DNA of 53,178 nt, from NCBI GenBank assembly GCA_964515035.1, contig CAZEUO010000001.1, positions 24,464 through 77,641 of the forward strand, written 5' to 3'. The notes beneath the pieces are model-generated. The model had not been told where the DNA came from. It searched no databases and worked only from the letters and a program-made list of their open reading frames with translations. The translations under genes were made by a program, and so were the position numbers. Positions 1 through 53,178 of this stretch are shown piece by piece (position 1 is the stretch's first letter; every line of letters begins with the position of its first letter). This DNA is from an uncultured Planctomycetales bacterium. GTDB taxonomy: Bacteria; Omnitrophota; Gorgyraeia; Zapsychrales; CAZBRU01.

Positions 1-153
1 GAAAGAACTATCAAAAGAGAAACCGGACACGAGTTAAAATTGCACCAGGATAAGATGAAGATTTATAAATTAAAATCTGTCGATGAGATGTTGGTGCAGT
101 TCGCGCAAATCTTACCGGGAACACAGGATAATCGCATTGCCGTTATGCGTTAA
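1..153 (+). CDS. 3' end of an upstream gene (partial, unknown product)
   Basis: Frame 1 is open from the window edge to TAA at 151-153 (50 codons, ends ...ILPGTQDNRIAVMR). No recognisable motif. Confidence 0.3.
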   Translation, partial: ERTIKRETGHELKLHQDKMKIYKLKSVDEMLVQFAQILPGTQDNRIAVMR

Positions 154-166
154 AAGGAGAAACTAA

Positions 167-436
167 ATGACGACAGAAACCTTATTATTAATAATACTGG
201 TCGTTTTTCTTGCCGGAATTTTACCCGCTTGGCCTTACAGCAAGTCGTGGGGATATGCGCCTACGGGGGTTTTGACACTTTGCATAGTCATCTTCCTTAT
301 TTGGGCTATTGCCGGAGACCGGCCAATTTTTCAAAGCTCCGGACAGAGCGTTCAAACAACGCTTCAAGACGCGGGGCAAGAAATTAAATCGGCAGGCCGT
401 AATGTGGCGGATTCCATCAGAGATGCCGTCAATTGA
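167..436 (+). CDS. DUF3309-like small membrane protein with extra C-terminal tail
   Basis: AGGAG RBS upstream. The N-terminal half (LLLIILVVFLAGILPAWPYSKSWGYAPTGVL) matches the DUF3309 signature (P-x-WP-x-S-x-xWGY) flanked by two TM helices. Confidence 0.7.
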   Translation: MTTETLLLIILVVFLAGILPAWPYSKSWGYAPTGVLTLCIVIFLIWAIAGDRPIFQSSGQSVQTTLQDAGQEIKSAGRNVADSIRDAVN

Positions 437-460
437 TAAATCTCCAGTGAGGAGAAAGAC

Positions 461-745
461 ATGAAAAAAGTAATGACAGTTATTGTGTGCTCTTTATTGC
501 TTTCTAGTCCTGTATTAAGTTTTGCTGAAAGGGAAGCTGAACCTTACCTTAGCTTATCGGCGTATCAGCGTGCCGATTTTAACGCAAAATTTATACGCGA
601 TGGGGAGGTGTTCAAGAACCGAAAAAACAAAGCTATCAGAGCAAGCGAAGCCAGAAGGCTGGCTAAAAAGGAGGAGACGGAAGAAATAAAGAAGGAGGAA
701 GTGGCTCAGGACAATGGTATGGGGCAATTTAAACTAAAGTTCTAA
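461..745 (+). CDS. Secreted hypothetical protein, Lys/Glu-rich
   Basis: GGAG RBS, signal peptide MKKVMTVIVCSLLLSSPVLSFA, charged C-terminus. No family recognised. Confidence 0.5.
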   Translation: MKKVMTVIVCSLLLSSPVLSFAEREAEPYLSLSAYQRADFNAKFIRDGEVFKNRKNKAIRASEARRLAKKEETEEIKKEEVAQDNGMGQFKLKF

Positions 746-764
746 AACGAAAGGAACATTTTCC

Positions 765-1424
765 ATGAAAATAGATTACTTGAAAGTGATTGTCGCGGTT
801 ACGGCAGTCGTATTATTTACCGATATTTCGGCTAGCGCTTCTGAGGTCGCGGATGTGCGCCACGTGTCAGGAGAAATTACCTGGATTGATCTTAAACTCG
901 GCAAGCTGGAACTCGAAAACGATATATCCCCAGGTATGGGAGAAATAACAGAGTATAGAATTAATCAAAATGAAACCCGGGTCAATGATCCTGCGGATAA
1001 AAAATTTCTCACCATCGCAGATTTACATCCAGGCCAACATGTCACAATTGACGTTATCAATGGTAAAGAAGAAATGATCGTCCAAAAAATCACGGCTGAC
1101 CTTAGACCGACGTCTGATTTCCAAGAAGCCTATGGCGAGATTGAGGCTATCGATGCCCCGGCGGGAACGCTTTCCTTATCAGAAAGGCCAGGAATCGGCG
1201 AAGTGGGAGAGAGTCATCTATCCCATTTTGTTTTTGAACCCAAAAACCTCATTGCCATGAGAAGCCCAAGCAAGGAATCCGTTCAATTGAACTTAAAACC
1301 GGGTGATTTGGTGAAGGTTGAATTCACGGTGAGAGACGGAAAACGGCAGGCTCAGTACATTACATTGTATTCACCGAGAGTAACAAGGACAACGACAACA
1401 ACAACCACAACCGTTATACAATAA
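765..1424 (+). CDS. Secreted protein with two internal beta-rich repeats (DUF5666-like) and a poly-Thr C-terminus
   Basis: Signal peptide. Two similar halves: GEITWIDLKLGKLELEN...LHPGQHVTIDV and GEIEAIDAPAGTLSLSE...LKPGDLVKVEF. C-terminal TRTTTTTTTTVIQ. Confidence 0.55.
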   Translation: MKIDYLKVIVAVTAVVLFTDISASASEVADVRHVSGEITWIDLKLGKLELENDISPGMGEITEYRINQNETRVNDPADKKFLTIADLHPGQHVTIDVINGKEEMIVQKITADLRPTSDFQEAYGEIEAIDAPAGTLSLSERPGIGEVGESHLSHFVFEPKNLIAMRSPSKESVQLNLKPGDLVKVEFTVRDGKRQAQYITLYSPRVTRTTTTTTTTVIQ

Positions 1425-1438
1425 AGGGGGATAGAAAA

Positions 1439-1558
1439 ATGGCAAAGATCAGTCGAGGGGGAAGAATGACAGCAGCAAAACGACGGGCTTCCAAAGCACC
1501 GGGTGGGCGCGGAAAAATAAAGAATCGTCTCGCCGGCCGAAAAATTATGTCTACTTAG
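1439..1558 (+). CDS. Small highly basic peptide (39 aa), hypothetical
   Basis: AGGGGGA Shine-Dalgarno 7-8 nt upstream of the ATG. Sequence MAKISRGGRMTAAKRRASKAPGGRGKIKNRLAGRKIMST. Below the ORF-track length cutoff. Confidence 0.35.
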   Translation: MAKISRGGRMTAAKRRASKAPGGRGKIKNRLAGRKIMST

Positions 1559-1564
1559 ATTTGA

Positions 1565-1609
1565 CGTAACCTCCTCCGTCTGACGGTAGGGGACGGAGGA
1601 GTCGTTACG
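1565..1609 (+). terminator. Stem-loop between two small ORFs (terminator or regulatory hairpin)
   Basis: cgtaac-ctcctccgtc (1565-1580) pairs with gacggaggag-(tc)-gttacg (1592-1609) around an 11-nt loop. No T-tract follows. Confidence 0.35.
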
Positions 1610-1639
1610 GCCTAGGGGGGCATTGAGAGAGGTGCAGAA

Positions 1640-1762
1640 ATGAAAATGCTCGTACTGTTGGTGTTGGTCGCTATGGTTGTCGTTGTCGGATGCGAAAAGA
1701 AAGAAAATTCCGTGACCTTCAAAGGACCGTCAGGAGAAACAACGTCAGTAACGGTAAAATAA
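1640..1762 (+). CDS. Small lipoprotein (40 aa)
   Basis: MKMLVLLVLVAMVVVVGC has a signal peptide plus a lipobox-like VVGC. GAGAGG lies upstream. Confidence 0.45.
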   Translation: MKMLVLLVLVAMVVVVGCEKKENSVTFKGPSGETTSVTVK

Positions 1763-1780
1763 TATGCAAGGGTATTAGCT

Positions 1781-1987
1781 ATGAAAAACAGAAAAAAACG
1801 AAATCAAGCGGGAAAAAAGAACGGCAATTTATTTGCGATTACGGAAAATAATTTTGGAACGCAATCGATTGATCAAGAAACGGATTGCTGGAACACGTTG
1901 TGGCAGCAAATAAAGGCTGAAGGTTCACGAATTATTAAATTAATGAGTAGGCCGAGGCAGTTTGTGAGGACAAAGGAGGGTGTATGA
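1781..1987 (+). CDS. Hypothetical protein (68 aa)
   Basis: ORF only. Basic N-terminus, no motif recognised. Confidence 0.3.
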   Translation: MKNRKKRNQAGKKNGNLFAITENNFGTQSIDQETDCWNTLWQQIKAEGSRIIKLMSRPRQFVRTKEGV

Positions 1988-2148
1988 GCGGAATATTAGG
2001 TCTCATTATCTTGGTATTGGATATAATTGCCATCCTTGATGTTCTTAAAACATCGATGGATACAGGTAAAAAAATATTGTGGATTGTTCTAATTCTTCTT
2101 TTACCCGTTGTCGGTATGATACTTTATTTTTTAATTGGCAAGAAATAA
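1984..2148 (+). CDS. PLD-nuclease-N-terminal-domain-like (PLDc_N) small membrane protein
   Basis: 54 aa: MSGILGLIILVLDIIAILDVLKTSMDTGKKILWIVLILLLPVVGMILYFLIGKK. Typical two-TM PLDc_N layout (ildiiAilDvl...K.lW..vIlllP.vG.ilYfl.G). ATGA-type overlap with the preceding ORF. Confidence 0.6.
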   Translation: MSGILGLIILVLDIIAILDVLKTSMDTGKKILWIVLILLLPVVGMILYFLIGKK

Positions 2149-3472
2149 CGAGTCGTCAATCATCACAAAAAAAGAAACGACATCACAGGAATTTATATTC
2201 CCAAAACATTTTTTGTGGGGCGCCGCCACATCTTCTCATCAAGTTGAGGGAAACAATACCCATAACGATTGGTGGGAGTGGGAACAAACCCGGCCTCCCC
2301 AGGCACGTTCCGGCTTAGCTTGTGATCAGTGGAATCGTTTTGAAGATGATTTTAAGCTCGCCCAAACTTTAGGTCATAACGCCCACCGCTTCTCCATTGA
2401 ATGGAGCCGCATCGAGCTTCAAGAGGGCCAATTCGACAGCGTCGCTCTTGATCATTATGCGACAGTAATCCGCTCACTGAAATCAAAAGGCATGGAGCCG
2501 ATTATTACGCTGCATCATTTTACGCTTCCTTTATGGGTGGCGCGCCAAGGTGGGTGGGCTTCAGCGAAGACGCCGGAACTATTCGCACGATACGCCCAGA
2601 AAGTGACGGAGGCTTTAGGCGGCGATGTCCGTTATTGGATGACGTTAAATGAGCCTGTTGTGTACACGTATAAAAGTTATACGACCGGGGAATGGCCGCC
2701 GGGGATAAAATCCGATACAGAACCGTTTAAAGTTTTTGAAAATTTGCTACTTGGGCATGTTCTGGCGTACGAAAGAATTAAAGAGACCTACGCCCAAAAC
2801 CATTGGAAGGAACCTCGGGTTGGAATTGCCCAAAACGTGCTGATATTTAAAGCTTATTCGGATTTTTCGTTGTTGGATTGTATCGCGATGCGTTTGAGGC
2901 ATTGGATGTTTAATCATTTATTTGTGCAAGCCTTGGTTCGGGGAAAGGCCCGTTGTATCGGCCTTTTCAACATTCACTTGCCCAAAGCCAATACCTTGGA
3001 TTTTATTGGCCTAAACTACTACACGAGAGATTTTGTTCGTCACCACGGTTTTGGATTTCCTGGAATTTTAGGGCAGGTGTGCGCGGCATCTGTCAAACAA
3101 AACCAGCGTATGGGAAAAGACAATGTTCTTTCCTGGGAAATTTATCCGAAAGGGTTGCGCACATTCTTAAAAGATTTTTCGAGGTATCAACTGCCCCTGT
3201 TAGTTTCCGAAAACGGAATAGCTACGAACGATGATGCTGAACGGTCGGAGTTTATTGTTGAGCACCTTAAAGCCATGGCTCAAGCAATCAAGAAGGGAGC
3301 GCCTGTGATCGGTTATCTTTATTGGTCACTATTGGATAATTATGAATGGGCCGATGGGTTTGTCCCGCGATTTGGGCTAATTGAGGTGAATTACTCGACG
3401 CAAAAACGAACGGTTCGCGAATCGGCAAGAAAGTTTGAAGAAATCATTCGCTCCGGAAAACTGCGCTTTTAA
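2135..3472 (+). CDS. Glycoside hydrolase family 1 beta-glucosidase
   Basis: GH1 signatures FPKHFLWGAATSSHQVEG, acid/base WMTLNEP and nucleophile VSENGIA. TTG start at 2135, so the start is uncertain. Confidence 0.9.
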   Translation: MARNNESSIITKKETTSQEFIFPKHFLWGAATSSHQVEGNNTHNDWWEWEQTRPPQARSGLACDQWNRFEDDFKLAQTLGHNAHRFSIEWSRIELQEGQFDSVALDHYATVIRSLKSKGMEPIITLHHFTLPLWVARQGGWASAKTPELFARYAQKVTEALGGDVRYWMTLNEPVVYTYKSYTTGEWPPGIKSDTEPFKVFENLLLGHVLAYERIKETYAQNHWKEPRVGIAQNVLIFKAYSDFSLLDCIAMRLRHWMFNHLFVQALVRGKARCIGLFNIHLPKANTLDFIGLNYYTRDFVRHHGFGFPGILGQVCAASVKQNQRMGKDNVLSWEIYPKGLRTFLKDFSRYQLPLLVSENGIATNDDAERSEFIVEHLKAMAQAIKKGAPVIGYLYWSLLDNYEWADGFVPRFGLIEVNYSTQKRTVRESARKFEEIIRSGKLRF

Positions 3473-3481
3473 AAAGCAAAT

Positions 3482-6175
3482 ATGAATACAAGAAAAGAAA
3501 TGATCCGATTTTTTATTGCGGGGACTTTTATCGGCGCAACGGATTTCGGTATTTATTATTTTTTAATCAATTTTCTACCTTTCAGTTTCTCGAAAGGGAT
3601 CTCTTTTACCTGCGCGAGTATTGTTGCGTATTTATTTAATAAATTCTGGATATTTCAATACAACCAGCCTTCATCGTATGCTGAAGTGGGCCGCTATGGG
3701 GTCGTCAATGTTTTGGCATTAGGAATAAATATTTTGGTAAATCAAGGCATTCTCGGCGTTTGGCCAGGAGCTATTTTCCCCGCTTTACTCACGGCTTCGA
3801 TGGTAACGGGTATATTAACTTTTTTACTCTGCAAATGGTGGGTATTTCGAGCTCTGTTAAAGGAAAAAATTTGTTTTATGTGGTGGAGGTGGTTTCCGTG
3901 GAGATTTTTAGTCAGCGATGCGGCGCGCCGGCAAGGGTTTTTAGATCCTATCAAAGTTCTCTCTCAATTACAGAATTTTGCGCAACCTTCAGAGGTTTCA
4001 GCTCCAACCGAACTGTTGCGTTCAGGTGTTGTCTTACATGCGCGGGGATTAATGAACAGCCTGGCTATCCAACATAATCTGGATTGGATCTGGCCGTATT
4101 GGGTGGAATGCCAATATGACCCCCACAACGTTGCCTTTATCCCGCGGTCTTTTTCGTTAACCCAAATTAATCTGACCCATAGAAATTGGACGGCTTTGGG
4201 TGTTCCCGATGGCGCCGAATTTCCCCTTGTTGATCCTCGTGGCCTAGTGACTCCTTTTTACGACGGTTGGTCTATTGATGCCTGGATTATGCCAATCGAG
4301 GGAGAAGCACTTATCCCGTCGCAGTGTCCCAACGTATCACAAAAATTGGTCCTCAATGGCAATCTGTGTGTAATAACCGAATCAAGCCTTAACCAATTAA
4401 CACTTCGATTAAATGCACGAGTTATCGGTTCTGCCGAATCGCCTCGTTGCCAAATAAAAATCACAGGATCCACCAGCGTCAAGGCGCGGTTAGTTGTTTC
4501 TTTGAGGCCCTATAACCCCGAGGGGGTAAGTTTTATCAATAACATATCTCTTCTTGATAATTCGTTGGGCTGGCAAGTTAACAAAGAAAAATTTGTCAAC
4601 TTTGACAAACCTCCGGACCAATGGGCGTTTTCAAATTACCAACAAGGCGATGTTTATAATCGTTTGGAATCGAATGAAAGTGGAAAAGAAATTTCCTGCA
4701 AGGTCGGCATGGCAAGCGCAGCAGCGATATACCGATTGGAAACGGGAGAATCAAAAGAAATTATAATTACGGTGCCCCTAACAAAAAACAAAATTGAAAA
4801 AGAAATAAATGACGACGATCAGGAAACGGCTTACAAAGCGTGGAAAAAAGGCCTTCAAGGTGCGTGTTCATTGCAAATTCCCGATAAGCATTTTCAATTT
4901 CTTTATGAAGCGGCTATCCACACCATGGTTTTGCATTCTCCCAAGGAGGTTTATCCCGGGCCATATATTTACCGACGTTTTTGGTTTCGCGATGCCGCTT
5001 GTATATTAAATGCCTTGCTATGTGTCGGGTTAAAAGACCGCGTCCGACGGGCTTTGAATTGTTTTCGCGCTCGCCAAACAGCCCAAGGTTATTTTCTTTC
5101 CCAAGAAGGGGAATGGGATTCTAACGGCGAGGCCCTGTGGATTATGCGCCAGTATTGTGAAATGACGGGAAATGTTCCGCCGAAAGAATGGAAAGAATCC
5201 ATCCAAAAGGCGGGCCAGTGGATTTGTAAAAAACGCCTGCCGAACCATTCACAATCTTCCCATGCCGGATTGTTACCTCCGGGATTTAGCGCCGAACATT
5301 TAGGTCCGAATGATTATTATTATTGGGATAATTTTTGGGCTGTTGCGGGATTAAAGGCAGCGGCTTTCTTGTGCAAAACTTACGAAGATCATGACGGGGC
5401 TGTTAATTTTGAAAAAAAATCACACGGGTTGCTGGGGAGCATCAATCAAAGTTTAAAAAAAGCGGAGGAGCGTTTAAAAAAGGTTGCGATACCAGCCTCT
5501 CCTTATCGGCGCTTGGATACGGGCGCCATCGGATCTTTGGCTGCGAGCTACCCGCTGCGTGTTTTTGAACATGATGATCCAAGGGTTTTAGATACGGTTG
5601 ATTTTTTGATGAAAAATTGTTTAGTCCATGGCGGATTTTTTCACGACATGACCCATTCAGGGATCAATCCGTATTTGACGTTACATTTGGCAGAAGTTCT
5701 TTTACGCGCGGGGGATCCCCGGTATTTTGATTTGATGACAGCGGTAGCGAAGTTAGCGTCACCGACGGGGCAATGGCCTGAATCGATCCATCCGCGGACC
5801 GCAGGCGGATGTATGGGAGACGGACAACATGTCTGGGCTGCGGCGGAATGGGTCCTCATGATCAGAAATTGTTTTGTTCGAGAAGAGAATGACCGGTTGA
5901 TTTTATGTTCCGGAATTCCTCGGGCCTGGCTTGAAGAACAACAAATGATGTCCTTCGGTCCCGCGCCAACACGATTTGGGGATATTCAAATTTCTATAAA
6001 ACCCAAAGGGGAAAGCATCCTTATTGATTGGCGTGGGCAATGGTTTACGAAAGAACCGCTCATTGACATTCAATTGCCAGGCTTTAGAAGTGTGCGAATT
6101 TTGCCCGGAACAAATTCTTTTGAACTTACTGAACGGCTTGAATTGAATGAAACTCATCTTGAGGCGGCAAAATGA
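3482..6175 (+). CDS. GtrA-like membrane module fused to an (alpha/alpha)6-barrel glycosidase-like domain
   Basis: Residues ~1-125 form a 4-TM GtrA-like module (FIAGTFIGATDFGIYYFL, NKFWIFQ, CKWWVFR). The C-terminal ~420 aa carry GH15/debranching-type motifs (RRFWFRDAACILNAL, QEGEWDSNGEALWIM, YYYWDNFWAVAGL). The middle ~300 aa are unassigned. Confidence 0.7.
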   Translation: MNTRKEMIRFFIAGTFIGATDFGIYYFLINFLPFSFSKGISFTCASIVAYLFNKFWIFQYNQPSSYAEVGRYGVVNVLALGINILVNQGILGVWPGAIFPALLTASMVTGILTFLLCKWWVFRALLKEKICFMWWRWFPWRFLVSDAARRQGFLDPIKVLSQLQNFAQPSEVSAPTELLRSGVVLHARGLMNSLAIQHNLDWIWPYWVECQYDPHNVAFIPRSFSLTQINLTHRNWTALGVPDGAEFPLVDPRGLVTPFYDGWSIDAWIMPIEGEALIPSQCPNVSQKLVLNGNLCVITESSLNQLTLRLNARVIGSAESPRCQIKITGSTSVKARLVVSLRPYNPEGVSFINNISLLDNSLGWQVNKEKFVNFDKPPDQWAFSNYQQGDVYNRLESNESGKEISCKVGMASAAAIYRLETGESKEIIITVPLTKNKIEKEINDDDQETAYKAWKKGLQGACSLQIPDKHFQFLYEAAIHTMVLHSPKEVYPGPYIYRRFWFRDAACILNALLCVGLKDRVRRALNCFRARQTAQGYFLSQEGEWDSNGEALWIMRQYCEMTGNVPPKEWKESIQKAGQWICKKRLPNHSQSSHAGLLPPGFSAEHLGPNDYYYWDNFWAVAGLKAAAFLCKTYEDHDGAVNFEKKSHGLLGSINQSLKKAEERLKKVAIPASPYRRLDTGAIGSLAASYPLRVFEHDDPRVLDTVDFLMKNCLVHGGFFHDMTHSGINPYLTLHLAEVLLRAGDPRYFDLMTAVAKLASPTGQWPESIHPRTAGGCMGDGQHVWAAAEWVLMIRNCFVREENDRLILCSGIPRAWLEEQQMMSFGPAPTRFGDIQISIKPKGESILIDWRGQWFTKEPLIDIQLPGFRSVRILPGTNSFELTERLELNETHLEAAK

Positions 6176-7650
6176 CAGAAACTATAACACCTCGGTTTGA
6201 CGATTTTATTGTTATGAATCCGGAAGTAAGAATTTATCCGGAAGAGATTGAAGGAATCTATACAAAGATTGCTCCGGTTAAAGCGATGTGTGTTTTTACG
6301 GTCTCCGGAATGCACGGCGTTAAGAAATCAAAAGTTCTTTGGGCTGTTATCCAGCCAAATCTTGATGATTTCCGGGAATTCAACGAAGTAAATTTGCGCG
6401 GCGTCCTTCAGGAGAGGTTTGATAACGCCTCGCAGGCGCTCCCTTTTTATAAAAGACTCAAAGGTTTCACGATTTCTCTCGAGGATCTGCCGCACACCGC
6501 GTCAGGTCAGTTACAAAGAGAGGAAATAAAGAAAATTTATGAACCTCGAGTGATCGCAGGAAAAGAAGGGGCTCTTCCGGTATCAGGAAAGCTTTCGGCA
6601 GAGGATCTCCGGTTGATCGAATCTGAGATCGGTAAAAAAGTTTTGGAGTCCCTCAAGGAACAAAGCGGAATGATGAGATCCATCATCCTTGAAGATTCTT
6701 TAGAGCTGGACCTTGGTATCGATTCATTAGGCAGGATAGAGCTTTTGTCGTGCCTTAAGCTGGCTTTCGGCGCTGATATCAAAGATGAGGCTCTTTCGAA
6801 AGCTTTTAGTGTCAAAGATCTTATACTGGGGATAACGGACGCGTTAATAGTCGCTAAAGATATTCCTCAGGAAGATCAGGGGGCATCTTTAGGGCCGGAC
6901 TACTGGAAAGAACATTTAGATATCCCACCCAAAAAAGAAAACCTGGAAATGCTCGAATTGAGTACCGGTTACTTCGCTTGGTTATTTCGATTCACGATAA
7001 CGGCTGTCGATTGTTTGATTTTTAAATTATTTTTCAATATCAAGTCAGAGGGAGAAAAGAATGTGCCCAAAGACGGCGCTTATATTTTATATGGAAACCA
7101 CACGAGTTTTCTCGATGGGCCGGCCATTGGCGCTTGCCTGCCGCGCCGGCCCGTATTTCAGCTTTTTTATTTTGTCTTTGGGCCTTATTTCTTTCAGCCA
7201 TTTACAAAATCACGCGTTCTAAGAAATCTGGTCAAGATGGGAAGATTTATTCCCTTTGATTTCTCAACGCATTTTCTGGAGGCGTTGCGTGGCTGTTATT
7301 TTGTATTGCAGAATGGCAAAGGCTTATGTTTTTTTCCGGAAGGGTTGCGTAGCAGTACCGGCGAAATTGGAGAATTTAAAAAAGGTTTTGGTGTCTTGGC
7401 TAAGGAGACGGGAGCAATGCTCGTGCCTGTGTTTATCGAGGGAGCTTATCAGGCTTGGCCCAGTACGGCAAAGTACCCCAAATGCTATCCGATTAAAGTG
7501 AAATTCGGTAAGCCGCTTTTGCCCGACGATTTAGAAAAAGAAGGGTTGGCGATGGGTGCGACAAATGGTTACGATGCGATATGTGTTGCGGCCAGAAAAG
7601 CGCTCGTGGAATTGAAAGCCTGCCTGCCGGCAGGCAGGGAGAAAGCATGA
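6172..7650 (+). CDS. AMP-binding C-terminal subdomain / acyl-carrier (PP-binding) / PlsC-type acyltransferase fusion
   Basis: ATGA overlap with the upstream gene. N-term ~120 aa resemble only the small C-terminal subdomain of adenylating enzymes (YPEEIEGIY...WAVIQPN...LPHTASGQLQR). PP-binding site LGIDSLGRIEL. LPLAT motifs NHTSFLDG (HX4D) and FFPEGLRSSTGE. Confidence 0.75.
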   Translation: MTETITPRFDDFIVMNPEVRIYPEEIEGIYTKIAPVKAMCVFTVSGMHGVKKSKVLWAVIQPNLDDFREFNEVNLRGVLQERFDNASQALPFYKRLKGFTISLEDLPHTASGQLQREEIKKIYEPRVIAGKEGALPVSGKLSAEDLRLIESEIGKKVLESLKEQSGMMRSIILEDSLELDLGIDSLGRIELLSCLKLAFGADIKDEALSKAFSVKDLILGITDALIVAKDIPQEDQGASLGPDYWKEHLDIPPKKENLEMLELSTGYFAWLFRFTITAVDCLIFKLFFNIKSEGEKNVPKDGAYILYGNHTSFLDGPAIGACLPRRPVFQLFYFVFGPYFFQPFTKSRVLRNLVKMGRFIPFDFSTHFLEALRGCYFVLQNGKGLCFFPEGLRSSTGEIGEFKKGFGVLAKETGAMLVPVFIEGAYQAWPSTAKYPKCYPIKVKFGKPLLPDDLEKEGLAMGATNGYDAICVAARKALVELKACLPAGREKA

Positions 7651-9809
7651 GAATTCTCATGATGACGAATACCTATTTTCCAATTGTCGGAGGGTTAGAG
7701 CAATCGGTTTATTCTTTTAGCGAAGAATTCCGGAGGTTAGGCCATGAGGTTTTAATTGTTACTCCGACCTTTGAGGGAGCGCCGATAGAGGAACAGGGCG
7801 TTATTCGTCTTCCCGCCTTCCAAAAGTTTAACAAGACTATTTTCTCCGTTAACTTCCCGACTTCCAGACTTTTAACGCGATTAATGAAAGAGTTCTCACC
7901 GGATATTGTTCACAGCCATTGTCCGTTTTTTATGGGAGATTTTGCCCTGCGCCTCAGCCGGCAGCACGCTATACCGCTGGTCTTTACGTATCATACGATG
8001 TTTGAGGAGTACACGCAGGATTTGCCGGTTCAGAATGAGGGAGTCAAACGATTTATGGTTAAGCTGGCTGCCGGATATGCCAATTTCGTAGATCGATTGA
8101 TCGTGCCCTGTGAAAGCGTGCAGGAAATCTTGCTTAAAAGAGGTGTCAAAACGCCCATGGATATTGTCCCGACAGGCGTAGATTTAAAGCGTTTTTCAAA
8201 AGGTGATGGAAAAGGTTTTCGCGAGCAGAATCATATCCCTCTCGATGCCTTAGTGATCGGACATGCTGGGCGCCTGGCATCGGAAAAGAATTTGGACTTT
8301 CTGGTCCATTGCATGGTTGAAGTGTTAAAAAAAGACGCAAGAGTCCATGCCCTGATCGTTGGTAAAGGCTCATCAGAGAAAATGATCAAGGATGCCTTTC
8401 AAGAAGCCGGCCTTCAAGAAAGAGTACATTTAGTCGGGGTTTTACATTACCAGAATTTGGTTGATGCTTATTTTGCCATGGATGTTTTCGCATTTGCTTC
8501 CCTTAGTGAAACTCAAGGCATCGTCTTGATTGAAGCCATGGCATCAGGTGCTCCGGTGGTCGCGTTGGATGCGCCCGGAGCGCGGGATATGGTCAAAGAT
8601 GGCAGCAATGGACGATTGCTCATGGAGATGGATCAACCCAGCTTTTCTGAGGCACTATGGTGGGTTTTAAATCGTTCTCCCGAAGAAACGCAAACCATAA
8701 AGCAGGCCGCAAGAACGACCGCAGAAAAATACACGATCAGTGCCTCTGCCAAACGCATGCTGGCCATTTATGAAGACGCGAGATCAAGAAAATCGATTTC
8801 CGTGGGGAAAAGAAATAGTTCGCAGTATCTCTTCACCTGGCGTCTGAGAGCTGAGTGGGATATTTACAAAAATTATATTCAATCTATAATCACATCAATC
8901 TTTGAAGGAAATTTTCAAAAAACGGAACCCAAAAAGATTAACAATACGACGGTGAAAAGTGAAGACCTTCCTCCTAAGAGCGCGATCGGCGATCTAGCCG
9001 TAGCCCCGCTTGGCGGGACGATGAAAACTACAGAACCGGCGCCTTCTCCTCCGCAGGAGCAGGAGGGAGAGAGTGAACCTGATCTTTACGTGATGACTGA
9101 GGATGGGAAGCGCATCGCATTCTTTCATGTTAAAGGAGGGTTTTCCAAAGTTGTTGTTATTGCGCACGGTTTTTACAATAACAAGGATACGGTTTTGTTT
9201 AGACAGATGACGGACGCATTTAGTAAAGAGTACGATGTGATCGTGTTCGATTTTCGAGGGCATGGCAAGAGTAGTGACGTGTTTACGTGGACAGCGCATG
9301 AACAAAAAGATTTGCGGGCGATTACTTCCTACGCGAAAGAAAATCACTACACGAAAATCGGTGTGATCGGTTTTTCGCTCGGCGCGGCGATTACATTGAT
9401 TGAAGCCAGTTGCCATCAGAACATTGATAGCGTGATTGCTGTCAGCTCTCCGGCAGATTTAGGAAGGATTGATTTCCGTTTTTGGGAGAAAGATATGTGG
9501 AGAGATCTCATGCTTAATTTTGGGATCAAGGGGCGGGGCAAAGGTGTTAGGTCGGGCAGCCCGGCCTTACAAAAGATCCGGCCCCGCGATATCGTTGATA
9601 AAATATCGCCTACGCCGATTCTTTTCCTTCATGGTGAAAAAGACTGGCTAGTAAAGCTGCGTCATAGTCAGTTTTTATTTTACAAAGCAAAGGGGCCCAA
9701 GGTTCTGACCATTATGAAAGACGGCGGCCATGCAGAACGGATGTTTGATGCGTTCCCCGATCAATTTATGAAAATATGCTTAGACAGATTTAGGGAAACT
9801 TTACTGTGA
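7647..9809 (+). CDS. GT4 (group 1) glycosyltransferase fused to a C-terminal alpha/beta-hydrolase
   Basis: ATG 7647 overlaps the previous stop (ATGA) and starts the canonical GT4 N-terminus MRILMMTNTYFPIVGGLEQ. E-x7-E region SETQGIVLIEAMASG. Pro/Glu-rich linker. Hydrolase features VVIAHGF, GFSLGAA nucleophile elbow, HGEKD and GGHAE. Confidence 0.8.
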   Translation: MRILMMTNTYFPIVGGLEQSVYSFSEEFRRLGHEVLIVTPTFEGAPIEEQGVIRLPAFQKFNKTIFSVNFPTSRLLTRLMKEFSPDIVHSHCPFFMGDFALRLSRQHAIPLVFTYHTMFEEYTQDLPVQNEGVKRFMVKLAAGYANFVDRLIVPCESVQEILLKRGVKTPMDIVPTGVDLKRFSKGDGKGFREQNHIPLDALVIGHAGRLASEKNLDFLVHCMVEVLKKDARVHALIVGKGSSEKMIKDAFQEAGLQERVHLVGVLHYQNLVDAYFAMDVFAFASLSETQGIVLIEAMASGAPVVALDAPGARDMVKDGSNGRLLMEMDQPSFSEALWWVLNRSPEETQTIKQAARTTAEKYTISASAKRMLAIYEDARSRKSISVGKRNSSQYLFTWRLRAEWDIYKNYIQSIITSIFEGNFQKTEPKKINNTTVKSEDLPPKSAIGDLAVAPLGGTMKTTEPAPSPPQEQEGESEPDLYVMTEDGKRIAFFHVKGGFSKVVVIAHGFYNNKDTVLFRQMTDAFSKEYDVIVFDFRGHGKSSDVFTWTAHEQKDLRAITSYAKENHYTKIGVIGFSLGAAITLIEASCHQNIDSVIAVSSPADLGRIDFRFWEKDMWRDLMLNFGIKGRGKGVRSGSPALQKIRPRDIVDKISPTPILFLHGEKDWLVKLRHSQFLFYKAKGPKVLTIMKDGGHAERMFDAFPDQFMKICLDRFRETLL

Positions 9810-9843
9810 AGCTTTGAAGTAAAAGAGTAAGAGAACGAAAACG

Positions 9844-10284
9844 ATGGAATATTTCACGATAGTCGCAAAATGGCTTTCCAACAAATCCGCGCAACCGGTT
9901 GTGTGCTTCTTGGCATTTCTGATTATTTTGGTTTGGGGTCTATTTGGACTGCCGCTTCATTTCAACGATACATGGCAGCTTTTCATCAACACTTTAGCAG
10001 CGGTCATTTCTATTATCATGCTTTTTATCATTCAAAATAGTCAAAGCCGTCATACCATTGCGATTCAGCTCAAACTTGATGAAATCATCCGCGCTACTCA
10101 AGGCGCCCATAACGAAATGATGGATATTGAAAAGCTTACAGATGAGGATTTGACGAGGATTCAGAAAAAGTATGGCTTACTGGCTGAGAAAACCAAGGAA
10201 GACTTGAAAAAAGGTAAACTCGACACGCACACGCCCGACGTTAGCAAGGTCGCTATCGAAGAAAAAAGCGGAGCAGGAGAATAA
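9844..10284 (+). CDS. Low-affinity iron permease family (Fet4-like) membrane protein
   Basis: Two TM helices plus the characteristic WQLFINTLAAVISIIMLFIIQNSQSRHTIAIQLKLDEIIRA segment. Confidence 0.7.
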   Translation: MEYFTIVAKWLSNKSAQPVVCFLAFLIILVWGLFGLPLHFNDTWQLFINTLAAVISIIMLFIIQNSQSRHTIAIQLKLDEIIRATQGAHNEMMDIEKLTDEDLTRIQKKYGLLAEKTKEDLKKGKLDTHTPDVSKVAIEEKSGAGE

Positions 10285-10286
10285 CC

Positions 10287-10997
10287 GTGGGATCTCAGAA
10301 AAGCAATTATCTTCTGTTAACATTCGTTACAATCCTTTTTACTGTTTTTATGTACAGTATCGGCATTGTCATTCTGGGCCTATCGATCTTTCCCGGTGTG
10401 TATTTTCTTTACCAGCTTTGGATTTATACGGCCCTTTTAAGCGGGGCATTCAGGATTTTATATTTTTGTTTTGGATTTGTGGCGGGATATTTTTTCTCCG
10501 GTGTTATGCTCATGTTTCTGGTTAGCCTCGTTAGAATCCTTTTTCGGTTAAAACTCAAAGAGGGAGAATTTGGTGTTGGTTCGCTGGAAATATTCAAATG
10601 GGTTTTCGTTAATGCATTTTTTATGGTTGTAAAAGTCGCTTTCTTGGATTTAATTTTGTTAACACCCTTTTGCGCTTTATTTTACCGGTTGATGGGAGCG
10701 AAAATCGGCAGGAACGTCCTGATCAATTCAAAAAATGTCGGAGATCTCTCATTGCTCGAGATTGGAGATAACTCGGCCATTGGCGGCAGCGCTACGATCA
10801 TTGCCCATTCCTTTGAAAAGGGCGGGTTAAAACTCAAAAAAGTCAAAATTGGGAAAAATGTGATTATTGGATTAAACGCTGTAATCTTGCCCGGAGTAGA
10901 AATCGGGGATCATGCCGTGATCGCGGCGGGAGCCGTCGTTCCGAAAAATACACTGGTGGCCGCCAATGCTACTTTTTTGGGGGCTCATACGATATAG
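10287..10997 (+). CDS. Membrane-anchored left-handed beta-helix (hexapeptide-repeat) acyltransferase-like protein
   Basis: GTG start. N-terminal ~130 aa have about 4 TM helices. The C-terminus has hexapeptide repeats (IGRNVLINS..IGDNSAIGG..IGKNVIIGLNAVILPGVEIGDHAVIAAGAVV). Confidence 0.65.
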   Translation: MGSQKSNYLLLTFVTILFTVFMYSIGIVILGLSIFPGVYFLYQLWIYTALLSGAFRILYFCFGFVAGYFFSGVMLMFLVSLVRILFRLKLKEGEFGVGSLEIFKWVFVNAFFMVVKVAFLDLILLTPFCALFYRLMGAKIGRNVLINSKNVGDLSLLEIGDNSAIGGSATIIAHSFEKGGLKLKKVKIGKNVIIGLNAVILPGVEIGDHAVIAAGAVVPKNTLVAANATFLGAHTI

Positions 10998-11030
10998 ATT
11001 ATTTTAAAGTATTATTAGAAAATAACTGAA

Positions 11031-11069
11031 ACAGGGGGCAGCCCCGCCTTTGGCGGGGCTGCCCCCTGT
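11031..11069 (+). terminator. Perfect 18-bp GC-rich hairpin with TTT loop
   Basis: acagggggcagccccgcc (11031-11048), ttt, ggcggggctgccccctgt (11052-11069). Lies 34 nt after the stop at 10997. There is no clean + strand T-tract; the - strand side is T-rich. Confidence 0.6.
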
Positions 11070-11084
11070 CACATAAATTTGTGC

Positions 11085-11112
11085 TTGACAATTCCATTTT
11101 AGTATGTAATAT
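11085..11112 (+). promoter_or_regulatory. Candidate sigma70-type promoter (TTGACA-16 nt-TAATAT)
   Basis: TTGACA at 11085-11090 and TAATAT at 11107-11112. The -10 ends only 6 nt before ATG 11119, implying a leaderless or near-leaderless mRNA. Confidence 0.35.
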
Positions 11113-11118
11113 GGAGTT

Positions 11119-12252
11119 ATGTATTCTAGAATAATTTCCCCTCCTAAAGATAAAAGTTTCTTCCTCTTTGGCCCGCGGGGGACCGGGAAGACCACATGGG
11201 TCAAAACCGCCTTTCCTCATGCCATTTTTATTGATCTTCTTGAATCAGAAAGTTACAACGACCTTTTAGCCAACCCTCAGCGGTTAGAAAAATTTATTCC
11301 TAAGGATTTTAAGAACTGGATCATTATCGATGAGGTTCAACGCATCCCGGAGATTCTTAATGAAATTCACCGCCTTATTGAGAAAAATCATTACCGGTTT
11401 GTCCTGACGGGATCGAGCGCACGGAAGTTAAGAACGAAGGGAGTTAATCTTTTGGGGGGCAGGGCTTTAATTTATCCCTTTCATCAGCTGACTGCGCTTG
11501 AATTAGGAAAAGATTTTAGTCTCAAACATTCACTTCTTTTTGGCCAGCTTCCCAGCGTTTATAAGGAGGCGGATCCTAAAGCCTACTTAGAGAGTTATGT
11601 GAAGGCTTATTTACGAGAGGAAGTCCAGCAGGAGGGGCTGACGAGGAATTTAGGGGCATTCTCACGTTTTTTAGAGGCGGCCAGTTTTTCACAAGGGTCA
11701 GTTGTTAATACATCATCCGTCGCCCGTGAATGCGGTATTGAGCGCAAGGTTGTTGAAAATTATTTCTCGATTCTGGAAGACCTCCTGATTGGATACAAGG
11801 TGCCCGTTTTTACCAAAAAAGCTAAACGGCGTATGACGGCGCACCAAAAATTCTACTTCTTTGATGTCGGCATCTATAGGACGCTAAGGCCATCGGGGCC
11901 TTTAGATTCTCCGGAAGAGATTGAGGGAATGGCACTTGAGACATTGGTGTTTCAGGAGCTAAAAGCTGTCAACGATTGTTTGAAATTGGGATATGATTTG
12001 TATTATTGGCATACGGCTAATCGCGTGGAAGTTGATTTTATTCTCTACGGAACCCGTGGGCTTAAGGCCTTTGAAGTTAAAAGGACGAGCCGAATTTCGG
12101 AGAGCATGCTTCGGGGTTTAAGGATATTTCAGAAAGACTATCCTTCAGCGAAATCCTTCTTTTTTTATGGCGGCAAGCGGCGGTTTTATGAGGGAAACAT
12201 CACGATTTTGCCTATTGAAGAGGCTCTGTTGAAACTTTCGGATATTTTGTAG
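11119..12252 (+). CDS. AAA-family ATPase with DUF4143-type C-terminal domain
   Basis: Walker A FGPRGTGKTT, Walker B WIIIDEVQ and the typical AAA_14 + DUF4143 layout (YFFDVGI..., YYWHT...EVDFIL). Confidence 0.8.
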   Translation: MYSRIISPPKDKSFFLFGPRGTGKTTWVKTAFPHAIFIDLLESESYNDLLANPQRLEKFIPKDFKNWIIIDEVQRIPEILNEIHRLIEKNHYRFVLTGSSARKLRTKGVNLLGGRALIYPFHQLTALELGKDFSLKHSLLFGQLPSVYKEADPKAYLESYVKAYLREEVQQEGLTRNLGAFSRFLEAASFSQGSVVNTSSVARECGIERKVVENYFSILEDLLIGYKVPVFTKKAKRRMTAHQKFYFFDVGIYRTLRPSGPLDSPEEIEGMALETLVFQELKAVNDCLKLGYDLYYWHTANRVEVDFILYGTRGLKAFEVKRTSRISESMLRGLRIFQKDYPSAKSFFFYGGKRRFYEGNITILPIEEALLKLSDIL

Positions 12253-12296
12253 GTAACAAAAACCTCATTCTAACTTTTGGTTAGGATACGGAGAAA

Positions 12297-12794
12297 ATGG
12301 ACGTTCAGGTTATCCGCAGCAGAAGGCGCAGGCGCACCGTCAGCGCCCGAATGGTTAAAGATACGCTTCTGGTGCATGCCCCCGCCGCGCTTTCCCCGGA
12401 ACGATTGGAAACAATCGTTGCCGATTTTAAAATCAAATTCGAAAAAAAAAGAATTAAAGACGATTTGGAAAGAAATGAGCCGCTCGAAGACATTGCGGAC
12501 AGGCTAAACCAAAAATATTTTGCCGGTAAGCTAAGAATTCATTCCATTGAATACTCAATCAAGCACAACAGCAAATTCGGTTGTTGTCTTTACAAATCAG
12601 GGGACATTCGCATATCGCACAAAGTGGGCTTAATGCCAAAGTGGGTCAGGGATTATGTTATAATTCACGAAATGGCGCATTTGCTAGAGCCAAATCACGG
12701 CAGGGCATTTTGGGAGCTAATGTCGCACTACAAATTTTCTGAAAGAGCTAAAGGTTACCTCATGGCGGTTAGCCGCTTAACGACAGATGAATAA
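12297..12794 (+). CDS. DUF45/YgjP-like zinc metallohydrolase (M48-related)
   Basis: C-terminal [11 protein letters not shown] (HExxH...H) preceded by the WGSC-like region [19 protein letters not shown]. The size (165 aa) fits a short DUF45. Confidence 0.75.
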
Positions 12795-14343
12795 AACCGA
12801 AAAAATTTCCGAACTCAAATACTCCGACGAAGAAATCCAAAAGTGCATTGATATGCTCAGAGATCTTGTCGAAAATAGCGGGCAGTTGGCGTTTCTGACG
12901 ACAGAGCAAAAGATTGCCCTGATGACCGTTGCCGGGCAGATCTCGCGTCCTAACCGCGATGAGATCATCAAGCGCAGAAGAGACAGAAATCAAGTTGTCA
13001 AAAAAAGAATCATTAGTTATGAACGCCGTGTTAGGGCTGAAACCGGGATTCGCAGCGCTCGCGAAGCGGCAGTTTTTACCGCGCCATTACAGATTGCTAG
13101 TCAGGATGAACATTCCACGCAGGAAAGACCCGAACTTATTTCTCCCCGGGATTGCTATGTCTGCAAAGACGCGTTTACAAAGGTCCACTTCTTTTATGAT
13201 GCCATGTGCCCGCGTTGCGCGGAATTTAATTACGCAAAACGTTTTCAGACGGCGCCTCTTAACGGTCAAATCGCTTTAATCACAGGCTCAAGACTCAAGA
13301 TTGGTTATCAAGCCACACTCATGATGCTGCGCGCGGGAGCCGAAGTCATTGCCACGACCCGTTTTCCGGTTGACTCCGCGCTTCGTTATGCCCGCGAAAA
13401 TGATTTTCAACAGTGGAGCCAGCGGCTGCATATTTACGGATTGGATTTGCGCCACACGCCCAGCGTCGAAATCTTTTGTAATTTTATTGAACAGAATTAT
13501 GACCGCCTGGATATTTTGATTAATAACGCGGCGCAAACGGTTCGCAGGCCGCCGGGATTTTATGCGCATTTAATGGAAAACGAAAATAAGAAATTCGAAG
13601 ACTTACCGGAGGAGGTTCAAGCGCTTCTTCGTCCGTTTGAGGAGTGCAAGAAAAAGGTTTTGGCCGTTTCGAATGACCATACGCCAACGGATGGAACGCT
13701 TCCGATTACCTGGAATGGCAAAGCTCCCGGGATCGGGTTGTTTGCCTCGGCAAGGCTTTCGCAGATTCCCTATGCTTACGACCATACGGTACCCGCGGAA
13801 AAGGTTTTTCCCAAAGGAAAATTGGATGCGGACTTACAACAAGTGGATTTACGCGAAATGAACAGCTGGCGGCTGCGTTTAGGGGAGATCCCGACGGCTG
13901 AAATGCTTGAACTTCAACTTGTCAATGCGATTGCCCCTTTTGTTTTGTGCAATAAATTATCACCGATGATGAAGCGCCAAAATACCGGGCAAAAACATAT
14001 CGTCAATGTTTCCGCGATGGAAGGGAAATTCCTGCGGTTTGTGAAAACAGACCGCCATCCGCATACCAATATGGCCAAGGCGGCTTTGAATATGCTGACT
14101 CATACGTCCGCGAGCGATTTGGTAAAGAACGGAATCTATATGAATTCTGTTGATACCGGGTGGGTGACCGATGAAGACCCCATGGCTCTTTCCTTGCGAA
14201 AGCAGGAAATGCATGACTTCCAACCGCCTTTGGATATTGTTGACGGCGCGGCAAGAGTCTGCGATCCGTTTTTTGACGGGATCTTAACCGGCAAGCACTG
14301 GTGCGGCAAATTCTTAAAAGACTATTTCCCGATTGATTGGTAA
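12787..14343 (+). CDS. Extended short-chain dehydrogenase/reductase (SDR) with N-terminal helical region and CxxC...CxxC zinc ribbon
   Basis: 8-nt overlap with the DUF45 gene. Zinc ribbon [27 protein letters not shown]. Rossmann motif [43 protein letters not shown]...[14 protein letters not shown]. Confidence 0.75.
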
Positions 14344-14401
14344 ATGAGTGCGTCACTTATGGAGCGAATGAAATTAGCGACATAAGTGACTGCACGAACT
14401 T

Positions 14402-14440
14402 ATCCCGCGCCCCGTTCGCTTTGCGAACGGGGCGCGGGAT
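14402..14440 (+). terminator. Perfect 18-bp GC-rich hairpin with TTT loop
   Basis: atcccgcgccccgttcgc (14402-14419), ttt, gcgaacggggcgcgggat (14423-14440). Preceded by a second 10-bp inverted repeat: gtcacttatg (14352-14361) and cataagtgac (14381-14390). Confidence 0.6.
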
Positions 14441-14513
14441 CTTAATTCACTAACGCGCACCCCCCGAAAATTAATTTCCCAATGAATCCGCATTAGTGTA
14501 CACTTAACCCCTT

Positions 14514-16427
14514 ATGGCACTTATCAGCTTACAGGACATATCGTTGGCTTTTGGCGGCCCCAAACTTTTTGACGGGCTGACACTGCATTTAGAATCCAAT
14601 GAGAGAGTCGCACTCTTGGGTCGTAACGGCACCGGCAAGACAACTTTAATGAAAGTTATTGCCAGCCAAGTCGGTGTTGATGACGGAAAAATAATCCGTC
14701 AACAGGGTATTGAAGTGACGCATCTGCCGCAAGAAATTCCGCAAGACATCAAAGGAAATGTTTTTGATATCGTTGCCGTAGGTTTGGGCAAGCGAGGTGA
14801 TCTATTGAAAGACTACCACCATGTCAGTCATCGTTTGCACACCGAGCATACGGCGGAATTAATGCATGAGCTGGACCGACTGCAGTCGGAAATTGAAAAG
14901 ACAGAGAGCTGGGATATCAATAATCAGGTGGAGTATGTTATTTCTCAGCTGAAGCTTGATCCGGAATCTGACTTTGAAAATTTATCCGGAGGACAAAAAA
15001 GACGGGTGCTCTTGGCCAAGGCGCTGGTGATCAAGCCGGACATCCTTCTTCTCGATGAACCGACCAATCATCTTGATATTGATTCCATAACTTGGCTGGA
15101 AGGATTTTTAAGAAATTATTCGGGAACATTATTTTTAGTGACCCACGATCGCATGTTTATGCGTAATTTGGCCACGCGAATTGTTGAGCTCGATCGCGGA
15201 AAACTTTTTAGCTGGAGCTGTGATTATGAAACATTTCTGGTGCGTAAACAAATGGCCTTGGATATGGAAACGGCGCAACGCGCGGAATTTGATCGGGTGT
15301 TAGCCGAGGAAGAAGTTTGGATTCGTCAGGGTGTCAAAGCTCGTCGGACCCGTAACGAGGGCCGCGTCAAAGCGCTCGAACGCATGCGCGAAGAGAAAAA
15401 AGCACAGCGGCAAGTTATTGGCCAGGTCAACATGAAGGCACAGCAAGCCGGGCGCTCCGGGCATTTGGTCGCCAAGGTTTCCAATTTAGGATACAGTTAC
15501 GGCGAAACTCGAATTGTAGAAAATTTTTCAACCCAGATCATGCGCGGGGATAAGATCGGCGTGATCGGACCCAATGGATCGGGCAAAACAACGCTGTTAC
15601 GTTTGTTATTAGAAAAGTTGCCGCCGCAAAAAGGCAAGGTGCGCCTGGGAACAAATCTTGAAGTCGCTTATTATGACCAGCTGCGCGAGCAATTGGATGA
15701 AGAGAAGACAGTCATCGAAAACGTTTGTGAGAGCGGCGAAACGATTATGTTCAACGGCAAGCCGCGGCATATCATCGGGTATTTGCGCGATTTTCTTTTT
15801 ACCCCCGATCGGGCGCGCACACCCGTCAAGGTCCTTTCCGGCGGCGAGCGTAACCGCCTTTTTTTAGCAAGGCTTTTTACAAAACCATCCAATGTATTGG
15901 TTATGGATGAGCCGACCAATGATTTGGATATTGAAACGCTGGAACTTTTGGAAGAATTGCTTTTGGAGTATTCCGGCACGCTTTTGCTGGTTACGCATGA
16001 CCGGACTTTTCTCAATCATGTTGTCACCAGTACAATGGCCCTCGAAGGCAACGGTGTTGTCAATGAATACCCGGGCGGTTATGACGATTGGTTAAGCCAA
16101 CGGGCCCCCGATGTTAAAGAATCAAAGTTAAAAATAATAGAAGCAAAAAAAGATAGTCAGGATGATAATGAAAGAAAAGAAAAACCCCGTCCCCGCAAAC
16201 TTTCTTTTAAAGAATTGAAGGAATTGGATTCTCTTCCCGGAAAAATTGAAAAATTAGAAGACCAAAAGGATGAGCTTTATTCGGTGATGGCTGATCCTGC
16301 ATTTTTTAAGAAAGCGCCGCAAGAAATCAGCGAAACAAAATCAAAACTTGAAACCATTGAGGGCGAGCTTTTGCAGGTCTACGAGCGTTGGGAATTTTTG
16401 GAAGACCTAAAAGAGAATGAAGATTAA
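14514..16427 (+). CDS. uup: ABC-F family ATPase Uup
   Basis: Two ABC cassettes (GRNGTGKTT, LSGGQKRRV, LLLDEPTNHLD; GPNGSGKTT, LSGGERNRL, VMDEPTNDLD). The linker EEVWIRQGVKARRTRNEGRV and the coiled-coil C-terminal tail are near-collinear with E. coli Uup. Confidence 0.9.
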   Translation: MALISLQDISLAFGGPKLFDGLTLHLESNERVALLGRNGTGKTTLMKVIASQVGVDDGKIIRQQGIEVTHLPQEIPQDIKGNVFDIVAVGLGKRGDLLKDYHHVSHRLHTEHTAELMHELDRLQSEIEKTESWDINNQVEYVISQLKLDPESDFENLSGGQKRRVLLAKALVIKPDILLLDEPTNHLDIDSITWLEGFLRNYSGTLFLVTHDRMFMRNLATRIVELDRGKLFSWSCDYETFLVRKQMALDMETAQRAEFDRVLAEEEVWIRQGVKARRTRNEGRVKALERMREEKKAQRQVIGQVNMKAQQAGRSGHLVAKVSNLGYSYGETRIVENFSTQIMRGDKIGVIGPNGSGKTTLLRLLLEKLPPQKGKVRLGTNLEVAYYDQLREQLDEEKTVIENVCESGETIMFNGKPRHIIGYLRDFLFTPDRARTPVKVLSGGERNRLFLARLFTKPSNVLVMDEPTNDLDIETLELLEELLLEYSGTLLLVTHDRTFLNHVVTSTMALEGNGVVNEYPGGYDDWLSQRAPDVKESKLKIIEAKKDSQDDNERKEKPRPRKLSFKELKELDSLPGKIEKLEDQKDELYSVMADPAFFKKAPQEISETKSKLETIEGELLQVYERWEFLEDLKENED

Positions 16428-16467
16428 GCGTTGCGGTTTATTTTAAAAATTATTACGGGAGCTAAAC

Positions 16468-17388
16468 ATGAAAATTTTTGTCGGTAACTTGGCATTTCAA
16501 GCAACACAGGTTGATGTCCAAGGGCTTTTTGAAAGCTTTGGCGAAGTCGTTTCTGTCAAAATTGTAACGGAAAAGAAATCGACAAAGTCACGGGGTTTTG
16601 GTTTTGTTGAGATGTCGGATTTCCAAAAAGGCAGTGCCGCGATAACGGCTTTAAACGGTAAAGACTTCATGGGCCGTCCTCTCGATATCAGCATCGCGCG
16701 GTCAAAAACTGAAATGCGACATTCCGGCGCTCATGGCAAAGAAAATCGCCCGCAGACTAAAGAAGAATTTTCGCCCAAAAGCCAGCCGAAACCCTTTCAG
16801 GGAAACAAGAAACAAGGTTTTGCCAAGCCCTGGCAAAAGAGCCATGATGGTTTTAATGCTAAACCTTGGCGGAAGGCTGAGGGAGATTCCAAGCCCTGGA
16901 AGAAACCCGGCGGTGAATATAGGCCTTGGCAGAAGACCGGTGGGCCTTCAAACTTTATTAAGAAAACAGGCGGCCAGTTTCAGTCGTGGAAGAAAGCCGA
17001 TGGAAGTTCAAAACCCTGGAAGAAAACCGAAGGAGATTCCAAGCCCTGGAAGAAACCCGGCGGTGAATACAGGCCTTGGCAGAAGACTGGTGGGCCGTCG
17101 AATTTTATTAAGAAAACAGGGGGTCAGTTTCAATCGTGGAAGAAAGCTGAAGGAGATTCTAAACCCTGGAAGAAACCTTCTGGCGAGTATCGGCCATGGA
17201 AAAAACCTGACGGTGAATACAAGCCCTGGAAGAAAACCGGCGATCAGCCTAAACCTTGGAAAAAGTCCGAAGGCGGCTCAAAGCCTTGGGGTCAATCTGC
17301 CGGCGACTCTAAACCCCCGTATAAAAGCAGTAGCCGTCCGCCTCAAACTCCCTTTAAAACCCGCAGAAAATCCCGGTATTCAAAATAA
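16468..17388 (+). CDS. RRM-domain RNA-binding protein with long Lys/Pro/Trp-rich repeat tail
   Basis: RNP2 IFVGNL and RNP1 RGFGFVEM in the first ~80 aa. The tail carries 12 [KR]PW[KQRG][KQ] motifs. Confidence 0.85.
   Translation: MKIFVGNLAFQATQVDVQGLFESFGEVVSVKIVTEKKSTKSRGFGFVEMSDFQKGSAAITALNGKDFMGRPLDISIARSKTEMRHSGAHGKENRPQTKEEFSPKSQPKPFQGNKKQGFAKPWQKSHDGFNAKPWRKAEGDSKPWKKPGGEYRPWQKTGGPSNFIKKTGGQFQSWKKADGSSKPWKKTEGDSKPWKKPGGEYRPWQKTGGPSNFIKKTGGQFQSWKKAEGDSKPWKKPSGEYRPWKKPDGEYKPWKKTGDQPKPWKKSEGGSKPWGQSAGDSKPPYKSSSRPPQTPFKTRRKSRYSK
16822..17295 (+). repeat. In-frame tandem repeat array encoding the KPWKK tail
   Basis: 16882-16998 and 17032-17148 are near-identical 117-nt copies. A third, partial copy starts at 17152. 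The short KPWKK-type period continues throughout. Confidence 0.8.
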
Positions 17389-17430
17389 GTTTTAAGCGGT
17401 TTTGCCATCGATTTTACCCTTAGAATCCCC

Positions 17431-17459
17431 TTGCCGTAGACACCCAATCCAGATATAAT
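17431..17459 (+). promoter_or_regulatory. Candidate sigma70-type promoter (TTGCCG-17 nt-TATAAT)
   Basis: TTGCCG at 17431-17436, 17-nt spacer, TATAAT at 17454-17459. Sits ~70 nt upstream of the SPFH gene, which has an AGGAGG RBS. Confidence 0.45.
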
Positions 17460-17530
17460 ACAAACTCAGTTTACGGATAAGAGAGATTAATTCTACTCAT
17501 TAAGCAGGAAGGCGTTTTAGGAGGAGACCG

Positions 17531-18385
17531 ATGAATATAGGGATCATTATTGGCGTTGCGTTGATTGTTTTCTTTTTTGCCGGGATCAGAATTATTAGAC
17601 CTACTCACCGCGGCTTAATCGAAAGGCTGGGAAAATATAATCGTTTTGCTGGTTCGGGATTTCACTGGATTATCCCTGCCATCGAAGCTCTTTATCTTGA
17701 CAATATAACCGAGCAAATGGTTGATGCCGAATCGCAGGAGATTATTACTAACGATAACTTGAACGCCCGTGTCGATGCTCAGGTTTATTTCAAGGTTAAA
17801 CCGGACGAACAAAATGTTAAAAATTCCCTTTATAACGTTAATAATTACCAATATCAGATCGTTAACTTGGCACGGACGACCCTGAGGAATATTATCGGAA
17901 CAATGACCTTGAAATCCGCTAACAGCGAAAGAGGCCGGATTAATGCGGAACTTCATACTATCCTGACGAAGGAGACGGCAGAATGGGGCCTGGAGATCGT
18001 GCGCACGGAGTTAAAAGAGATTGATCCGCCCAAAGATGTTCAAGAAACGATGAATAAAGTTGTTAAGGCCGAAAACGAAAAGATTGCTGCGATTGATTAT
18101 GCGACCGCGACTGAAACGGTTGCCGACGGGCAAAAGCGCGCCGAAATCAAGAAAGCCGAAGGGATCAAGCAGGCCCGGATTCTAGAGGCCGAAGGCGAGG
18201 CATTGGCGATCAAGCTCGTCAATGAAGCCGCCAACCAGTATTTTGTCGGCAATGCGCAAATTTTAAGAAAGCTGGAAGCGGTTGAAAAGGCTCTCAAAGA
18301 TAACACAAAAGTTGTTGTTCCGGCCGGTGCGGAACTAGTCAATGTAATCGGCGAGATGGCCGGAATTGTGCCGATTAAGAAATAA
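17531..18385 (+). CDS. SPFH/Band 7 (stomatin/prohibitin-like) membrane protein
   Basis: N-terminal TM helix followed by an SPFH core (IRIIRPTHRGLIERLGKY...TNDNLNARVDAQVYFKV...LRNIIG...WGLEIVRTELKEIDPP). Confidence 0.85.
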   Translation: MNIGIIIGVALIVFFFAGIRIIRPTHRGLIERLGKYNRFAGSGFHWIIPAIEALYLDNITEQMVDAESQEIITNDNLNARVDAQVYFKVKPDEQNVKNSLYNVNNYQYQIVNLARTTLRNIIGTMTLKSANSERGRINAELHTILTKETAEWGLEIVRTELKEIDPPKDVQETMNKVVKAENEKIAAIDYATATETVADGQKRAEIKKAEGIKQARILEAEGEALAIKLVNEAANQYFVGNAQILRKLEAVEKALKDNTKVVVPAGAELVNVIGEMAGIVPIKK

Positions 18386-18412
18386 CTTTCTAAAGCGAAA
18401 GGAATTCAACTG

Positions 18413-18736
18413 ATGTCATTAGTGCACCTTACGGAGAAAAACTTTGAGTCGGAAGTCACGAAATCACAGTTACCCGTTTTAGTCGATTTCTGGGCGGAGT
18501 GGTGCGGGCCTTGCCGCATGATCGGCCCTGTCGTTGAACAAATGGCCAAGGACTATCATGGGAAGTTGAAAGTTGCCAAGCTTAACGTTGATGAGGCCCA
18601 GGACTTGGCCATCAAATATGGCGTCATGTCTATTCCGACAATTATTGTTTTTAAAAATGGAAAACCTGTCGATCAAGTCGTCGGAGCCATGGATAAAGAA
18701 CAGCTTGTTAACCGCCTCAAAGGGAATTGGGAATAA
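18413..18736 (+). CDS. trxA: Thioredoxin
   Basis: 107 aa with the WAEWCGPCRM active site and a typical TrxA C-terminal half (GVMSIPTIIVFKNGKPV). Confidence 0.9.
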   Translation: MSLVHLTEKNFESEVTKSQLPVLVDFWAEWCGPCRMIGPVVEQMAKDYHGKLKVAKLNVDEAQDLAIKYGVMSIPTIIVFKNGKPVDQVVGAMDKEQLVNRLKGNWE

Positions 18737-18738
18737 TA

Positions 18739-19089
18739 ATGCTTCTGACTTTGTGTAAATCCAAAATTGCCAATGCCAGAGTTACCCAGGCTGACCTCTA
18801 CTACCAGGGCAGCATCACCATTGACGAAAAAATTCTGAAAGCATCCGGGATTCTTCCCGGAGAAAAAGTCGAGGTCCTCAATATCAATAACGGCTCCCGT
18901 GTGGAAACCTATACCATTGCCGGGCGGCCGGGCGCCGGAGAGATTTGCTTGAACGGCCCGGCCGCCCGCTCAGGATGTATCGGGGATACCCTCATTATCC
19001 TGTGCTATTGTCTTGCGGAGGAAAAGGAAGCCCGAAGCCTTAAAACAAAAATCGTTCACCTCGATGATCACAACAAAATTCAGCGTTAG
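18739..19089 (+). CDS. panD: Aspartate 1-decarboxylase
   Basis: MLLTLCKSKIANARVTQADLYYQGSITIDE carries the Gly-Ser self-cleavage site. ETYTIAG and ICLNGPAAR present. The start at the internal ATG 18739 matches PanD N-termini. Confidence 0.9.
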   Translation: MLLTLCKSKIANARVTQADLYYQGSITIDEKILKASGILPGEKVEVLNINNGSRVETYTIAGRPGAGEICLNGPAARSGCIGDTLIILCYCLAEEKEARSLKTKIVHLDDHNKIQR

Positions 19090-19579
19090 GATTTACGGCG
19101 ATTCGTGCCTTCGCAAAAAATCTTCCCCCGTCAAAAAAGTTGGGCCGAGTGAGCGAATCTTAATTGCCAGCATGATTGAGACGATGAACGATCACAAAGG
19201 AGTCGGCCTGGCCGCACCCCAGGTGGGCATTAACGAACAAATTTTCGTGGCCGATGTCGGCGACGGGCCAATGGCCTTTGTTAATCCGCAGATCAAAAAG
19301 AAGCGCGGTTCCGAGGTGATGGAAGAGGGGTGTTTGAGTATTCCGGGTGTTCTCGTTGATATCAAGAGACCCAAGAACATCGTTGTCCACTACTTAGATG
19401 AGAATAATAAAAAAGTTGAACGTGAGTTCGACGGCCTGTTGGCCAGGGTTATCCAGCACGAAACAGATCATCTCAAAGGAAAATTGATTATCGATTATGC
19501 CGGCTGGTATCAGAAACTGAAATTAAAAAGGCAGCTCAAGGATATTCGTAAACTGAGTCAAGAAGTCGTCTCTCCCTAG
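19064..19579 (+). CDS. def: Peptide deformylase
   Basis: The three Def motifs are present: GLAAPQVG, EGCLSIPG and QHETDHL. ATG 19064 is preferred over 19013 and still overlaps panD by 26 nt. Confidence 0.9.
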   Translation: MITTKFSVRIYGDSCLRKKSSPVKKVGPSERILIASMIETMNDHKGVGLAAPQVGINEQIFVADVGDGPMAFVNPQIKKKRGSEVMEEGCLSIPGVLVDIKRPKNIVVHYLDENNKKVEREFDGLLARVIQHETDHLKGKLIIDYAGWYQKLKLKRQLKDIRKLSQEVVSP

Positions 19580-19593
19580 AACCAGAAGTATCT

Positions 19594-20472
19594 ATGCCAG
19601 AAACCAATCGCCTGCCGTCCTGGTTTAAACAAGAAATCCCCGCTTTAGAAAAAATTCGCGGCATGAAAAAGCTTTTTCGCGAAACCGGCCTCCATACGGT
19701 TTGCGAAAGCGCCCATTGTCCTAATATCGGCGAATGTTGGGGGCGCAAAACGGCCACATTTATGATTTTAGGCGATGTCTGCACCCGGGCCTGCCGATTT
19801 TGTGCTGTCGCCGCCGGAAAGCCTCTTGTTGTCGATCCGCATGAACCAACTCACGTCGCCAACGCCGTTCAAAAACTCAATTTAAAGTTTGTTGTCATCA
19901 CGTCCGTTGCCCGCGATGATTTGCCCGATGGGGGTGCTACCCAATTTGCAAAAACCATTTTTGAAATCCGCCATCTCTTACCCGAGGTCAAAATTGAAAT
20001 TCTCATTCCCGATTTCTCCGGAAAATTTGAAAATCTTAAGATTGTTATAGACGCCAAGCCTGAGGTCATTAGCCACAATATCGAAACGGTTGCCCGGCTT
20101 TCCAAAAAAGTCCGTCCGCAGGCTGAGTATCGGCGATCACTTGAAACATTAAAGATGATGAGGGAGCTGGATCCGTCTATCATCGTAAAATCCAGCCTGA
20201 TGGTTGGTTTAGGGGAGAGGCGCGACGAAGTTGAGGCGACAATGAAGGACTTGCTGAAAGCGGGTTGCGATATTTTAACTGTCGGGCAATACTTAGCACC
20301 TTCACAGCTCAAACGCCATGTTCCGGTTGAGCGTTTTGTGACTCCTGAAGAATTTGAATCTTACAAGGCGACGGGATTGTCACTGGGATTTAGGTATGTG
20401 GCCAGCGGGCCTTTGGTGAGAAGTTCTTATCTGGCCGAAGAAGGTTACCGGGAATGTCTGGCGATTGTATAA
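19594..20472 (+). CDS. lipA: Lipoyl synthase
   Basis: Auxiliary cluster CESAHCPNIGEC, radical-SAM CTRACRFCAV and C-terminal RSSY. Confidence 0.92.
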   Translation: MPETNRLPSWFKQEIPALEKIRGMKKLFRETGLHTVCESAHCPNIGECWGRKTATFMILGDVCTRACRFCAVAAGKPLVVDPHEPTHVANAVQKLNLKFVVITSVARDDLPDGGATQFAKTIFEIRHLLPEVKIEILIPDFSGKFENLKIVIDAKPEVISHNIETVARLSKKVRPQAEYRRSLETLKMMRELDPSIIVKSSLMVGLGERRDEVEATMKDLLKAGCDILTVGQYLAPSQLKRHVPVERFVTPEEFESYKATGLSLGFRYVASGPLVRSSYLAEEGYRECLAIV

Positions 20473-20475
20473 CAT

Positions 20476-21468
20476 ATGGCACTTAACGAGAAAATGAAAA
20501 ACCTTCTTTCTTTGTTGCTGCGCATCGGTTTGAGCGGTGCGTTGATGACGTATCTCTTTAGCAAAATCGATACCGCCAAAATGCTTGAAATTATTAAAAG
20601 TGCGGATATTGGGTATATCGGCATTGCTGCATCGGCGTTTGCCTTTATCAACGGCATATTGCTCATCCGTTGGATCATTTTTATCCGGGCGTTGGGATTG
20701 AAGGTTTCGATTGCGAGCGTGACAAACTGTTTTTTTATCGGGCTGTTCTTCAATCTCTTTTTGCCGAGTTCAACCGGCGGAGATGTTGTCAAGACGATCG
20801 GTTTATTTCGCGATACAGCCGATAAAGCCAGGGTGGTTGCCTCGGTTGTGGCGGATCGCTTAAGCGGTTTTGTTTCGATTGTCATGGTGGCGTTGGTCGC
20901 ATTTATTTTTGGATACCGTTTTGTTAATGATAATTCTCTGTTGATTTTTATCGCTATTTTAGCCTCGGTATCCGGTGGGCTTGTGATTTTTCTATTTAAC
21001 GAGACGCTATTTTCTTTTATTTGCCGGATTTTTGATAGGCTTCCAAAAATCAAAGAATCGTTCATGCGGTTGCACTTTGCGATTGTGTTGTTAAAGGGAA
21101 AACCGAAAACGCTTTTGGCGGCTGTGGCGTGTTCATCGCTGTCGCAGGCAATCCTTGCGTGCATATTCTTTCTTGTGGCCAAGGGGCTGCATCAGGAGAT
21201 TCCTTTAATTTATTTTTTAATCTTTGTTCCTTTGATATGCGTCATTTCTTCTCTGCCCTCGATCGGCGGTTTGGGTGTCCGAGAGGGCGGGGCCGCGTAT
21301 TTATTTGCCAAGGTTGGCGTTGAAACGTCGGTTATTGTCAGTATTTCTTTGGTGAGTTTTCTATTTATGGTGGTGATGGGTTTAATCGGCGGACTAGTTT
21401 ACATCGTTGCTCTGTCATGCAAAACGAAAATAGCTGATCAACTGAAAGCCGATCCGCAGGGCACTTAA
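20476..21468 (+). CDS. Flippase-like / lysylphosphatidylglycerol-synthase TM-region family (UPF0104) membrane protein
   Basis: About 8 TM helices with the family motif FFNLFLPSSTGGDVVK and GGLGVREGG. Confidence 0.7.
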   Translation: MALNEKMKNLLSLLLRIGLSGALMTYLFSKIDTAKMLEIIKSADIGYIGIAASAFAFINGILLIRWIIFIRALGLKVSIASVTNCFFIGLFFNLFLPSSTGGDVVKTIGLFRDTADKARVVASVVADRLSGFVSIVMVALVAFIFGYRFVNDNSLLIFIAILASVSGGLVIFLFNETLFSFICRIFDRLPKIKESFMRLHFAIVLLKGKPKTLLAAVACSSLSQAILACIFFLVAKGLHQEIPLIYFLIFVPLICVISSLPSIGGLGVREGGAAYLFAKVGVETSVIVSISLVSFLFMVVMGLIGGLVYIVALSCKTKIADQLKADPQGT

Positions 21469-21480
21469 GAGATTTTTTCA

Positions 21481-21981
21481 ATGTCGTTATGGTATATTCT
21501 CGATGGCTACAACATTGTTAAGCAGGTTCCGGCGCTCAATTTAAAAGAGCTTCAAGGCGGCCGGGAGAGCTTGGTCCGTTTGATTGAAATTTACAAGCCC
21601 CAAGGAAGCCGTAATAATTCTGTCACGATTGTTTTTGACGGTCAGGAAGGGATTAGCCATCCGGGAAAGCCGTCATCGGTTAAGGTAATATTCTCCAACG
21701 CGGAATCTGCCGATGACAAAATCAAAAGCCTTGTGGCGGCGTGCAAACGCAAAAAAGAAACGATAGTGGTCACCGATGATCGGGAATTGCAGTTTTCCGT
21801 CCGGGCGCTGGGCGCTTTGGTCTTAAGCGTTTCCGGTTTTCTTGAAAAAGTGAAGAAGCAGGAAATCAAATCCGGTGACCGCAAAGTCAAGGACTCAAAC
21901 GAAGGCGAGAGGAAGGCAATCTCTAAAGCTTTAGAATTTCAAATCAACGCTGAGCTGGAAAAAATCTGGCTTAAGAAATGA
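21481..21981 (+). CDS. YacP-like NYN-domain (predicted RNase) protein
   Basis: WYILDGYNIV...RESLVRLIEIY...VTIVFDG...VVTDDRELQ matches the YacP/Rae1-type NYN layout. Confidence 0.7.
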   Translation: MSLWYILDGYNIVKQVPALNLKELQGGRESLVRLIEIYKPQGSRNNSVTIVFDGQEGISHPGKPSSVKVIFSNAESADDKIKSLVAACKRKKETIVVTDDRELQFSVRALGALVLSVSGFLEKVKKQEIKSGDRKVKDSNEGERKAISKALEFQINAELEKIWLKK

Positions 21982-22760
21982 TTATGCAAGTAGCGAACGC
22001 TTCCAAGAACTTTGTCAAATTCGTCGGCACAGCGGGCGCGCGGTTTGTCACCATTAGCCAAATGCGTTCGTCCGGTGGGATATGGATTTCTTTCGAGGGG
22101 ACGAATGTTTTAATTGATCCCGGCCCGGGGAGCTTGGTGCGCTGCCTGCAATCAATCCCTAAGCTGGATCCGTCGAGCCTGGATGCGATTATTCTTACTC
22201 ACCGGCATATTGATCATTGCAATGACATCAACATCATGATTGAGGCGATGACCCAGGGCGGGTCGAAAAAGCGGGGAGTCGTTTTTCTTCCTTCGGATAT
22301 GCTCAACGGACAATCGATTTTACTCGAGTATTTTCGTAATCTCCCGGAGAAAATCGTCAGTTTTGAAGAAGGAAAAAGTTATTCTGTCGGTCAAATTCAT
22401 TTCTCAACACCAATCCGGCACATTCATACGGTGGAAACATACGGCCTGAAATTTAATTTTCACGGTAAAACAATTTCTTTCATTGTCGATACGCGTTTTT
22501 CCCAAAAGATTGCGGAGCATTACCGGGCTGACATCGTTGTCATCAACACCGTCTTTATCGAATCGCTTGCTAACGTCGATCATTTGAGTCTCAAAGACGC
22601 TGGCGAAATTATTTCAGCAATTCGCCCGAAAAAAGCGATTCTCACGCATTTTGGCCGGGATATTATTCGCGAAGGGCCGGAGGAGTTGTCGGAACGACTA
22701 GGAAAAGAATGTGGCATTGAGGTCATTGCTGCGACCGACGGCATGAGTCTGGAATTATAA
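21978..22760 (+). CDS. MBL-fold metallo-hydrolase
   Basis: ATGA overlap with the NYN gene. THRHIDHCND (HxHxDH motif). Later His/Asp residues present. Confidence 0.75.
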   Translation: MIMQVANASKNFVKFVGTAGARFVTISQMRSSGGIWISFEGTNVLIDPGPGSLVRCLQSIPKLDPSSLDAIILTHRHIDHCNDINIMIEAMTQGGSKKRGVVFLPSDMLNGQSILLEYFRNLPEKIVSFEEGKSYSVGQIHFSTPIRHIHTVETYGLKFNFHGKTISFIVDTRFSQKIAEHYRADIVVINTVFIESLANVDHLSLKDAGEIISAIRPKKAILTHFGRDIIREGPEELSERLGKECGIEVIAATDGMSLEL

Positions 22761-22761
22761 A

Positions 22762-23532
22762 ATGAATCATCTTTTCAGCTATATGATGGGGTTTATCGCC
22801 GGGTTGGGAAACGCACTTTTTTTCCTAGGTGATGTATTGCGCTGTATTGTTCGCGGGCGGATTCGTATTAAAGAAGTATTAAAACAAATTTACGAGCAAG
22901 GGATTCAATCGGTTGTCATCATTGCGTTAACATCATTTGCCACCGGAATGGTTTTAGCCCTTCAGGGGTATTTCTTGCTGGAGCGTTTTGGAGCAAAAGA
23001 GTACGTGGCTCATTTGGTCGCGTTATCATTGGTAAGGGAATTAAGCCCGGTTTTCGGATCATTAATCTTTTCAGGAAAAGCGGGAGCTCGCATGGCTGCT
23101 GAATTAGGTTCGATGAGCGTCAACGACCAAATCTTGGCGACGCGTACGCTAGGCGTTGACCCGATTGAATTTCTGGTTGTCCCCCGCATGGTTGCCAGCC
23201 TCATTGTCGTTCCAATTTTGATTGTTTTTTCCGAGATCATCGGCATTGCCGGAGGGTATTGTGTCGGCGTCTACGAGGCCAATATTCCGGGATCGTTTTA
23301 TATCAACCGGACGATGATGGCGATTGATTTTGTGGATTTCTTCAGCGGTTTTATTAAAACATTCTTCTTTGCGCTTTTAATCGGGTGGATTTGCTGTTAT
23401 CAGGGATTTTTTACAAGAGGCGGGTCGCTGGGGGTCGGAAAATTTACGACCAAGGCAGTTGCTTTTTCATATATCTTGATTGTCATTTCAAACGCGATAC
23501 TGACAAAAATCATTCTTACGCTTTGGGGATAA
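22762..23532 (+). CDS. mlaE: MlaE-family lipid ABC transporter permease
   Basis: LVRELSPVFGSLIFSGKAGARMAAELGSMSVNDQILATRTLGVDPIEFLVVPRMVAS is the conserved MlaE core. Confidence 0.85.
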   Translation: MNHLFSYMMGFIAGLGNALFFLGDVLRCIVRGRIRIKEVLKQIYEQGIQSVVIIALTSFATGMVLALQGYFLLERFGAKEYVAHLVALSLVRELSPVFGSLIFSGKAGARMAAELGSMSVNDQILATRTLGVDPIEFLVVPRMVASLIVVPILIVFSEIIGIAGGYCVGVYEANIPGSFYINRTMMAIDFVDFFSGFIKTFFFALLIGWICCYQGFFTRGGSLGVGKFTTKAVAFSYILIVISNAILTKIILTLWG

Positions 23533-23546
23533 AAGGAGGAGTAGAG

Positions 23547-23888
23547 GTGAAACAGAAATTGATTAGGGTCGTGTCGATTATTTTTATTGGGATCAATATT
23601 GGCGGATGTGCCAGCGAATCCAAAAAAGATTCAGGTTGGGTTCCCAACAATACTTTTACAGAAGCCGCATGGATCAGAAACGGCGAGACGCTTGTGTTTG
23701 AAGGCGGAGTATGGAATCCCCAGGACAGCGTGGAGAACATACTGGATTCGGAAGTGTACCCGTTAGGCGAGTACCAGGGATCCCAAATTTTTGCCGAATA
23801 TACGGATGTCAAACCGTTTGACCAGTTGTATACGCGTTTCGCAAAAAATAAATACCGGCTTTTTCAAAAGAAAGCAACGAATGATTAG
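23547..23888 (+). CDS. Small lipoprotein encoded between mlaE and mlaF
   Basis: GTG start 7 nt after an AAGGAGGAG RBS. Signal peptide plus lipobox (VSIIFIGINIGGC). 113 aa. Its stop overlaps the mlaF ATG. Confidence 0.55.
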   Translation: MKQKLIRVVSIIFIGINIGGCASESKKDSGWVPNNTFTEAAWIRNGETLVFEGGVWNPQDSVENILDSEVYPLGEYQGSQIFAEYTDVKPFDQLYTRFAKNKYRLFQKKATND

Positions 23889-24597
23889 AGTGTCACAACT
23901 TCATAAGTCTATTAATGGCCAAGAAATTCTGCACGATATTTCGCTGGAAATCAAGGACGGCGAAATATTGGTTGTCCTGGGCGAAAGCGGTGCGGGAAAG
24001 AGTGTTTTTTTAAAGCACTTGGTTGGGCTGTTTAAACCGGACCAGGGAAAAGTTGAAATCGACCTTGTTGATATTACCCGGTTGACTGAAACGGAGCTTC
24101 TCAATGTCCGGAAAAACATCGGTTATTTATTTCAAGAGGGGGCCTTATACGATTTTATGACGATTTATGAAAATGTTGCTTTCCCCTTGGAAGAGCATAC
24201 AGATTTAAAGGATGATGAAATTAATAAGCGGGTCAAAAATACGTTAAACTTAGTCGGCCTCAAAGAGGCTGAGGAGAAATATCCGGTTGAGTTAAGCGGT
24301 GGAATGAGAAAACGTGCCGCCTTAGCGCGCTCAATTATTTTGGGTTCGAAAATTCTTCTTTGCGATGAACCGACCTCGGGCCTTGATCCCCAGCGCAGCC
24401 ATGACATTTCGGATTTGATAAAAAATATTACACGGCGTATCGGCGCAACAACGGTTGTCACCTCTCACGATGTCAAAAATTCGTTTCGCATCGCAGATCG
24501 CCTGGCTTTAATTCATGATGGGCGGCTTGTGGCCGTCGGCACGCCCCGGGAATTTGAAACAACGCAAAATGCTATCATCAGGGAATTTTTTGATTAA
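23881..24597 (+). CDS. mlaF: MlaF-type ABC transporter ATP-binding protein
   Basis: Walker A GESGAGKS, signature LSGGMRKRAALARS and Walker B ILLCDEPTSGLDP. Start at ATG 23881 (MIRVSQLHKS) rather than 23791. Confidence 0.85.
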   Translation: MIRVSQLHKSINGQEILHDISLEIKDGEILVVLGESGAGKSVFLKHLVGLFKPDQGKVEIDLVDITRLTETELLNVRKNIGYLFQEGALYDFMTIYENVAFPLEEHTDLKDDEINKRVKNTLNLVGLKEAEEKYPVELSGGMRKRAALARSIILGSKILLCDEPTSGLDPQRSHDISDLIKNITRRIGATTVVTSHDVKNSFRIADRLALIHDGRLVAVGTPREFETTQNAIIREFFD

Positions 24598-24628
24598 ACT
24601 TTAAGCGAATAACAAGAAGGGGAAGCCT

Positions 24629-25222
24629 ATGGAAAAACGGGATTTTGTCAAGAGGCTTTATGCCGGGATATTTTTTGTGATCGGGATCTTATTAATTTCA
24701 GTTGTCATCATGGCGATCGGAATCGAAAAAGGAATGACCCAGCCGAAGTTTCAGGCGAAAGTTCTTTTCCGCGAGGTGGGAGGATTAACTCTTGGCGCCC
24801 CGATACGCCTTTCGGGTGTGAATATCGGAAGCGTTGCGGCAATTGATTTTGTGCCCGAGAAAATTGAAGGCCGCGGGGTTCAAGTGACGATGAACTTATT
24901 TCGCCGTTACCGCAAGCAACTGGAAAAGGCCACCGAGGTCGCCATTAAAACGGAGGGGATTTTGGGCGGAAAGATTGTTGCCATTAGCGCCGAACCGAAT
25001 GTCCCATTAATGGATTTAAGCCGGCCGGTTATCGGGGCGGATCCTTTGGATGTCCAGGATTTGGCTGAATCTTTCGGCGATACGGCTGTTTCACTGACCG
25101 AAACCTCGAAAGGAATCAACTCGATTATCGAAGAAATGCAGCGTATTTCCAGGACCTCCAAACGCCTTTTGGATCGAATCGAACAGCGTATTATCGAAGG
25201 CAATTTGTTTAAAGTTTTTTAA
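24629..25222 (+). CDS. mlaD: MlaD/MCE-domain protein
   Basis: N-terminal TM helix followed by an MCE domain (GGLTLGAPIRLSGVNIGSVAAIDF). Confidence 0.8.
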   Translation: MEKRDFVKRLYAGIFFVIGILLISVVIMAIGIEKGMTQPKFQAKVLFREVGGLTLGAPIRLSGVNIGSVAAIDFVPEKIEGRGVQVTMNLFRRYRKQLEKATEVAIKTEGILGGKIVAISAEPNVPLMDLSRPVIGADPLDVQDLAESFGDTAVSLTETSKGINSIIEEMQRISRTSKRLLDRIEQRIIEGNLFKVF

Positions 25223-25247
25223 CGATAGCCGAACAAAGGATTGGGAT

Positions 25248-25544
25248 ATGTTTGTTTTTGGAAATTTTGTTATTTCGCTGGCGAATGTCGTCGATATTAT
25301 TTTAACAATCTTCTATTGGCTGATTTTGATCCGGGCGTTGATCAGCTGGGTTAGCCCCGATCCTTACAACCCAATCGTGCAATTTTTATACCGGCTGACG
25401 GAACCAATTTTATACCCTATCCGAAGCCTTATGCCGCATATGGCCATTGATATTTCGCCGATTATCGCGTTTTTGTTCATTATGTTTCTGAAATCATTTT
25501 TAGTCAGGACGCTGATGGATATCGGCTACCGTGTAGGGCAATAA
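25248..25544 (+). CDS. YggT-family membrane protein
   Basis: 98 aa with two TM segments. LIRALISWVSPDPYNPIVQFLYRLTEPILYPIR is the YggT signature. Confidence 0.8.
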   Translation: MFVFGNFVISLANVVDIILTIFYWLILIRALISWVSPDPYNPIVQFLYRLTEPILYPIRSLMPHMAIDISPIIAFLFIMFLKSFLVRTLMDIGYRVGQ

Positions 25545-25657
25545 CATTTTTGCTGAATTAAAATGGGAAAGACCTTAAGATGTTCGATAAAATGAAAAAT
25601 CCCAGGCTGTCGCGACGCAAAAGATGACGGAAAACAACATAAACAAAGGAGAGTCCA

Positions 25658-25891
25658 ATGCCCTACGACAAATCACTCGATGTGGAAACGTTCAAAGAAG
25701 CGAAAGATTTCGGCGATAGCCGGATAACGATCGGCGTATTTTCCTACAACGGAGGGACTAAAAAACTTCAGGTGTCCCGCGAAAACAAAAATCAGTCAGA
25801 AGAATGGCAATTTGTCAAGTTGGGCCGATTGACAAAAGAAGAAGCGCAAGAAATTCTTCCCTTGATGCAAAAAGCTGTCGAGGCGATGTAA
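25658..25891 (+). CDS. Small hypothetical protein, possibly PC4/YdbC-like
   Basis: GGAG RBS, 77 aa. Loose resemblance to YdbC-type ssDNA-binding proteins (FSYNGGTKKLQVSRE...WQFVKLGRLTKEEAQEI). Confidence 0.35.
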   Translation: MPYDKSLDVETFKEAKDFGDSRITIGVFSYNGGTKKLQVSRENKNQSEEWQFVKLGRLTKEEAQEILPLMQKAVEAM

Positions 25892-25898
25892 GATTGTA

Positions 25899-26154
25899 GC
25901 GGCCTCGACTCCAACCTAAAGGATTATTTGGTTCGCCCGCCCTGGCCGCTATATATTGGCGGGCCGGGGACGCGTCTCGCCTTTGGCGGGACGTGCTCAC
26001 CACTACATCGAGGCGTCGAACTCGTTCGACGGGCTCACGACTCCTTCGGCGAACGATCCTAAGCTTGCCGAAGGGCACCTTAGGCGAACGACGAGCGTTA
26101 GCGAGGAGGGAGCCGAGGGGTTACCACAAAGAGGCCGCGGACGTAAGTCCGCGG
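25899..26154. other. GC-rich, multi-hairpin intergenic element (candidate cis-regulatory leader or ncRNA)
   Basis: Closing helix gcggcctc (25899-25906) / gaggccgc (26131-26138). Internal hairpins at 25935-25964, 25972-25993, 26014-26031 and 26043-26074. 3' hairpin ccgcggac-gtaa-gtccgcgg (26135-26154). ORFs run on both strands with no coding signal. Confidence 0.4.
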
Positions 26155-26162
26155 ATATTTAG

Positions 26163-28214
26163 TTGAAGCAAGACCAAATCATAGAACTATCGCCGGAATT
26201 AATTTCCGACCTACGCCGCTTTTTTGCCCGATATTCCGATATCATTGCTTTTGCATTGATCGCCATTGTCGGTACGGCGGCGTACATAAAAAGCTTTTAT
26301 GCCGATTTTCAATTTGACGACTACGCTTCAATCGTTGACAATTCGCTCATGAAACGTTTGGATTTTTCCGTTTTGTGGGGAAATTATCGGGAGCGGTTTT
26401 TGACAAATTTGACGTTTGTATTAAAGTATTTATCGAGCGGACTGAACGTCTTTGGCTGGCATTTTGTCAATAATCTGATCCATATCGTTGCGTCCTTCGT
26501 TGTCTATCTTTTAACGCGGACGACCCTGCAAACCCCTCGGCTTAATAATCAATGGGATACCCAAGCGCAATTTGTCGTTGCGTTATCAACGGCGCTGATG
26601 TTTCTCGTCCATCCTCTCCAAACCCAGGCTGTCACCTATATCGTACAGAGGGCAACGTCGTTATCCGGTCTTTTTTATTTAGCGACGGTTTATTTTTATG
26701 CTCAAGGAAGGCTGCATAACCGGCGCCGTGAATATTTTCTGGCGGCAATGATGTGTATGCTTGGAATATTCACAAAACCGACGGTCATTACGTTGCCGCT
26801 GACAATTATTTTGTACGATGTGGTATTTTTCAAAGTTGACCCAAAGGCCAAATTTGAAAAATTATTATCATGGATATTTTTTACCTTTGCTGTTGCGCTG
26901 ATTCCGTTAGCATTGGTGGGCAAGAATTTATTGACTCAAGAGGCGTTTGAAGGTTTTCAGCAAACGTCCATGGGCCACTATGCGTTAACCCAGTTGAATG
27001 TGGTGGCCTCTTACCTGAGATTATTCATTTTTCCATTCGGCCAAAACCTTGATTATGATTTTCCCATTGCCGAAAACATTCTTCAATTTCCGACAAGCCT
27101 TTCGCTGGTCCTGTTATTGGGGCTGGTTTATCTCGCCTTGCGGTTTATGAAAAATCAACGCTATATCACTTTCGGAATATTCTGGTTCTTCATAACTCTT
27201 GGGCCGCAATCGAGTATTTTTGCCCTCCGGGATGTGATTGTGGAACATCGGGTTTATCTGGCGTATTACGGGCTTTGCCTGATTGCGTGCATCATTCTTT
27301 ACCGCACCATCAAATCATTTCGCATCTATCTGGGCCTGATGGTGTTGTTGATAGGAACGCTGGCTGTGATGACCTATCAAAGAAACGCCCTTTGGAGCGA
27401 TGCGACCCGTTTTATGGAAGACGTCGTCGTCAAATCCCCTCAAAAGGCCAGGCCGCACAACAATCTCGGCTTTTTTTATTTCCGGGAAGGGAGACTCATG
27501 GAAGCCGAATCCGAATACAAAAAGGCCATTCAATCGGATCCGGGGTACACGATTGCCTACCACAATCTGGCAACGGTTTATTTTGAATCAGGGCAAATTC
27601 AAAAGGCTCGACGGATTTTTGAGCAGCTGGTTGAGCAATTTCCGGGGTATGCGGACCCGCATGTCGGGCTAGCCAATATCCTCCTCGATTTAGGCGACAT
27701 TGCAAAGGCCAAGGAATTTTATCAAAAGGCCGTTAAAGCCAATCCTTTTAGTTCTGCAGCCTATGTGGGATTGGGGAATTGTTCTCAAAAAGAGGGTGAT
27801 TTGGTCAGTGCCGTATCAAGTTTTCAAAAGGCTATTTGGCTCAATCCTGACAGCGCTTCGGCTTACTATAATCTTGGCAATGTTTATTATCGTCAGAGCC
27901 AGCTTTATCCCGCGTTAACAAGTTATCAAAAGGCGGTTAAATTACGCCCAGAATTTGCGAATGCTTACAACAACCTGGGTAATATTTATTTCCACTTTTA
28001 CGACTATGACAAGGCTTTGGAGCAGTTTCGTCTGGCTATCCGTCTGGATCCCAACCTTGCGGAAGGGTATTTGAATTTGGCTAATACCTTGCATGAGGTC
28101 GGTTACATCGCGACCGCCCGCGCTTATGCCCAGGTTGCACTTCAACTCTATCAAAATCAGGGGCAAGCGGTTATTGCGCAAAAGATTGAAAAACAACTTT
28201 TTTCCAAAAAATAG
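26163..28214 (+). CDS. TMTC-like GT-C-fold membrane glycosyltransferase with C-terminal TPR array (paralog 1)
   Basis: TTG start. Polytopic N-terminal ~420 aa with FQFDDYASIVDN, HPLQTQAVTYIVQR, FTKPTVITLP, FPFGQNLDYDFP and VEHRVYL. About 7 TPRs at the C-terminus (AYHNLATVY, AYYNLGNVY, AYNNLGNIY). Confidence 0.8.
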   Translation: MKQDQIIELSPELISDLRRFFARYSDIIAFALIAIVGTAAYIKSFYADFQFDDYASIVDNSLMKRLDFSVLWGNYRERFLTNLTFVLKYLSSGLNVFGWHFVNNLIHIVASFVVYLLTRTTLQTPRLNNQWDTQAQFVVALSTALMFLVHPLQTQAVTYIVQRATSLSGLFYLATVYFYAQGRLHNRRREYFLAAMMCMLGIFTKPTVITLPLTIILYDVVFFKVDPKAKFEKLLSWIFFTFAVALIPLALVGKNLLTQEAFEGFQQTSMGHYALTQLNVVASYLRLFIFPFGQNLDYDFPIAENILQFPTSLSLVLLLGLVYLALRFMKNQRYITFGIFWFFITLGPQSSIFALRDVIVEHRVYLAYYGLCLIACIILYRTIKSFRIYLGLMVLLIGTLAVMTYQRNALWSDATRFMEDVVVKSPQKARPHNNLGFFYFREGRLMEAESEYKKAIQSDPGYTIAYHNLATVYFESGQIQKARRIFEQLVEQFPGYADPHVGLANILLDLGDIAKAKEFYQKAVKANPFSSAAYVGLGNCSQKEGDLVSAVSSFQKAIWLNPDSASAYYNLGNVYYRQSQLYPALTSYQKAVKLRPEFANAYNNLGNIYFHFYDYDKALEQFRLAIRLDPNLAEGYLNLANTLHEVGYIATARAYAQVALQLYQNQGQAVIAQKIEKQLFSKK

Positions 28215-28216
28215 TT

Positions 28217-30241
28217 ATGCAGAATCAAAAGAAGATTTTCTTTCTTTTTGGGCTTCCCTTCGTAGGGGGGCTCCTTGTCTGGGTTATCTACGGCCAGGGT
28301 GCCCAAGCCCCATTTATTTTTGACGATTATTTGACGATCGTCGAGAATCCCGCCATTAAAAGCCTCAACAACCTCCCGTGGATTTGGAAAATTGACCCCT
28401 CGCGATTTCTGACGTACTTCAGCTTTGCGGTCAATTTTGCTGTCGGCGGATTGCAAACGTCAGGCTATCACGTCGTGAATTTTATTTTGCACGCCTTAAA
28501 CGGGGGAATGTTATTTGTTTTTTTGCGGTTGATATTACCGGGATTATTGAAACATGGCGCATCGATTCGGGATATTAACTTAACGGCCGCCCTAATCACA
28601 TTATTATTTTTATGCCACCCGGTCCAAACCCAAGCGGTTATTTACACGTCCGAGCGATCGACGTTATTTGAAGTATTCTTTTATTTGGGCACGCTCATTT
28701 GTTACATCCAATCTGTCCTTAAAAATCATAAAGGGTTTTATGGGGCAGCGATCTGTTTAGCCTTAATCGGGTCGTTGACCAAGCCGAATTTTATCACCTT
28801 GCCTTTTGCACTCATTCTCTGTGAGATATTTCTTTTTGATTTAACCTGGAGCCGCTTTAAAAAAAGAATTCCGCGTCTTTTGCCGTTTTTTCTTGTCCTG
28901 TTACTTATCCCGGCACTTCTCGTTCTCTGGAAATACAAGGCGTTTTCGATTGATCAGATATGGGGTATTACACGCGAAACGACGAAATTGACTCGCATGG
29001 AATATCTTTTGACGCAGTTCAATGTTGTCATAACCTATTTTCGACTTCTGGTCTTTCCGGTCAACCAGAATCTGGATTATGATTTTCCGATTGCCAAGAA
29101 TTTCTTCAGTTATCCGACGGGTTTGTCTTTTACGGCCTTGATTTTTATATTTATTTTTGCGGTAAAAATATTTAAACGCAATAAGGCCGTTTCATTCGGC
29201 ATCCTGTGGTTTTTTATTACCATCAGTATCGAGTCGAGCGTTTTTCCCATTTCCGATGTTATTTTCGAACACCGGCTATACCTGCCGATGGTAGGGATGA
29301 TGCTGGCGGCCTGTATATTTTTAAGACGCCTCATTCGTTTTGAAAATTACTTTATCATCGTTATGGCGGGTGTCATTGCCGTTTTAACTGTTATGAGTTT
29401 TCAGCGTGTTGTGGTTTGGAAAAGCAGGATCGGGATGCTGTCGGATATCGCTAAAAAATCCCCTCAAAAACCCCGTGCACACAACAACCTTGCCAGTGCT
29501 TTCCACGATGCAAACCGCCTGCAGGAGGCTGAGGAAGAATACCGCAAGGCGATTGCTTTAGATCCCAAATATGCTCACCCGCGTAATAATTTAAGTAACA
29601 TTTATTGGCTGCGCGGTGAAACCCAAAAGGCGATTGAGGAGTTAAAGGAGGCTATCCGCTTAGATCCGGATTATGAAGCCCCTCATTACAATTTGGGGAA
29701 TATTTATATTCAACAAGGCGATTTAAAAAATGCAGAAGAGAATTACCGCAAGGCCCTGGCCTTGAAACCGTCTTTGGCCCTTGGCTATCTGGGGCTGGGG
29801 AATCTTTCATTAAAAAAAGCGGATACGGCGTCGGCAAGGTTTTACTTTTCCGAAGCCCTCAGGCTGGATCCGAATTTAGGATATGCGCATTACGGCTTGG
29901 GCGATATTTATTTGAACGAAGAAATGTTTGACCTGGCTTTTGAAGAATACCGAAAGGCAGCCGAAAAAAATCCGACAATCATATCCGCTTATAATAATAT
30001 GGGCAATATCCTGGATATGTTTGGGAAGCGTAAAGAGGCCGTCATGATTTACCAAAAAGCGATCAACGTTGATCCATCCTACGCCAACGCTTACCTGAAT
30101 CTGGCCAATACCTTAAGAAAGATGGGCCGCTTTGAAGAGTCGGCCAAGTATTTAAAAACTGCAAAAAATCTTTATCGCAGGCAGAAAAACAAGCCCATGA
30201 ATGATGTGGCCCAACAGCGGCTCCAAAGTTTGTTACGGTAA
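28217..30241 (+). CDS. TMTC-like GT-C-fold membrane glycosyltransferase with C-terminal TPR array (paralog 2)
   Basis: Starts 2 nt after paralog 1. Motifs FIFDDYLTIVEN, HPVQTQAVIYTSER, LTKPNFITLP, FPVNQNLDYDFP and FEHRLYLP. About 7 TPRs. Confidence 0.8.
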   Translation: MQNQKKIFFLFGLPFVGGLLVWVIYGQGAQAPFIFDDYLTIVENPAIKSLNNLPWIWKIDPSRFLTYFSFAVNFAVGGLQTSGYHVVNFILHALNGGMLFVFLRLILPGLLKHGASIRDINLTAALITLLFLCHPVQTQAVIYTSERSTLFEVFFYLGTLICYIQSVLKNHKGFYGAAICLALIGSLTKPNFITLPFALILCEIFLFDLTWSRFKKRIPRLLPFFLVLLLIPALLVLWKYKAFSIDQIWGITRETTKLTRMEYLLTQFNVVITYFRLLVFPVNQNLDYDFPIAKNFFSYPTGLSFTALIFIFIFAVKIFKRNKAVSFGILWFFITISIESSVFPISDVIFEHRLYLPMVGMMLAACIFLRRLIRFENYFIIVMAGVIAVLTVMSFQRVVVWKSRIGMLSDIAKKSPQKPRAHNNLASAFHDANRLQEAEEEYRKAIALDPKYAHPRNNLSNIYWLRGETQKAIEELKEAIRLDPDYEAPHYNLGNIYIQQGDLKNAEENYRKALALKPSLALGYLGLGNLSLKKADTASARFYFSEALRLDPNLGYAHYGLGDIYLNEEMFDLAFEEYRKAAEKNPTIISAYNNMGNILDMFGKRKEAVMIYQKAINVDPSYANAYLNLANTLRKMGRFEESAKYLKTAKNLYRRQKNKPMNDVAQQRLQSLLR

Positions 30242-30327
30242 TATTTTCGATACCCTCTAGCCAAAAAAATGTTATATGTTACAATACAAAAAATTAAACG
30301 TTAAGCGGTGTTAAGGAGTATCAATCG

Positions 30328-30804
30328 ATGTCGCAGGAAGTGTATTTAACGAAGGCCGGTTTTGAAAAGTTAAGAGAAGAGCTTGAACGGCTTAAAACCA
30401 CCGAGCGTCGGAAAATTGCCAAAGCGATCGGAGAGGCTCGCTTGCAGGGGGATATCTCTGAAAACGCCGAATACGATGCCGCCAAGGATGCCCAGGCCCA
30501 TTGCGAGGTCAGGATCTCCGAATTGGAAACAAAACTGTCCCGCGTTCGGATTATTGAGAATGAAAATATTCCCTCTGACAAAGTTTTTATCGGCGCGATT
30601 GTGACGTTAAAGGATTTGGACTCAAAGGAAACGCTTGAGTATACGATGGTCTCCCCGGAAGAAGCGGATTATGAGGAAAATAAGATTTCGATTTTCTCAC
30701 CCGTTGGCAAGGCCTTGATGGGCAAGGCCAAGGGGGAAGAAGTGGTGATTATCGTTCCGGCCGGGACACTGCGCTACAAGGTCGAAAAGATTAAACGGCC
30801 GTAA
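30328..30804 (+). CDS. greA: Transcription elongation factor GreA
   Basis: 158 aa. LTKAGFEKLREELERLK...IGEARLQGDISENAEYDAAKDAQ forms the coiled-coil tip with conserved acidic residues. C-terminal FKBP-like domain. Confidence 0.92.
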   Translation: MSQEVYLTKAGFEKLREELERLKTTERRKIAKAIGEARLQGDISENAEYDAAKDAQAHCEVRISELETKLSRVRIIENENIPSDKVFIGAIVTLKDLDSKETLEYTMVSPEEADYEENKISIFSPVGKALMGKAKGEEVVIIVPAGTLRYKVEKIKRP

Positions 30805-30833
30805 GAATTTTAAAACAAAAGAAGAGTCATGAG

Positions 30834-30855
30834 ACGGCCTCAAAGGCCGTTTTCT
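30834..30855. terminator. Bidirectional intrinsic terminator between convergent genes
   Basis: acggcct-caa-aggccgt followed by ttttc on the + strand. The - strand side is followed by tcttcttttgtttt. The hairpin straddles the stop codon of the - strand gene. Confidence 0.6.
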
Positions 30856-32213
30856 CTTTTATGTAATAAGTTTTCCCCAAGCGAGCCTAGGACCCACCAG
30901 GTGACAACAGGCAGGAGGGAAAACAAAATCCGGTTTAGGGTGACGGACAGCCACCAGCTGATTTCAAAATATGTATTCAGCCAGTAGTAACAGGCCACGA
31001 CCGCCAGGTACAAAAATAGAAATGCCGGAATAATACCCCAGGACTTTTTAAAGCAAGATCCCTTTGTGAGCAATAATCCCGTCAAAAACAGAATCCATAG
31101 GCCGCTCCATTTTTCCGTGATCGGCTCAATGAGATAAAATCCTAAAATCATTTTAAGCCTTAAAAGATTGGATGGGTGCGCGGCGCCGGCCAACCCGTTA
31201 ATAAATGTCTGGTTGGCCGGCGCGTACTGCAGTTGAAAAATAATCGTCGGCAATGACGCAATCACAAGCCCTACAAAAAAACTTCGAATAAAAATCCATC
31301 TCAAATGGCGTGGAACCGAAGGGTATGTGACGATATGAACAGAAAAAATTGCGGCAATGATGACTGAGGCAACTAGTCCTTCGGGTTTTGAAAACCCTAA
31401 AAATCCCAGAAAAATACCGCCAAGAACCACCGGCGTATTTGCGTTTTTCTTAAGTCCGGTGACCAGGCACAATAATCCGGCGGTTAAATAATACGCTAAC
31501 ACAATGTCGCAATATTGGCTGGTTGCCAGCGTAATAAAAAACGGCAAAGTCCCGATGAGAAACGTTCCCAAGCTTGCCATCAATAGGCTTTTCGTGAATG
31601 ATTTAATTCCGCAAAATACCAATCCCCCCGTCAAAAATGTGAAAATCAATGCATTCAAGAGGGGAATAAAATAAGTCGGATTTTTACTAAAAATCCACCC
31701 CCAGACATTGAGGAGAGGTAGAAGCAAAGGATAATGCGGGCTGTAACGCCAGAGGATGGGATCCAGCATATTTTTCCAGTCACTTCCTCCCAAAATCAAA
31801 AATCTGGATTTTAAGTTCCAGCAGGACCAGGCATCCCATCCGCCGAAAGGATAATGATTCGCGTATTGCCAAATTGGGTATAGCGTTGCGATCAACAACG
31901 CCGCCGCAAACAATTTTTTTAAAGAAATTTCTGGTAAGCGGTATTTTTGAATTTTTTGAATTTCAAGCCGGGGACGACAAATCAAAAACAATATGAAAAT
32001 GAATATCAGGTGGACTGTAATGATAAAAGGCCCGTGAATTTTTCCAAATAAAGGCAGGCTCAAAAAACCAATGCAGGCGCTGATTCCCAACCCCAGGCCT
32101 CCGGCCAGAAAAAAGGACAAGCCTGCGGAAAACTGATTTTCTTTTGTGCCTAAAGCTTTCAGCAGGAGAATTCCGGTTGTCAGTGAAAGGATGTATGCAA
32201 TAAGATATGTCAT
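30840..32213 (-). CDS. Polytopic membrane protein, GT-C-like (ArnT/PMT-type) glycosyltransferase candidate
   Basis: 457 aa with about 12 TM helices. A loop carries YPFGGWDAWSCWNLKSRFL and SPHYPLLLPLL, motifs I associate with phospholipid-carrier-dependent glycosyltransferases. The assignment is from memory only. Confidence 0.5.
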   Translation of the reverse strand: MTYLIAYILSLTTGILLLKALGTKENQFSAGLSFFLAGGLGLGISACIGFLSLPLFGKIHGPFIITVHLIFIFILFLICRPRLEIQKIQKYRLPEISLKKLFAAALLIATLYPIWQYANHYPFGGWDAWSCWNLKSRFLILGGSDWKNMLDPILWRYSPHYPLLLPLLNVWGWIFSKNPTYFIPLLNALIFTFLTGGLVFCGIKSFTKSLLMASLGTFLIGTLPFFITLATSQYCDIVLAYYLTAGLLCLVTGLKKNANTPVVLGGIFLGFLGFSKPEGLVASVIIAAIFSVHIVTYPSVPRHLRWIFIRSFFVGLVIASLPTIIFQLQYAPANQTFINGLAGAAHPSNLLRLKMILGFYLIEPITEKWSGLWILFLTGLLLTKGSCFKKSWGIIPAFLFLYLAVVACYYWLNTYFEISWWLSVTLNRILFSLLPVVTWWVLGSLGENLLHKRENGL

Positions 32214-32641
32214 TTTGCTTTAACGGCCAAAATGAGGCCCCCGTTTTTCTTTAAAGGAACAGCGCCGATGGATTTGATTTTCAAAAGAGCTTTCTTTTCG
32301 TCGGAAAAATCCAGAAGAATATACGCGTGGCTGGCGTTATTAAAATCCAGAATGACCGGAGAGAGGATGTATTGCGCTTGGGCGAATTGAGCGGTGTTTT
32401 GCTTGTCGTTAAGGTCTTTGTCGGTTAGGTAGCCAACGCGTGTTGCACTATTTAAGGTATCTGCGAGGCCGAGGAACTGGAACCCTGAGAAATAAAACGG
32501 TGTTTCTGTCCGTTTTTTCTGAATCTTGTAGGCCTCAGAAGAAAGGCTGGCCGTATTGAAAGCAATTACAGCGGCCATGAGGCCAAAAAATAGGCGGACG
32601 GGATTAAAAAATTTTTTAAATAAAACAAACTTTTTTGCCAT
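32210..32641 (-). CDS. Membrane-anchored hypothetical protein
   Basis: 143 aa with one N-terminal TM helix. 4-nt overlap with the downstream GT-C-like gene. No motif recognised and the RBS is weak. Confidence 0.45.
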   Translation of the reverse strand: MAKKFVLFKKFFNPVRLFFGLMAAVIAFNTASLSSEAYKIQKKRTETPFYFSGFQFLGLADTLNSATRVGYLTDKDLNDKQNTAQFAQAQYILSPVILDFNNASHAYILLDFSDEKKALLKIKSIGAVPLKKNGGLILAVKAK

Positions 32642-32705
32642 AGGAAAAGTATTACGCCCATTCTACCGTGATTGAGCTCGCAATGCAATTTAAAACCTGA
32701 CTAAC

Positions 32706-32891
32706 TGACCCCTCAGGGCAGCTTTTCCTATCGGGGGTCACCCTGAGCGAGCCCGAAGGGCGAGTCGAAGGGTCTTCTCACTCCCAACAGAACCCTTCGA
32801 CGCGCTCCTCCCTTTGGTCGTCGCTTGCTCAGGGTTGTGGTTTGACTTGAAAGGTTCTAATGAAGAGCGAGTGAAGCGAGTCAAACCACAA
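32706..32891. repeat. GC-rich composite inverted-repeat element in a divergent intergenic region
   Basis: tgacccc/ggggtca (32706-32712 / 32734-32740). accctgagc/gctcagggt (32740-32748 / 32827-32835) encloses gtcgaagggt/acccttcgac (32764-32773 / 32792-32801). ttgtggtttgact/agtcaaaccacaa (32835-32847 / 32879-32891). Confidence 0.55.
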
Positions 32892-32952
32892 AATTCTTCA
32901 TCTCTTTGACGGAATATCGTATATAATAAGAAAAAATTGGAAGGGGAGTAAA

Positions 32953-33969
32953 ATGGTCACAATTGGCGTTATCGGTTGCGGGCACTGGGGGCCGAATCAC
33001 ATCAGGATTTTCTCAAACCAGCCTCAAGCCAAGGTTGTCGCGTGCGCGGATGCCAGTGAAGACAGGTTAAAGGCCGTTAAAAACCTTTATCCCTCGGTTG
33101 CGGCCACCAAAGATTATAAAGAATTGTTAAAAAACCCCGATGTAGAGGCAGTTTGTATTGCCACACCCACCAATACGCATTTTGCGATTGCCAAAGAAGC
33201 TCTTGAAAATAATAAGCATGTTCTCTGTGAAAAACCTCTGGCGTTAAAGACAGAGGAATGCCAAGAGCTCAAAGATTTGGCGGCAAAAAAGAAGAAAGTC
33301 CTGATTGTTGGCCACATCTTTGTTTTTAATGCCGGCATTATCCGTTTAAAGGAGTATATTCAAAAAGGCGAGCTGGGGACCGTTCATTATGCCCATTCGG
33401 AAAGAACGAACCTCGGACCTTTTCGTTATGACGTCAATGCCCTTTGGGATTTAGCGCCCCATGATATTTCGATATTCAATTTTCTCTTCGACAGTTGTCC
33501 GGTCGGTGTTTCGGCACGCGGCCAGAAATGTCTGGGAACATCACAAGAGGATTTGGGGTTTGTCACTCTGGATTATCCCGGCAACATCCTGATTAATATT
33601 CATGTCAGCTGGTTGGATCCCAAAAAAGTCCGGCAGATTACGGTTGTCGGCGATAAAAAGATGATGATCTGGGATGATCTGGATAACGTCGGGCCGCTGA
33701 AGCTTTACGACAAACATGTGGAGCGGACCGCAACATTTTACGAAACCTACGGCGAGTTTCAGCTGTTGTCGAAAGAGGGAAGTATTACAATTCCAAAGAT
33801 CGATGTTTCCGAGCCGCTCAAGGCTCAAAACCAATATTTTATTGAATGCATCATCAAAAAAACGTCGCCTGTCTTAGTCGACGCCCAAAAGGGTTTGGAT
33901 GTCGTTAAAACACTGTGCGCCATCCAGGAATCGGTTGACAATCAGGGCCGCTATATCGCAATCCGTTAA
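32953..33969 (+). CDS. Gfo/Idh/MocA-family NAD-dependent sugar-nucleotide oxidoreductase (WbpB-like)
   Basis: GGGGAG RBS. IGVIGCGHWGPNH Rossmann motif and the EKPLA motif (VLCEKPLALK). Adjacent to an LbH N-acetyltransferase. Confidence 0.8.
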   Translation: MVTIGVIGCGHWGPNHIRIFSNQPQAKVVACADASEDRLKAVKNLYPSVAATKDYKELLKNPDVEAVCIATPTNTHFAIAKEALENNKHVLCEKPLALKTEECQELKDLAAKKKKVLIVGHIFVFNAGIIRLKEYIQKGELGTVHYAHSERTNLGPFRYDVNALWDLAPHDISIFNFLFDSCPVGVSARGQKCLGTSQEDLGFVTLDYPGNILINIHVSWLDPKKVRQITVVGDKKMMIWDDLDNVGPLKLYDKHVERTATFYETYGEFQLLSKEGSITIPKIDVSEPLKAQNQYFIECIIKKTSPVLVDAQKGLDVVKTLCAIQESVDNQGRYIAIR

Positions 33970-33979
33970 AGAACCTCTC

Positions 33980-34537
33980 ATGAAATATTTCCAGCACGAA
34001 AAAGCCATTGTGAGCCCTAGAGCCCAGGTTGGGGAAGAAACCCGTATCTGGGCTTTTGTCAATATTCAAGAAGGCGCCATCGTTGGGAAACGCTGCAATA
34101 TTTGCGATGGTTGTTTCATTGAAAAAGGCGCCGTCATCGGCGATGAGGTCACGGTTAAAAATGGCGTTGCTGTTTTCGAAGGTGTTGTGCTTGAAGACAA
34201 TGTGTTTTGCGGGACGGGAGTATCTTTTATCAACGATCGTTATCCGCGCAGCCAACCCAAACGGATTTGGACTCTTGAAAAAACGGTTGTCAAAAAAGGT
34301 GCGACCATCGGTAGCGGTTCAACGATCATGTGCGGTGTTGTGATCGGGGAATTCGCGATGATTGGTGCGGGAAGTGTAGTTCTCAATGACGTTCCGGCGC
34401 ACGTATTAGTTTTTGGAAATCCGGCCGAAAAAAAAGGTTATACTTGTCGTTGCGGCAAAAAACTTGGGGTTAACCTCTGCTGTTCTTGCGGCCTTCGATA
34501 TAGCGAAGCCGGGCAGGGTTTAAGAGTTCATGAGTAA
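33980..34537 (+). CDS. Hexapeptide-repeat sugar N-acetyltransferase (WbpD/WlbB-like) with C-terminal Cys-rich tail
   Basis: Start at ATG 33980 (MKYFQHEKAIVSPRAQVGEETRIWAFVNIQEGAIVG). VKNGVAVFEGVVLEDNVFCG...NDRYPRS...GATIGSGSTIMCGVVIGEFAMIGAGSVV. Tail YTCRCGKKLGVNLCCSCG. Confidence 0.8.
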   Translation: MKYFQHEKAIVSPRAQVGEETRIWAFVNIQEGAIVGKRCNICDGCFIEKGAVIGDEVTVKNGVAVFEGVVLEDNVFCGTGVSFINDRYPRSQPKRIWTLEKTVVKKGATIGSGSTIMCGVVIGEFAMIGAGSVVLNDVPAHVLVFGNPAEKKGYTCRCGKKLGVNLCCSCGLRYSEAGQGLRVHE

Positions 34538-35261
34538 AATTCTGGTTTCTCCGGTTGCTTTTAACGAAAACGTAAAACTGAAAAGCGTCATTGAAAGATT
34601 CTTAAAAAGCCGGGCTTTCGGTCGTGTGGATTATTTGATTGTCGATGACGGATCTACCGACGGAACAACGGGCGTCATTGAAAGCTTCAAATCTTCGAAT
34701 GTCATGACGATCAAGCACCCCGTACGCCGGGGTGTGGGGGCGGCGATTCGAACCGCCATAAAATTTGCGATTCAAAATCATTACGATATCATTGTGATTA
34801 TGGCCGGAAACGATAAGGATAATCCCGAGGAAATTCCGATAGTTACGGGCCCCATTGAAAAAGATAATTTTGATCTGGTTCAGGGTTCGCGCTATTTGGG
34901 CCAGGCTCGTACCGGCGGGGATATGCCGGCTTACCGCAAATTGGCTGTCCGTCTTCATTCTTTTCTGTTATCAGTCATAACCGGGAAAAAAATGACGGAT
35001 ACGACTAATGGTTTCCGGGCCATGCGCCTTTCCCTTTTTAAGGACCCGAGAATTCATATTGACCAGCCGTGGCTTGATCAATATGAATTGGAGCCGTATA
35101 TTCTTCTTAAGTCCATAAAACTTGGCTACCGGGTCACAGAGGCCCCGGTTACCAAAATCTATCCTCCCAAAAAACTTGGCTATACCAAAATGCGCCCCTT
35201 GATTGGATGGTGGAGTATTTTAAAGCCTTTATTTTATTTGGGGCTGGGGATAAAAGAATAA
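34530..35261 (+). CDS. GT2 glycosyltransferase, polyprenyl-phosphate sugar synthase-like (Ppm1/DPM1/GtrB type)
   Basis: 8-nt overlap with the upstream gene. LIVDDGSTDGT, MAGNDKDNPEEIP (in place of DADxxH), QGSRY and TNGFRAM. 243 aa with no C-terminal TM helices. Confidence 0.8.
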   Translation: MSKILVSPVAFNENVKLKSVIERFLKSRAFGRVDYLIVDDGSTDGTTGVIESFKSSNVMTIKHPVRRGVGAAIRTAIKFAIQNHYDIIVIMAGNDKDNPEEIPIVTGPIEKDNFDLVQGSRYLGQARTGGDMPAYRKLAVRLHSFLLSVITGKKMTDTTNGFRAMRLSLFKDPRIHIDQPWLDQYELEPYILLKSIKLGYRVTEAPVTKIYPPKKLGYTKMRPLIGWWSILKPLFYLGLGIKE

Positions 35262-35274
35262 GACGTGAACATTT

Positions 35275-35955
35275 ATGCTTAAATGTATTAACTGCCAGTT
35301 GGTTTTTCACAACGGTTACCTCTTAAAGTGTCCGAGCTGTAACGGGAATTTAACTCAGGCGTCGGCTTTGGAGGCACAAGGAGCAACGCCGGCGAAATTT
35401 CAGGGTTCCGTTGATTTAGGAAAGCTGATTCACTTTGTCGGAAGTTATTTTCAGGCGAAATCATTCACGTTTCAGTATTCATTAAGCCGGTGCGAATTGA
35501 AAATCGGCCGGGGGTTTTCGCGATTTTTCGTTTATCCTTTAGACTTGGGATTTTTGGTGCGATTACCGTGGCTGTTGGTCAACATTTTTGACTCACTTTT
35601 TTTTCGCTTCATCTACAAAGGATTTTGTGAGAAGTGCGGATGGAAATATCCAAAGTTGACAGGCGGGCTGGCCCACGATTCTGATGAATGCGATTATCAC
35701 AAAGAATATACGGCGATTTTAAGCAGCATCGTTAGTGGTAAGATTTCCTATGATGCACAAACGTTCAAGGCTTATGCAGAGAAAAAACGCTTGGCTGGGA
35801 AAAAAAGCGCCTGGTATGATTTATTGCACCGCAATCAAAACTTCGAATTAAGCGTGGATTTGATTTCTTTACTTCTGTCTATCGGGTTATTCGTTTTTGG
35901 GGTTGTACGGCTTGCCATGCCGATTTTTGGCATGATGTATGACTTTGAATATTAA
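35275..35955 (+). CDS. Zinc-ribbon membrane protein, hypothetical
   Basis: N-terminal CINCQ...CPSCNG ribbon, a second Cys cluster CEKCGW...ECDYH, and a C-terminal TM helix. Confidence 0.5.
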   Translation: MLKCINCQLVFHNGYLLKCPSCNGNLTQASALEAQGATPAKFQGSVDLGKLIHFVGSYFQAKSFTFQYSLSRCELKIGRGFSRFFVYPLDLGFLVRLPWLLVNIFDSLFFRFIYKGFCEKCGWKYPKLTGGLAHDSDECDYHKEYTAILSSIVSGKISYDAQTFKAYAEKKRLAGKKSAWYDLLHRNQNFELSVDLISLLLSIGLFVFGVVRLAMPIFGMMYDFEY

Positions 35956-35976
35956 AATTGAGAAAGGGAGAGGAAT

Positions 35977-36219
35977 ATGAAAAAAATGGCGGTTATTTTA
36001 TCGGCACTATTTTTCTTCGGGTGCGCATATGGCGGCGAACAGCTGGAAACCTGGGTCAAGGATCCGCATTATACGCACTATCGAGAGCAGCTTGATACCC
36101 TTGAGAAATCCTATTTAAGCGAGCAAATCAGCTATTCCGAATACATCGACAAGAAGCAGCAGTTGGAAGCGCAGTATGACAAAGAAGTCAAAGAACGGGA
36201 AAATAAAATTAACCAATAA
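35977..36219 (+). CDS. Small lipoprotein
   Basis: GGGAGAGG RBS. MKKMAVILSALFFFGC lipobox. Helical, charged mature part. Confidence 0.5.
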   Translation: MKKMAVILSALFFFGCAYGGEQLETWVKDPHYTHYREQLDTLEKSYLSEQISYSEYIDKKQQLEAQYDKEVKERENKINQ

Positions 36220-36234
36220 TCGAATGGATCTGTT

Positions 36235-36966
36235 ATGAAACTTTATGGACGCAATCCCGTTGTCGAACGGCTCAAATCGAATCCTAAGACCATCAGGATG
36301 ATTTACATTCAAGAAGGCCAAAGGGATGCGGCCTACATCCGTCTCAAAGCAAAAAAATGGGGAATTCCCGTTGCCAATATTCCTCACTCCAAAATGCTGA
36401 AGATGGCCCGGAGCATCAATACTCAAGGGCTTTTGGTTGAAGTCGATGATTTTATTTATGGTGATTATCAGGAAATCCTCACGACCGCAGTTAAAAAACG
36501 ACGGACCCTTTTATTTCTGGATAACCTCAATGATCCGCAAAATTTAGGTTCCATACTTCGGACCTGCGCCGGATTGGGGGATTTTGTTGTTGTCCTGCCG
36601 TCCCACGATTCTGTCGACGTGACAGAGGCAGTTTTAAGGGTAGCGTGCGGCGGAGATAATTATATTCCGGTTGCCAAGGTCTCCAATTTACACCAGGCCA
36701 TTGGAGATGCCAAAAAGGCCGGGTTCTGGATTGCCGGAGCGGTTGTAGAAGAAGGGAAAGACCTTTTTCAGGAATCTTTGCCTTTTCCGTTGGCGATTAT
36801 TATCGGATCAGAACATAAGGGCATCAGGGACATTATCCGCAAACAACTTGATATCCAGCTGGCCATTCCGATGGCGGCGCCGCGGATGTCATTAAATGCC
36901 GCGCAGGCGGCCACCATTTTTTGCTATGAAATTACAAAACAGAAAAATCAAAAGCGCGCCGTCTAA
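36235..36966 (+). CDS. rlmB: 23S rRNA (guanosine-2'-O)-methyltransferase, SpoU/TrmH family (RlmB-like)
   Basis: N-terminal L30e-like LYGRNPVVERLKSNP. SpoU motifs LDNLNDPQNLGSILRTC, IIIGSEHKGI and LNAAQAATIFCYE. Confidence 0.85.
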   Translation: MKLYGRNPVVERLKSNPKTIRMIYIQEGQRDAAYIRLKAKKWGIPVANIPHSKMLKMARSINTQGLLVEVDDFIYGDYQEILTTAVKKRRTLLFLDNLNDPQNLGSILRTCAGLGDFVVVLPSHDSVDVTEAVLRVACGGDNYIPVAKVSNLHQAIGDAKKAGFWIAGAVVEEGKDLFQESLPFPLAIIIGSEHKGIRDIIRKQLDIQLAIPMAAPRMSLNAAQAATIFCYEITKQKNQKRAV

Positions 36967-37540
36967 ACGCTATCAACAAGCATTAGACTTTTTTGCCGAG
37001 GCCGGGCTTTTGAAAAAAGTCAAACGCAGCGGCTGGTGGGTGGCGGGTATCAAAGATCCCGAAAGTGTTGCCGACCATTCTTTTCGTTGCGCGGTCATCG
37101 GTTACTACATTGCGCATCTTGAGGGCGTCGATCCCTATAAAGTGTTGGTGATGGCGCTTTTTAACGATATTCACGAGGCGCGCATCAATGATTTGCATAA
37201 AATGGGGCATTATTATATTGATTTTAAAGATGCCGAGAAAAGGGTTTTTAAAGATCAAATGGAACCTCAAGACCGCCGGGTTAAAACACATTTAACAAAA
37301 ATGCGTTTTGAATACGATGATCAGATGACCAAAGAAAGCCTGGTGGCGCGTGATGCCGACATTTTGGAATGCCTTTTGCAGGCCAAGGAGTATTTTGATC
37401 ATGGGTATTTAGGTACGAAAAAGTTTTTATCCAGGGCCCCGGATTACTTAAAGACTAAAACTGCCAAGAAACTCTGGCAAGGCATGAAAAAATGGCATAG
37501 CAGTTCGTGGTGGCAGGGCATCACAAAATTTGAAAGATGA
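36926..37540 (+). CDS. HD-superfamily (YfbR/HD_3-like) phosphohydrolase-like protein
   Basis: LKKVKRSGWWVAGIKDPESVADHSFRCAVIGY then ALFNDIHEARINDL. The start is uncertain (ATG 36926 or 36896); both overlap the rlmB 3' end. Confidence 0.7.
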   Translation: MKLQNRKIKSAPSKRYQQALDFFAEAGLLKKVKRSGWWVAGIKDPESVADHSFRCAVIGYYIAHLEGVDPYKVLVMALFNDIHEARINDLHKMGHYYIDFKDAEKRVFKDQMEPQDRRVKTHLTKMRFEYDDQMTKESLVARDADILECLLQAKEYFDHGYLGTKKFLSRAPDYLKTKTAKKLWQGMKKWHSSSWWQGITKFER

Positions 37541-38328
37541 AGAACTTTTCTTTGACTCAGCGATTTTTAGTGGGACGGGCGAGTTTGTTTCTGGTTATTT
37601 TTTTGGCGGGATGCGCGACTCTAGGCGAATACAACCCCGCGACGGAACGCCGGGAATTTATCATGATTCCGACCGATTCCGAGGTGTCGATGGGAAAAAG
37701 CATTCACCAGGAAATTTTGCAGGAATTTTCTTTGTCTAAAAATATGCTCCAAACACAGCGGGTCCAGGCCATCGGCCAAAGGCTTTCCCGCGTCTCTGAC
37801 CGTCAGGATTACGCGTATCATTTTTACCTCGTAGAAAAAGACGACATCAATGCCTTTACCACACCCGGTGGAAATATTTATTTTTTTACGGGATTGTTGG
37901 ATAAGTTAAAAACCGATGATCAGATTGCTGCTGTTTTGGGGCATGAAATCGGGCATTGTGCCGCTAAACATACGATCAAAAAATTTCAGGCAGCCATGGG
38001 GTACAGTTTCATCGGCTCGATTATCTTTAGCCAGATTTCCTCAGAGGCGGCCCGGTCCACGGCATCGCTGGCGGCGAACACGGCCATGCAACTGGCGACC
38101 TCGGCTTATGGCCGGCAGGACGAATATCAAGCGGATTTGCTGGGGCTCAAATATATGTCCTTGGCAGGCTATAGCCTCAATGGTATGATAGAAACCTTGC
38201 AGGTTTTAGAGAAAGAATCGCACGGTGCGAAGCCGCCCTTGATTTTAAGTACTCACCCCTATGCCGAAGACCGGATTAAGGTGGTAAAGGAAGAGATTCC
38301 GCGGGTCGAAGCAAAACATAAAAAATAA
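37537..38328 (+). CDS. M48-family zinc metalloprotease lipoprotein
   Basis: ATGA overlap. Lipobox FLAGC. INAFTTPGGNIYFFTGLL, HEIGHCAAKH (HExxH) and downstream E..AD. Confidence 0.85.
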   Translation: MKNFSLTQRFLVGRASLFLVIFLAGCATLGEYNPATERREFIMIPTDSEVSMGKSIHQEILQEFSLSKNMLQTQRVQAIGQRLSRVSDRQDYAYHFYLVEKDDINAFTTPGGNIYFFTGLLDKLKTDDQIAAVLGHEIGHCAAKHTIKKFQAAMGYSFIGSIIFSQISSEAARSTASLAANTAMQLATSAYGRQDEYQADLLGLKYMSLAGYSLNGMIETLQVLEKESHGAKPPLILSTHPYAEDRIKVVKEEIPRVEAKHKK

Positions 38329-38363
38329 TGACCAGATTGCGCATTAAAGGATAAAATTAATTC

Positions 38364-38657
38364 ATGGAGAGAATTGGAATCGTCGCGAGTAAGATTGCCA
38401 AAGGAAACCTTCTCCTCTACAATTTTTTTGTTATTTTTATTACGCTCGTGTTTTCACTTCTCGTTTTCCTGGTTTCCGGTTCTGCCATTGTTGTTGCCCT
38501 CATAGGCATTGCCTACCTGACCGCCCAAGGATCACCGCCCGACCTTCAAAAGGGGTGGATTCCCATCATGATCGTTTGCCTGAAGTCTCTTGCCATCATC
38601 ATCGGTCTGGTTGTTTTTTGTGCCCTGGCCATCAACGTCAAATTTAGGAAGAAATGA
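38364..38657 (+). CDS. Small three-TM membrane protein, hypothetical
   Basis: 97 aa, hydrophobic. ATGA overlap with the downstream histidine kinase gene. Confidence 0.45.
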
Positions 38658-41005
38658 AGAAAAAATCAAAGACACTGGATGCCGTCTCTGCTTTTGGCGA
38701 TGAGAGTATTTGGTTTCGCCAGCTGATTGATAATCTTAAGGTCGGCGTTTATCGTTCCTCACCGGGGCCTCAAGGGCGTTTCTTGATTGTTAATTCGGCG
38801 ATCGGGGATATCTTAGGTTACCGGGTGGATGAAATTATGAAAATTAAAGTGGCGGAGATTTATGAAAGCCCCAGTCAACGGCGCTTTTTCATCGAAAAGA
38901 TTATTCGCCACGGCTATGTCAAAGACGAACAAGTGCGTTTGAGAAAAAGAAGCGGCCAGTTGATATGGTGTTCCATAACGGCAACATCCGTGAAAGACGA
39001 TAAAGGCAAGCCGTTGTGGATTGACGGGATTTTAGAAGACGTCTCCACCCAAAAACGGGTCGAACGCGAACTTTTAGAATCCAAGGAGTTGTTCCGGCTG
39101 GTCTTTGAAAATTCGGCAGCGGCGATAACGGTTACGGACCGTAATGAAAAGATTATCGCCTGGAATCCCTTTGCCGAAAAGATGCTTGAGATGGGAAAAG
39201 ACGAGCTGTTCAACAAGCCGGTAAAGGAAATTTATCCGCCGAAAGAATGGAAGAGGATGCGCTCGTTTCGCATCCGTGAAAAAGATGTCGCATCTGAAGT
39301 CGAAACGCAGGTCATTAAAAAAGGCGGGTCATTGGTCGATGTCAGTGTTTCCATTTCCATTTTGAAAGATATTGAAGGCAATATTACCGGCGCCATTGGA
39401 ATTATGCGTGATATTACCAACCAAAAGATTGCCGAGCGCCGCTTAAAGGATTCAGAGTACAAAACGCGCGTCATTCTGGACAATTCCGCGGCGGCAATCA
39501 CTTTAACCGATGAAAATGAAAATATTATTTCCTGGAATAAATTTACCGAACAATTGCTGGGAATGAAAAAGCCGGATTTGTATTTAAAACATATCAGCGT
39601 GCTGTACCCTAAAGAAGAATGGAAAAAGATCCGGGACGAAAATATCCGTAAAATTGGTTCACGGCATCACATGGAAACAAAGATCATCCACAAGGACGGA
39701 AGAATTATTGATATTGATTTGTCAGTCAATGTTCTGATGGATTCTTCGGGGAAGATTATCGGTTCTGTCGGTATCATGCAGGATAATACCGAGCGTAAGC
39801 AAGCTCAAGAGATGCTGCTGCAGGCTAAGATTGCCGCCGAAGAAGCCAGTAACGCCAAAACCATGTTTTTGGCCAACATGTCTCATGAGGTACGCACGCC
39901 CATGAATGCCATTATCGGGATGATCGATTTGACGCTGGATACGTCGTTATCAGATGAACAAAAAGACAATTTGAATACAGCCAAGGACGCTGCCGGAAAC
40001 CTGCTGAACCTTTTAAACGATATTTTGGATTTGTCGCGTGTGGAGGCCGGAAAGATTCACCTCGAGGCGATCGAGTTTGATGTCCGCAATGTCTTGCATA
40101 GTGTTTGTAAAGGCTTAACCGTATTGGCTCGCAACAAAAATCTGGAATTGGCCTGGAATGTGGATTCCAAAGTCCCTCAATTTGTCGTTGGGGATCCGAC
40201 ACGGTTACGCCAGATCATTATTAATCTCGTGAATAACGCCATTAAATTTACCCATAAAGGAAAAATTGAAGCCAATGTGAGTGTTGCGGCGGCCGTCGAA
40301 GAGGAAGTGACGTTAACGTTTTCCGTTGTTGACACCGGTATTGGGATCCCCAAAGATAAGCAGGGCCTTCTCTTCGAGCCCTTTACTCAGGCCGATGATT
40401 CGACGACCCGCAAGTATGGCGGAACCGGTTTAGGCCTTGCCATTTCGAAGCGCTTAGTTGAAATTATGGGGGGGAAGATTTGGGTCGAGAGCGAACCGTT
40501 TAAGGGAAGCACATTTTATTTTACCCCGGTTTTTAAAGTTGCGCATAAGGATCCGTCTGCCGCGGTTGTTTCAATTTCACAGGATTCCGGTGACAAAGTG
40601 GTCGGGTCAGCCAATTTGAAAGGATTACGCATCCTTTTAGCCGAAGATAATTTCATGAACCAAAAGATTGCAACGAGGATGCTGGAGAAAAAGGGGTGGG
40701 TGGTTTCTGTGGCCCAAAACGGCCGGGAGGCTGTTGATCGCGTGAATAACGAAGTTTATGACATTGTTTTAATGGATGTCCAAATGCCCATCGTTGACGG
40801 CCTGGAGGCGACACGTCTGATTCGTGAGGAAGAAAAGAATACCGGCCGCCATATCCCGATTGTTGCCATGACGGCCCACGCCATGGAAGGCGATGAACGG
40901 AAGTGCTTAGCCAGCGGGATGGACGGGTATGTTTCCAAGCCAATTGACATCACGAAAGTTTACGAAACTATCGAGAACGCATTGACAAAAAGGACAACCG
41001 TATGA
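38654..41005 (+). CDS. Hybrid sensor histidine kinase (3x PAS - HisKA - HATPase_c - REC), cytoplasmic
   Basis: Three PAS/PAC units, each ending in G(I)xxD(V/I)(S/T)xxK. H-box [17 protein letters not shown] box [11 protein letters not shown] boxes DTGIGI and GGTGLGL. REC ILLAEDN...[13 protein letters not shown]...MTAH...SKP. No TM helix. Confidence 0.9.
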
Positions 41006-41358
41006 GCCAAGATGCCGTGGATTTAAAAGAGGTGTTGGAAAGAGTGCAAAATGACCGCGCACTTTTAGTGGAGCTATTTGATATTTTTCTTTCCGATTGC
41101 CCCGGAAAGATCACTGCGTTAAAGACGGCAGTTGCTAAAAAGGATTTAACAGCCCTGAAAGATGTTGCGCATTCCCTTAAGGGGGCATCCGGCAACATCT
41201 CCGCAAAAAAACTTTTTGATTCGTTTTTGAAAATCGAACAAATAGCGAAGAGCAATGATTTGTCGGCTCTGGATGGGCCGTTGTCCATTCTTGATAGCCA
41301 AATTGAGGAATTGAAGGTGTTTGCGGCGAAATACAAAGACGAAAATAAGACATCTTGA
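41002..41358 (+). CDS. Hpt-domain phosphotransfer protein
   Basis: 4-nt overlap with the kinase gene. 118 aa. [12 protein letters not shown] carries the phosphorylatable His. Confidence 0.85.
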
Positions 41359-41392
41359 TTTTCTTGTTTCAACTGCTAGTAAGGAAGAAAAT

Positions 41393-43162
41393 TTGAAATT
41401 GTGGCAGGCCATAGGCTTATTGGCCGTCTTGGGACTTTTCAGTTACGGCAACGCGATTTATCATCCCTTTGTCCACGACGATGTTGTTTTTATCCAGAGT
41501 AATCCCAACCTTGACCGCTTTGATGACGTTCCTTCCTTGTTTCTCCACTCTTCAAAAAGCGCGGATGATATCATCATTATTAACGCTTATTACCGGCCGC
41601 TTTTGGAGATTTTGTACAAAACTCAACACTTCTTTTTTGGATTAAATCCCCACGCGTTTCATATTTTTAACATCCTTCTTCACATCACCAATAGTATCCT
41701 CGTTTATGCGGTTGCTGGTTTTTTGCTTAAAAATCACAACGTTGCGTTAGGCATTGCGGCAATTTTTTTGGTGCATCCGGTGCAATCGGAGGCGGTCGCC
41801 TGCATTGTGGGGGTCTCAAATCTTTTGTATGGCTTTTTTATTTTAGCGGGATTTTATTGTTACGGACTTTCCGGGCGTACCTTTAAGGGGACAAAGGCCT
41901 ATGTCCTTTACGGGTTATCGTTAGGTTTATTTGTCTTGGGGGTTTTGACGAAGGAACAGGGGCTGATTTTCTTTTTTCTAATTGTCCTTTATGAATTTTG
42001 TTTTTGCAAAAGCGGGATGCGTTTGGCAAAGCCAAATATTTTTCGCTTAAGTGGTATCGGAATTTTATTTTTAGGGTACTTATTTTTACGCAAGGCTGTT
42101 TTGCATATCGCATTGCCGCCTCTTTGGGATAATCCGCAAGAATTGTTTTTGAGGCTTTTGTCCATACCAAAAACTTTGCTTTTATATTTGAAAATCCTAG
42201 TTTTTCCGACGGATTTACACTATTACCGGTGTTTGGATATTTTACAACCCTGGTTTTGGCCGTTTGTCATTCTCGGGGGACTAATTGCCGGAGGAATTTA
42301 TGGCTTAAAAGCCCTCTTTCCAGAGGAAAGGCGCCTGGTCGCCTTTGGCCTGGGATGGTTTTTATTGGCGCTCTTTCCTGTATTGAACATTGCGCCGCTG
42401 ATTGTGGAATATTCTTACATTATGACGTCGGATCATTTTTTATATTTGCCCATTCTCGGGTTTTTGATCGCCGGCTATGCCTTTTTCCGGCGTTGGCCGC
42501 AAATCGTGTTTCAAGGCAGGGCCGTAAAGAGTTCACGGATTGTTCTGGCGTGCCTGGTTTTCATTTTTTCACTGATGACTATAAGACAAAATTCTTTTTG
42601 GCGGGGGGAAACCGCTCTTTTTGAGCGGACAATTCAATTTGAATCCAAGGTCGGACGGATCCAGATTCTTTTAGCAAAGGCATATTTGCAGGAGGGCCGT
42701 TTTGATCAGGCGATAACGCATTTTCAAATAGCCTTAGGCATCCTTCAGGGTTATGCTGAAAAGACGCAGGATGTCCGGGCTAAGAATTTTTATCAAGGAT
42801 TCATTAAGGAAATTTATATTGATTTGGGCCTTGCCCTGGAAGCCAAAGGGGATTCTTCTGGCGCGTTGACGTCCTATGAAGAAGCAATCGCCCTTGATTC
42901 CGGTGATAGTGTGGTGTATAACAACGTAGGAACTGTTTATATGAAAGCGGGACAGTTGGATGCTGCCATTGAGGCTTTTCAAAAATCTCTCGACAGCAAT
43001 CCGGATAATGTTTTTGCCATGAATAATCTGGCCGTTGCTTACATTTACCAGAAGCAATATAAAAAAGCCGAAGAAAAACTGCGACAAGCTATCGCTATTG
43101 ATCCCGGGTTCATTGACGCAAAGAAAAACCTCGAACGGTTGCAAAGAAACGAGAAATTTTAA
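41393..43162 (+). CDS. TMTC-like GT-C-fold membrane glycosyltransferase with C-terminal TPR array (paralog 3, divergent)
   Basis: The ORF is open from ATG 41321 (38-nt overlap with hpt). TTG 41393 with an AAGGAAG RBS is preferred. Motifs FVHDDVVFIQSN, HPVQSEAVACIVG, LTKEQG and SDHFLYLP. About 4-5 TPRs (VYNNVGTVY, AMNNLAVAY). Confidence 0.72.
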   Translation: MKLWQAIGLLAVLGLFSYGNAIYHPFVHDDVVFIQSNPNLDRFDDVPSLFLHSSKSADDIIIINAYYRPLLEILYKTQHFFFGLNPHAFHIFNILLHITNSILVYAVAGFLLKNHNVALGIAAIFLVHPVQSEAVACIVGVSNLLYGFFILAGFYCYGLSGRTFKGTKAYVLYGLSLGLFVLGVLTKEQGLIFFFLIVLYEFCFCKSGMRLAKPNIFRLSGIGILFLGYLFLRKAVLHIALPPLWDNPQELFLRLLSIPKTLLLYLKILVFPTDLHYYRCLDILQPWFWPFVILGGLIAGGIYGLKALFPEERRLVAFGLGWFLLALFPVLNIAPLIVEYSYIMTSDHFLYLPILGFLIAGYAFFRRWPQIVFQGRAVKSSRIVLACLVFIFSLMTIRQNSFWRGETALFERTIQFESKVGRIQILLAKAYLQEGRFDQAITHFQIALGILQGYAEKTQDVRAKNFYQGFIKEIYIDLGLALEAKGDSSGALTSYEEAIALDSGDSVVYNNVGTVYMKAGQLDAAIEAFQKSLDSNPDNVFAMNNLAVAYIYQKQYKKAEEKLRQAIAIDPGFIDAKKNLERLQRNEKF

Positions 43163-43163
43163 T

Positions 43164-43943
43164 ATGCCCGCAATATTAATCCTTGAAGACCAAGAGGCTG
43201 TCTCCGAAATCATCAAAATTAATCTTGAAGACCAGGGTTTTAAGGTTTTTGTCGGAAAAAACGGCAACATGGGCCTGGAGATCCTTAAGAAGGTTACGCC
43301 GGAAGTGATTATTCTGGATATTCTCATGCCGGAAATGGACGGCTACCAGTTTTATAAAAAAATCAAAGCCAATGAGCAAACCAGCCGCATTCCGGTTTTG
43401 GTTATGACGGTGCGGGGGGCGATGAAGGACGCTTTTCTGGTTTTGGGTGTTGACTCGTTTCTGGCCAAACCATTTTTGCCTGATGAGCTGATCAGTCAGG
43501 TGAAGGCCCTGATCCCAACGCCGGCGGAAAAAAATCAGTCTAAAAAGATCGCTCTGGTCGCCGGGTCTGATAACGATCGTGTGGACACCATGCGTCAGCA
43601 GTTGAAGAAGAAGGGTTATGCCGTTGAGACGGTATCGGACGGGCCGGCGGCCTTAGAAAAAGCTCTGAAGTTGTTGCCACAGTTATTTGTTCTACAGTTT
43701 GACATGCCGGGAATGGACGCGGACACGATTGTCCAGAAGCTTCGCCGGGAACCAAAGGCCAAAAATATTTCCGTTGTTGTTTACTCACCTTTAAAAGCGC
43801 AAGATGACACAAACCGCTTCGGCTGGGAACGGTTTTTGAACGCCGATTCCGAAAAGGACCTGCGGGAAACGGAAACACCCATCAAAATCATCGAAAAGTT
43901 TGATAAAGACTCTTTTTTGGATAAAATTAAAGACTTTCTTTAG
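43164..43943 (+). CDS. Response regulator with two receiver domains and no output domain
   Basis: ATG 43164 lies 1 nt after the upstream stop. REC1 ILILEDQE...IILDILMPEMDG...VMTVRG...LAKPF. REC2 IALVAGSDND...FVLQFDMPGMDA...VVVYSP; its conserved Lys is unclear. Confidence 0.85.
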   Translation: MPAILILEDQEAVSEIIKINLEDQGFKVFVGKNGNMGLEILKKVTPEVIILDILMPEMDGYQFYKKIKANEQTSRIPVLVMTVRGAMKDAFLVLGVDSFLAKPFLPDELISQVKALIPTPAEKNQSKKIALVAGSDNDRVDTMRQQLKKKGYAVETVSDGPAALEKALKLLPQLFVLQFDMPGMDADTIVQKLRREPKAKNISVVVYSPLKAQDDTNRFGWERFLNADSEKDLRETETPIKIIEKFDKDSFLDKIKDFL

Positions 43944-43968
43944 TCTTGATCGTATTTTAAACCCTCTC

Positions 43969-45981
43969 ATGTTCCGCCACCTGTATAACCCCGAAAGATC
44001 TCTGATTGTCATTTTTCTTCTTACGCTCGTAGGGGCATTGGTTTATTTCAATAGTTTCGGTGTCGGATTTCAACTCGATGACATGTCTGTTATCGTGCGC
44101 AACTTTCATTTGCGTCATCCCGAAAAAATAACGGAATTATTTCGCTACGATCCGACGAGGTTTTTAACGCATCAGACGTTTGCCTTCAATGTCATTTTTC
44201 ACGGTTTTAAGCCTGCGTATTTTCATCTGGTAAATTTACTGATTCACATCGGCTGCGCTATAACGGTCTATTTTCTTACGGCCAAGACACTCGTTCTTGC
44301 AAAAGTTAAAGATATTAAGGATGAAGAAACTATCTGCCTGGTGTCTTTTTTTTGTGCGCTTGTTTTTCTGACGCACCCGGTTCAAACAGAAAGCGTGACT
44401 TATATCGTTCAACGCTCAACGGCCCTGGCGGCATTTTTTTATTTAATTTCCTTAATGATGTATTTGAAACTGAAGGAATATTTTAGGTGGACGTTGTATG
44501 TGGTTGCGCTTGGTGTTATTGCGTTGGGAACCATGACAAAACCCATTTTTATTACCTTGCCTTTAATGATTTTGCTTTATGAATTCTGCTTTTTTGATTT
44601 GTGGGGCCGGATTCAAAAAAAAGAAATCCGGTTTAAGCAGATTGTGTTATCCCTGCCATATTGTTCGGTCGTTGTGGTCATCCCGTTATTTTTGATGTTG
44701 TTTTCGCTTCATTACACCTCGGAGGCGTTTGACTCAACGAAACTTATATACGCAACCCGTGTGACTTCCGAGATCTCCCGCTGGGAGTATCTGTTAACCC
44801 AAAGCCGTGTTCTTTTGACCTACATCGGACTATTATTATTTCCCATCAATCAAAATCTGGATTATGATTTTCCACTGTCGCGTCAATTATTTGAACCGCA
44901 AACGCTTCTGCCTTGCCTGTCTATTGTGGGGATCCTATGGGTCGCGTTACGGTTATGGCGGGACCGGAGGATTTTTGCATTCGGTATCTTTTGGTTTTTT
45001 ATTGCCCTCATTCCTGAGTCGAGTGTTTTTCCGATCCCTGATGTTATTTTTGAACATAGATTGTATCTGGCATTGGCCGGCTTTTCCGTTATAGTCAGCG
45101 TTGGATTATATTTTCTTTTAAAAGAGCCTCGCCGATATTTCATGTACGGAATACTGATCATCACGAGCCTGTCATTTGTTACATATTCCCGAAACGAAAT
45201 TTGGCGTTATCCGCTCATTCTTTGGAAGGATGTGGTAAAAAAATCGCCCCTCAAGGCACGGCCGAATCATATTTTGGCTGACGCTTATTTTGCGCTAAGA
45301 TTGTTAGACTCCGCCGAGGCACAATATAAAAAAACGATTTCTTTAGATGTAAATTATTTGCAATCCTATAATAATTTAGGCCGGCTTTATGTCCTGCAAA
45401 AAAAGGACAGTGCTGCGGAGGCCCTCTTCAAACATGTCCTCGAGCGCGAGCTCGGCAACTTTGAAGCCAACGTCAACTTAGGTAATATTTATTTTCAGCG
45501 TGGCCAGTGGGACTTGGCCGTGGCGCAATTTAAAATGGCCGCCACAATCATGCCCAATGCGGAAACGCCGTATCTGAATTTAGGAAACATTTATGCGCGG
45601 ATGAAAAGTATCCCGCAGGCCTTGGAATTTTATGAAAAGGCCATAAAGCATAATCCTTACAATGCTTTTGTCCATTACGCGCTCGGAAACCTTTATATGG
45701 AAGAAAAAGATTTTCCATCGGCGATATCAAATTATAAAAAAGCGATACTGTTAAATCCCCTTTACCCGGATGTCTACAATACGCTTGGCATTGCCTATGC
45801 GGCTTCGGAGAATTTATCCGATGCCGAAATTTGTTTTCAAAAAGCCATAAAACTGAAACCTGATTTTACCATGGCGTATCTGAATGCAGCCAACATCAGC
45901 CGGGCGAAAGGGGATATCGAACAGGCACAGCGGTATTCCCATATTGCTACTGAACTCAGACGCCGTCAGGGTGCCAAATAA
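43969..45981 (+). CDS. TMTC-like GT-C-fold membrane glycosyltransferase with C-terminal TPR array (paralog 4)
   Basis: The ORF is open from 43900 (overlapping the RR gene). ATG 43969 is preferred. Motifs FQLDDMSVIVRN, HPVQTESVTYIVQR, MTKPIFITLP, FPINQNLDYDFP and FEHRLYL. About 7 TPRs. Confidence 0.8.
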   Translation: MFRHLYNPERSLIVIFLLTLVGALVYFNSFGVGFQLDDMSVIVRNFHLRHPEKITELFRYDPTRFLTHQTFAFNVIFHGFKPAYFHLVNLLIHIGCAITVYFLTAKTLVLAKVKDIKDEETICLVSFFCALVFLTHPVQTESVTYIVQRSTALAAFFYLISLMMYLKLKEYFRWTLYVVALGVIALGTMTKPIFITLPLMILLYEFCFFDLWGRIQKKEIRFKQIVLSLPYCSVVVVIPLFLMLFSLHYTSEAFDSTKLIYATRVTSEISRWEYLLTQSRVLLTYIGLLLFPINQNLDYDFPLSRQLFEPQTLLPCLSIVGILWVALRLWRDRRIFAFGIFWFFIALIPESSVFPIPDVIFEHRLYLALAGFSVIVSVGLYFLLKEPRRYFMYGILIITSLSFVTYSRNEIWRYPLILWKDVVKKSPLKARPNHILADAYFALRLLDSAEAQYKKTISLDVNYLQSYNNLGRLYVLQKKDSAAEALFKHVLERELGNFEANVNLGNIYFQRGQWDLAVAQFKMAATIMPNAETPYLNLGNIYARMKSIPQALEFYEKAIKHNPYNAFVHYALGNLYMEEKDFPSAISNYKKAILLNPLYPDVYNTLGIAYAASENLSDAEICFQKAIKLKPDFTMAYLNAANISRAKGDIEQAQRYSHIATELRRRQGAK

Positions 45982-46053
45982 GAAAGAAAATCTTTGCCTC
46001 GCCATTCGATTCAGATATGATTATTTCATTAGTTTGTTGAGTTTTTCGATAAC

Positions 46054-46070
46054 ACTTTCTGACAGAAAGT
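46054..46070. promoter_or_regulatory. Perfect 17-bp palindrome, candidate operator
   Basis: ACTTTCTG-A-CAGAAAGT, 14 nt upstream of ATG 46084. Too short a loop for an RNA hairpin, but typical of a dimeric DNA-binding site. Confidence 0.3.
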
Positions 46071-46083
46071 TGATAGGCCGCAG

Positions 46084-46755
46084 ATGAATATGATGATTGT
46101 GGTAATTATTGGAATCTTGGGATTCTTTCTAGCCGTGCTTTTATTAATGCCGGCGGAAACGAAACGCAAAGGGAACCCTCCAAGTGATGCTCAAAACCCT
46201 TCCGATTTGCGCCTGAAAGAATGGGAAACGGTGACTCAGAGGCTTGAGAAACACATCCATTCTCTGCGTGCCGAGATTGAAGCGTTTAAGGCCCGGGAAC
46301 GAAAGATGCTAAAAGATCTGGCCGTTGAGCGGGATAAAAGTGCCAAGCTTCAGGAAAAAGTTTCGAAAGAGAAGGAATGGCTGGAAAAAGAGGAAGAATC
46401 TTTGAGTAAAAAGGACAATGAACTGCGTGATCTTAAGGGTACGCTGGTTAAAATCGAGAACGATCTCGAACGCGAATTCTCAGCCAAACTCAAAGCCGAG
46501 CAGCAGCTGAAAGAATTAACTGCTGATCATGATTCATTAAACAAGGAAAGCCGGGAGCAGTCGGTTAAAATCATGCGGCTGGAAAGCGAAGTCGACGCTT
46601 ATAAAAAAGAATTAAGCAAACTTAAGAAGGCCAACGAAGAGTTGAGCAAAAAAAACGACGCAACCCAGTGGATCGCCAAGGCTGAATTTGATAAGCTCAC
46701 CCTGAAGATCCAGGAAAAAGAAAAGGAAATTGAGCGGTTGAGCCGCGACAGTTAA
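46084..46755 (+). CDS. Membrane-anchored coiled-coil protein
   Basis: N-terminal TM helix (MIVVIIGILGFFLAVLLLM) followed by ~190 aa of heptad-rich, Glu/Lys/Leu-rich sequence. Confidence 0.6.
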   Translation: MNMMIVVIIGILGFFLAVLLLMPAETKRKGNPPSDAQNPSDLRLKEWETVTQRLEKHIHSLRAEIEAFKARERKMLKDLAVERDKSAKLQEKVSKEKEWLEKEEESLSKKDNELRDLKGTLVKIENDLEREFSAKLKAEQQLKELTADHDSLNKESREQSVKIMRLESEVDAYKKELSKLKKANEELSKKNDATQWIAKAEFDKLTLKIQEKEKEIERLSRDS

Positions 46756-46767
46756 GGTCATGTGCCC

Positions 46768-47958
46768 ATGAAAAGCCGGTTTTCGTTTGCTAATCGTACG
46801 CAATGGCCTTTGGCTTTTAATGAATTAACGCGGTTATCAGAAAGACTAAAGAAAAGCGGCCGGCCGGTTATCAATCTTACCGAATCTAATCCGACAAACT
46901 GCGGATTTTCCTACCCAAAAGAAAAGCTGTTACGGGCGCTTTGCACTTCAAAAAATTTATGTTATGAGCCTTCCCCGCAAGGAATTGCAACGGCACGCCA
47001 GGCGGTCTCTGGGTATTACCGAAAAAAAAATCTAAAAGTTTCCGCCAGCGATATTTTTTTAACCTCGAGTACCAGTGAGGGGTATTCTTTTTTATTCCGC
47101 CTGCTTTTAAATCCGGGTGAGAAAATCCTTGTTCCAGCGCCTAGCTATCCATTATTTGAATTTCTTGCCCGGCTCAATGATTGTCAGGTTGAATCTTATC
47201 CGCTGGTTTATGATGACGGATGGTGTGTTGATGGACACGCACTTCAGGAGCGGTTGTTGCCGCAGGTTCGTGCCGTCGTTCTTGTGAATCCAAACAATCC
47301 GACAAGTTCTGTCATATCAAACGAGGAGCGGATACGGTTAAATAAAATTTGCTCAAAAAATAAGACAGCCATTATTTGCGATGAAGTTTTCTTGGATTAT
47401 GGTTTTGATGGCCGGCTGGACCGCTTTAGCCTAGCAAATAATCGGGATGCATTGACATTTGTATTAAGCGGTATTTCCAAAACATTGGCGCTGCCGCAAA
47501 TGAAAATCGGCTGGATTGTTGCCACTGGCCCTAAACAGTTAGTCTCGGAAGCGAAAGGCCGCCTTGAAATTATTTCGGATACTTATTTATCTGTAAACAC
47601 GCCTTCCCAAAACGCTCTTGGTGATTGGTTGAAGCTTCAGCTGGTTTTAACGCAAGAAATTTTGCGGCGCATTCGCCAAAACAGAGCGATGCTAGCGGCT
47701 TGTCTTCGTGAGGGTCCCTCCTGCCAATGTCTTAAGGCGGACGGGGGATGGTATGCGGTCGTGCGGTTGCCATCGGTCATGAGCGAAGAACAATGGGCTT
47801 TGAAATTCCTTAATAATGATTCCGTTTTTATCCATCCGGGATATTTTTTTGATTTTTCGGGGGGTTCTTTTATCGTTTTGAGTTTACTTTTGCCGCAACG
47901 CGCCTTTCAGGAGGGTGTCCGGCGTATCGTTAAAAGAATCAAGGCAGAAGTATCTTAA
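46768..47958 (+). CDS. Class I/II pyridoxal-phosphate-dependent aminotransferase
   Basis: INLTESNPT, NPNNPT and SGISKTLALPQMKIGW (PLP Lys). ATG 46768 is preferred to GTG 46762. Confidence 0.8.
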   Translation: MKSRFSFANRTQWPLAFNELTRLSERLKKSGRPVINLTESNPTNCGFSYPKEKLLRALCTSKNLCYEPSPQGIATARQAVSGYYRKKNLKVSASDIFLTSSTSEGYSFLFRLLLNPGEKILVPAPSYPLFEFLARLNDCQVESYPLVYDDGWCVDGHALQERLLPQVRAVVLVNPNNPTSSVISNEERIRLNKICSKNKTAIICDEVFLDYGFDGRLDRFSLANNRDALTFVLSGISKTLALPQMKIGWIVATGPKQLVSEAKGRLEIISDTYLSVNTPSQNALGDWLKLQLVLTQEILRRIRQNRAMLAACLREGPSCQCLKADGGWYAVVRLPSVMSEEQWALKFLNNDSVFIHPGYFFDFSGGSFIVLSLLLPQRAFQEGVRRIVKRIKAEVS

Positions 47959-48023
47959 CCCTTGAAAAATTTCTCGTATTTGCTAGGATGATACCGTTTT
48001 ATTAATCAAAAGGAGTTTTTAAA

Positions 48024-48500
48024 ATGAAAAAACGGCCCGACTGGGATGAATATTTTTTAAAGCTCGCCATGCTCGCGTCCGAGCGGGCGACCTGTCCGCG
48101 CATGCACTGTGGATGTGTCCTTGTCAAAAATAAAAATGTGATCGCAACCGGTTATAACGGCTCAATTCCCGGCGATGAACACTGTGAAGATATCGGCTGT
48201 TTGATTGTCGACAATCATTGTGTGCGGACGGTTCACGCCGAGATGAACGCCCTTGTCCAGGCCGCCAAACGCGGCAATCCCGTTGACGGCGCAACGGCGT
48301 ATATTACCAATATGCCCTGCACGACTTGCGCTAAGGCTTTGATTACTGCGGGGATTAAGCGCGTTGTTGTTTTTTCAGATTTTCACGATACCTTGGCGAC
48401 GGAATTTTTTAAGAAAGCCAAGGTGGCAATCGATAAACACGCGATGCCGGCAACGGATATCGCGTATGATTTAGAAAATTATTCTTCCGCAAGGAAGTAG
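48024..48500 (+). CDS. dCMP (deoxycytidylate) deaminase
   Basis: WDEYFLKLAMLASERATC, HAEMNAL and PCTTCAKAL zinc ligands. Confidence 0.88.
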   Translation: MKKRPDWDEYFLKLAMLASERATCPRMHCGCVLVKNKNVIATGYNGSIPGDEHCEDIGCLIVDNHCVRTVHAEMNALVQAAKRGNPVDGATAYITNMPCTTCAKALITAGIKRVVVFSDFHDTLATEFFKKAKVAIDKHAMPATDIAYDLENYSSARK

Positions 48501-48536
48501 ATTTCAGGGCGCCAACCCAAAACAGAGGAGTCACCG

Positions 48537-49055
48537 ATGAAAAAAACGATTTTAGTAATTCTCATGATCTTAATTGGCACGACGCTGTCATTTGCCAAAA
48601 CTAAAGATATCCGTTTTAGCCTCGTCTTGACAGAGCAAGAGGCCCAGACAATTCCAAATAAGAAATTTAACTATGCCCCGCGTCCCGGCGAAAAAGCGAA
48701 AGACATATTCGTCAGCAATGAGCCGCTTCTATCCCGCGAGGATATCAACGCCGTTATTGTGGTTAAAAAACAGGATCCCCGCGAAAAACAACTGCCCGCC
48801 ATAGATCTCGTCTTCACACTGGAAGGCGCGAAAAAACTTGAAGATGTGACATCCAAAAATTTGCGCCGGAGCATTGCTTTTGTTGCCGGTGACCAGGTTG
48901 TTTCGGCCCCGTACATCATTTACCCTTTGAGCCTGGGGCATATGATGCTTTCCTCGTGGACAATTGCCACGGACGATTCGGCAAAAAACTTTGTCAACGA
49001 ACTGGGTTTCAAACCCATCCCCAAAGAGCAGGTTGATTCCATTAATCAGCGGTAA
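48537..49055 (+). CDS. Secreted protein with SecD/SecF P1-head-like domain
   Basis: Signal peptide. LVFTLEGAKKLEDVTSKNLRRSIAFVAGDQVVSAPYI resembles the SecD periplasmic head segment (l..eGa..f...T..n.g..lAivLDg.viSAP.i). Confidence 0.5.
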   Translation: MKKTILVILMILIGTTLSFAKTKDIRFSLVLTEQEAQTIPNKKFNYAPRPGEKAKDIFVSNEPLLSREDINAVIVVKKQDPREKQLPAIDLVFTLEGAKKLEDVTSKNLRRSIAFVAGDQVVSAPYIIYPLSLGHMMLSSWTIATDDSAKNFVNELGFKPIPKEQVDSINQR

Positions 49056-49095
49056 TTCTTAAAGAACATAAGCCGCCGTAAGCCAAAGATACTTT

Positions 49096-49776
49096 ATGGC
49101 CCCGCAGGTCTATAAACTTCAAAAAATTGTCTTTGCCGTAAAACACCAGGCAGAAAAGTTTCTTAACGGAATAACTTCCAACGCGCTGGATTGTCCCCAC
49201 AGCGCTTTTTTAAATTTTCATGGCAAGATTGTTGCCGTGTTTGATCAGCTGAAGGCGGCCGACGACACATATTTTATTGTCATTGAGGACCAATTTTCTG
49301 ATTCCCTGATGCGGCATTTGGAAATGTATATCAGGTTGAGCCGTGTTGTGGTTGCCAGAGAGAATTTTCATGTGTATTTTGATCTCAAAGGCGATTATCA
49401 AAAAGAAAACGGTGAATACACGATTCCGCAGAAAAAAGGGCAGTTGGTTTTGACGTCAAAAATATTGTCTCAAACGGTTTCACAGGAGGAATTTACGTTG
49501 TTTCGATTGAAAAATAACATCCCGGTTCATGGTATTGATTTTTCCGATGAAATGGTTTTAAACGTCAGCGCGGAAGACTTTGTCTCATTTTCCAAGGGGT
49601 GTTTTTTGGGTCAGGAGTTTGTCGCCAAGGTCAACAGCCGCTCGATGCCATCATGGAAATTGGTTGTGCGCGCCGAAAACGAACTCAACGGTGACGAACG
49701 CCAGGCGATGACCTCCAAAACCTTTGACCCGGCCACAGGAAAAACATTAGGTTTTGTCTTTGTTCCCAACCGCTAA
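49096..49776 (+). CDS. YgfZ/GcvT-fold folate-binding protein
   Basis: FLNGITSN near the N-terminus and the diagnostic SKGCFLGQEFVAKV (KGC[YF]xGQE) motif. Confidence 0.7.
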   Translation: MAPQVYKLQKIVFAVKHQAEKFLNGITSNALDCPHSAFLNFHGKIVAVFDQLKAADDTYFIVIEDQFSDSLMRHLEMYIRLSRVVVARENFHVYFDLKGDYQKENGEYTIPQKKGQLVLTSKILSQTVSQEEFTLFRLKNNIPVHGIDFSDEMVLNVSAEDFVSFSKGCFLGQEFVAKVNSRSMPSWKLVVRAENELNGDERQAMTSKTFDPATGKTLGFVFVPNR

Positions 49777-49794
49777 ATCTTCAAAAAATTCATT

Positions 49795-49823
49795 TTCCGA
49801 AATACGAGAATTATTGATATAAT
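49795..49823 (+). promoter_or_regulatory. Candidate sigma70-type promoter (TTCCGA-17 nt-TATAAT)
   Basis: TTCCGA at 49795-49800 and TATAAT at 49818-49823, 33 nt upstream of ATG 49857 (GGGAG RBS). Confidence 0.4.
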
Positions 49824-49856
49824 GACAACTCTTGAGATAAATATTAGGGAGATCTT

Positions 49857-50993
49857 ATGAAACTGAAAACAAAATCTGTCCACACGGGCGTTTATAAAGA
49901 CGGAAGTTATAATTCTGTCACAACGCCTATTTATCCGACGTCGACATTTTATTTTGACGCGCTGGGAAAAAATAAGGGCTTTGATTATACCCGCAGCGGC
50001 AATCCGACCCGTAAGGCGCTCGAGGAAAACATTGCCGATTTGGAAGGCGGGGTTGGGGCGTCTGCGACGGCAACCGGCATGGCCGCAATTACGGCAGTTT
50101 TATTTCTATTGAAGACAGGCGATCATGTGATTACCGGCGATGATATTTACGGCGGGTCTTACCGTGTTTTCCAATATGTGTTTACCAAAATGGGCATTTC
50201 TTTTTCATTTATTAACATGAGGGATTTGAACGCGGTCAAGAAAGCGATTACGTCGAAAACCAAAATGATTTGGATCGAAACCCCGTCCAATCCGCTTTTA
50301 AACATTATTGATATCGATAGTGTTATCAAAATCGCCAAACAAAAAAAGATTTTAACGGTTGTCGACAACACGTTTCTTTCGCCGTATTTTCAGAAACCGT
50401 TTGAATTTGGCGCCGATATCGTGGTTCATTCGACGACAAAATACTTAAACGGTCACAGTGATGTTGTGGGTGGCGCGATTGTTTATCGCGACAAGGAAAC
50501 CGAGGAAAAGGGTCGCTATCTTGTGAATGCCTTGGGCGTTTCGGAAGCGCCCTTTGACGCCTGGCTTGTCTTGCGTGGTATTAAAACGCTGGCCTACCGC
50601 ATGGAAGCCCACCAAGCCAACGCTTTGGCGTTGGCCAAATTCTTGGAAAAACATCCGCGCGCGAAAAAAGTTTATTATCCGGGCCTCAAAAGCCATCCCC
50701 AGCAGGATTTGATCAAGAAGCAAATGAAAGGTTTTGGCGGAATGCTGGCCTTTGAACTGGATACCAAAAAAGTTTCTTTAGAGAAATTCTATAGGAAGGT
50801 GAAAATCTTTTCCTTGGCCGAATCTTTAGGGGGGGTGGAATCTTTGATTGAATCCCCATGGTTTATGAGCCATGCCTCGATGGGAGAAAAGGCTCTGACG
50901 GCCTCCGGCATTACCAAAGAAACGATCCGCGTATCTGTCGGCATCGAAGATGCGGATGACCTCGTTGGTGCTCTTAAAAACGCTTTAATCTAA
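49857..50993 (+). CDS. Cys/Met-metabolism PLP enzyme (cystathionine gamma-synthase / beta- or gamma-lyase family)
   Basis: YTRSGNPT, DNTFLSPY and HSTTKYLNGHSDVVGG (PLP Lys). 378 aa. Confidence 0.88.
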   Translation: MKLKTKSVHTGVYKDGSYNSVTTPIYPTSTFYFDALGKNKGFDYTRSGNPTRKALEENIADLEGGVGASATATGMAAITAVLFLLKTGDHVITGDDIYGGSYRVFQYVFTKMGISFSFINMRDLNAVKKAITSKTKMIWIETPSNPLLNIIDIDSVIKIAKQKKILTVVDNTFLSPYFQKPFEFGADIVVHSTTKYLNGHSDVVGGAIVYRDKETEEKGRYLVNALGVSEAPFDAWLVLRGIKTLAYRMEAHQANALALAKFLEKHPRAKKVYYPGLKSHPQQDLIKKQMKGFGGMLAFELDTKKVSLEKFYRKVKIFSLAESLGGVESLIESPWFMSHASMGEKALTASGITKETIRVSVGIEDADDLVGALKNALI

Positions 50994-51015
50994 ACGTTTT
51001 TTAAAGGATCTTCTC

Positions 51016-51624
51016 TTGGCGCTTTTTTCTTCTCCTGAAGAAAACACTTACCTTTCCGATCCCGATGTTACCCTCATGCTTGATTTTCAAAAAGGAAACA
51101 AAGCCTCCTTTGAGAAACTCATGTCAAAATACTATAAACCTCTGTTGAATTTTATTTATCGCTTTGTCGGCAATGCTGATACCGCCGAAGACCTCACCCA
51201 AGACGTTTTCATAAAAGTTTACAATAGCGTAGCTACCTATCGTCCGGCGGCCAAGTTTCGAACCTGGCTTTACCAAATTGCCAGAAACGCCAGCCTCAAT
51301 GAATTGAGGCGAAATAAATGGCAAACCGTTTCGCTCGATGAGACTTTTGATACTGAAGACGGTGAAACAACGCGCCAGATTGCCGACCCGAAGGCTGAGA
51401 ATCCTTCCCAGGAAATGACGCAACACGAAACGGCCGAACTCATTAAAGATGCAATCGCTAGCCTTCCCGAAAATCAAAAAACTGCGGTTCTTCTTCGCCG
51501 TTATGAAGATATGTCGTACGAAGAAATCGCCAAAACCATGAATTGCTCGCTTGAGGCTGTCAAATCGCTTTTGAGCCGGGCCAAGGAAAATTTAAAAGAA
51601 AAACTCAAAAATCTCGAGCGCTAA
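51016..51624 (+). CDS. ECF-type RNA polymerase sigma factor
   Basis: TTG start. Region 2 DTAEDLTQDVFIKVY...FRTWLYQIARN. Region 4 LPENQKTAVLLRRYEDMSYEEIAKTMNCSLEAVKSLLSRA. Confidence 0.88.
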   Translation: MALFSSPEENTYLSDPDVTLMLDFQKGNKASFEKLMSKYYKPLLNFIYRFVGNADTAEDLTQDVFIKVYNSVATYRPAAKFRTWLYQIARNASLNELRRNKWQTVSLDETFDTEDGETTRQIADPKAENPSQEMTQHETAELIKDAIASLPENQKTAVLLRRYEDMSYEEIAKTMNCSLEAVKSLLSRAKENLKEKLKNLER

Positions 51625-51686
51625 AAAAGGTAAAAAATGACGAAACATTTTCCAATATCAGGTGTTATATCAAGTGAGGTGAGATT

Positions 51687-52199
51687 ATGAATTGCCCGAA
51701 TGTTCAAAAACTGATTCCCCTATATCTCGATAACCAGCTTAAAGACAATGAGTTACAAGCGGTTAAAAGCCATATTAACGGCTGTTCTCATTGCCAGAAA
51801 GAGATTGAGCTTTATCAAAAGTCGTGGGATGCGCTTAAAAATTTAAAGGAAATCGACCCGGCCCCGGGGTATATTTCGCGATTCTGGAGCCGAGTGGCAA
51901 CGGACAAGTCCTTTTCCCAAAAACTGGCTGAAGGAATTCGTGGTGTTTTGACAAGCTGGCAATGGGCCGGTACGCTTGTTACGGCTTCCATTGTTGTTAT
52001 CGTTGGTTTCTTTTCGTTAAAAAATTTCTTACCCGGCACAAATGTTGAATCGGCATTGGCTAAAATGCATCCGGAAGAGCTCGAGCTTGTATCGAACCTT
52101 GAATTAGCTCAGAATTTAGATGTTATTGAAAATATTGATGTCCTGGAAGATTTAGAGGTCATCGAAAACCTGGATTTGTTGGAGTCTAAAGAGATTTAA
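51687..52199 (+). CDS. zf-HC2 anti-sigma factor with acidic Leu/Ile-rich C-terminal repeats
   Basis: C-x27-H-x3-C-x2-C (CPNVQ...HINGCSHC), one TM helix, and an extracytoplasmic tail NLELAQNLDVIENIDVLEDLEVIENLDLLE. Confidence 0.8.
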   Translation: MNCPNVQKLIPLYLDNQLKDNELQAVKSHINGCSHCQKEIELYQKSWDALKNLKEIDPAPGYISRFWSRVATDKSFSQKLAEGIRGVLTSWQWAGTLVTASIVVIVGFFSLKNFLPGTNVESALAKMHPEELELVSNLELAQNLDVIENIDVLEDLEVIENLDLLESKEI

Positions 52200-52429
52200 T
52201 GCAGTGCTTTCTAATAACGATTGCAGTTGTTTTAAGTTGTTTCCTGAGTCATTCGGTATCTTTTGGAAACGAGGAAATTTCCAAGGAAGATTTGGAAATT
52301 ATAAAAAATTTAGAGTTGCTGGAAGAAATAGAAATTTTTCAAAGTTCGGATGTGAATCTCGTTGAAAACTTTGAGGACGTAAGTCAGGTTGATGGGGGAG
52401 AGAGTTATGAAAACAAAACAAGCCGTTAA
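52199..52429 (+). CDS. Small secreted acidic protein sharing the anti-sigma tail repeat
   Basis: TAATG overlap with the anti-sigma gene. Signal peptide. EDLEIIKNLELLEEIEIFQSSDVNLVENFEDV. Confidence 0.45.
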   Translation: MQCFLITIAVVLSCFLSHSVSFGNEEISKEDLEIIKNLELLEEIEIFQSSDVNLVENFEDVSQVDGGESYENKTSR

Positions 52430-52994
52430 TATTATTCCGTTATTTTTACTGGGAACGTTTTTAATGCTATTCTCTTTCGGTGGCCAAAGTTTTGCCATAG
52501 CTGAGGAATCCGGGGAAACGGTCAGCGTTCAGGGAGAGGCGATTGAGAAAAAAGCTTTGGACCGCTGGCAGAACTTATCTCCGGAAGAAAAAGAGAAATT
52601 GCGCGGCCGTTATAAAAAATGGCAGGATTTGGATTCGGATAAAAAAGAAGAGATCAAATCCAAATTTCAGAACTTCAAAAACCTTCCCCCCGAACAGCGG
52701 CAAAAAATAAGAAAAAATTGGGACAAATTTCAATCCTTACCGCCCGAACGAAAAGAAGCCATTAAGCAAAAATTTGAACGTTGGAAAAACATGACACCGG
52801 AGGAGCGCAAAAGCCTTCGCGAGCACCAGAAAAAATTTCAGGATATGACGCCTGAACGAAAGGAAAAGCTTAAAGAAAAGCGGGAGAAATGGCAGAGTCT
52901 GCCACAGGACAAAAAGGACCAATTTCGTCAAAATTTTAAGGAAAGAAGAAAGGGTATTCAGGGGAAAGCCCCAGCGGGACGCGCGAAGCGTTAA
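52407..52994 (+). CDS. DUF3106-like secreted repeat protein
   Basis: ATG 52407 follows a GGGGGAGAG RBS. Signal peptide. Five to six W/F-x2-[LM]-[ST/P]-P-E-x-[RK] repeats (RWQNLSPEEKEKL, FKNLPPEQRQKI, FQSLPPERKEAI, WKNMTPEERKSL, FQDMTPERKEKL, WQSLPQDKKDQF). Confidence 0.75.
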   Translation: MKTKQAVNIIPLFLLGTFLMLFSFGGQSFAIAEESGETVSVQGEAIEKKALDRWQNLSPEEKEKLRGRYKKWQDLDSDKKEEIKSKFQNFKNLPPEQRQKIRKNWDKFQSLPPERKEAIKQKFERWKNMTPEERKSLREHQKKFQDMTPERKEKLKEKREKWQSLPQDKKDQFRQNFKERRKGIQGKAPAGRAKR

Positions 52995-53090
52995 AAAGAG
53001 AAAAAATAGCGAAACTTTTTACAATCTGGCGTGTTTCAATTGCTAAGAGCAGGATAAAAAAAATTTTACATCAAAGAAAGGGAGGGTCAT

Positions 53091-53178
53091 ATGAGTAAGC
53101 TTAGGTGGTTAACGGGAGGGTTAGCGATTGTGGGTCTAGTTGTTTTCTTTCCAGCATCTAAGGCGTTGGCTGTAGATG
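53091..53178 (+). CDS. 5' end of a secreted protein gene (partial)
   Basis: AAGGGAGGG RBS. MSKLRWLTGGLAIVGLVVFFPASKALAVD signal peptide. Runs off the window. Confidence 0.4.
   Translation, partial: MSKLRWLTGGLAIVGLVVFFPASKALAVD

Follow-up and report, generated by a model that had tools for sequence, protein, structure and literature searches.

Why should the genes of a phosphorelay be interleaved with those of two membrane glycosyltransferases? This question is raised by an Omnitrophota locus at positions 38654-45981 of the window, i.e. the whole stretch of 53,178 nucleotides analyzed here, where a hybrid histidine kinase (HK), a phosphotransfer protein (Hpt), a first glycosyltransferase (GTC1), a response regulator (RR) and a second glycosyltransferase (GTC2) follow each other. 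The gene order had been described in a first-pass annotation, which suggested that the relay may control the activity or partner choice of the flanking enzymes rather than transcription. Here, the HK-Hpt-GTC1-RR-GTC2 order is confirmed. Its layout is genuine and kept in relatives, while regulation of the enzymes by RR is so far a proposal.

Gene organization of the locus

The genes and domains of the locus are as follows:

38364..38657, + strand: p97, small membrane protein of 97 aa with 2-3 TM helices (sequence, hydropathy)
38654..41005, + strand: HK, soluble hybrid histidine kinase (Pfam, hydropathy)
about 38711-39793, + strand: three PAS domains of HK (Pfam)
39854-40051, + strand: HisKA domain of HK with H411 (Pfam)
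40190-40528, + strand: HATPase_c domain of HK (Pfam)
40631-40972, + strand: receiver of HK with D708 (Pfam)
41002..41358, + strand: Hpt, stand-alone phosphotransfer protein of 118 aa (PF01627 at 3.2e-12)
41393..43162, + strand: GTC1, predicted GT-C-fold glycosyltransferase with TPR array (AF2, Foldseek, TPR Pfam matches)
about 41393-42604, + strand: membrane domain of GTC1, 11 predicted TM helices (AF2 models)
about 42653-43159, + strand: C-terminal, predicted periplasmic TPR array of GTC1 (Pfam TPR, predicted topology)
43164..43943, + strand: RR, REC-REC response regulator without output domain (Pfam, alignment)
43170-43514, + strand: REC1 of RR, canonical, with D9, D52, T82 and K102 (Pfam, alignment)
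43545-43940, + strand: REC2 of RR, D136, D180 and S208 kept, without K-P (Pfam, alignment)
43969..45981, + strand: GTC2, second GT-C/TPR paralogue (GTC1 homology, shared catalytic motifs)
about 43969-45168, + strand: membrane domain of GTC2 with LDD motif (homology, motifs)
about 45271-45978, + strand: TPR array of GTC2 (Pfam TPR)
46084..46755, + strand: CC, membrane-anchored coiled-coil protein with N-terminal TM helix (sequence, hydropathy)

The open reading frame coordinates reproduce the tight junctions described at first, all on the + strand, which holds nearly every gene of the window, and Pfam recovers the domain architectures assigned to HK, Hpt, RR and the TPR arrays of both membrane proteins. 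HK and Hpt share a 4-nt ATGA overlap. The likely start of GTC1 is TTG at 41393, preceded by AAGGAAG and located 34 nt past the Hpt stop; the alternative TTG at 41321, used in the database gene call, would result in a 38-nt overlap with Hpt. A single nucleotide separates GTC1 from RR, and 25 nt separate RR from the ATG of GTC2 at 43969. CC, for which Pfam returned nothing but weak coiled-coil matches, is the conserved gene closing the slot that received RR and GTC2. The stop of p97 and the start of HK share 4 nt; although outside the block as first delimited, this gene is conserved as part of the unit, and searches of Pfam and NCBIfam gave no match for its product.

The earlier statement that the block contains no hairpin terminator agrees with a motif scan, which detected none within any intergenic junction of the block; terminator-like motifs occurred near the chance rate (25 found, 17 +/- 4.2 expected). 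A sigma-70-like match (10/12) at 43900-43927, just upstream of GTC2, is a candidate internal promoter that could drive this gene separately.

A complete phosphorelay

On the evidence of its sequence, a multistep relay is fully encoded, phosphate being expected to pass from H411 to D708 of HK, then to H57 of Hpt and finally to D52 of RR. The relay proposed beforehand thus holds in all its phospho-acceptor residues. In HK, T740 and K762 are intact as well, and a hydropathy scan revealed no TM segment, in agreement with the initial reading. The codon of the phospho-accepting His57 of Hpt is found at 41170-41172 within the motif HSLKGASGN, and both this histidine and the pattern HxxKGxxxN are invariant in 81/81 orthologues, including those from loci without HK. 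The best partial NCBIfam matches are BarA, TorS, ArcB, LuxQ and RcsC for HK and include LuxU and RcsD for Hpt, with scores far under the equivalog cut-offs for both proteins.

RR consists of two Response_reg stretches, and Pfam gives no further domain; its C-terminal tail is conserved. It is a rare protein: a search of 5.8 billion proteins yielded about 10 orthologues, past which identity falls sharply to 32%. The PleD and DVU0259/DivK families are among its best partial NCBIfam matches.

Fold and topology of the glycosyltransferases

Pfam, NCBIfam and PDB sequence profiles did not recognize the membrane domains of the window proteins as GT-C. The AF2 model of the membrane domain (pLDDT 82, pTM 0.87), compared with the PDB by Foldseek, matched GT-C enzymes at all ranks from 1 to 22, among them Pmt4, STT3, Pmt1/2, AglB, PglB, ArnT (5ezm), DPY19, AftD, Emb and ALG3, and Pfam detected PMT_2 in 6 of 18 orthologues. 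Both results support the GT-C fold assigned earlier. The DD, HP-Q, TK and E...H-YL motifs are invariant among the orthologues and all four paralogues of the window.

The two further GT-C/TPR paralogues, assigned by homology, are found without signalling neighbours at:

26163-28214: GT-C/TPR paralogue
28217-30241: GT-C/TPR paralogue

GTC2 is homologous to GTC1 (phmmer 3e-19) and nearer to these paralogues (1e-83 and 1e-78, respectively); the in-cluster GTC2 orthologues (L001, L002/3, L005, L029, L030, L164) outscore them. A second GTC1-type copy was found neither in the window nor in any locus examined, and the genomic position of this gene is always the same.

In GTC1, an HDD motif is placed in the first periplasmic loop of the predicted topology. 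Lysine and arginine residues cluster on every second loop, those assigned by prediction to the cytoplasm, and with 11 helices the TPR array follows the last of them. Helix count, positive-inside rule and analogy to TfpW and the TMTC proteins all point to periplasmic TPR arrays, so that GTC1 and GTC2 would have their TPR array on the periplasmic side together with the catalytic DD loop. The predicted cytoplasmic exposure of GTC1 amounts to about 50 residues in five short loops of 2-17 residues, the N-terminal tail being almost nil if translation starts at 41393. Contact between RR and the TPR arrays, a link which the first-pass annotation had in view, is excluded because the arrays are predicted to be periplasmic and the regulator is cytoplasmic.

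The designation "TMTC-like" is appropriate for the architecture and not for family membership. TMTC1-4 likewise carry a C-terminal non-cytoplasmic TPR array behind 11 TM helices, and they have an acidic loop-1 motif and a GT-C/PMT-clan fold (PMC7801869). However, they are eukaryotic ER O-mannosyltransferases using Dol-P-Man and contain DUF1736. This domain is found in all human TMTC proteins at E < 1e-30 (PMC7801869) and was absent from GTC1, GTC2 and 18 orthologues in profile searches. Membership was therefore rejected, and the proteins are regarded as GT-C/TPR enzymes with TMTC/TfpW-like architecture. TfpW, the pilin D-arabinofuranosyl transferase of Pseudomonas aeruginosa Pa5196/PA7, resembles them in architecture and topology, its DDx loop and TPR array having been located in the periplasm by PhoA/LacZ fusions (bioRxiv 10.1101/2020.04.19.049825). 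Whereas the TfpW gene adjoins the acceptor gene pilA, GTC1 and GTC2 adjoin signalling genes; no pilin gene was detected in the scanned parts of the window.

Candidate genes for donor synthesis

Upstream of the block, three genes are of interest for the supply of a sugar donor:

32953-33969: UDP-GlcNAc 3-dehydrogenase-like gene, preceding the acetyltransferase and GT2
33899-34537: NeuD/PglB-type acetyltransferase, preceding GT2
34530..35261, + strand: GT2, polyprenyl-phosphate glycosyltransferase-like (Pfam Glycos_transf_2, NCBIfam partial matches)

GT2 is a candidate maker of the lipid-linked donor, as its partial NCBIfam matches are PpgS, dolichyl-phosphate hexose transferase, AglJ and ArnC, all under the curated cut-offs. 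Of the loci L004-L083 that extend far enough upstream, most have it at the same position. Three-component extracytoplasmic glycosylation systems (Gtr, Arn, GT136) comprise a polyprenyl-phosphate sugar synthase, a flippase and a GT-C enzyme (PMC11127046). The locus resembles them in that GT2 shares the syntenic block with the GT-C genes, but GT2 precedes GTC1 by six genes, and a flippase gene was not found in the block.

Conservation across Omnitrophota

Synteny was surveyed in 80 Omnitrophota GTDB species representatives, with counts given per informative loci. A phosphorelay cassette adjoins the membrane sugar-transferase gene in every genome checked. Upstream of GTC1, Hpt is present in 75/75 loci and HK in 51/57; p97 precedes HK, or Hpt in loci lacking HK, in 51/57, and CC follows downstream of GTC1 in 66/75. 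The Hpt-GTC1 linkage outlasts the loss of HK in at least six loci and survives the insertion of YdbH/YnbE/YdbL-like genes between both partners in 13-15 loci.

A GTC2-type gene occurs in 5/75 species loci and RR adjacent to GTC1 in one; in the other 74, GTC1 is retained. The full order was seen only in the window, L001, L005 and L164. RR without GTC2 was found in L165 and L166/L167, GTC2 without RR in L002/L003, L029 and L030, and neither in most lineages. RR directly follows GTC1 in all seven contexts found, irrespective of GTC2. The synteny recurs as linkage, while full interleaving is a minority state. HK and Hpt are present in L002/L003 and no receiver gene is found anywhere nearby, so that the relay output is not defined by the locus.

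Comparison with known signalling systems

In PmrAB/PhoPQ signalling, two-component systems control ArnT and thus lipid A aminoarabinose modification, acting on transcription. Signal-regulated periplasmic glycosylation by a GT-C enzyme, as put forward earlier, has a precedent, though a transcriptional one. The likeness comprises a two-component signal, a periplasmic GT-C enzyme and an undecaprenyl-phosphate sugar donor from a GT2 enzyme. In contrast to the locus studied here, the regulator binds DNA, the gene order shows no interleaving, ArnT lacks a TPR array and a multistep relay is missing. Passage from a hybrid kinase with C-terminal receiver via a separate Hpt to a receiver protein is shared with RcsC-RcsD-RcsB, LuxQ-LuxU-LuxO and ShkA-ShpA-TacA, but here the terminal regulator has neither DNA-binding nor enzymatic output and a glycosyltransferase gene lies between Hpt and regulator. 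Receiver-only proteins such as FrzZ, DivK, CpdR and the REC-REC adaptor part of PleD work through protein contacts. RR resembles them in its receiver-only build; its REC2 is atypical (S208, no K-P).

Interpretation of the locus

The best reading of these sequence data, to which we assign a probability of roughly 0.5, is a conserved operon for envelope glycosylation and phosphorelay signalling that was elaborated in the lineage of the window.

It is unlikely that relay and GT-C genes are neighbours without functional link, through retention of a long ancestral Omnitrophota gene order in which RR and GTC2 landed in a permissive intergenic slot. About 15 neighbouring genes, housekeeping genes included, are as syntenic as the block (GreA, GFO-type dehydrogenase, acetyltransferase, GT2, SpoU methylase, HD hydrolase, M48 protease and aminotransferase, among others), and synteny alone is thus no proof of functional coupling. 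The window is co-directional almost throughout, RR and GTC2 vary independently in their presence, and the paralogues at 26163-30241 manage without signalling genes. However, the Hpt-GTC1 linkage is kept in 75/75 loci, whereas M48, HK, p97 and CC are each lost somewhere; both inspected synteny breakpoints (L027 and L049) fall immediately after GTC1 and none between Hpt and GTC1, and RR was inserted within the unit rather than beside HK and Hpt. Equally syntenic flanks and a largely co-directional window weaken the case for operon membership and functional coupling, both of which are inferences.

A rather improbable reading reverses the flow: GT-C/TPR, p97 and CC would act as periplasmic or envelope sensors for a kinase lacking membrane and periplasmic domains, i.e. 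as "trigger enzyme" co-sensors comparable to the transporter co-sensors in BceAB-BceS and DctA-DcuS. A wholly soluble HK whose gene has those of three or four membrane proteins around it, at junctions that are tight or overlap, as with p97 at its start, would fit, as would the envelope theme of the neighbours (a BepA/LoiP-like M48 protease, a lipoprotein, YdbH/YdbL-like inserts and Mla genes). But three PAS domains suffice as cytoplasmic sensors, and p97, Hpt and GTC1 remain where HK was lost. To our knowledge, a GT-C enzyme acting as co-sensor is without precedent.

Direct post-translational control, in which phosphorylated RR or Hpt would dock on cytoplasmic loops of GTC1/GTC2 or on p97/CC adaptors and switch periplasmic glycosyltransferase activity or partner choice, is improbable: the output-less RR with its conserved tail, its constant place behind GTC1 and the never-missing Hpt speak for it, but the TPR arrays are predicted to be periplasmic, GTC1 offers little cytoplasmic surface and nearly all species keep GTC1 without an adjacent RR.

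In the preferred operon reading, the operon-like unit shared by Candidatus Omnitrophota would comprise p97, the soluble PAS hybrid kinase, Hpt, GTC1 and CC. The GT-C enzyme would use a polyprenyl-phosphate-linked sugar, plausibly the product of GT2, which is conserved and lies three kilobases upstream, in a pathway resembling the three-component style, and would pass this sugar on to an acceptor in the periplasm or envelope that the TPR array chooses. Relay and transferase would be co-transcribed within one envelope-related regulon, their coupling being due to shared expression or envelope-status signalling and not to contact of regulator and TPR array. In the subclade of the window, a REC-REC acceptor was probably inserted straight after GTC1, where it may serve as terminal phospho-acceptor, either contacting other proteins or draining phosphate as a sink; in some members the duplicated GT-C/TPR gene would then have been added behind it.

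Because it recurs across the phylum, the arrangement is beyond chance, and the lineage of the window has enlarged it by one more regulator and one more transferase.

Gene organization of the locus

The phosphorelay block comprises five genes, which code for a soluble hybrid histidine kinase with three PAS domains (HK), a stand-alone phosphotransfer protein (Hpt), two paralogous membrane proteins with C-terminal tetratricopeptide repeats (GTC1 and GTC2; TPR) and a regulator made of two receiver domains without an output domain (RR).

38654-41005, + strand, HK, 783 aa
41002-41358, + strand, Hpt, 118 aa, 4-nt overlap with HK
41393 (TTG), or 41321 (TTG, public gene call), to 43162, + strand, GTC1
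43164-43943, + strand, RR, 259 aa, 1-nt gap from GTC1
43969-45981, + strand, GTC2, 670 aa, 25-nt gap from RR

The layout is of the operon type, with all genes on one strand and junctions of -4, +34 (or -38), +1 and +25 nt. At the second junction, the DNA runs from the Hpt stop codon (41356-41358) through AAGGAAG to the TTG at 41393, leaving a 34-nt gap, while the start at 41321 in the public gene call creates a 38-nt overlap with Hpt. The first-pass annotation had described the open reading frames, junctions and domains correctly, and all phospho-acceptor residues are intact. It had also reported the block to be free of internal terminators, and indeed the motif scan detected no terminator-like site within any junction; over the window, such motifs occur near chance level (25 vs 17 ± 4.2 expected). 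Promoter-like motifs are slightly more frequent than expected (31 vs 20.3 ± 4.6). One of them, at 43900-43927 and 42 nt before the GTC2 start, is a 10/12 match and represents a possible internal GTC2 promoter, promoters of Omnitrophota being uncharacterised.

All gene-like ORFs of at least 100 aa in the window (1-53178) except two are located on the + strand, and the GC skew is positive in every 2-kb bin except one. The window probably lies on a single leading-strand replichore arm, so that co-directionality is a weak argument for operons here.

Components of the phosphorelay

According to Pfam, HK consists of three PAS domains followed by HisKA, HATPase_c and Response_reg, and the residues H411, D708, T740 and K762 required for a phosphorelay are present. 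Hpt matches PF01627 (3.2e-12), and its H57 and the motif HxxKGxxxN are invariant in 81 of 81 orthologues, including those from loci without HK. RR contains two Response_reg stretches and no other Pfam domain. The active site of its first receiver, REC1, is complete (D9, D52, T82 and K102, invariant in 10 orthologues), while REC2 is atypical and incomplete, retaining D180 and S208 and lacking the K-P. In domains and residues, kinase and Hpt correspond to a multistep His-Asp-His-Asp phosphorelay, and REC1 has the features of its terminal receiver. Judged from these domains and the intact acceptor residues, a complete relay H411 to D708 to H57 to D52 is encoded, as the first-pass annotation had proposed. 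It is of the type known from RcsC-RcsD or LuxQ-LuxU, and RR resembles the receiver-only proteins FrzZ and DivK.

GTC1 and GTC2 as predicted GT-C enzymes

In both GTC1 and GTC2, Pfam TPR matches are dense in the C-terminal third. For the membrane domains of the two proteins, no Pfam family was found even at E <= 10, NCBIfam models matched only the TPR part, and a PDB sequence-profile search with 18 orthologues yielded nothing. Structure comparison was more informative. A Foldseek search with the AF2 model of full-length GTC1 (pLDDT 85.5, pTM 0.85) was swamped by TPR proteins (OGT, SPY, designed CTPRs) and gave no information on the membrane domain. A second search was performed with a membrane-only model (pLDDT 82, pTM 0.87), and here PDB ranks 1-22 were all occupied by GT-C enzymes. 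The matches of this fold comprise Pmt4, STT3, Pmt1/Pmt2, AglB, PglB, ArnT, DPY19, AftD and EmbA/B, with ALG3 at rank 25. The top match, Pmt4 (9i5k; E 6e-4), has a TM-score of 0.54, the highest reached; the Foldseek probability is 0.99-1.00 for most of ranks 1-21, with 0.92 and 0.66 at ranks 21 and 22. Unrelated membrane proteins appear only below the GT-C matches, with probabilities < 0.2.

PMT_2 matches six of 18 orthologous membrane domains (best 8e-8), GT-C_AftD matches one of the 18, and one orthologue gives a weak PMT match. In GTC1 (numbered from TTG 41321), the first extracytoplasmic loop carries an HDD motif, whose D53 is invariant and whose D54 is conserved to at least 90% in 32 orthologues, and the four paralogues in the window share F-x-x-DD (both Asp invariant), HP-x-Q, TK, FG-x-x-WF and E...H-x-x-YL. 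From the model and these motifs, GTC1 and GTC2 are predicted GT-C enzymes of the GT-C_A fold with a C-terminal TPR array. The membrane domain of GTC1 has hundreds of homologues with 40-50% identity, and those with a name are called 'tetratricopeptide repeat protein [Candidatus Omnitrophota]'.

The two proteins had initially been described as TMTC-like GT-C/TPR transferases. TMTC is indeed the closest eukaryotic analogue in its TM/TPR architecture, and the GT-C fold was recovered. All human TMTCs, however, match DUF1736 at E < 1e-30 (PMC7801869), and this domain was detected neither in GTC1 and GTC2 (E <= 10) nor in the 18 orthologues (E <= 1), so that membership in the TMTC family was rejected. 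Of the profiles suggested for these proteins, TPR was thus found in the window proteins themselves, PMT_2 only among their orthologues and DUF1736 in neither. By architecture, the closest characterised enzyme is TfpW. The cyanobacterial 'Ogt' pilin glycosyltransferase was also considered as a GT-C analogue and discarded, being a GT41 enzyme with N-terminal TPRs.

Membrane topology

The secondary structure of the AF2 model of GTC1 comprises 11 TM helices followed by the TPR helices. Lys and Arg residues are clustered in the N-terminal tail and in the loops after TM2, TM4, TM6, TM8 and TM10; the opposite side carries the TPR array, the HDD loop and the long loop that follows TM7. With 11 helices, N-terminus and TPR array come to lie on opposite sides of the membrane. 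GTC1 thus has the TMTC-type arrangement of 11 TM helices plus TPR, for which we infer an N-in/C-out orientation. The model places the catalytic loop and the TPR array on the same, non-cytoplasmic side of these enzymes with GT-C fold, and in TfpW, PhoA fusions showed both the DDx loop and the TPR to be periplasmic (bioRxiv 10.1101/2020.04.19.049825). By the model and by analogy to TfpW and TMTC, the TPR arrays of GTC1 and GTC2 are predicted to be periplasmic, in which case a cytoplasmic receiver protein is unable to touch them. The contact between RR and TPR that had been suggested earlier is therefore rejected on topology, as helix count, Lys/Arg-rich loops and TfpW place the TPR on the periplasmic side.

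Conservation of the gene order in Omnitrophota

When each GTDB species was scanned with a single genome, 80 loci emerged, all from Omnitrophota MAGs, and their six-frame ORFs were searched with the window proteins (related loci are designated L001-L083 and L164-L167). Hpt is located upstream of GTC1 in all 75 loci with at least 500 nt of upstream sequence. A hybrid kinase is encoded in 51 of 57 loci, and the gene for a membrane-anchored coiled-coil protein (CC) follows downstream of GTC1 in 66/75. A REC-REC gene after GTC1 was found in a single locus of 75 and a GTC2-type paralogue in five of 75. In both loci inspected for this purpose, L027 and L049, synteny breaks directly after GTC1. Hpt is the sole neighbour never lost from GTC1: the M48 protease, HK, the 97-aa small membrane protein encoded before HK (p97) and CC are each missing somewhere. 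Of the HK-Hpt-GTC-RR-GTC order of the window, the Hpt-GTC1 pair recurs in 75/75 loci and RR after GTC1 in 1/75; the strict interleaving is one of several states.

Ten loci (L018, L021, L026, L037, L056, L058, L063, L064, L069 and L081) have no kinase gene, and p97 is directly followed by Hpt and GTC1. From the gene content, Hpt of these lineages must be fed by another kinase or have another role.

Hpt directly adjoins GTC1 in about 60 loci, and in 13-15 the two are set apart by 900 nt or more of inserted DNA. Such inserts leave the unit intact (L006, 8221-9926; L022, 946-2826; L023, 8215-9942; L164, 29-1729; L165, 1129-2630; about ten further loci). In L164 and L165, three proteins are encoded there: a large one with a membrane anchor (280-340 aa), a small one of about 70 aa and one of the DUF1318 (YdbL) type; in some lineages, the large protein alone was seen. 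The trio recalls ydbH-ynbE-ydbL of E. coli, which acts in outer-membrane lipid homeostasis.

The conserved gene order is not limited to the relay; it runs through GreA, a UDP-GlcNAc 3-dehydrogenase-like oxidoreductase, a NeuD/PglB-type acetyltransferase, GT2, (p226), a small lipoprotein, a SpoU methylase, an HD hydrolase, a BepA/LoiP-like M48 protease, p97, HK, Hpt, GTC1, CC and an aminotransferase (AT). Three of these genes are candidates for sugar-donor supply:

32953-35261, + strand, oxidoreductase/acetyltransferase/GT2 trio, same position in most of L004-L083

Conservation of the oxidoreductase, the hexapeptide acetyltransferase and GT2 exceeds that of GTC1. GT2 is similar to polyprenyl-phosphate glycosyltransferases (PpgS, AglJ, ArnC), with scores below the curated cut-offs. 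From these similarities it is plausible that GT2 and the sugar-nucleotide enzymes could be the source of a lipid-linked donor for the GT-C enzyme. The presence of GT2 and GT-C in one block resembles three-component extracytoplasmic glycosylation systems (PMC11127046).

Many records of these Omnitrophota-type loci (L006, L010, L011, L013, L015 and others) are titled 'uncultured Planctomycetales bacterium', apparently a case of inconsistent taxonomic labelling at the source.

RR and GTC2 in a variable slot

RR has about 10 full-length orthologues with 48-89% identity among 5.8 billion proteins, and the next best matches drop to 32%. In metagenome_contigs, RR matched nothing but generic receiver domains with at most 41% identity, which were of no use for synteny; genomic contexts were obtained instead by exact-protein look-ups of the RR orthologues. 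In every context recovered, RR directly follows GTC1. The next gene is a GTC2 orthologue in the window, L001, L005 and L164, and CC directly in L165 and L166/L167. GTC2 without RR occurs in L002/L003, L029 and L030, and L004 and L014 carry a GTC2-like gene before GTC1. An obligate pair of RR and GTC2 was rejected, each being found without the other; given this independent occurrence, the slot between GTC1 and CC is variable, and the strict interleaving is one of the several forms it takes.

In 39 other loci (e.g. L006, L008-L010, L013, L017, L020, L024), a lone receiver of about 135-165 aa is encoded downstream of AT, usually about 0.5-2 kb away, with a maximum distance of about 6 kb. No such gene was found in the window, L003 or L164. 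By its domain and position, the lone receiver is a candidate for the terminal acceptor of the relay in other lineages, and the REC-REC protein may have taken over this role in the subclade of the window. Since L002/L003 have neither the REC-REC protein nor the lone receiver, this is not a clean replacement.

Possible connections between relay and transferase

In the reading we prefer, GTC1 and GTC2 would use a polyprenyl-phosphate sugar and the TPR array would select a periplasmic protein or glycan acceptor. Relay and GTC1 would be co-transcribed, and the coupling between them would operate via shared expression or envelope-status signalling.

The housekeeping genes of the block are about as syntenic as the relay, and nearly the whole window is co-directional; neighbourhood alone therefore cannot prove cooperation of relay and transferase. 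The same two observations favour the view that relay and GT-C enzyme have no functional link, a minority possibility that deserves to be taken seriously, but the loss of every neighbour of GTC1 except Hpt in one locus or another argues against it. The membrane proteins of the unit might serve as co-sensors for the soluble kinase, in keeping with a hydropathy scan that found no hydrophobic segment in HK; we consider this unlikely. Similarly doubtful is a physical role of the GT-C/TPR enzyme in the relay, either as a periplasm-facing co-sensor gating the kinase and Hpt, or as a direct target of Hpt or RR contacted through the short cytoplasmic loops of GTC1 or through p97 or CC. Either variant, if true, would mean that periplasmic glycosylation and cytoplasmic His-Asp phosphorylation are coupled post-translationally, and the invariant Hpt-GTC1 pairing of Omnitrophota would mark a new class of enzyme-coupled signalling module. 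Direct docking of phosphorylated RR or of Hpt on the small cytoplasmic face, p97 or CC is very unlikely, as the predicted cytoplasmic exposure of GTC1 amounts to about 50 residues of short loops.

Further features of the window

Downstream of an MlaE-MlaF-MlaD set (22762-25222), at a distance of about 1 kb, there are two tandem GT-C/TPR paralogues with the same catalytic motifs and no signalling genes nearby. By phmmer (1e-83 and 1e-78), GTC2 is their nearer relative, not GTC1. The family is expanded in this genome to four copies within 20 kb. These and other features are:

3482-6175, + strand, 897-aa protein with an N-terminal GtrA/DPMS TM domain fused to a large C-terminal region
16468-17388, + strand, 306-aa protein with an N-terminal RRM_1 RNA-recognition motif (2.7e-16)
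25895-26165, + strand, GC-rich non-coding stretch of about 270 nt directly upstream of the first tandem paralogue
26163-28214, + strand, first tandem GT-C/TPR paralogue
28217-30241, + strand, second tandem GT-C/TPR paralogue

The non-coding stretch folds with an MFE of -126.6 kcal/mol, compared with -101.6 ± 5.0 kcal/mol for shuffled sequences (z = -5.0), into a structure of several stems, after which come a separate GC hairpin of 8 bp and an AU-rich tail. It has no Rfam match at the gathering threshold or at E <= 1 and contains no tRNA or tmRNA; Rfam and tRNA scans of the whole window likewise found nothing. The stretch possibly represents a structured RNA or leader not described before. The long C-terminal extension of the RRM_1 protein has no Pfam match at E <= 1e-5. 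The GtrA/DPMS TM domain is of the type found in lipid-linked-sugar flippases; the C-terminal region of the 897-aa protein gives only a weak 'oligosaccharide amylase' match, and its neighbours encode a GH1 glycosidase, an acyltransferase and a GT4-hydrolase fusion.

Comparison with known systems and significance

Both phosphorelays and GT-C/TPR transferases are familiar on their own. For control of a GT-C enzyme by a signal, the nearest regulatory parallel is the PmrAB/PhoPQ system with ArnT, in which control is exerted on transcription. To our knowledge, a phylum-wide and never broken pairing of genes for Hpt and a periplasmic GT-C/TPR protein has not been described before, and no published pairing of this kind was found in the literature searched. 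What may be new here is the invariant Hpt-GTC1 pairing; the kinds of components are already known.

If the pairing is not functional, the locus still documents an unusually deep conservation of gene order over about 15 genes and provides a clean case of accessory genes, those of a receiver-only regulator and of a paralogous transferase, entering a conserved operon. Omnitrophota are a largely uncultured phylum with very small, partly host-dependent cells. If the pairing is functional, bacterial envelope or protein glycosylation would be wired to a His-Asp-His-Asp relay without a locus-encoded transcription factor, and this would offer a first way into the function of the expanded GT-C/TPR family in this phylum.
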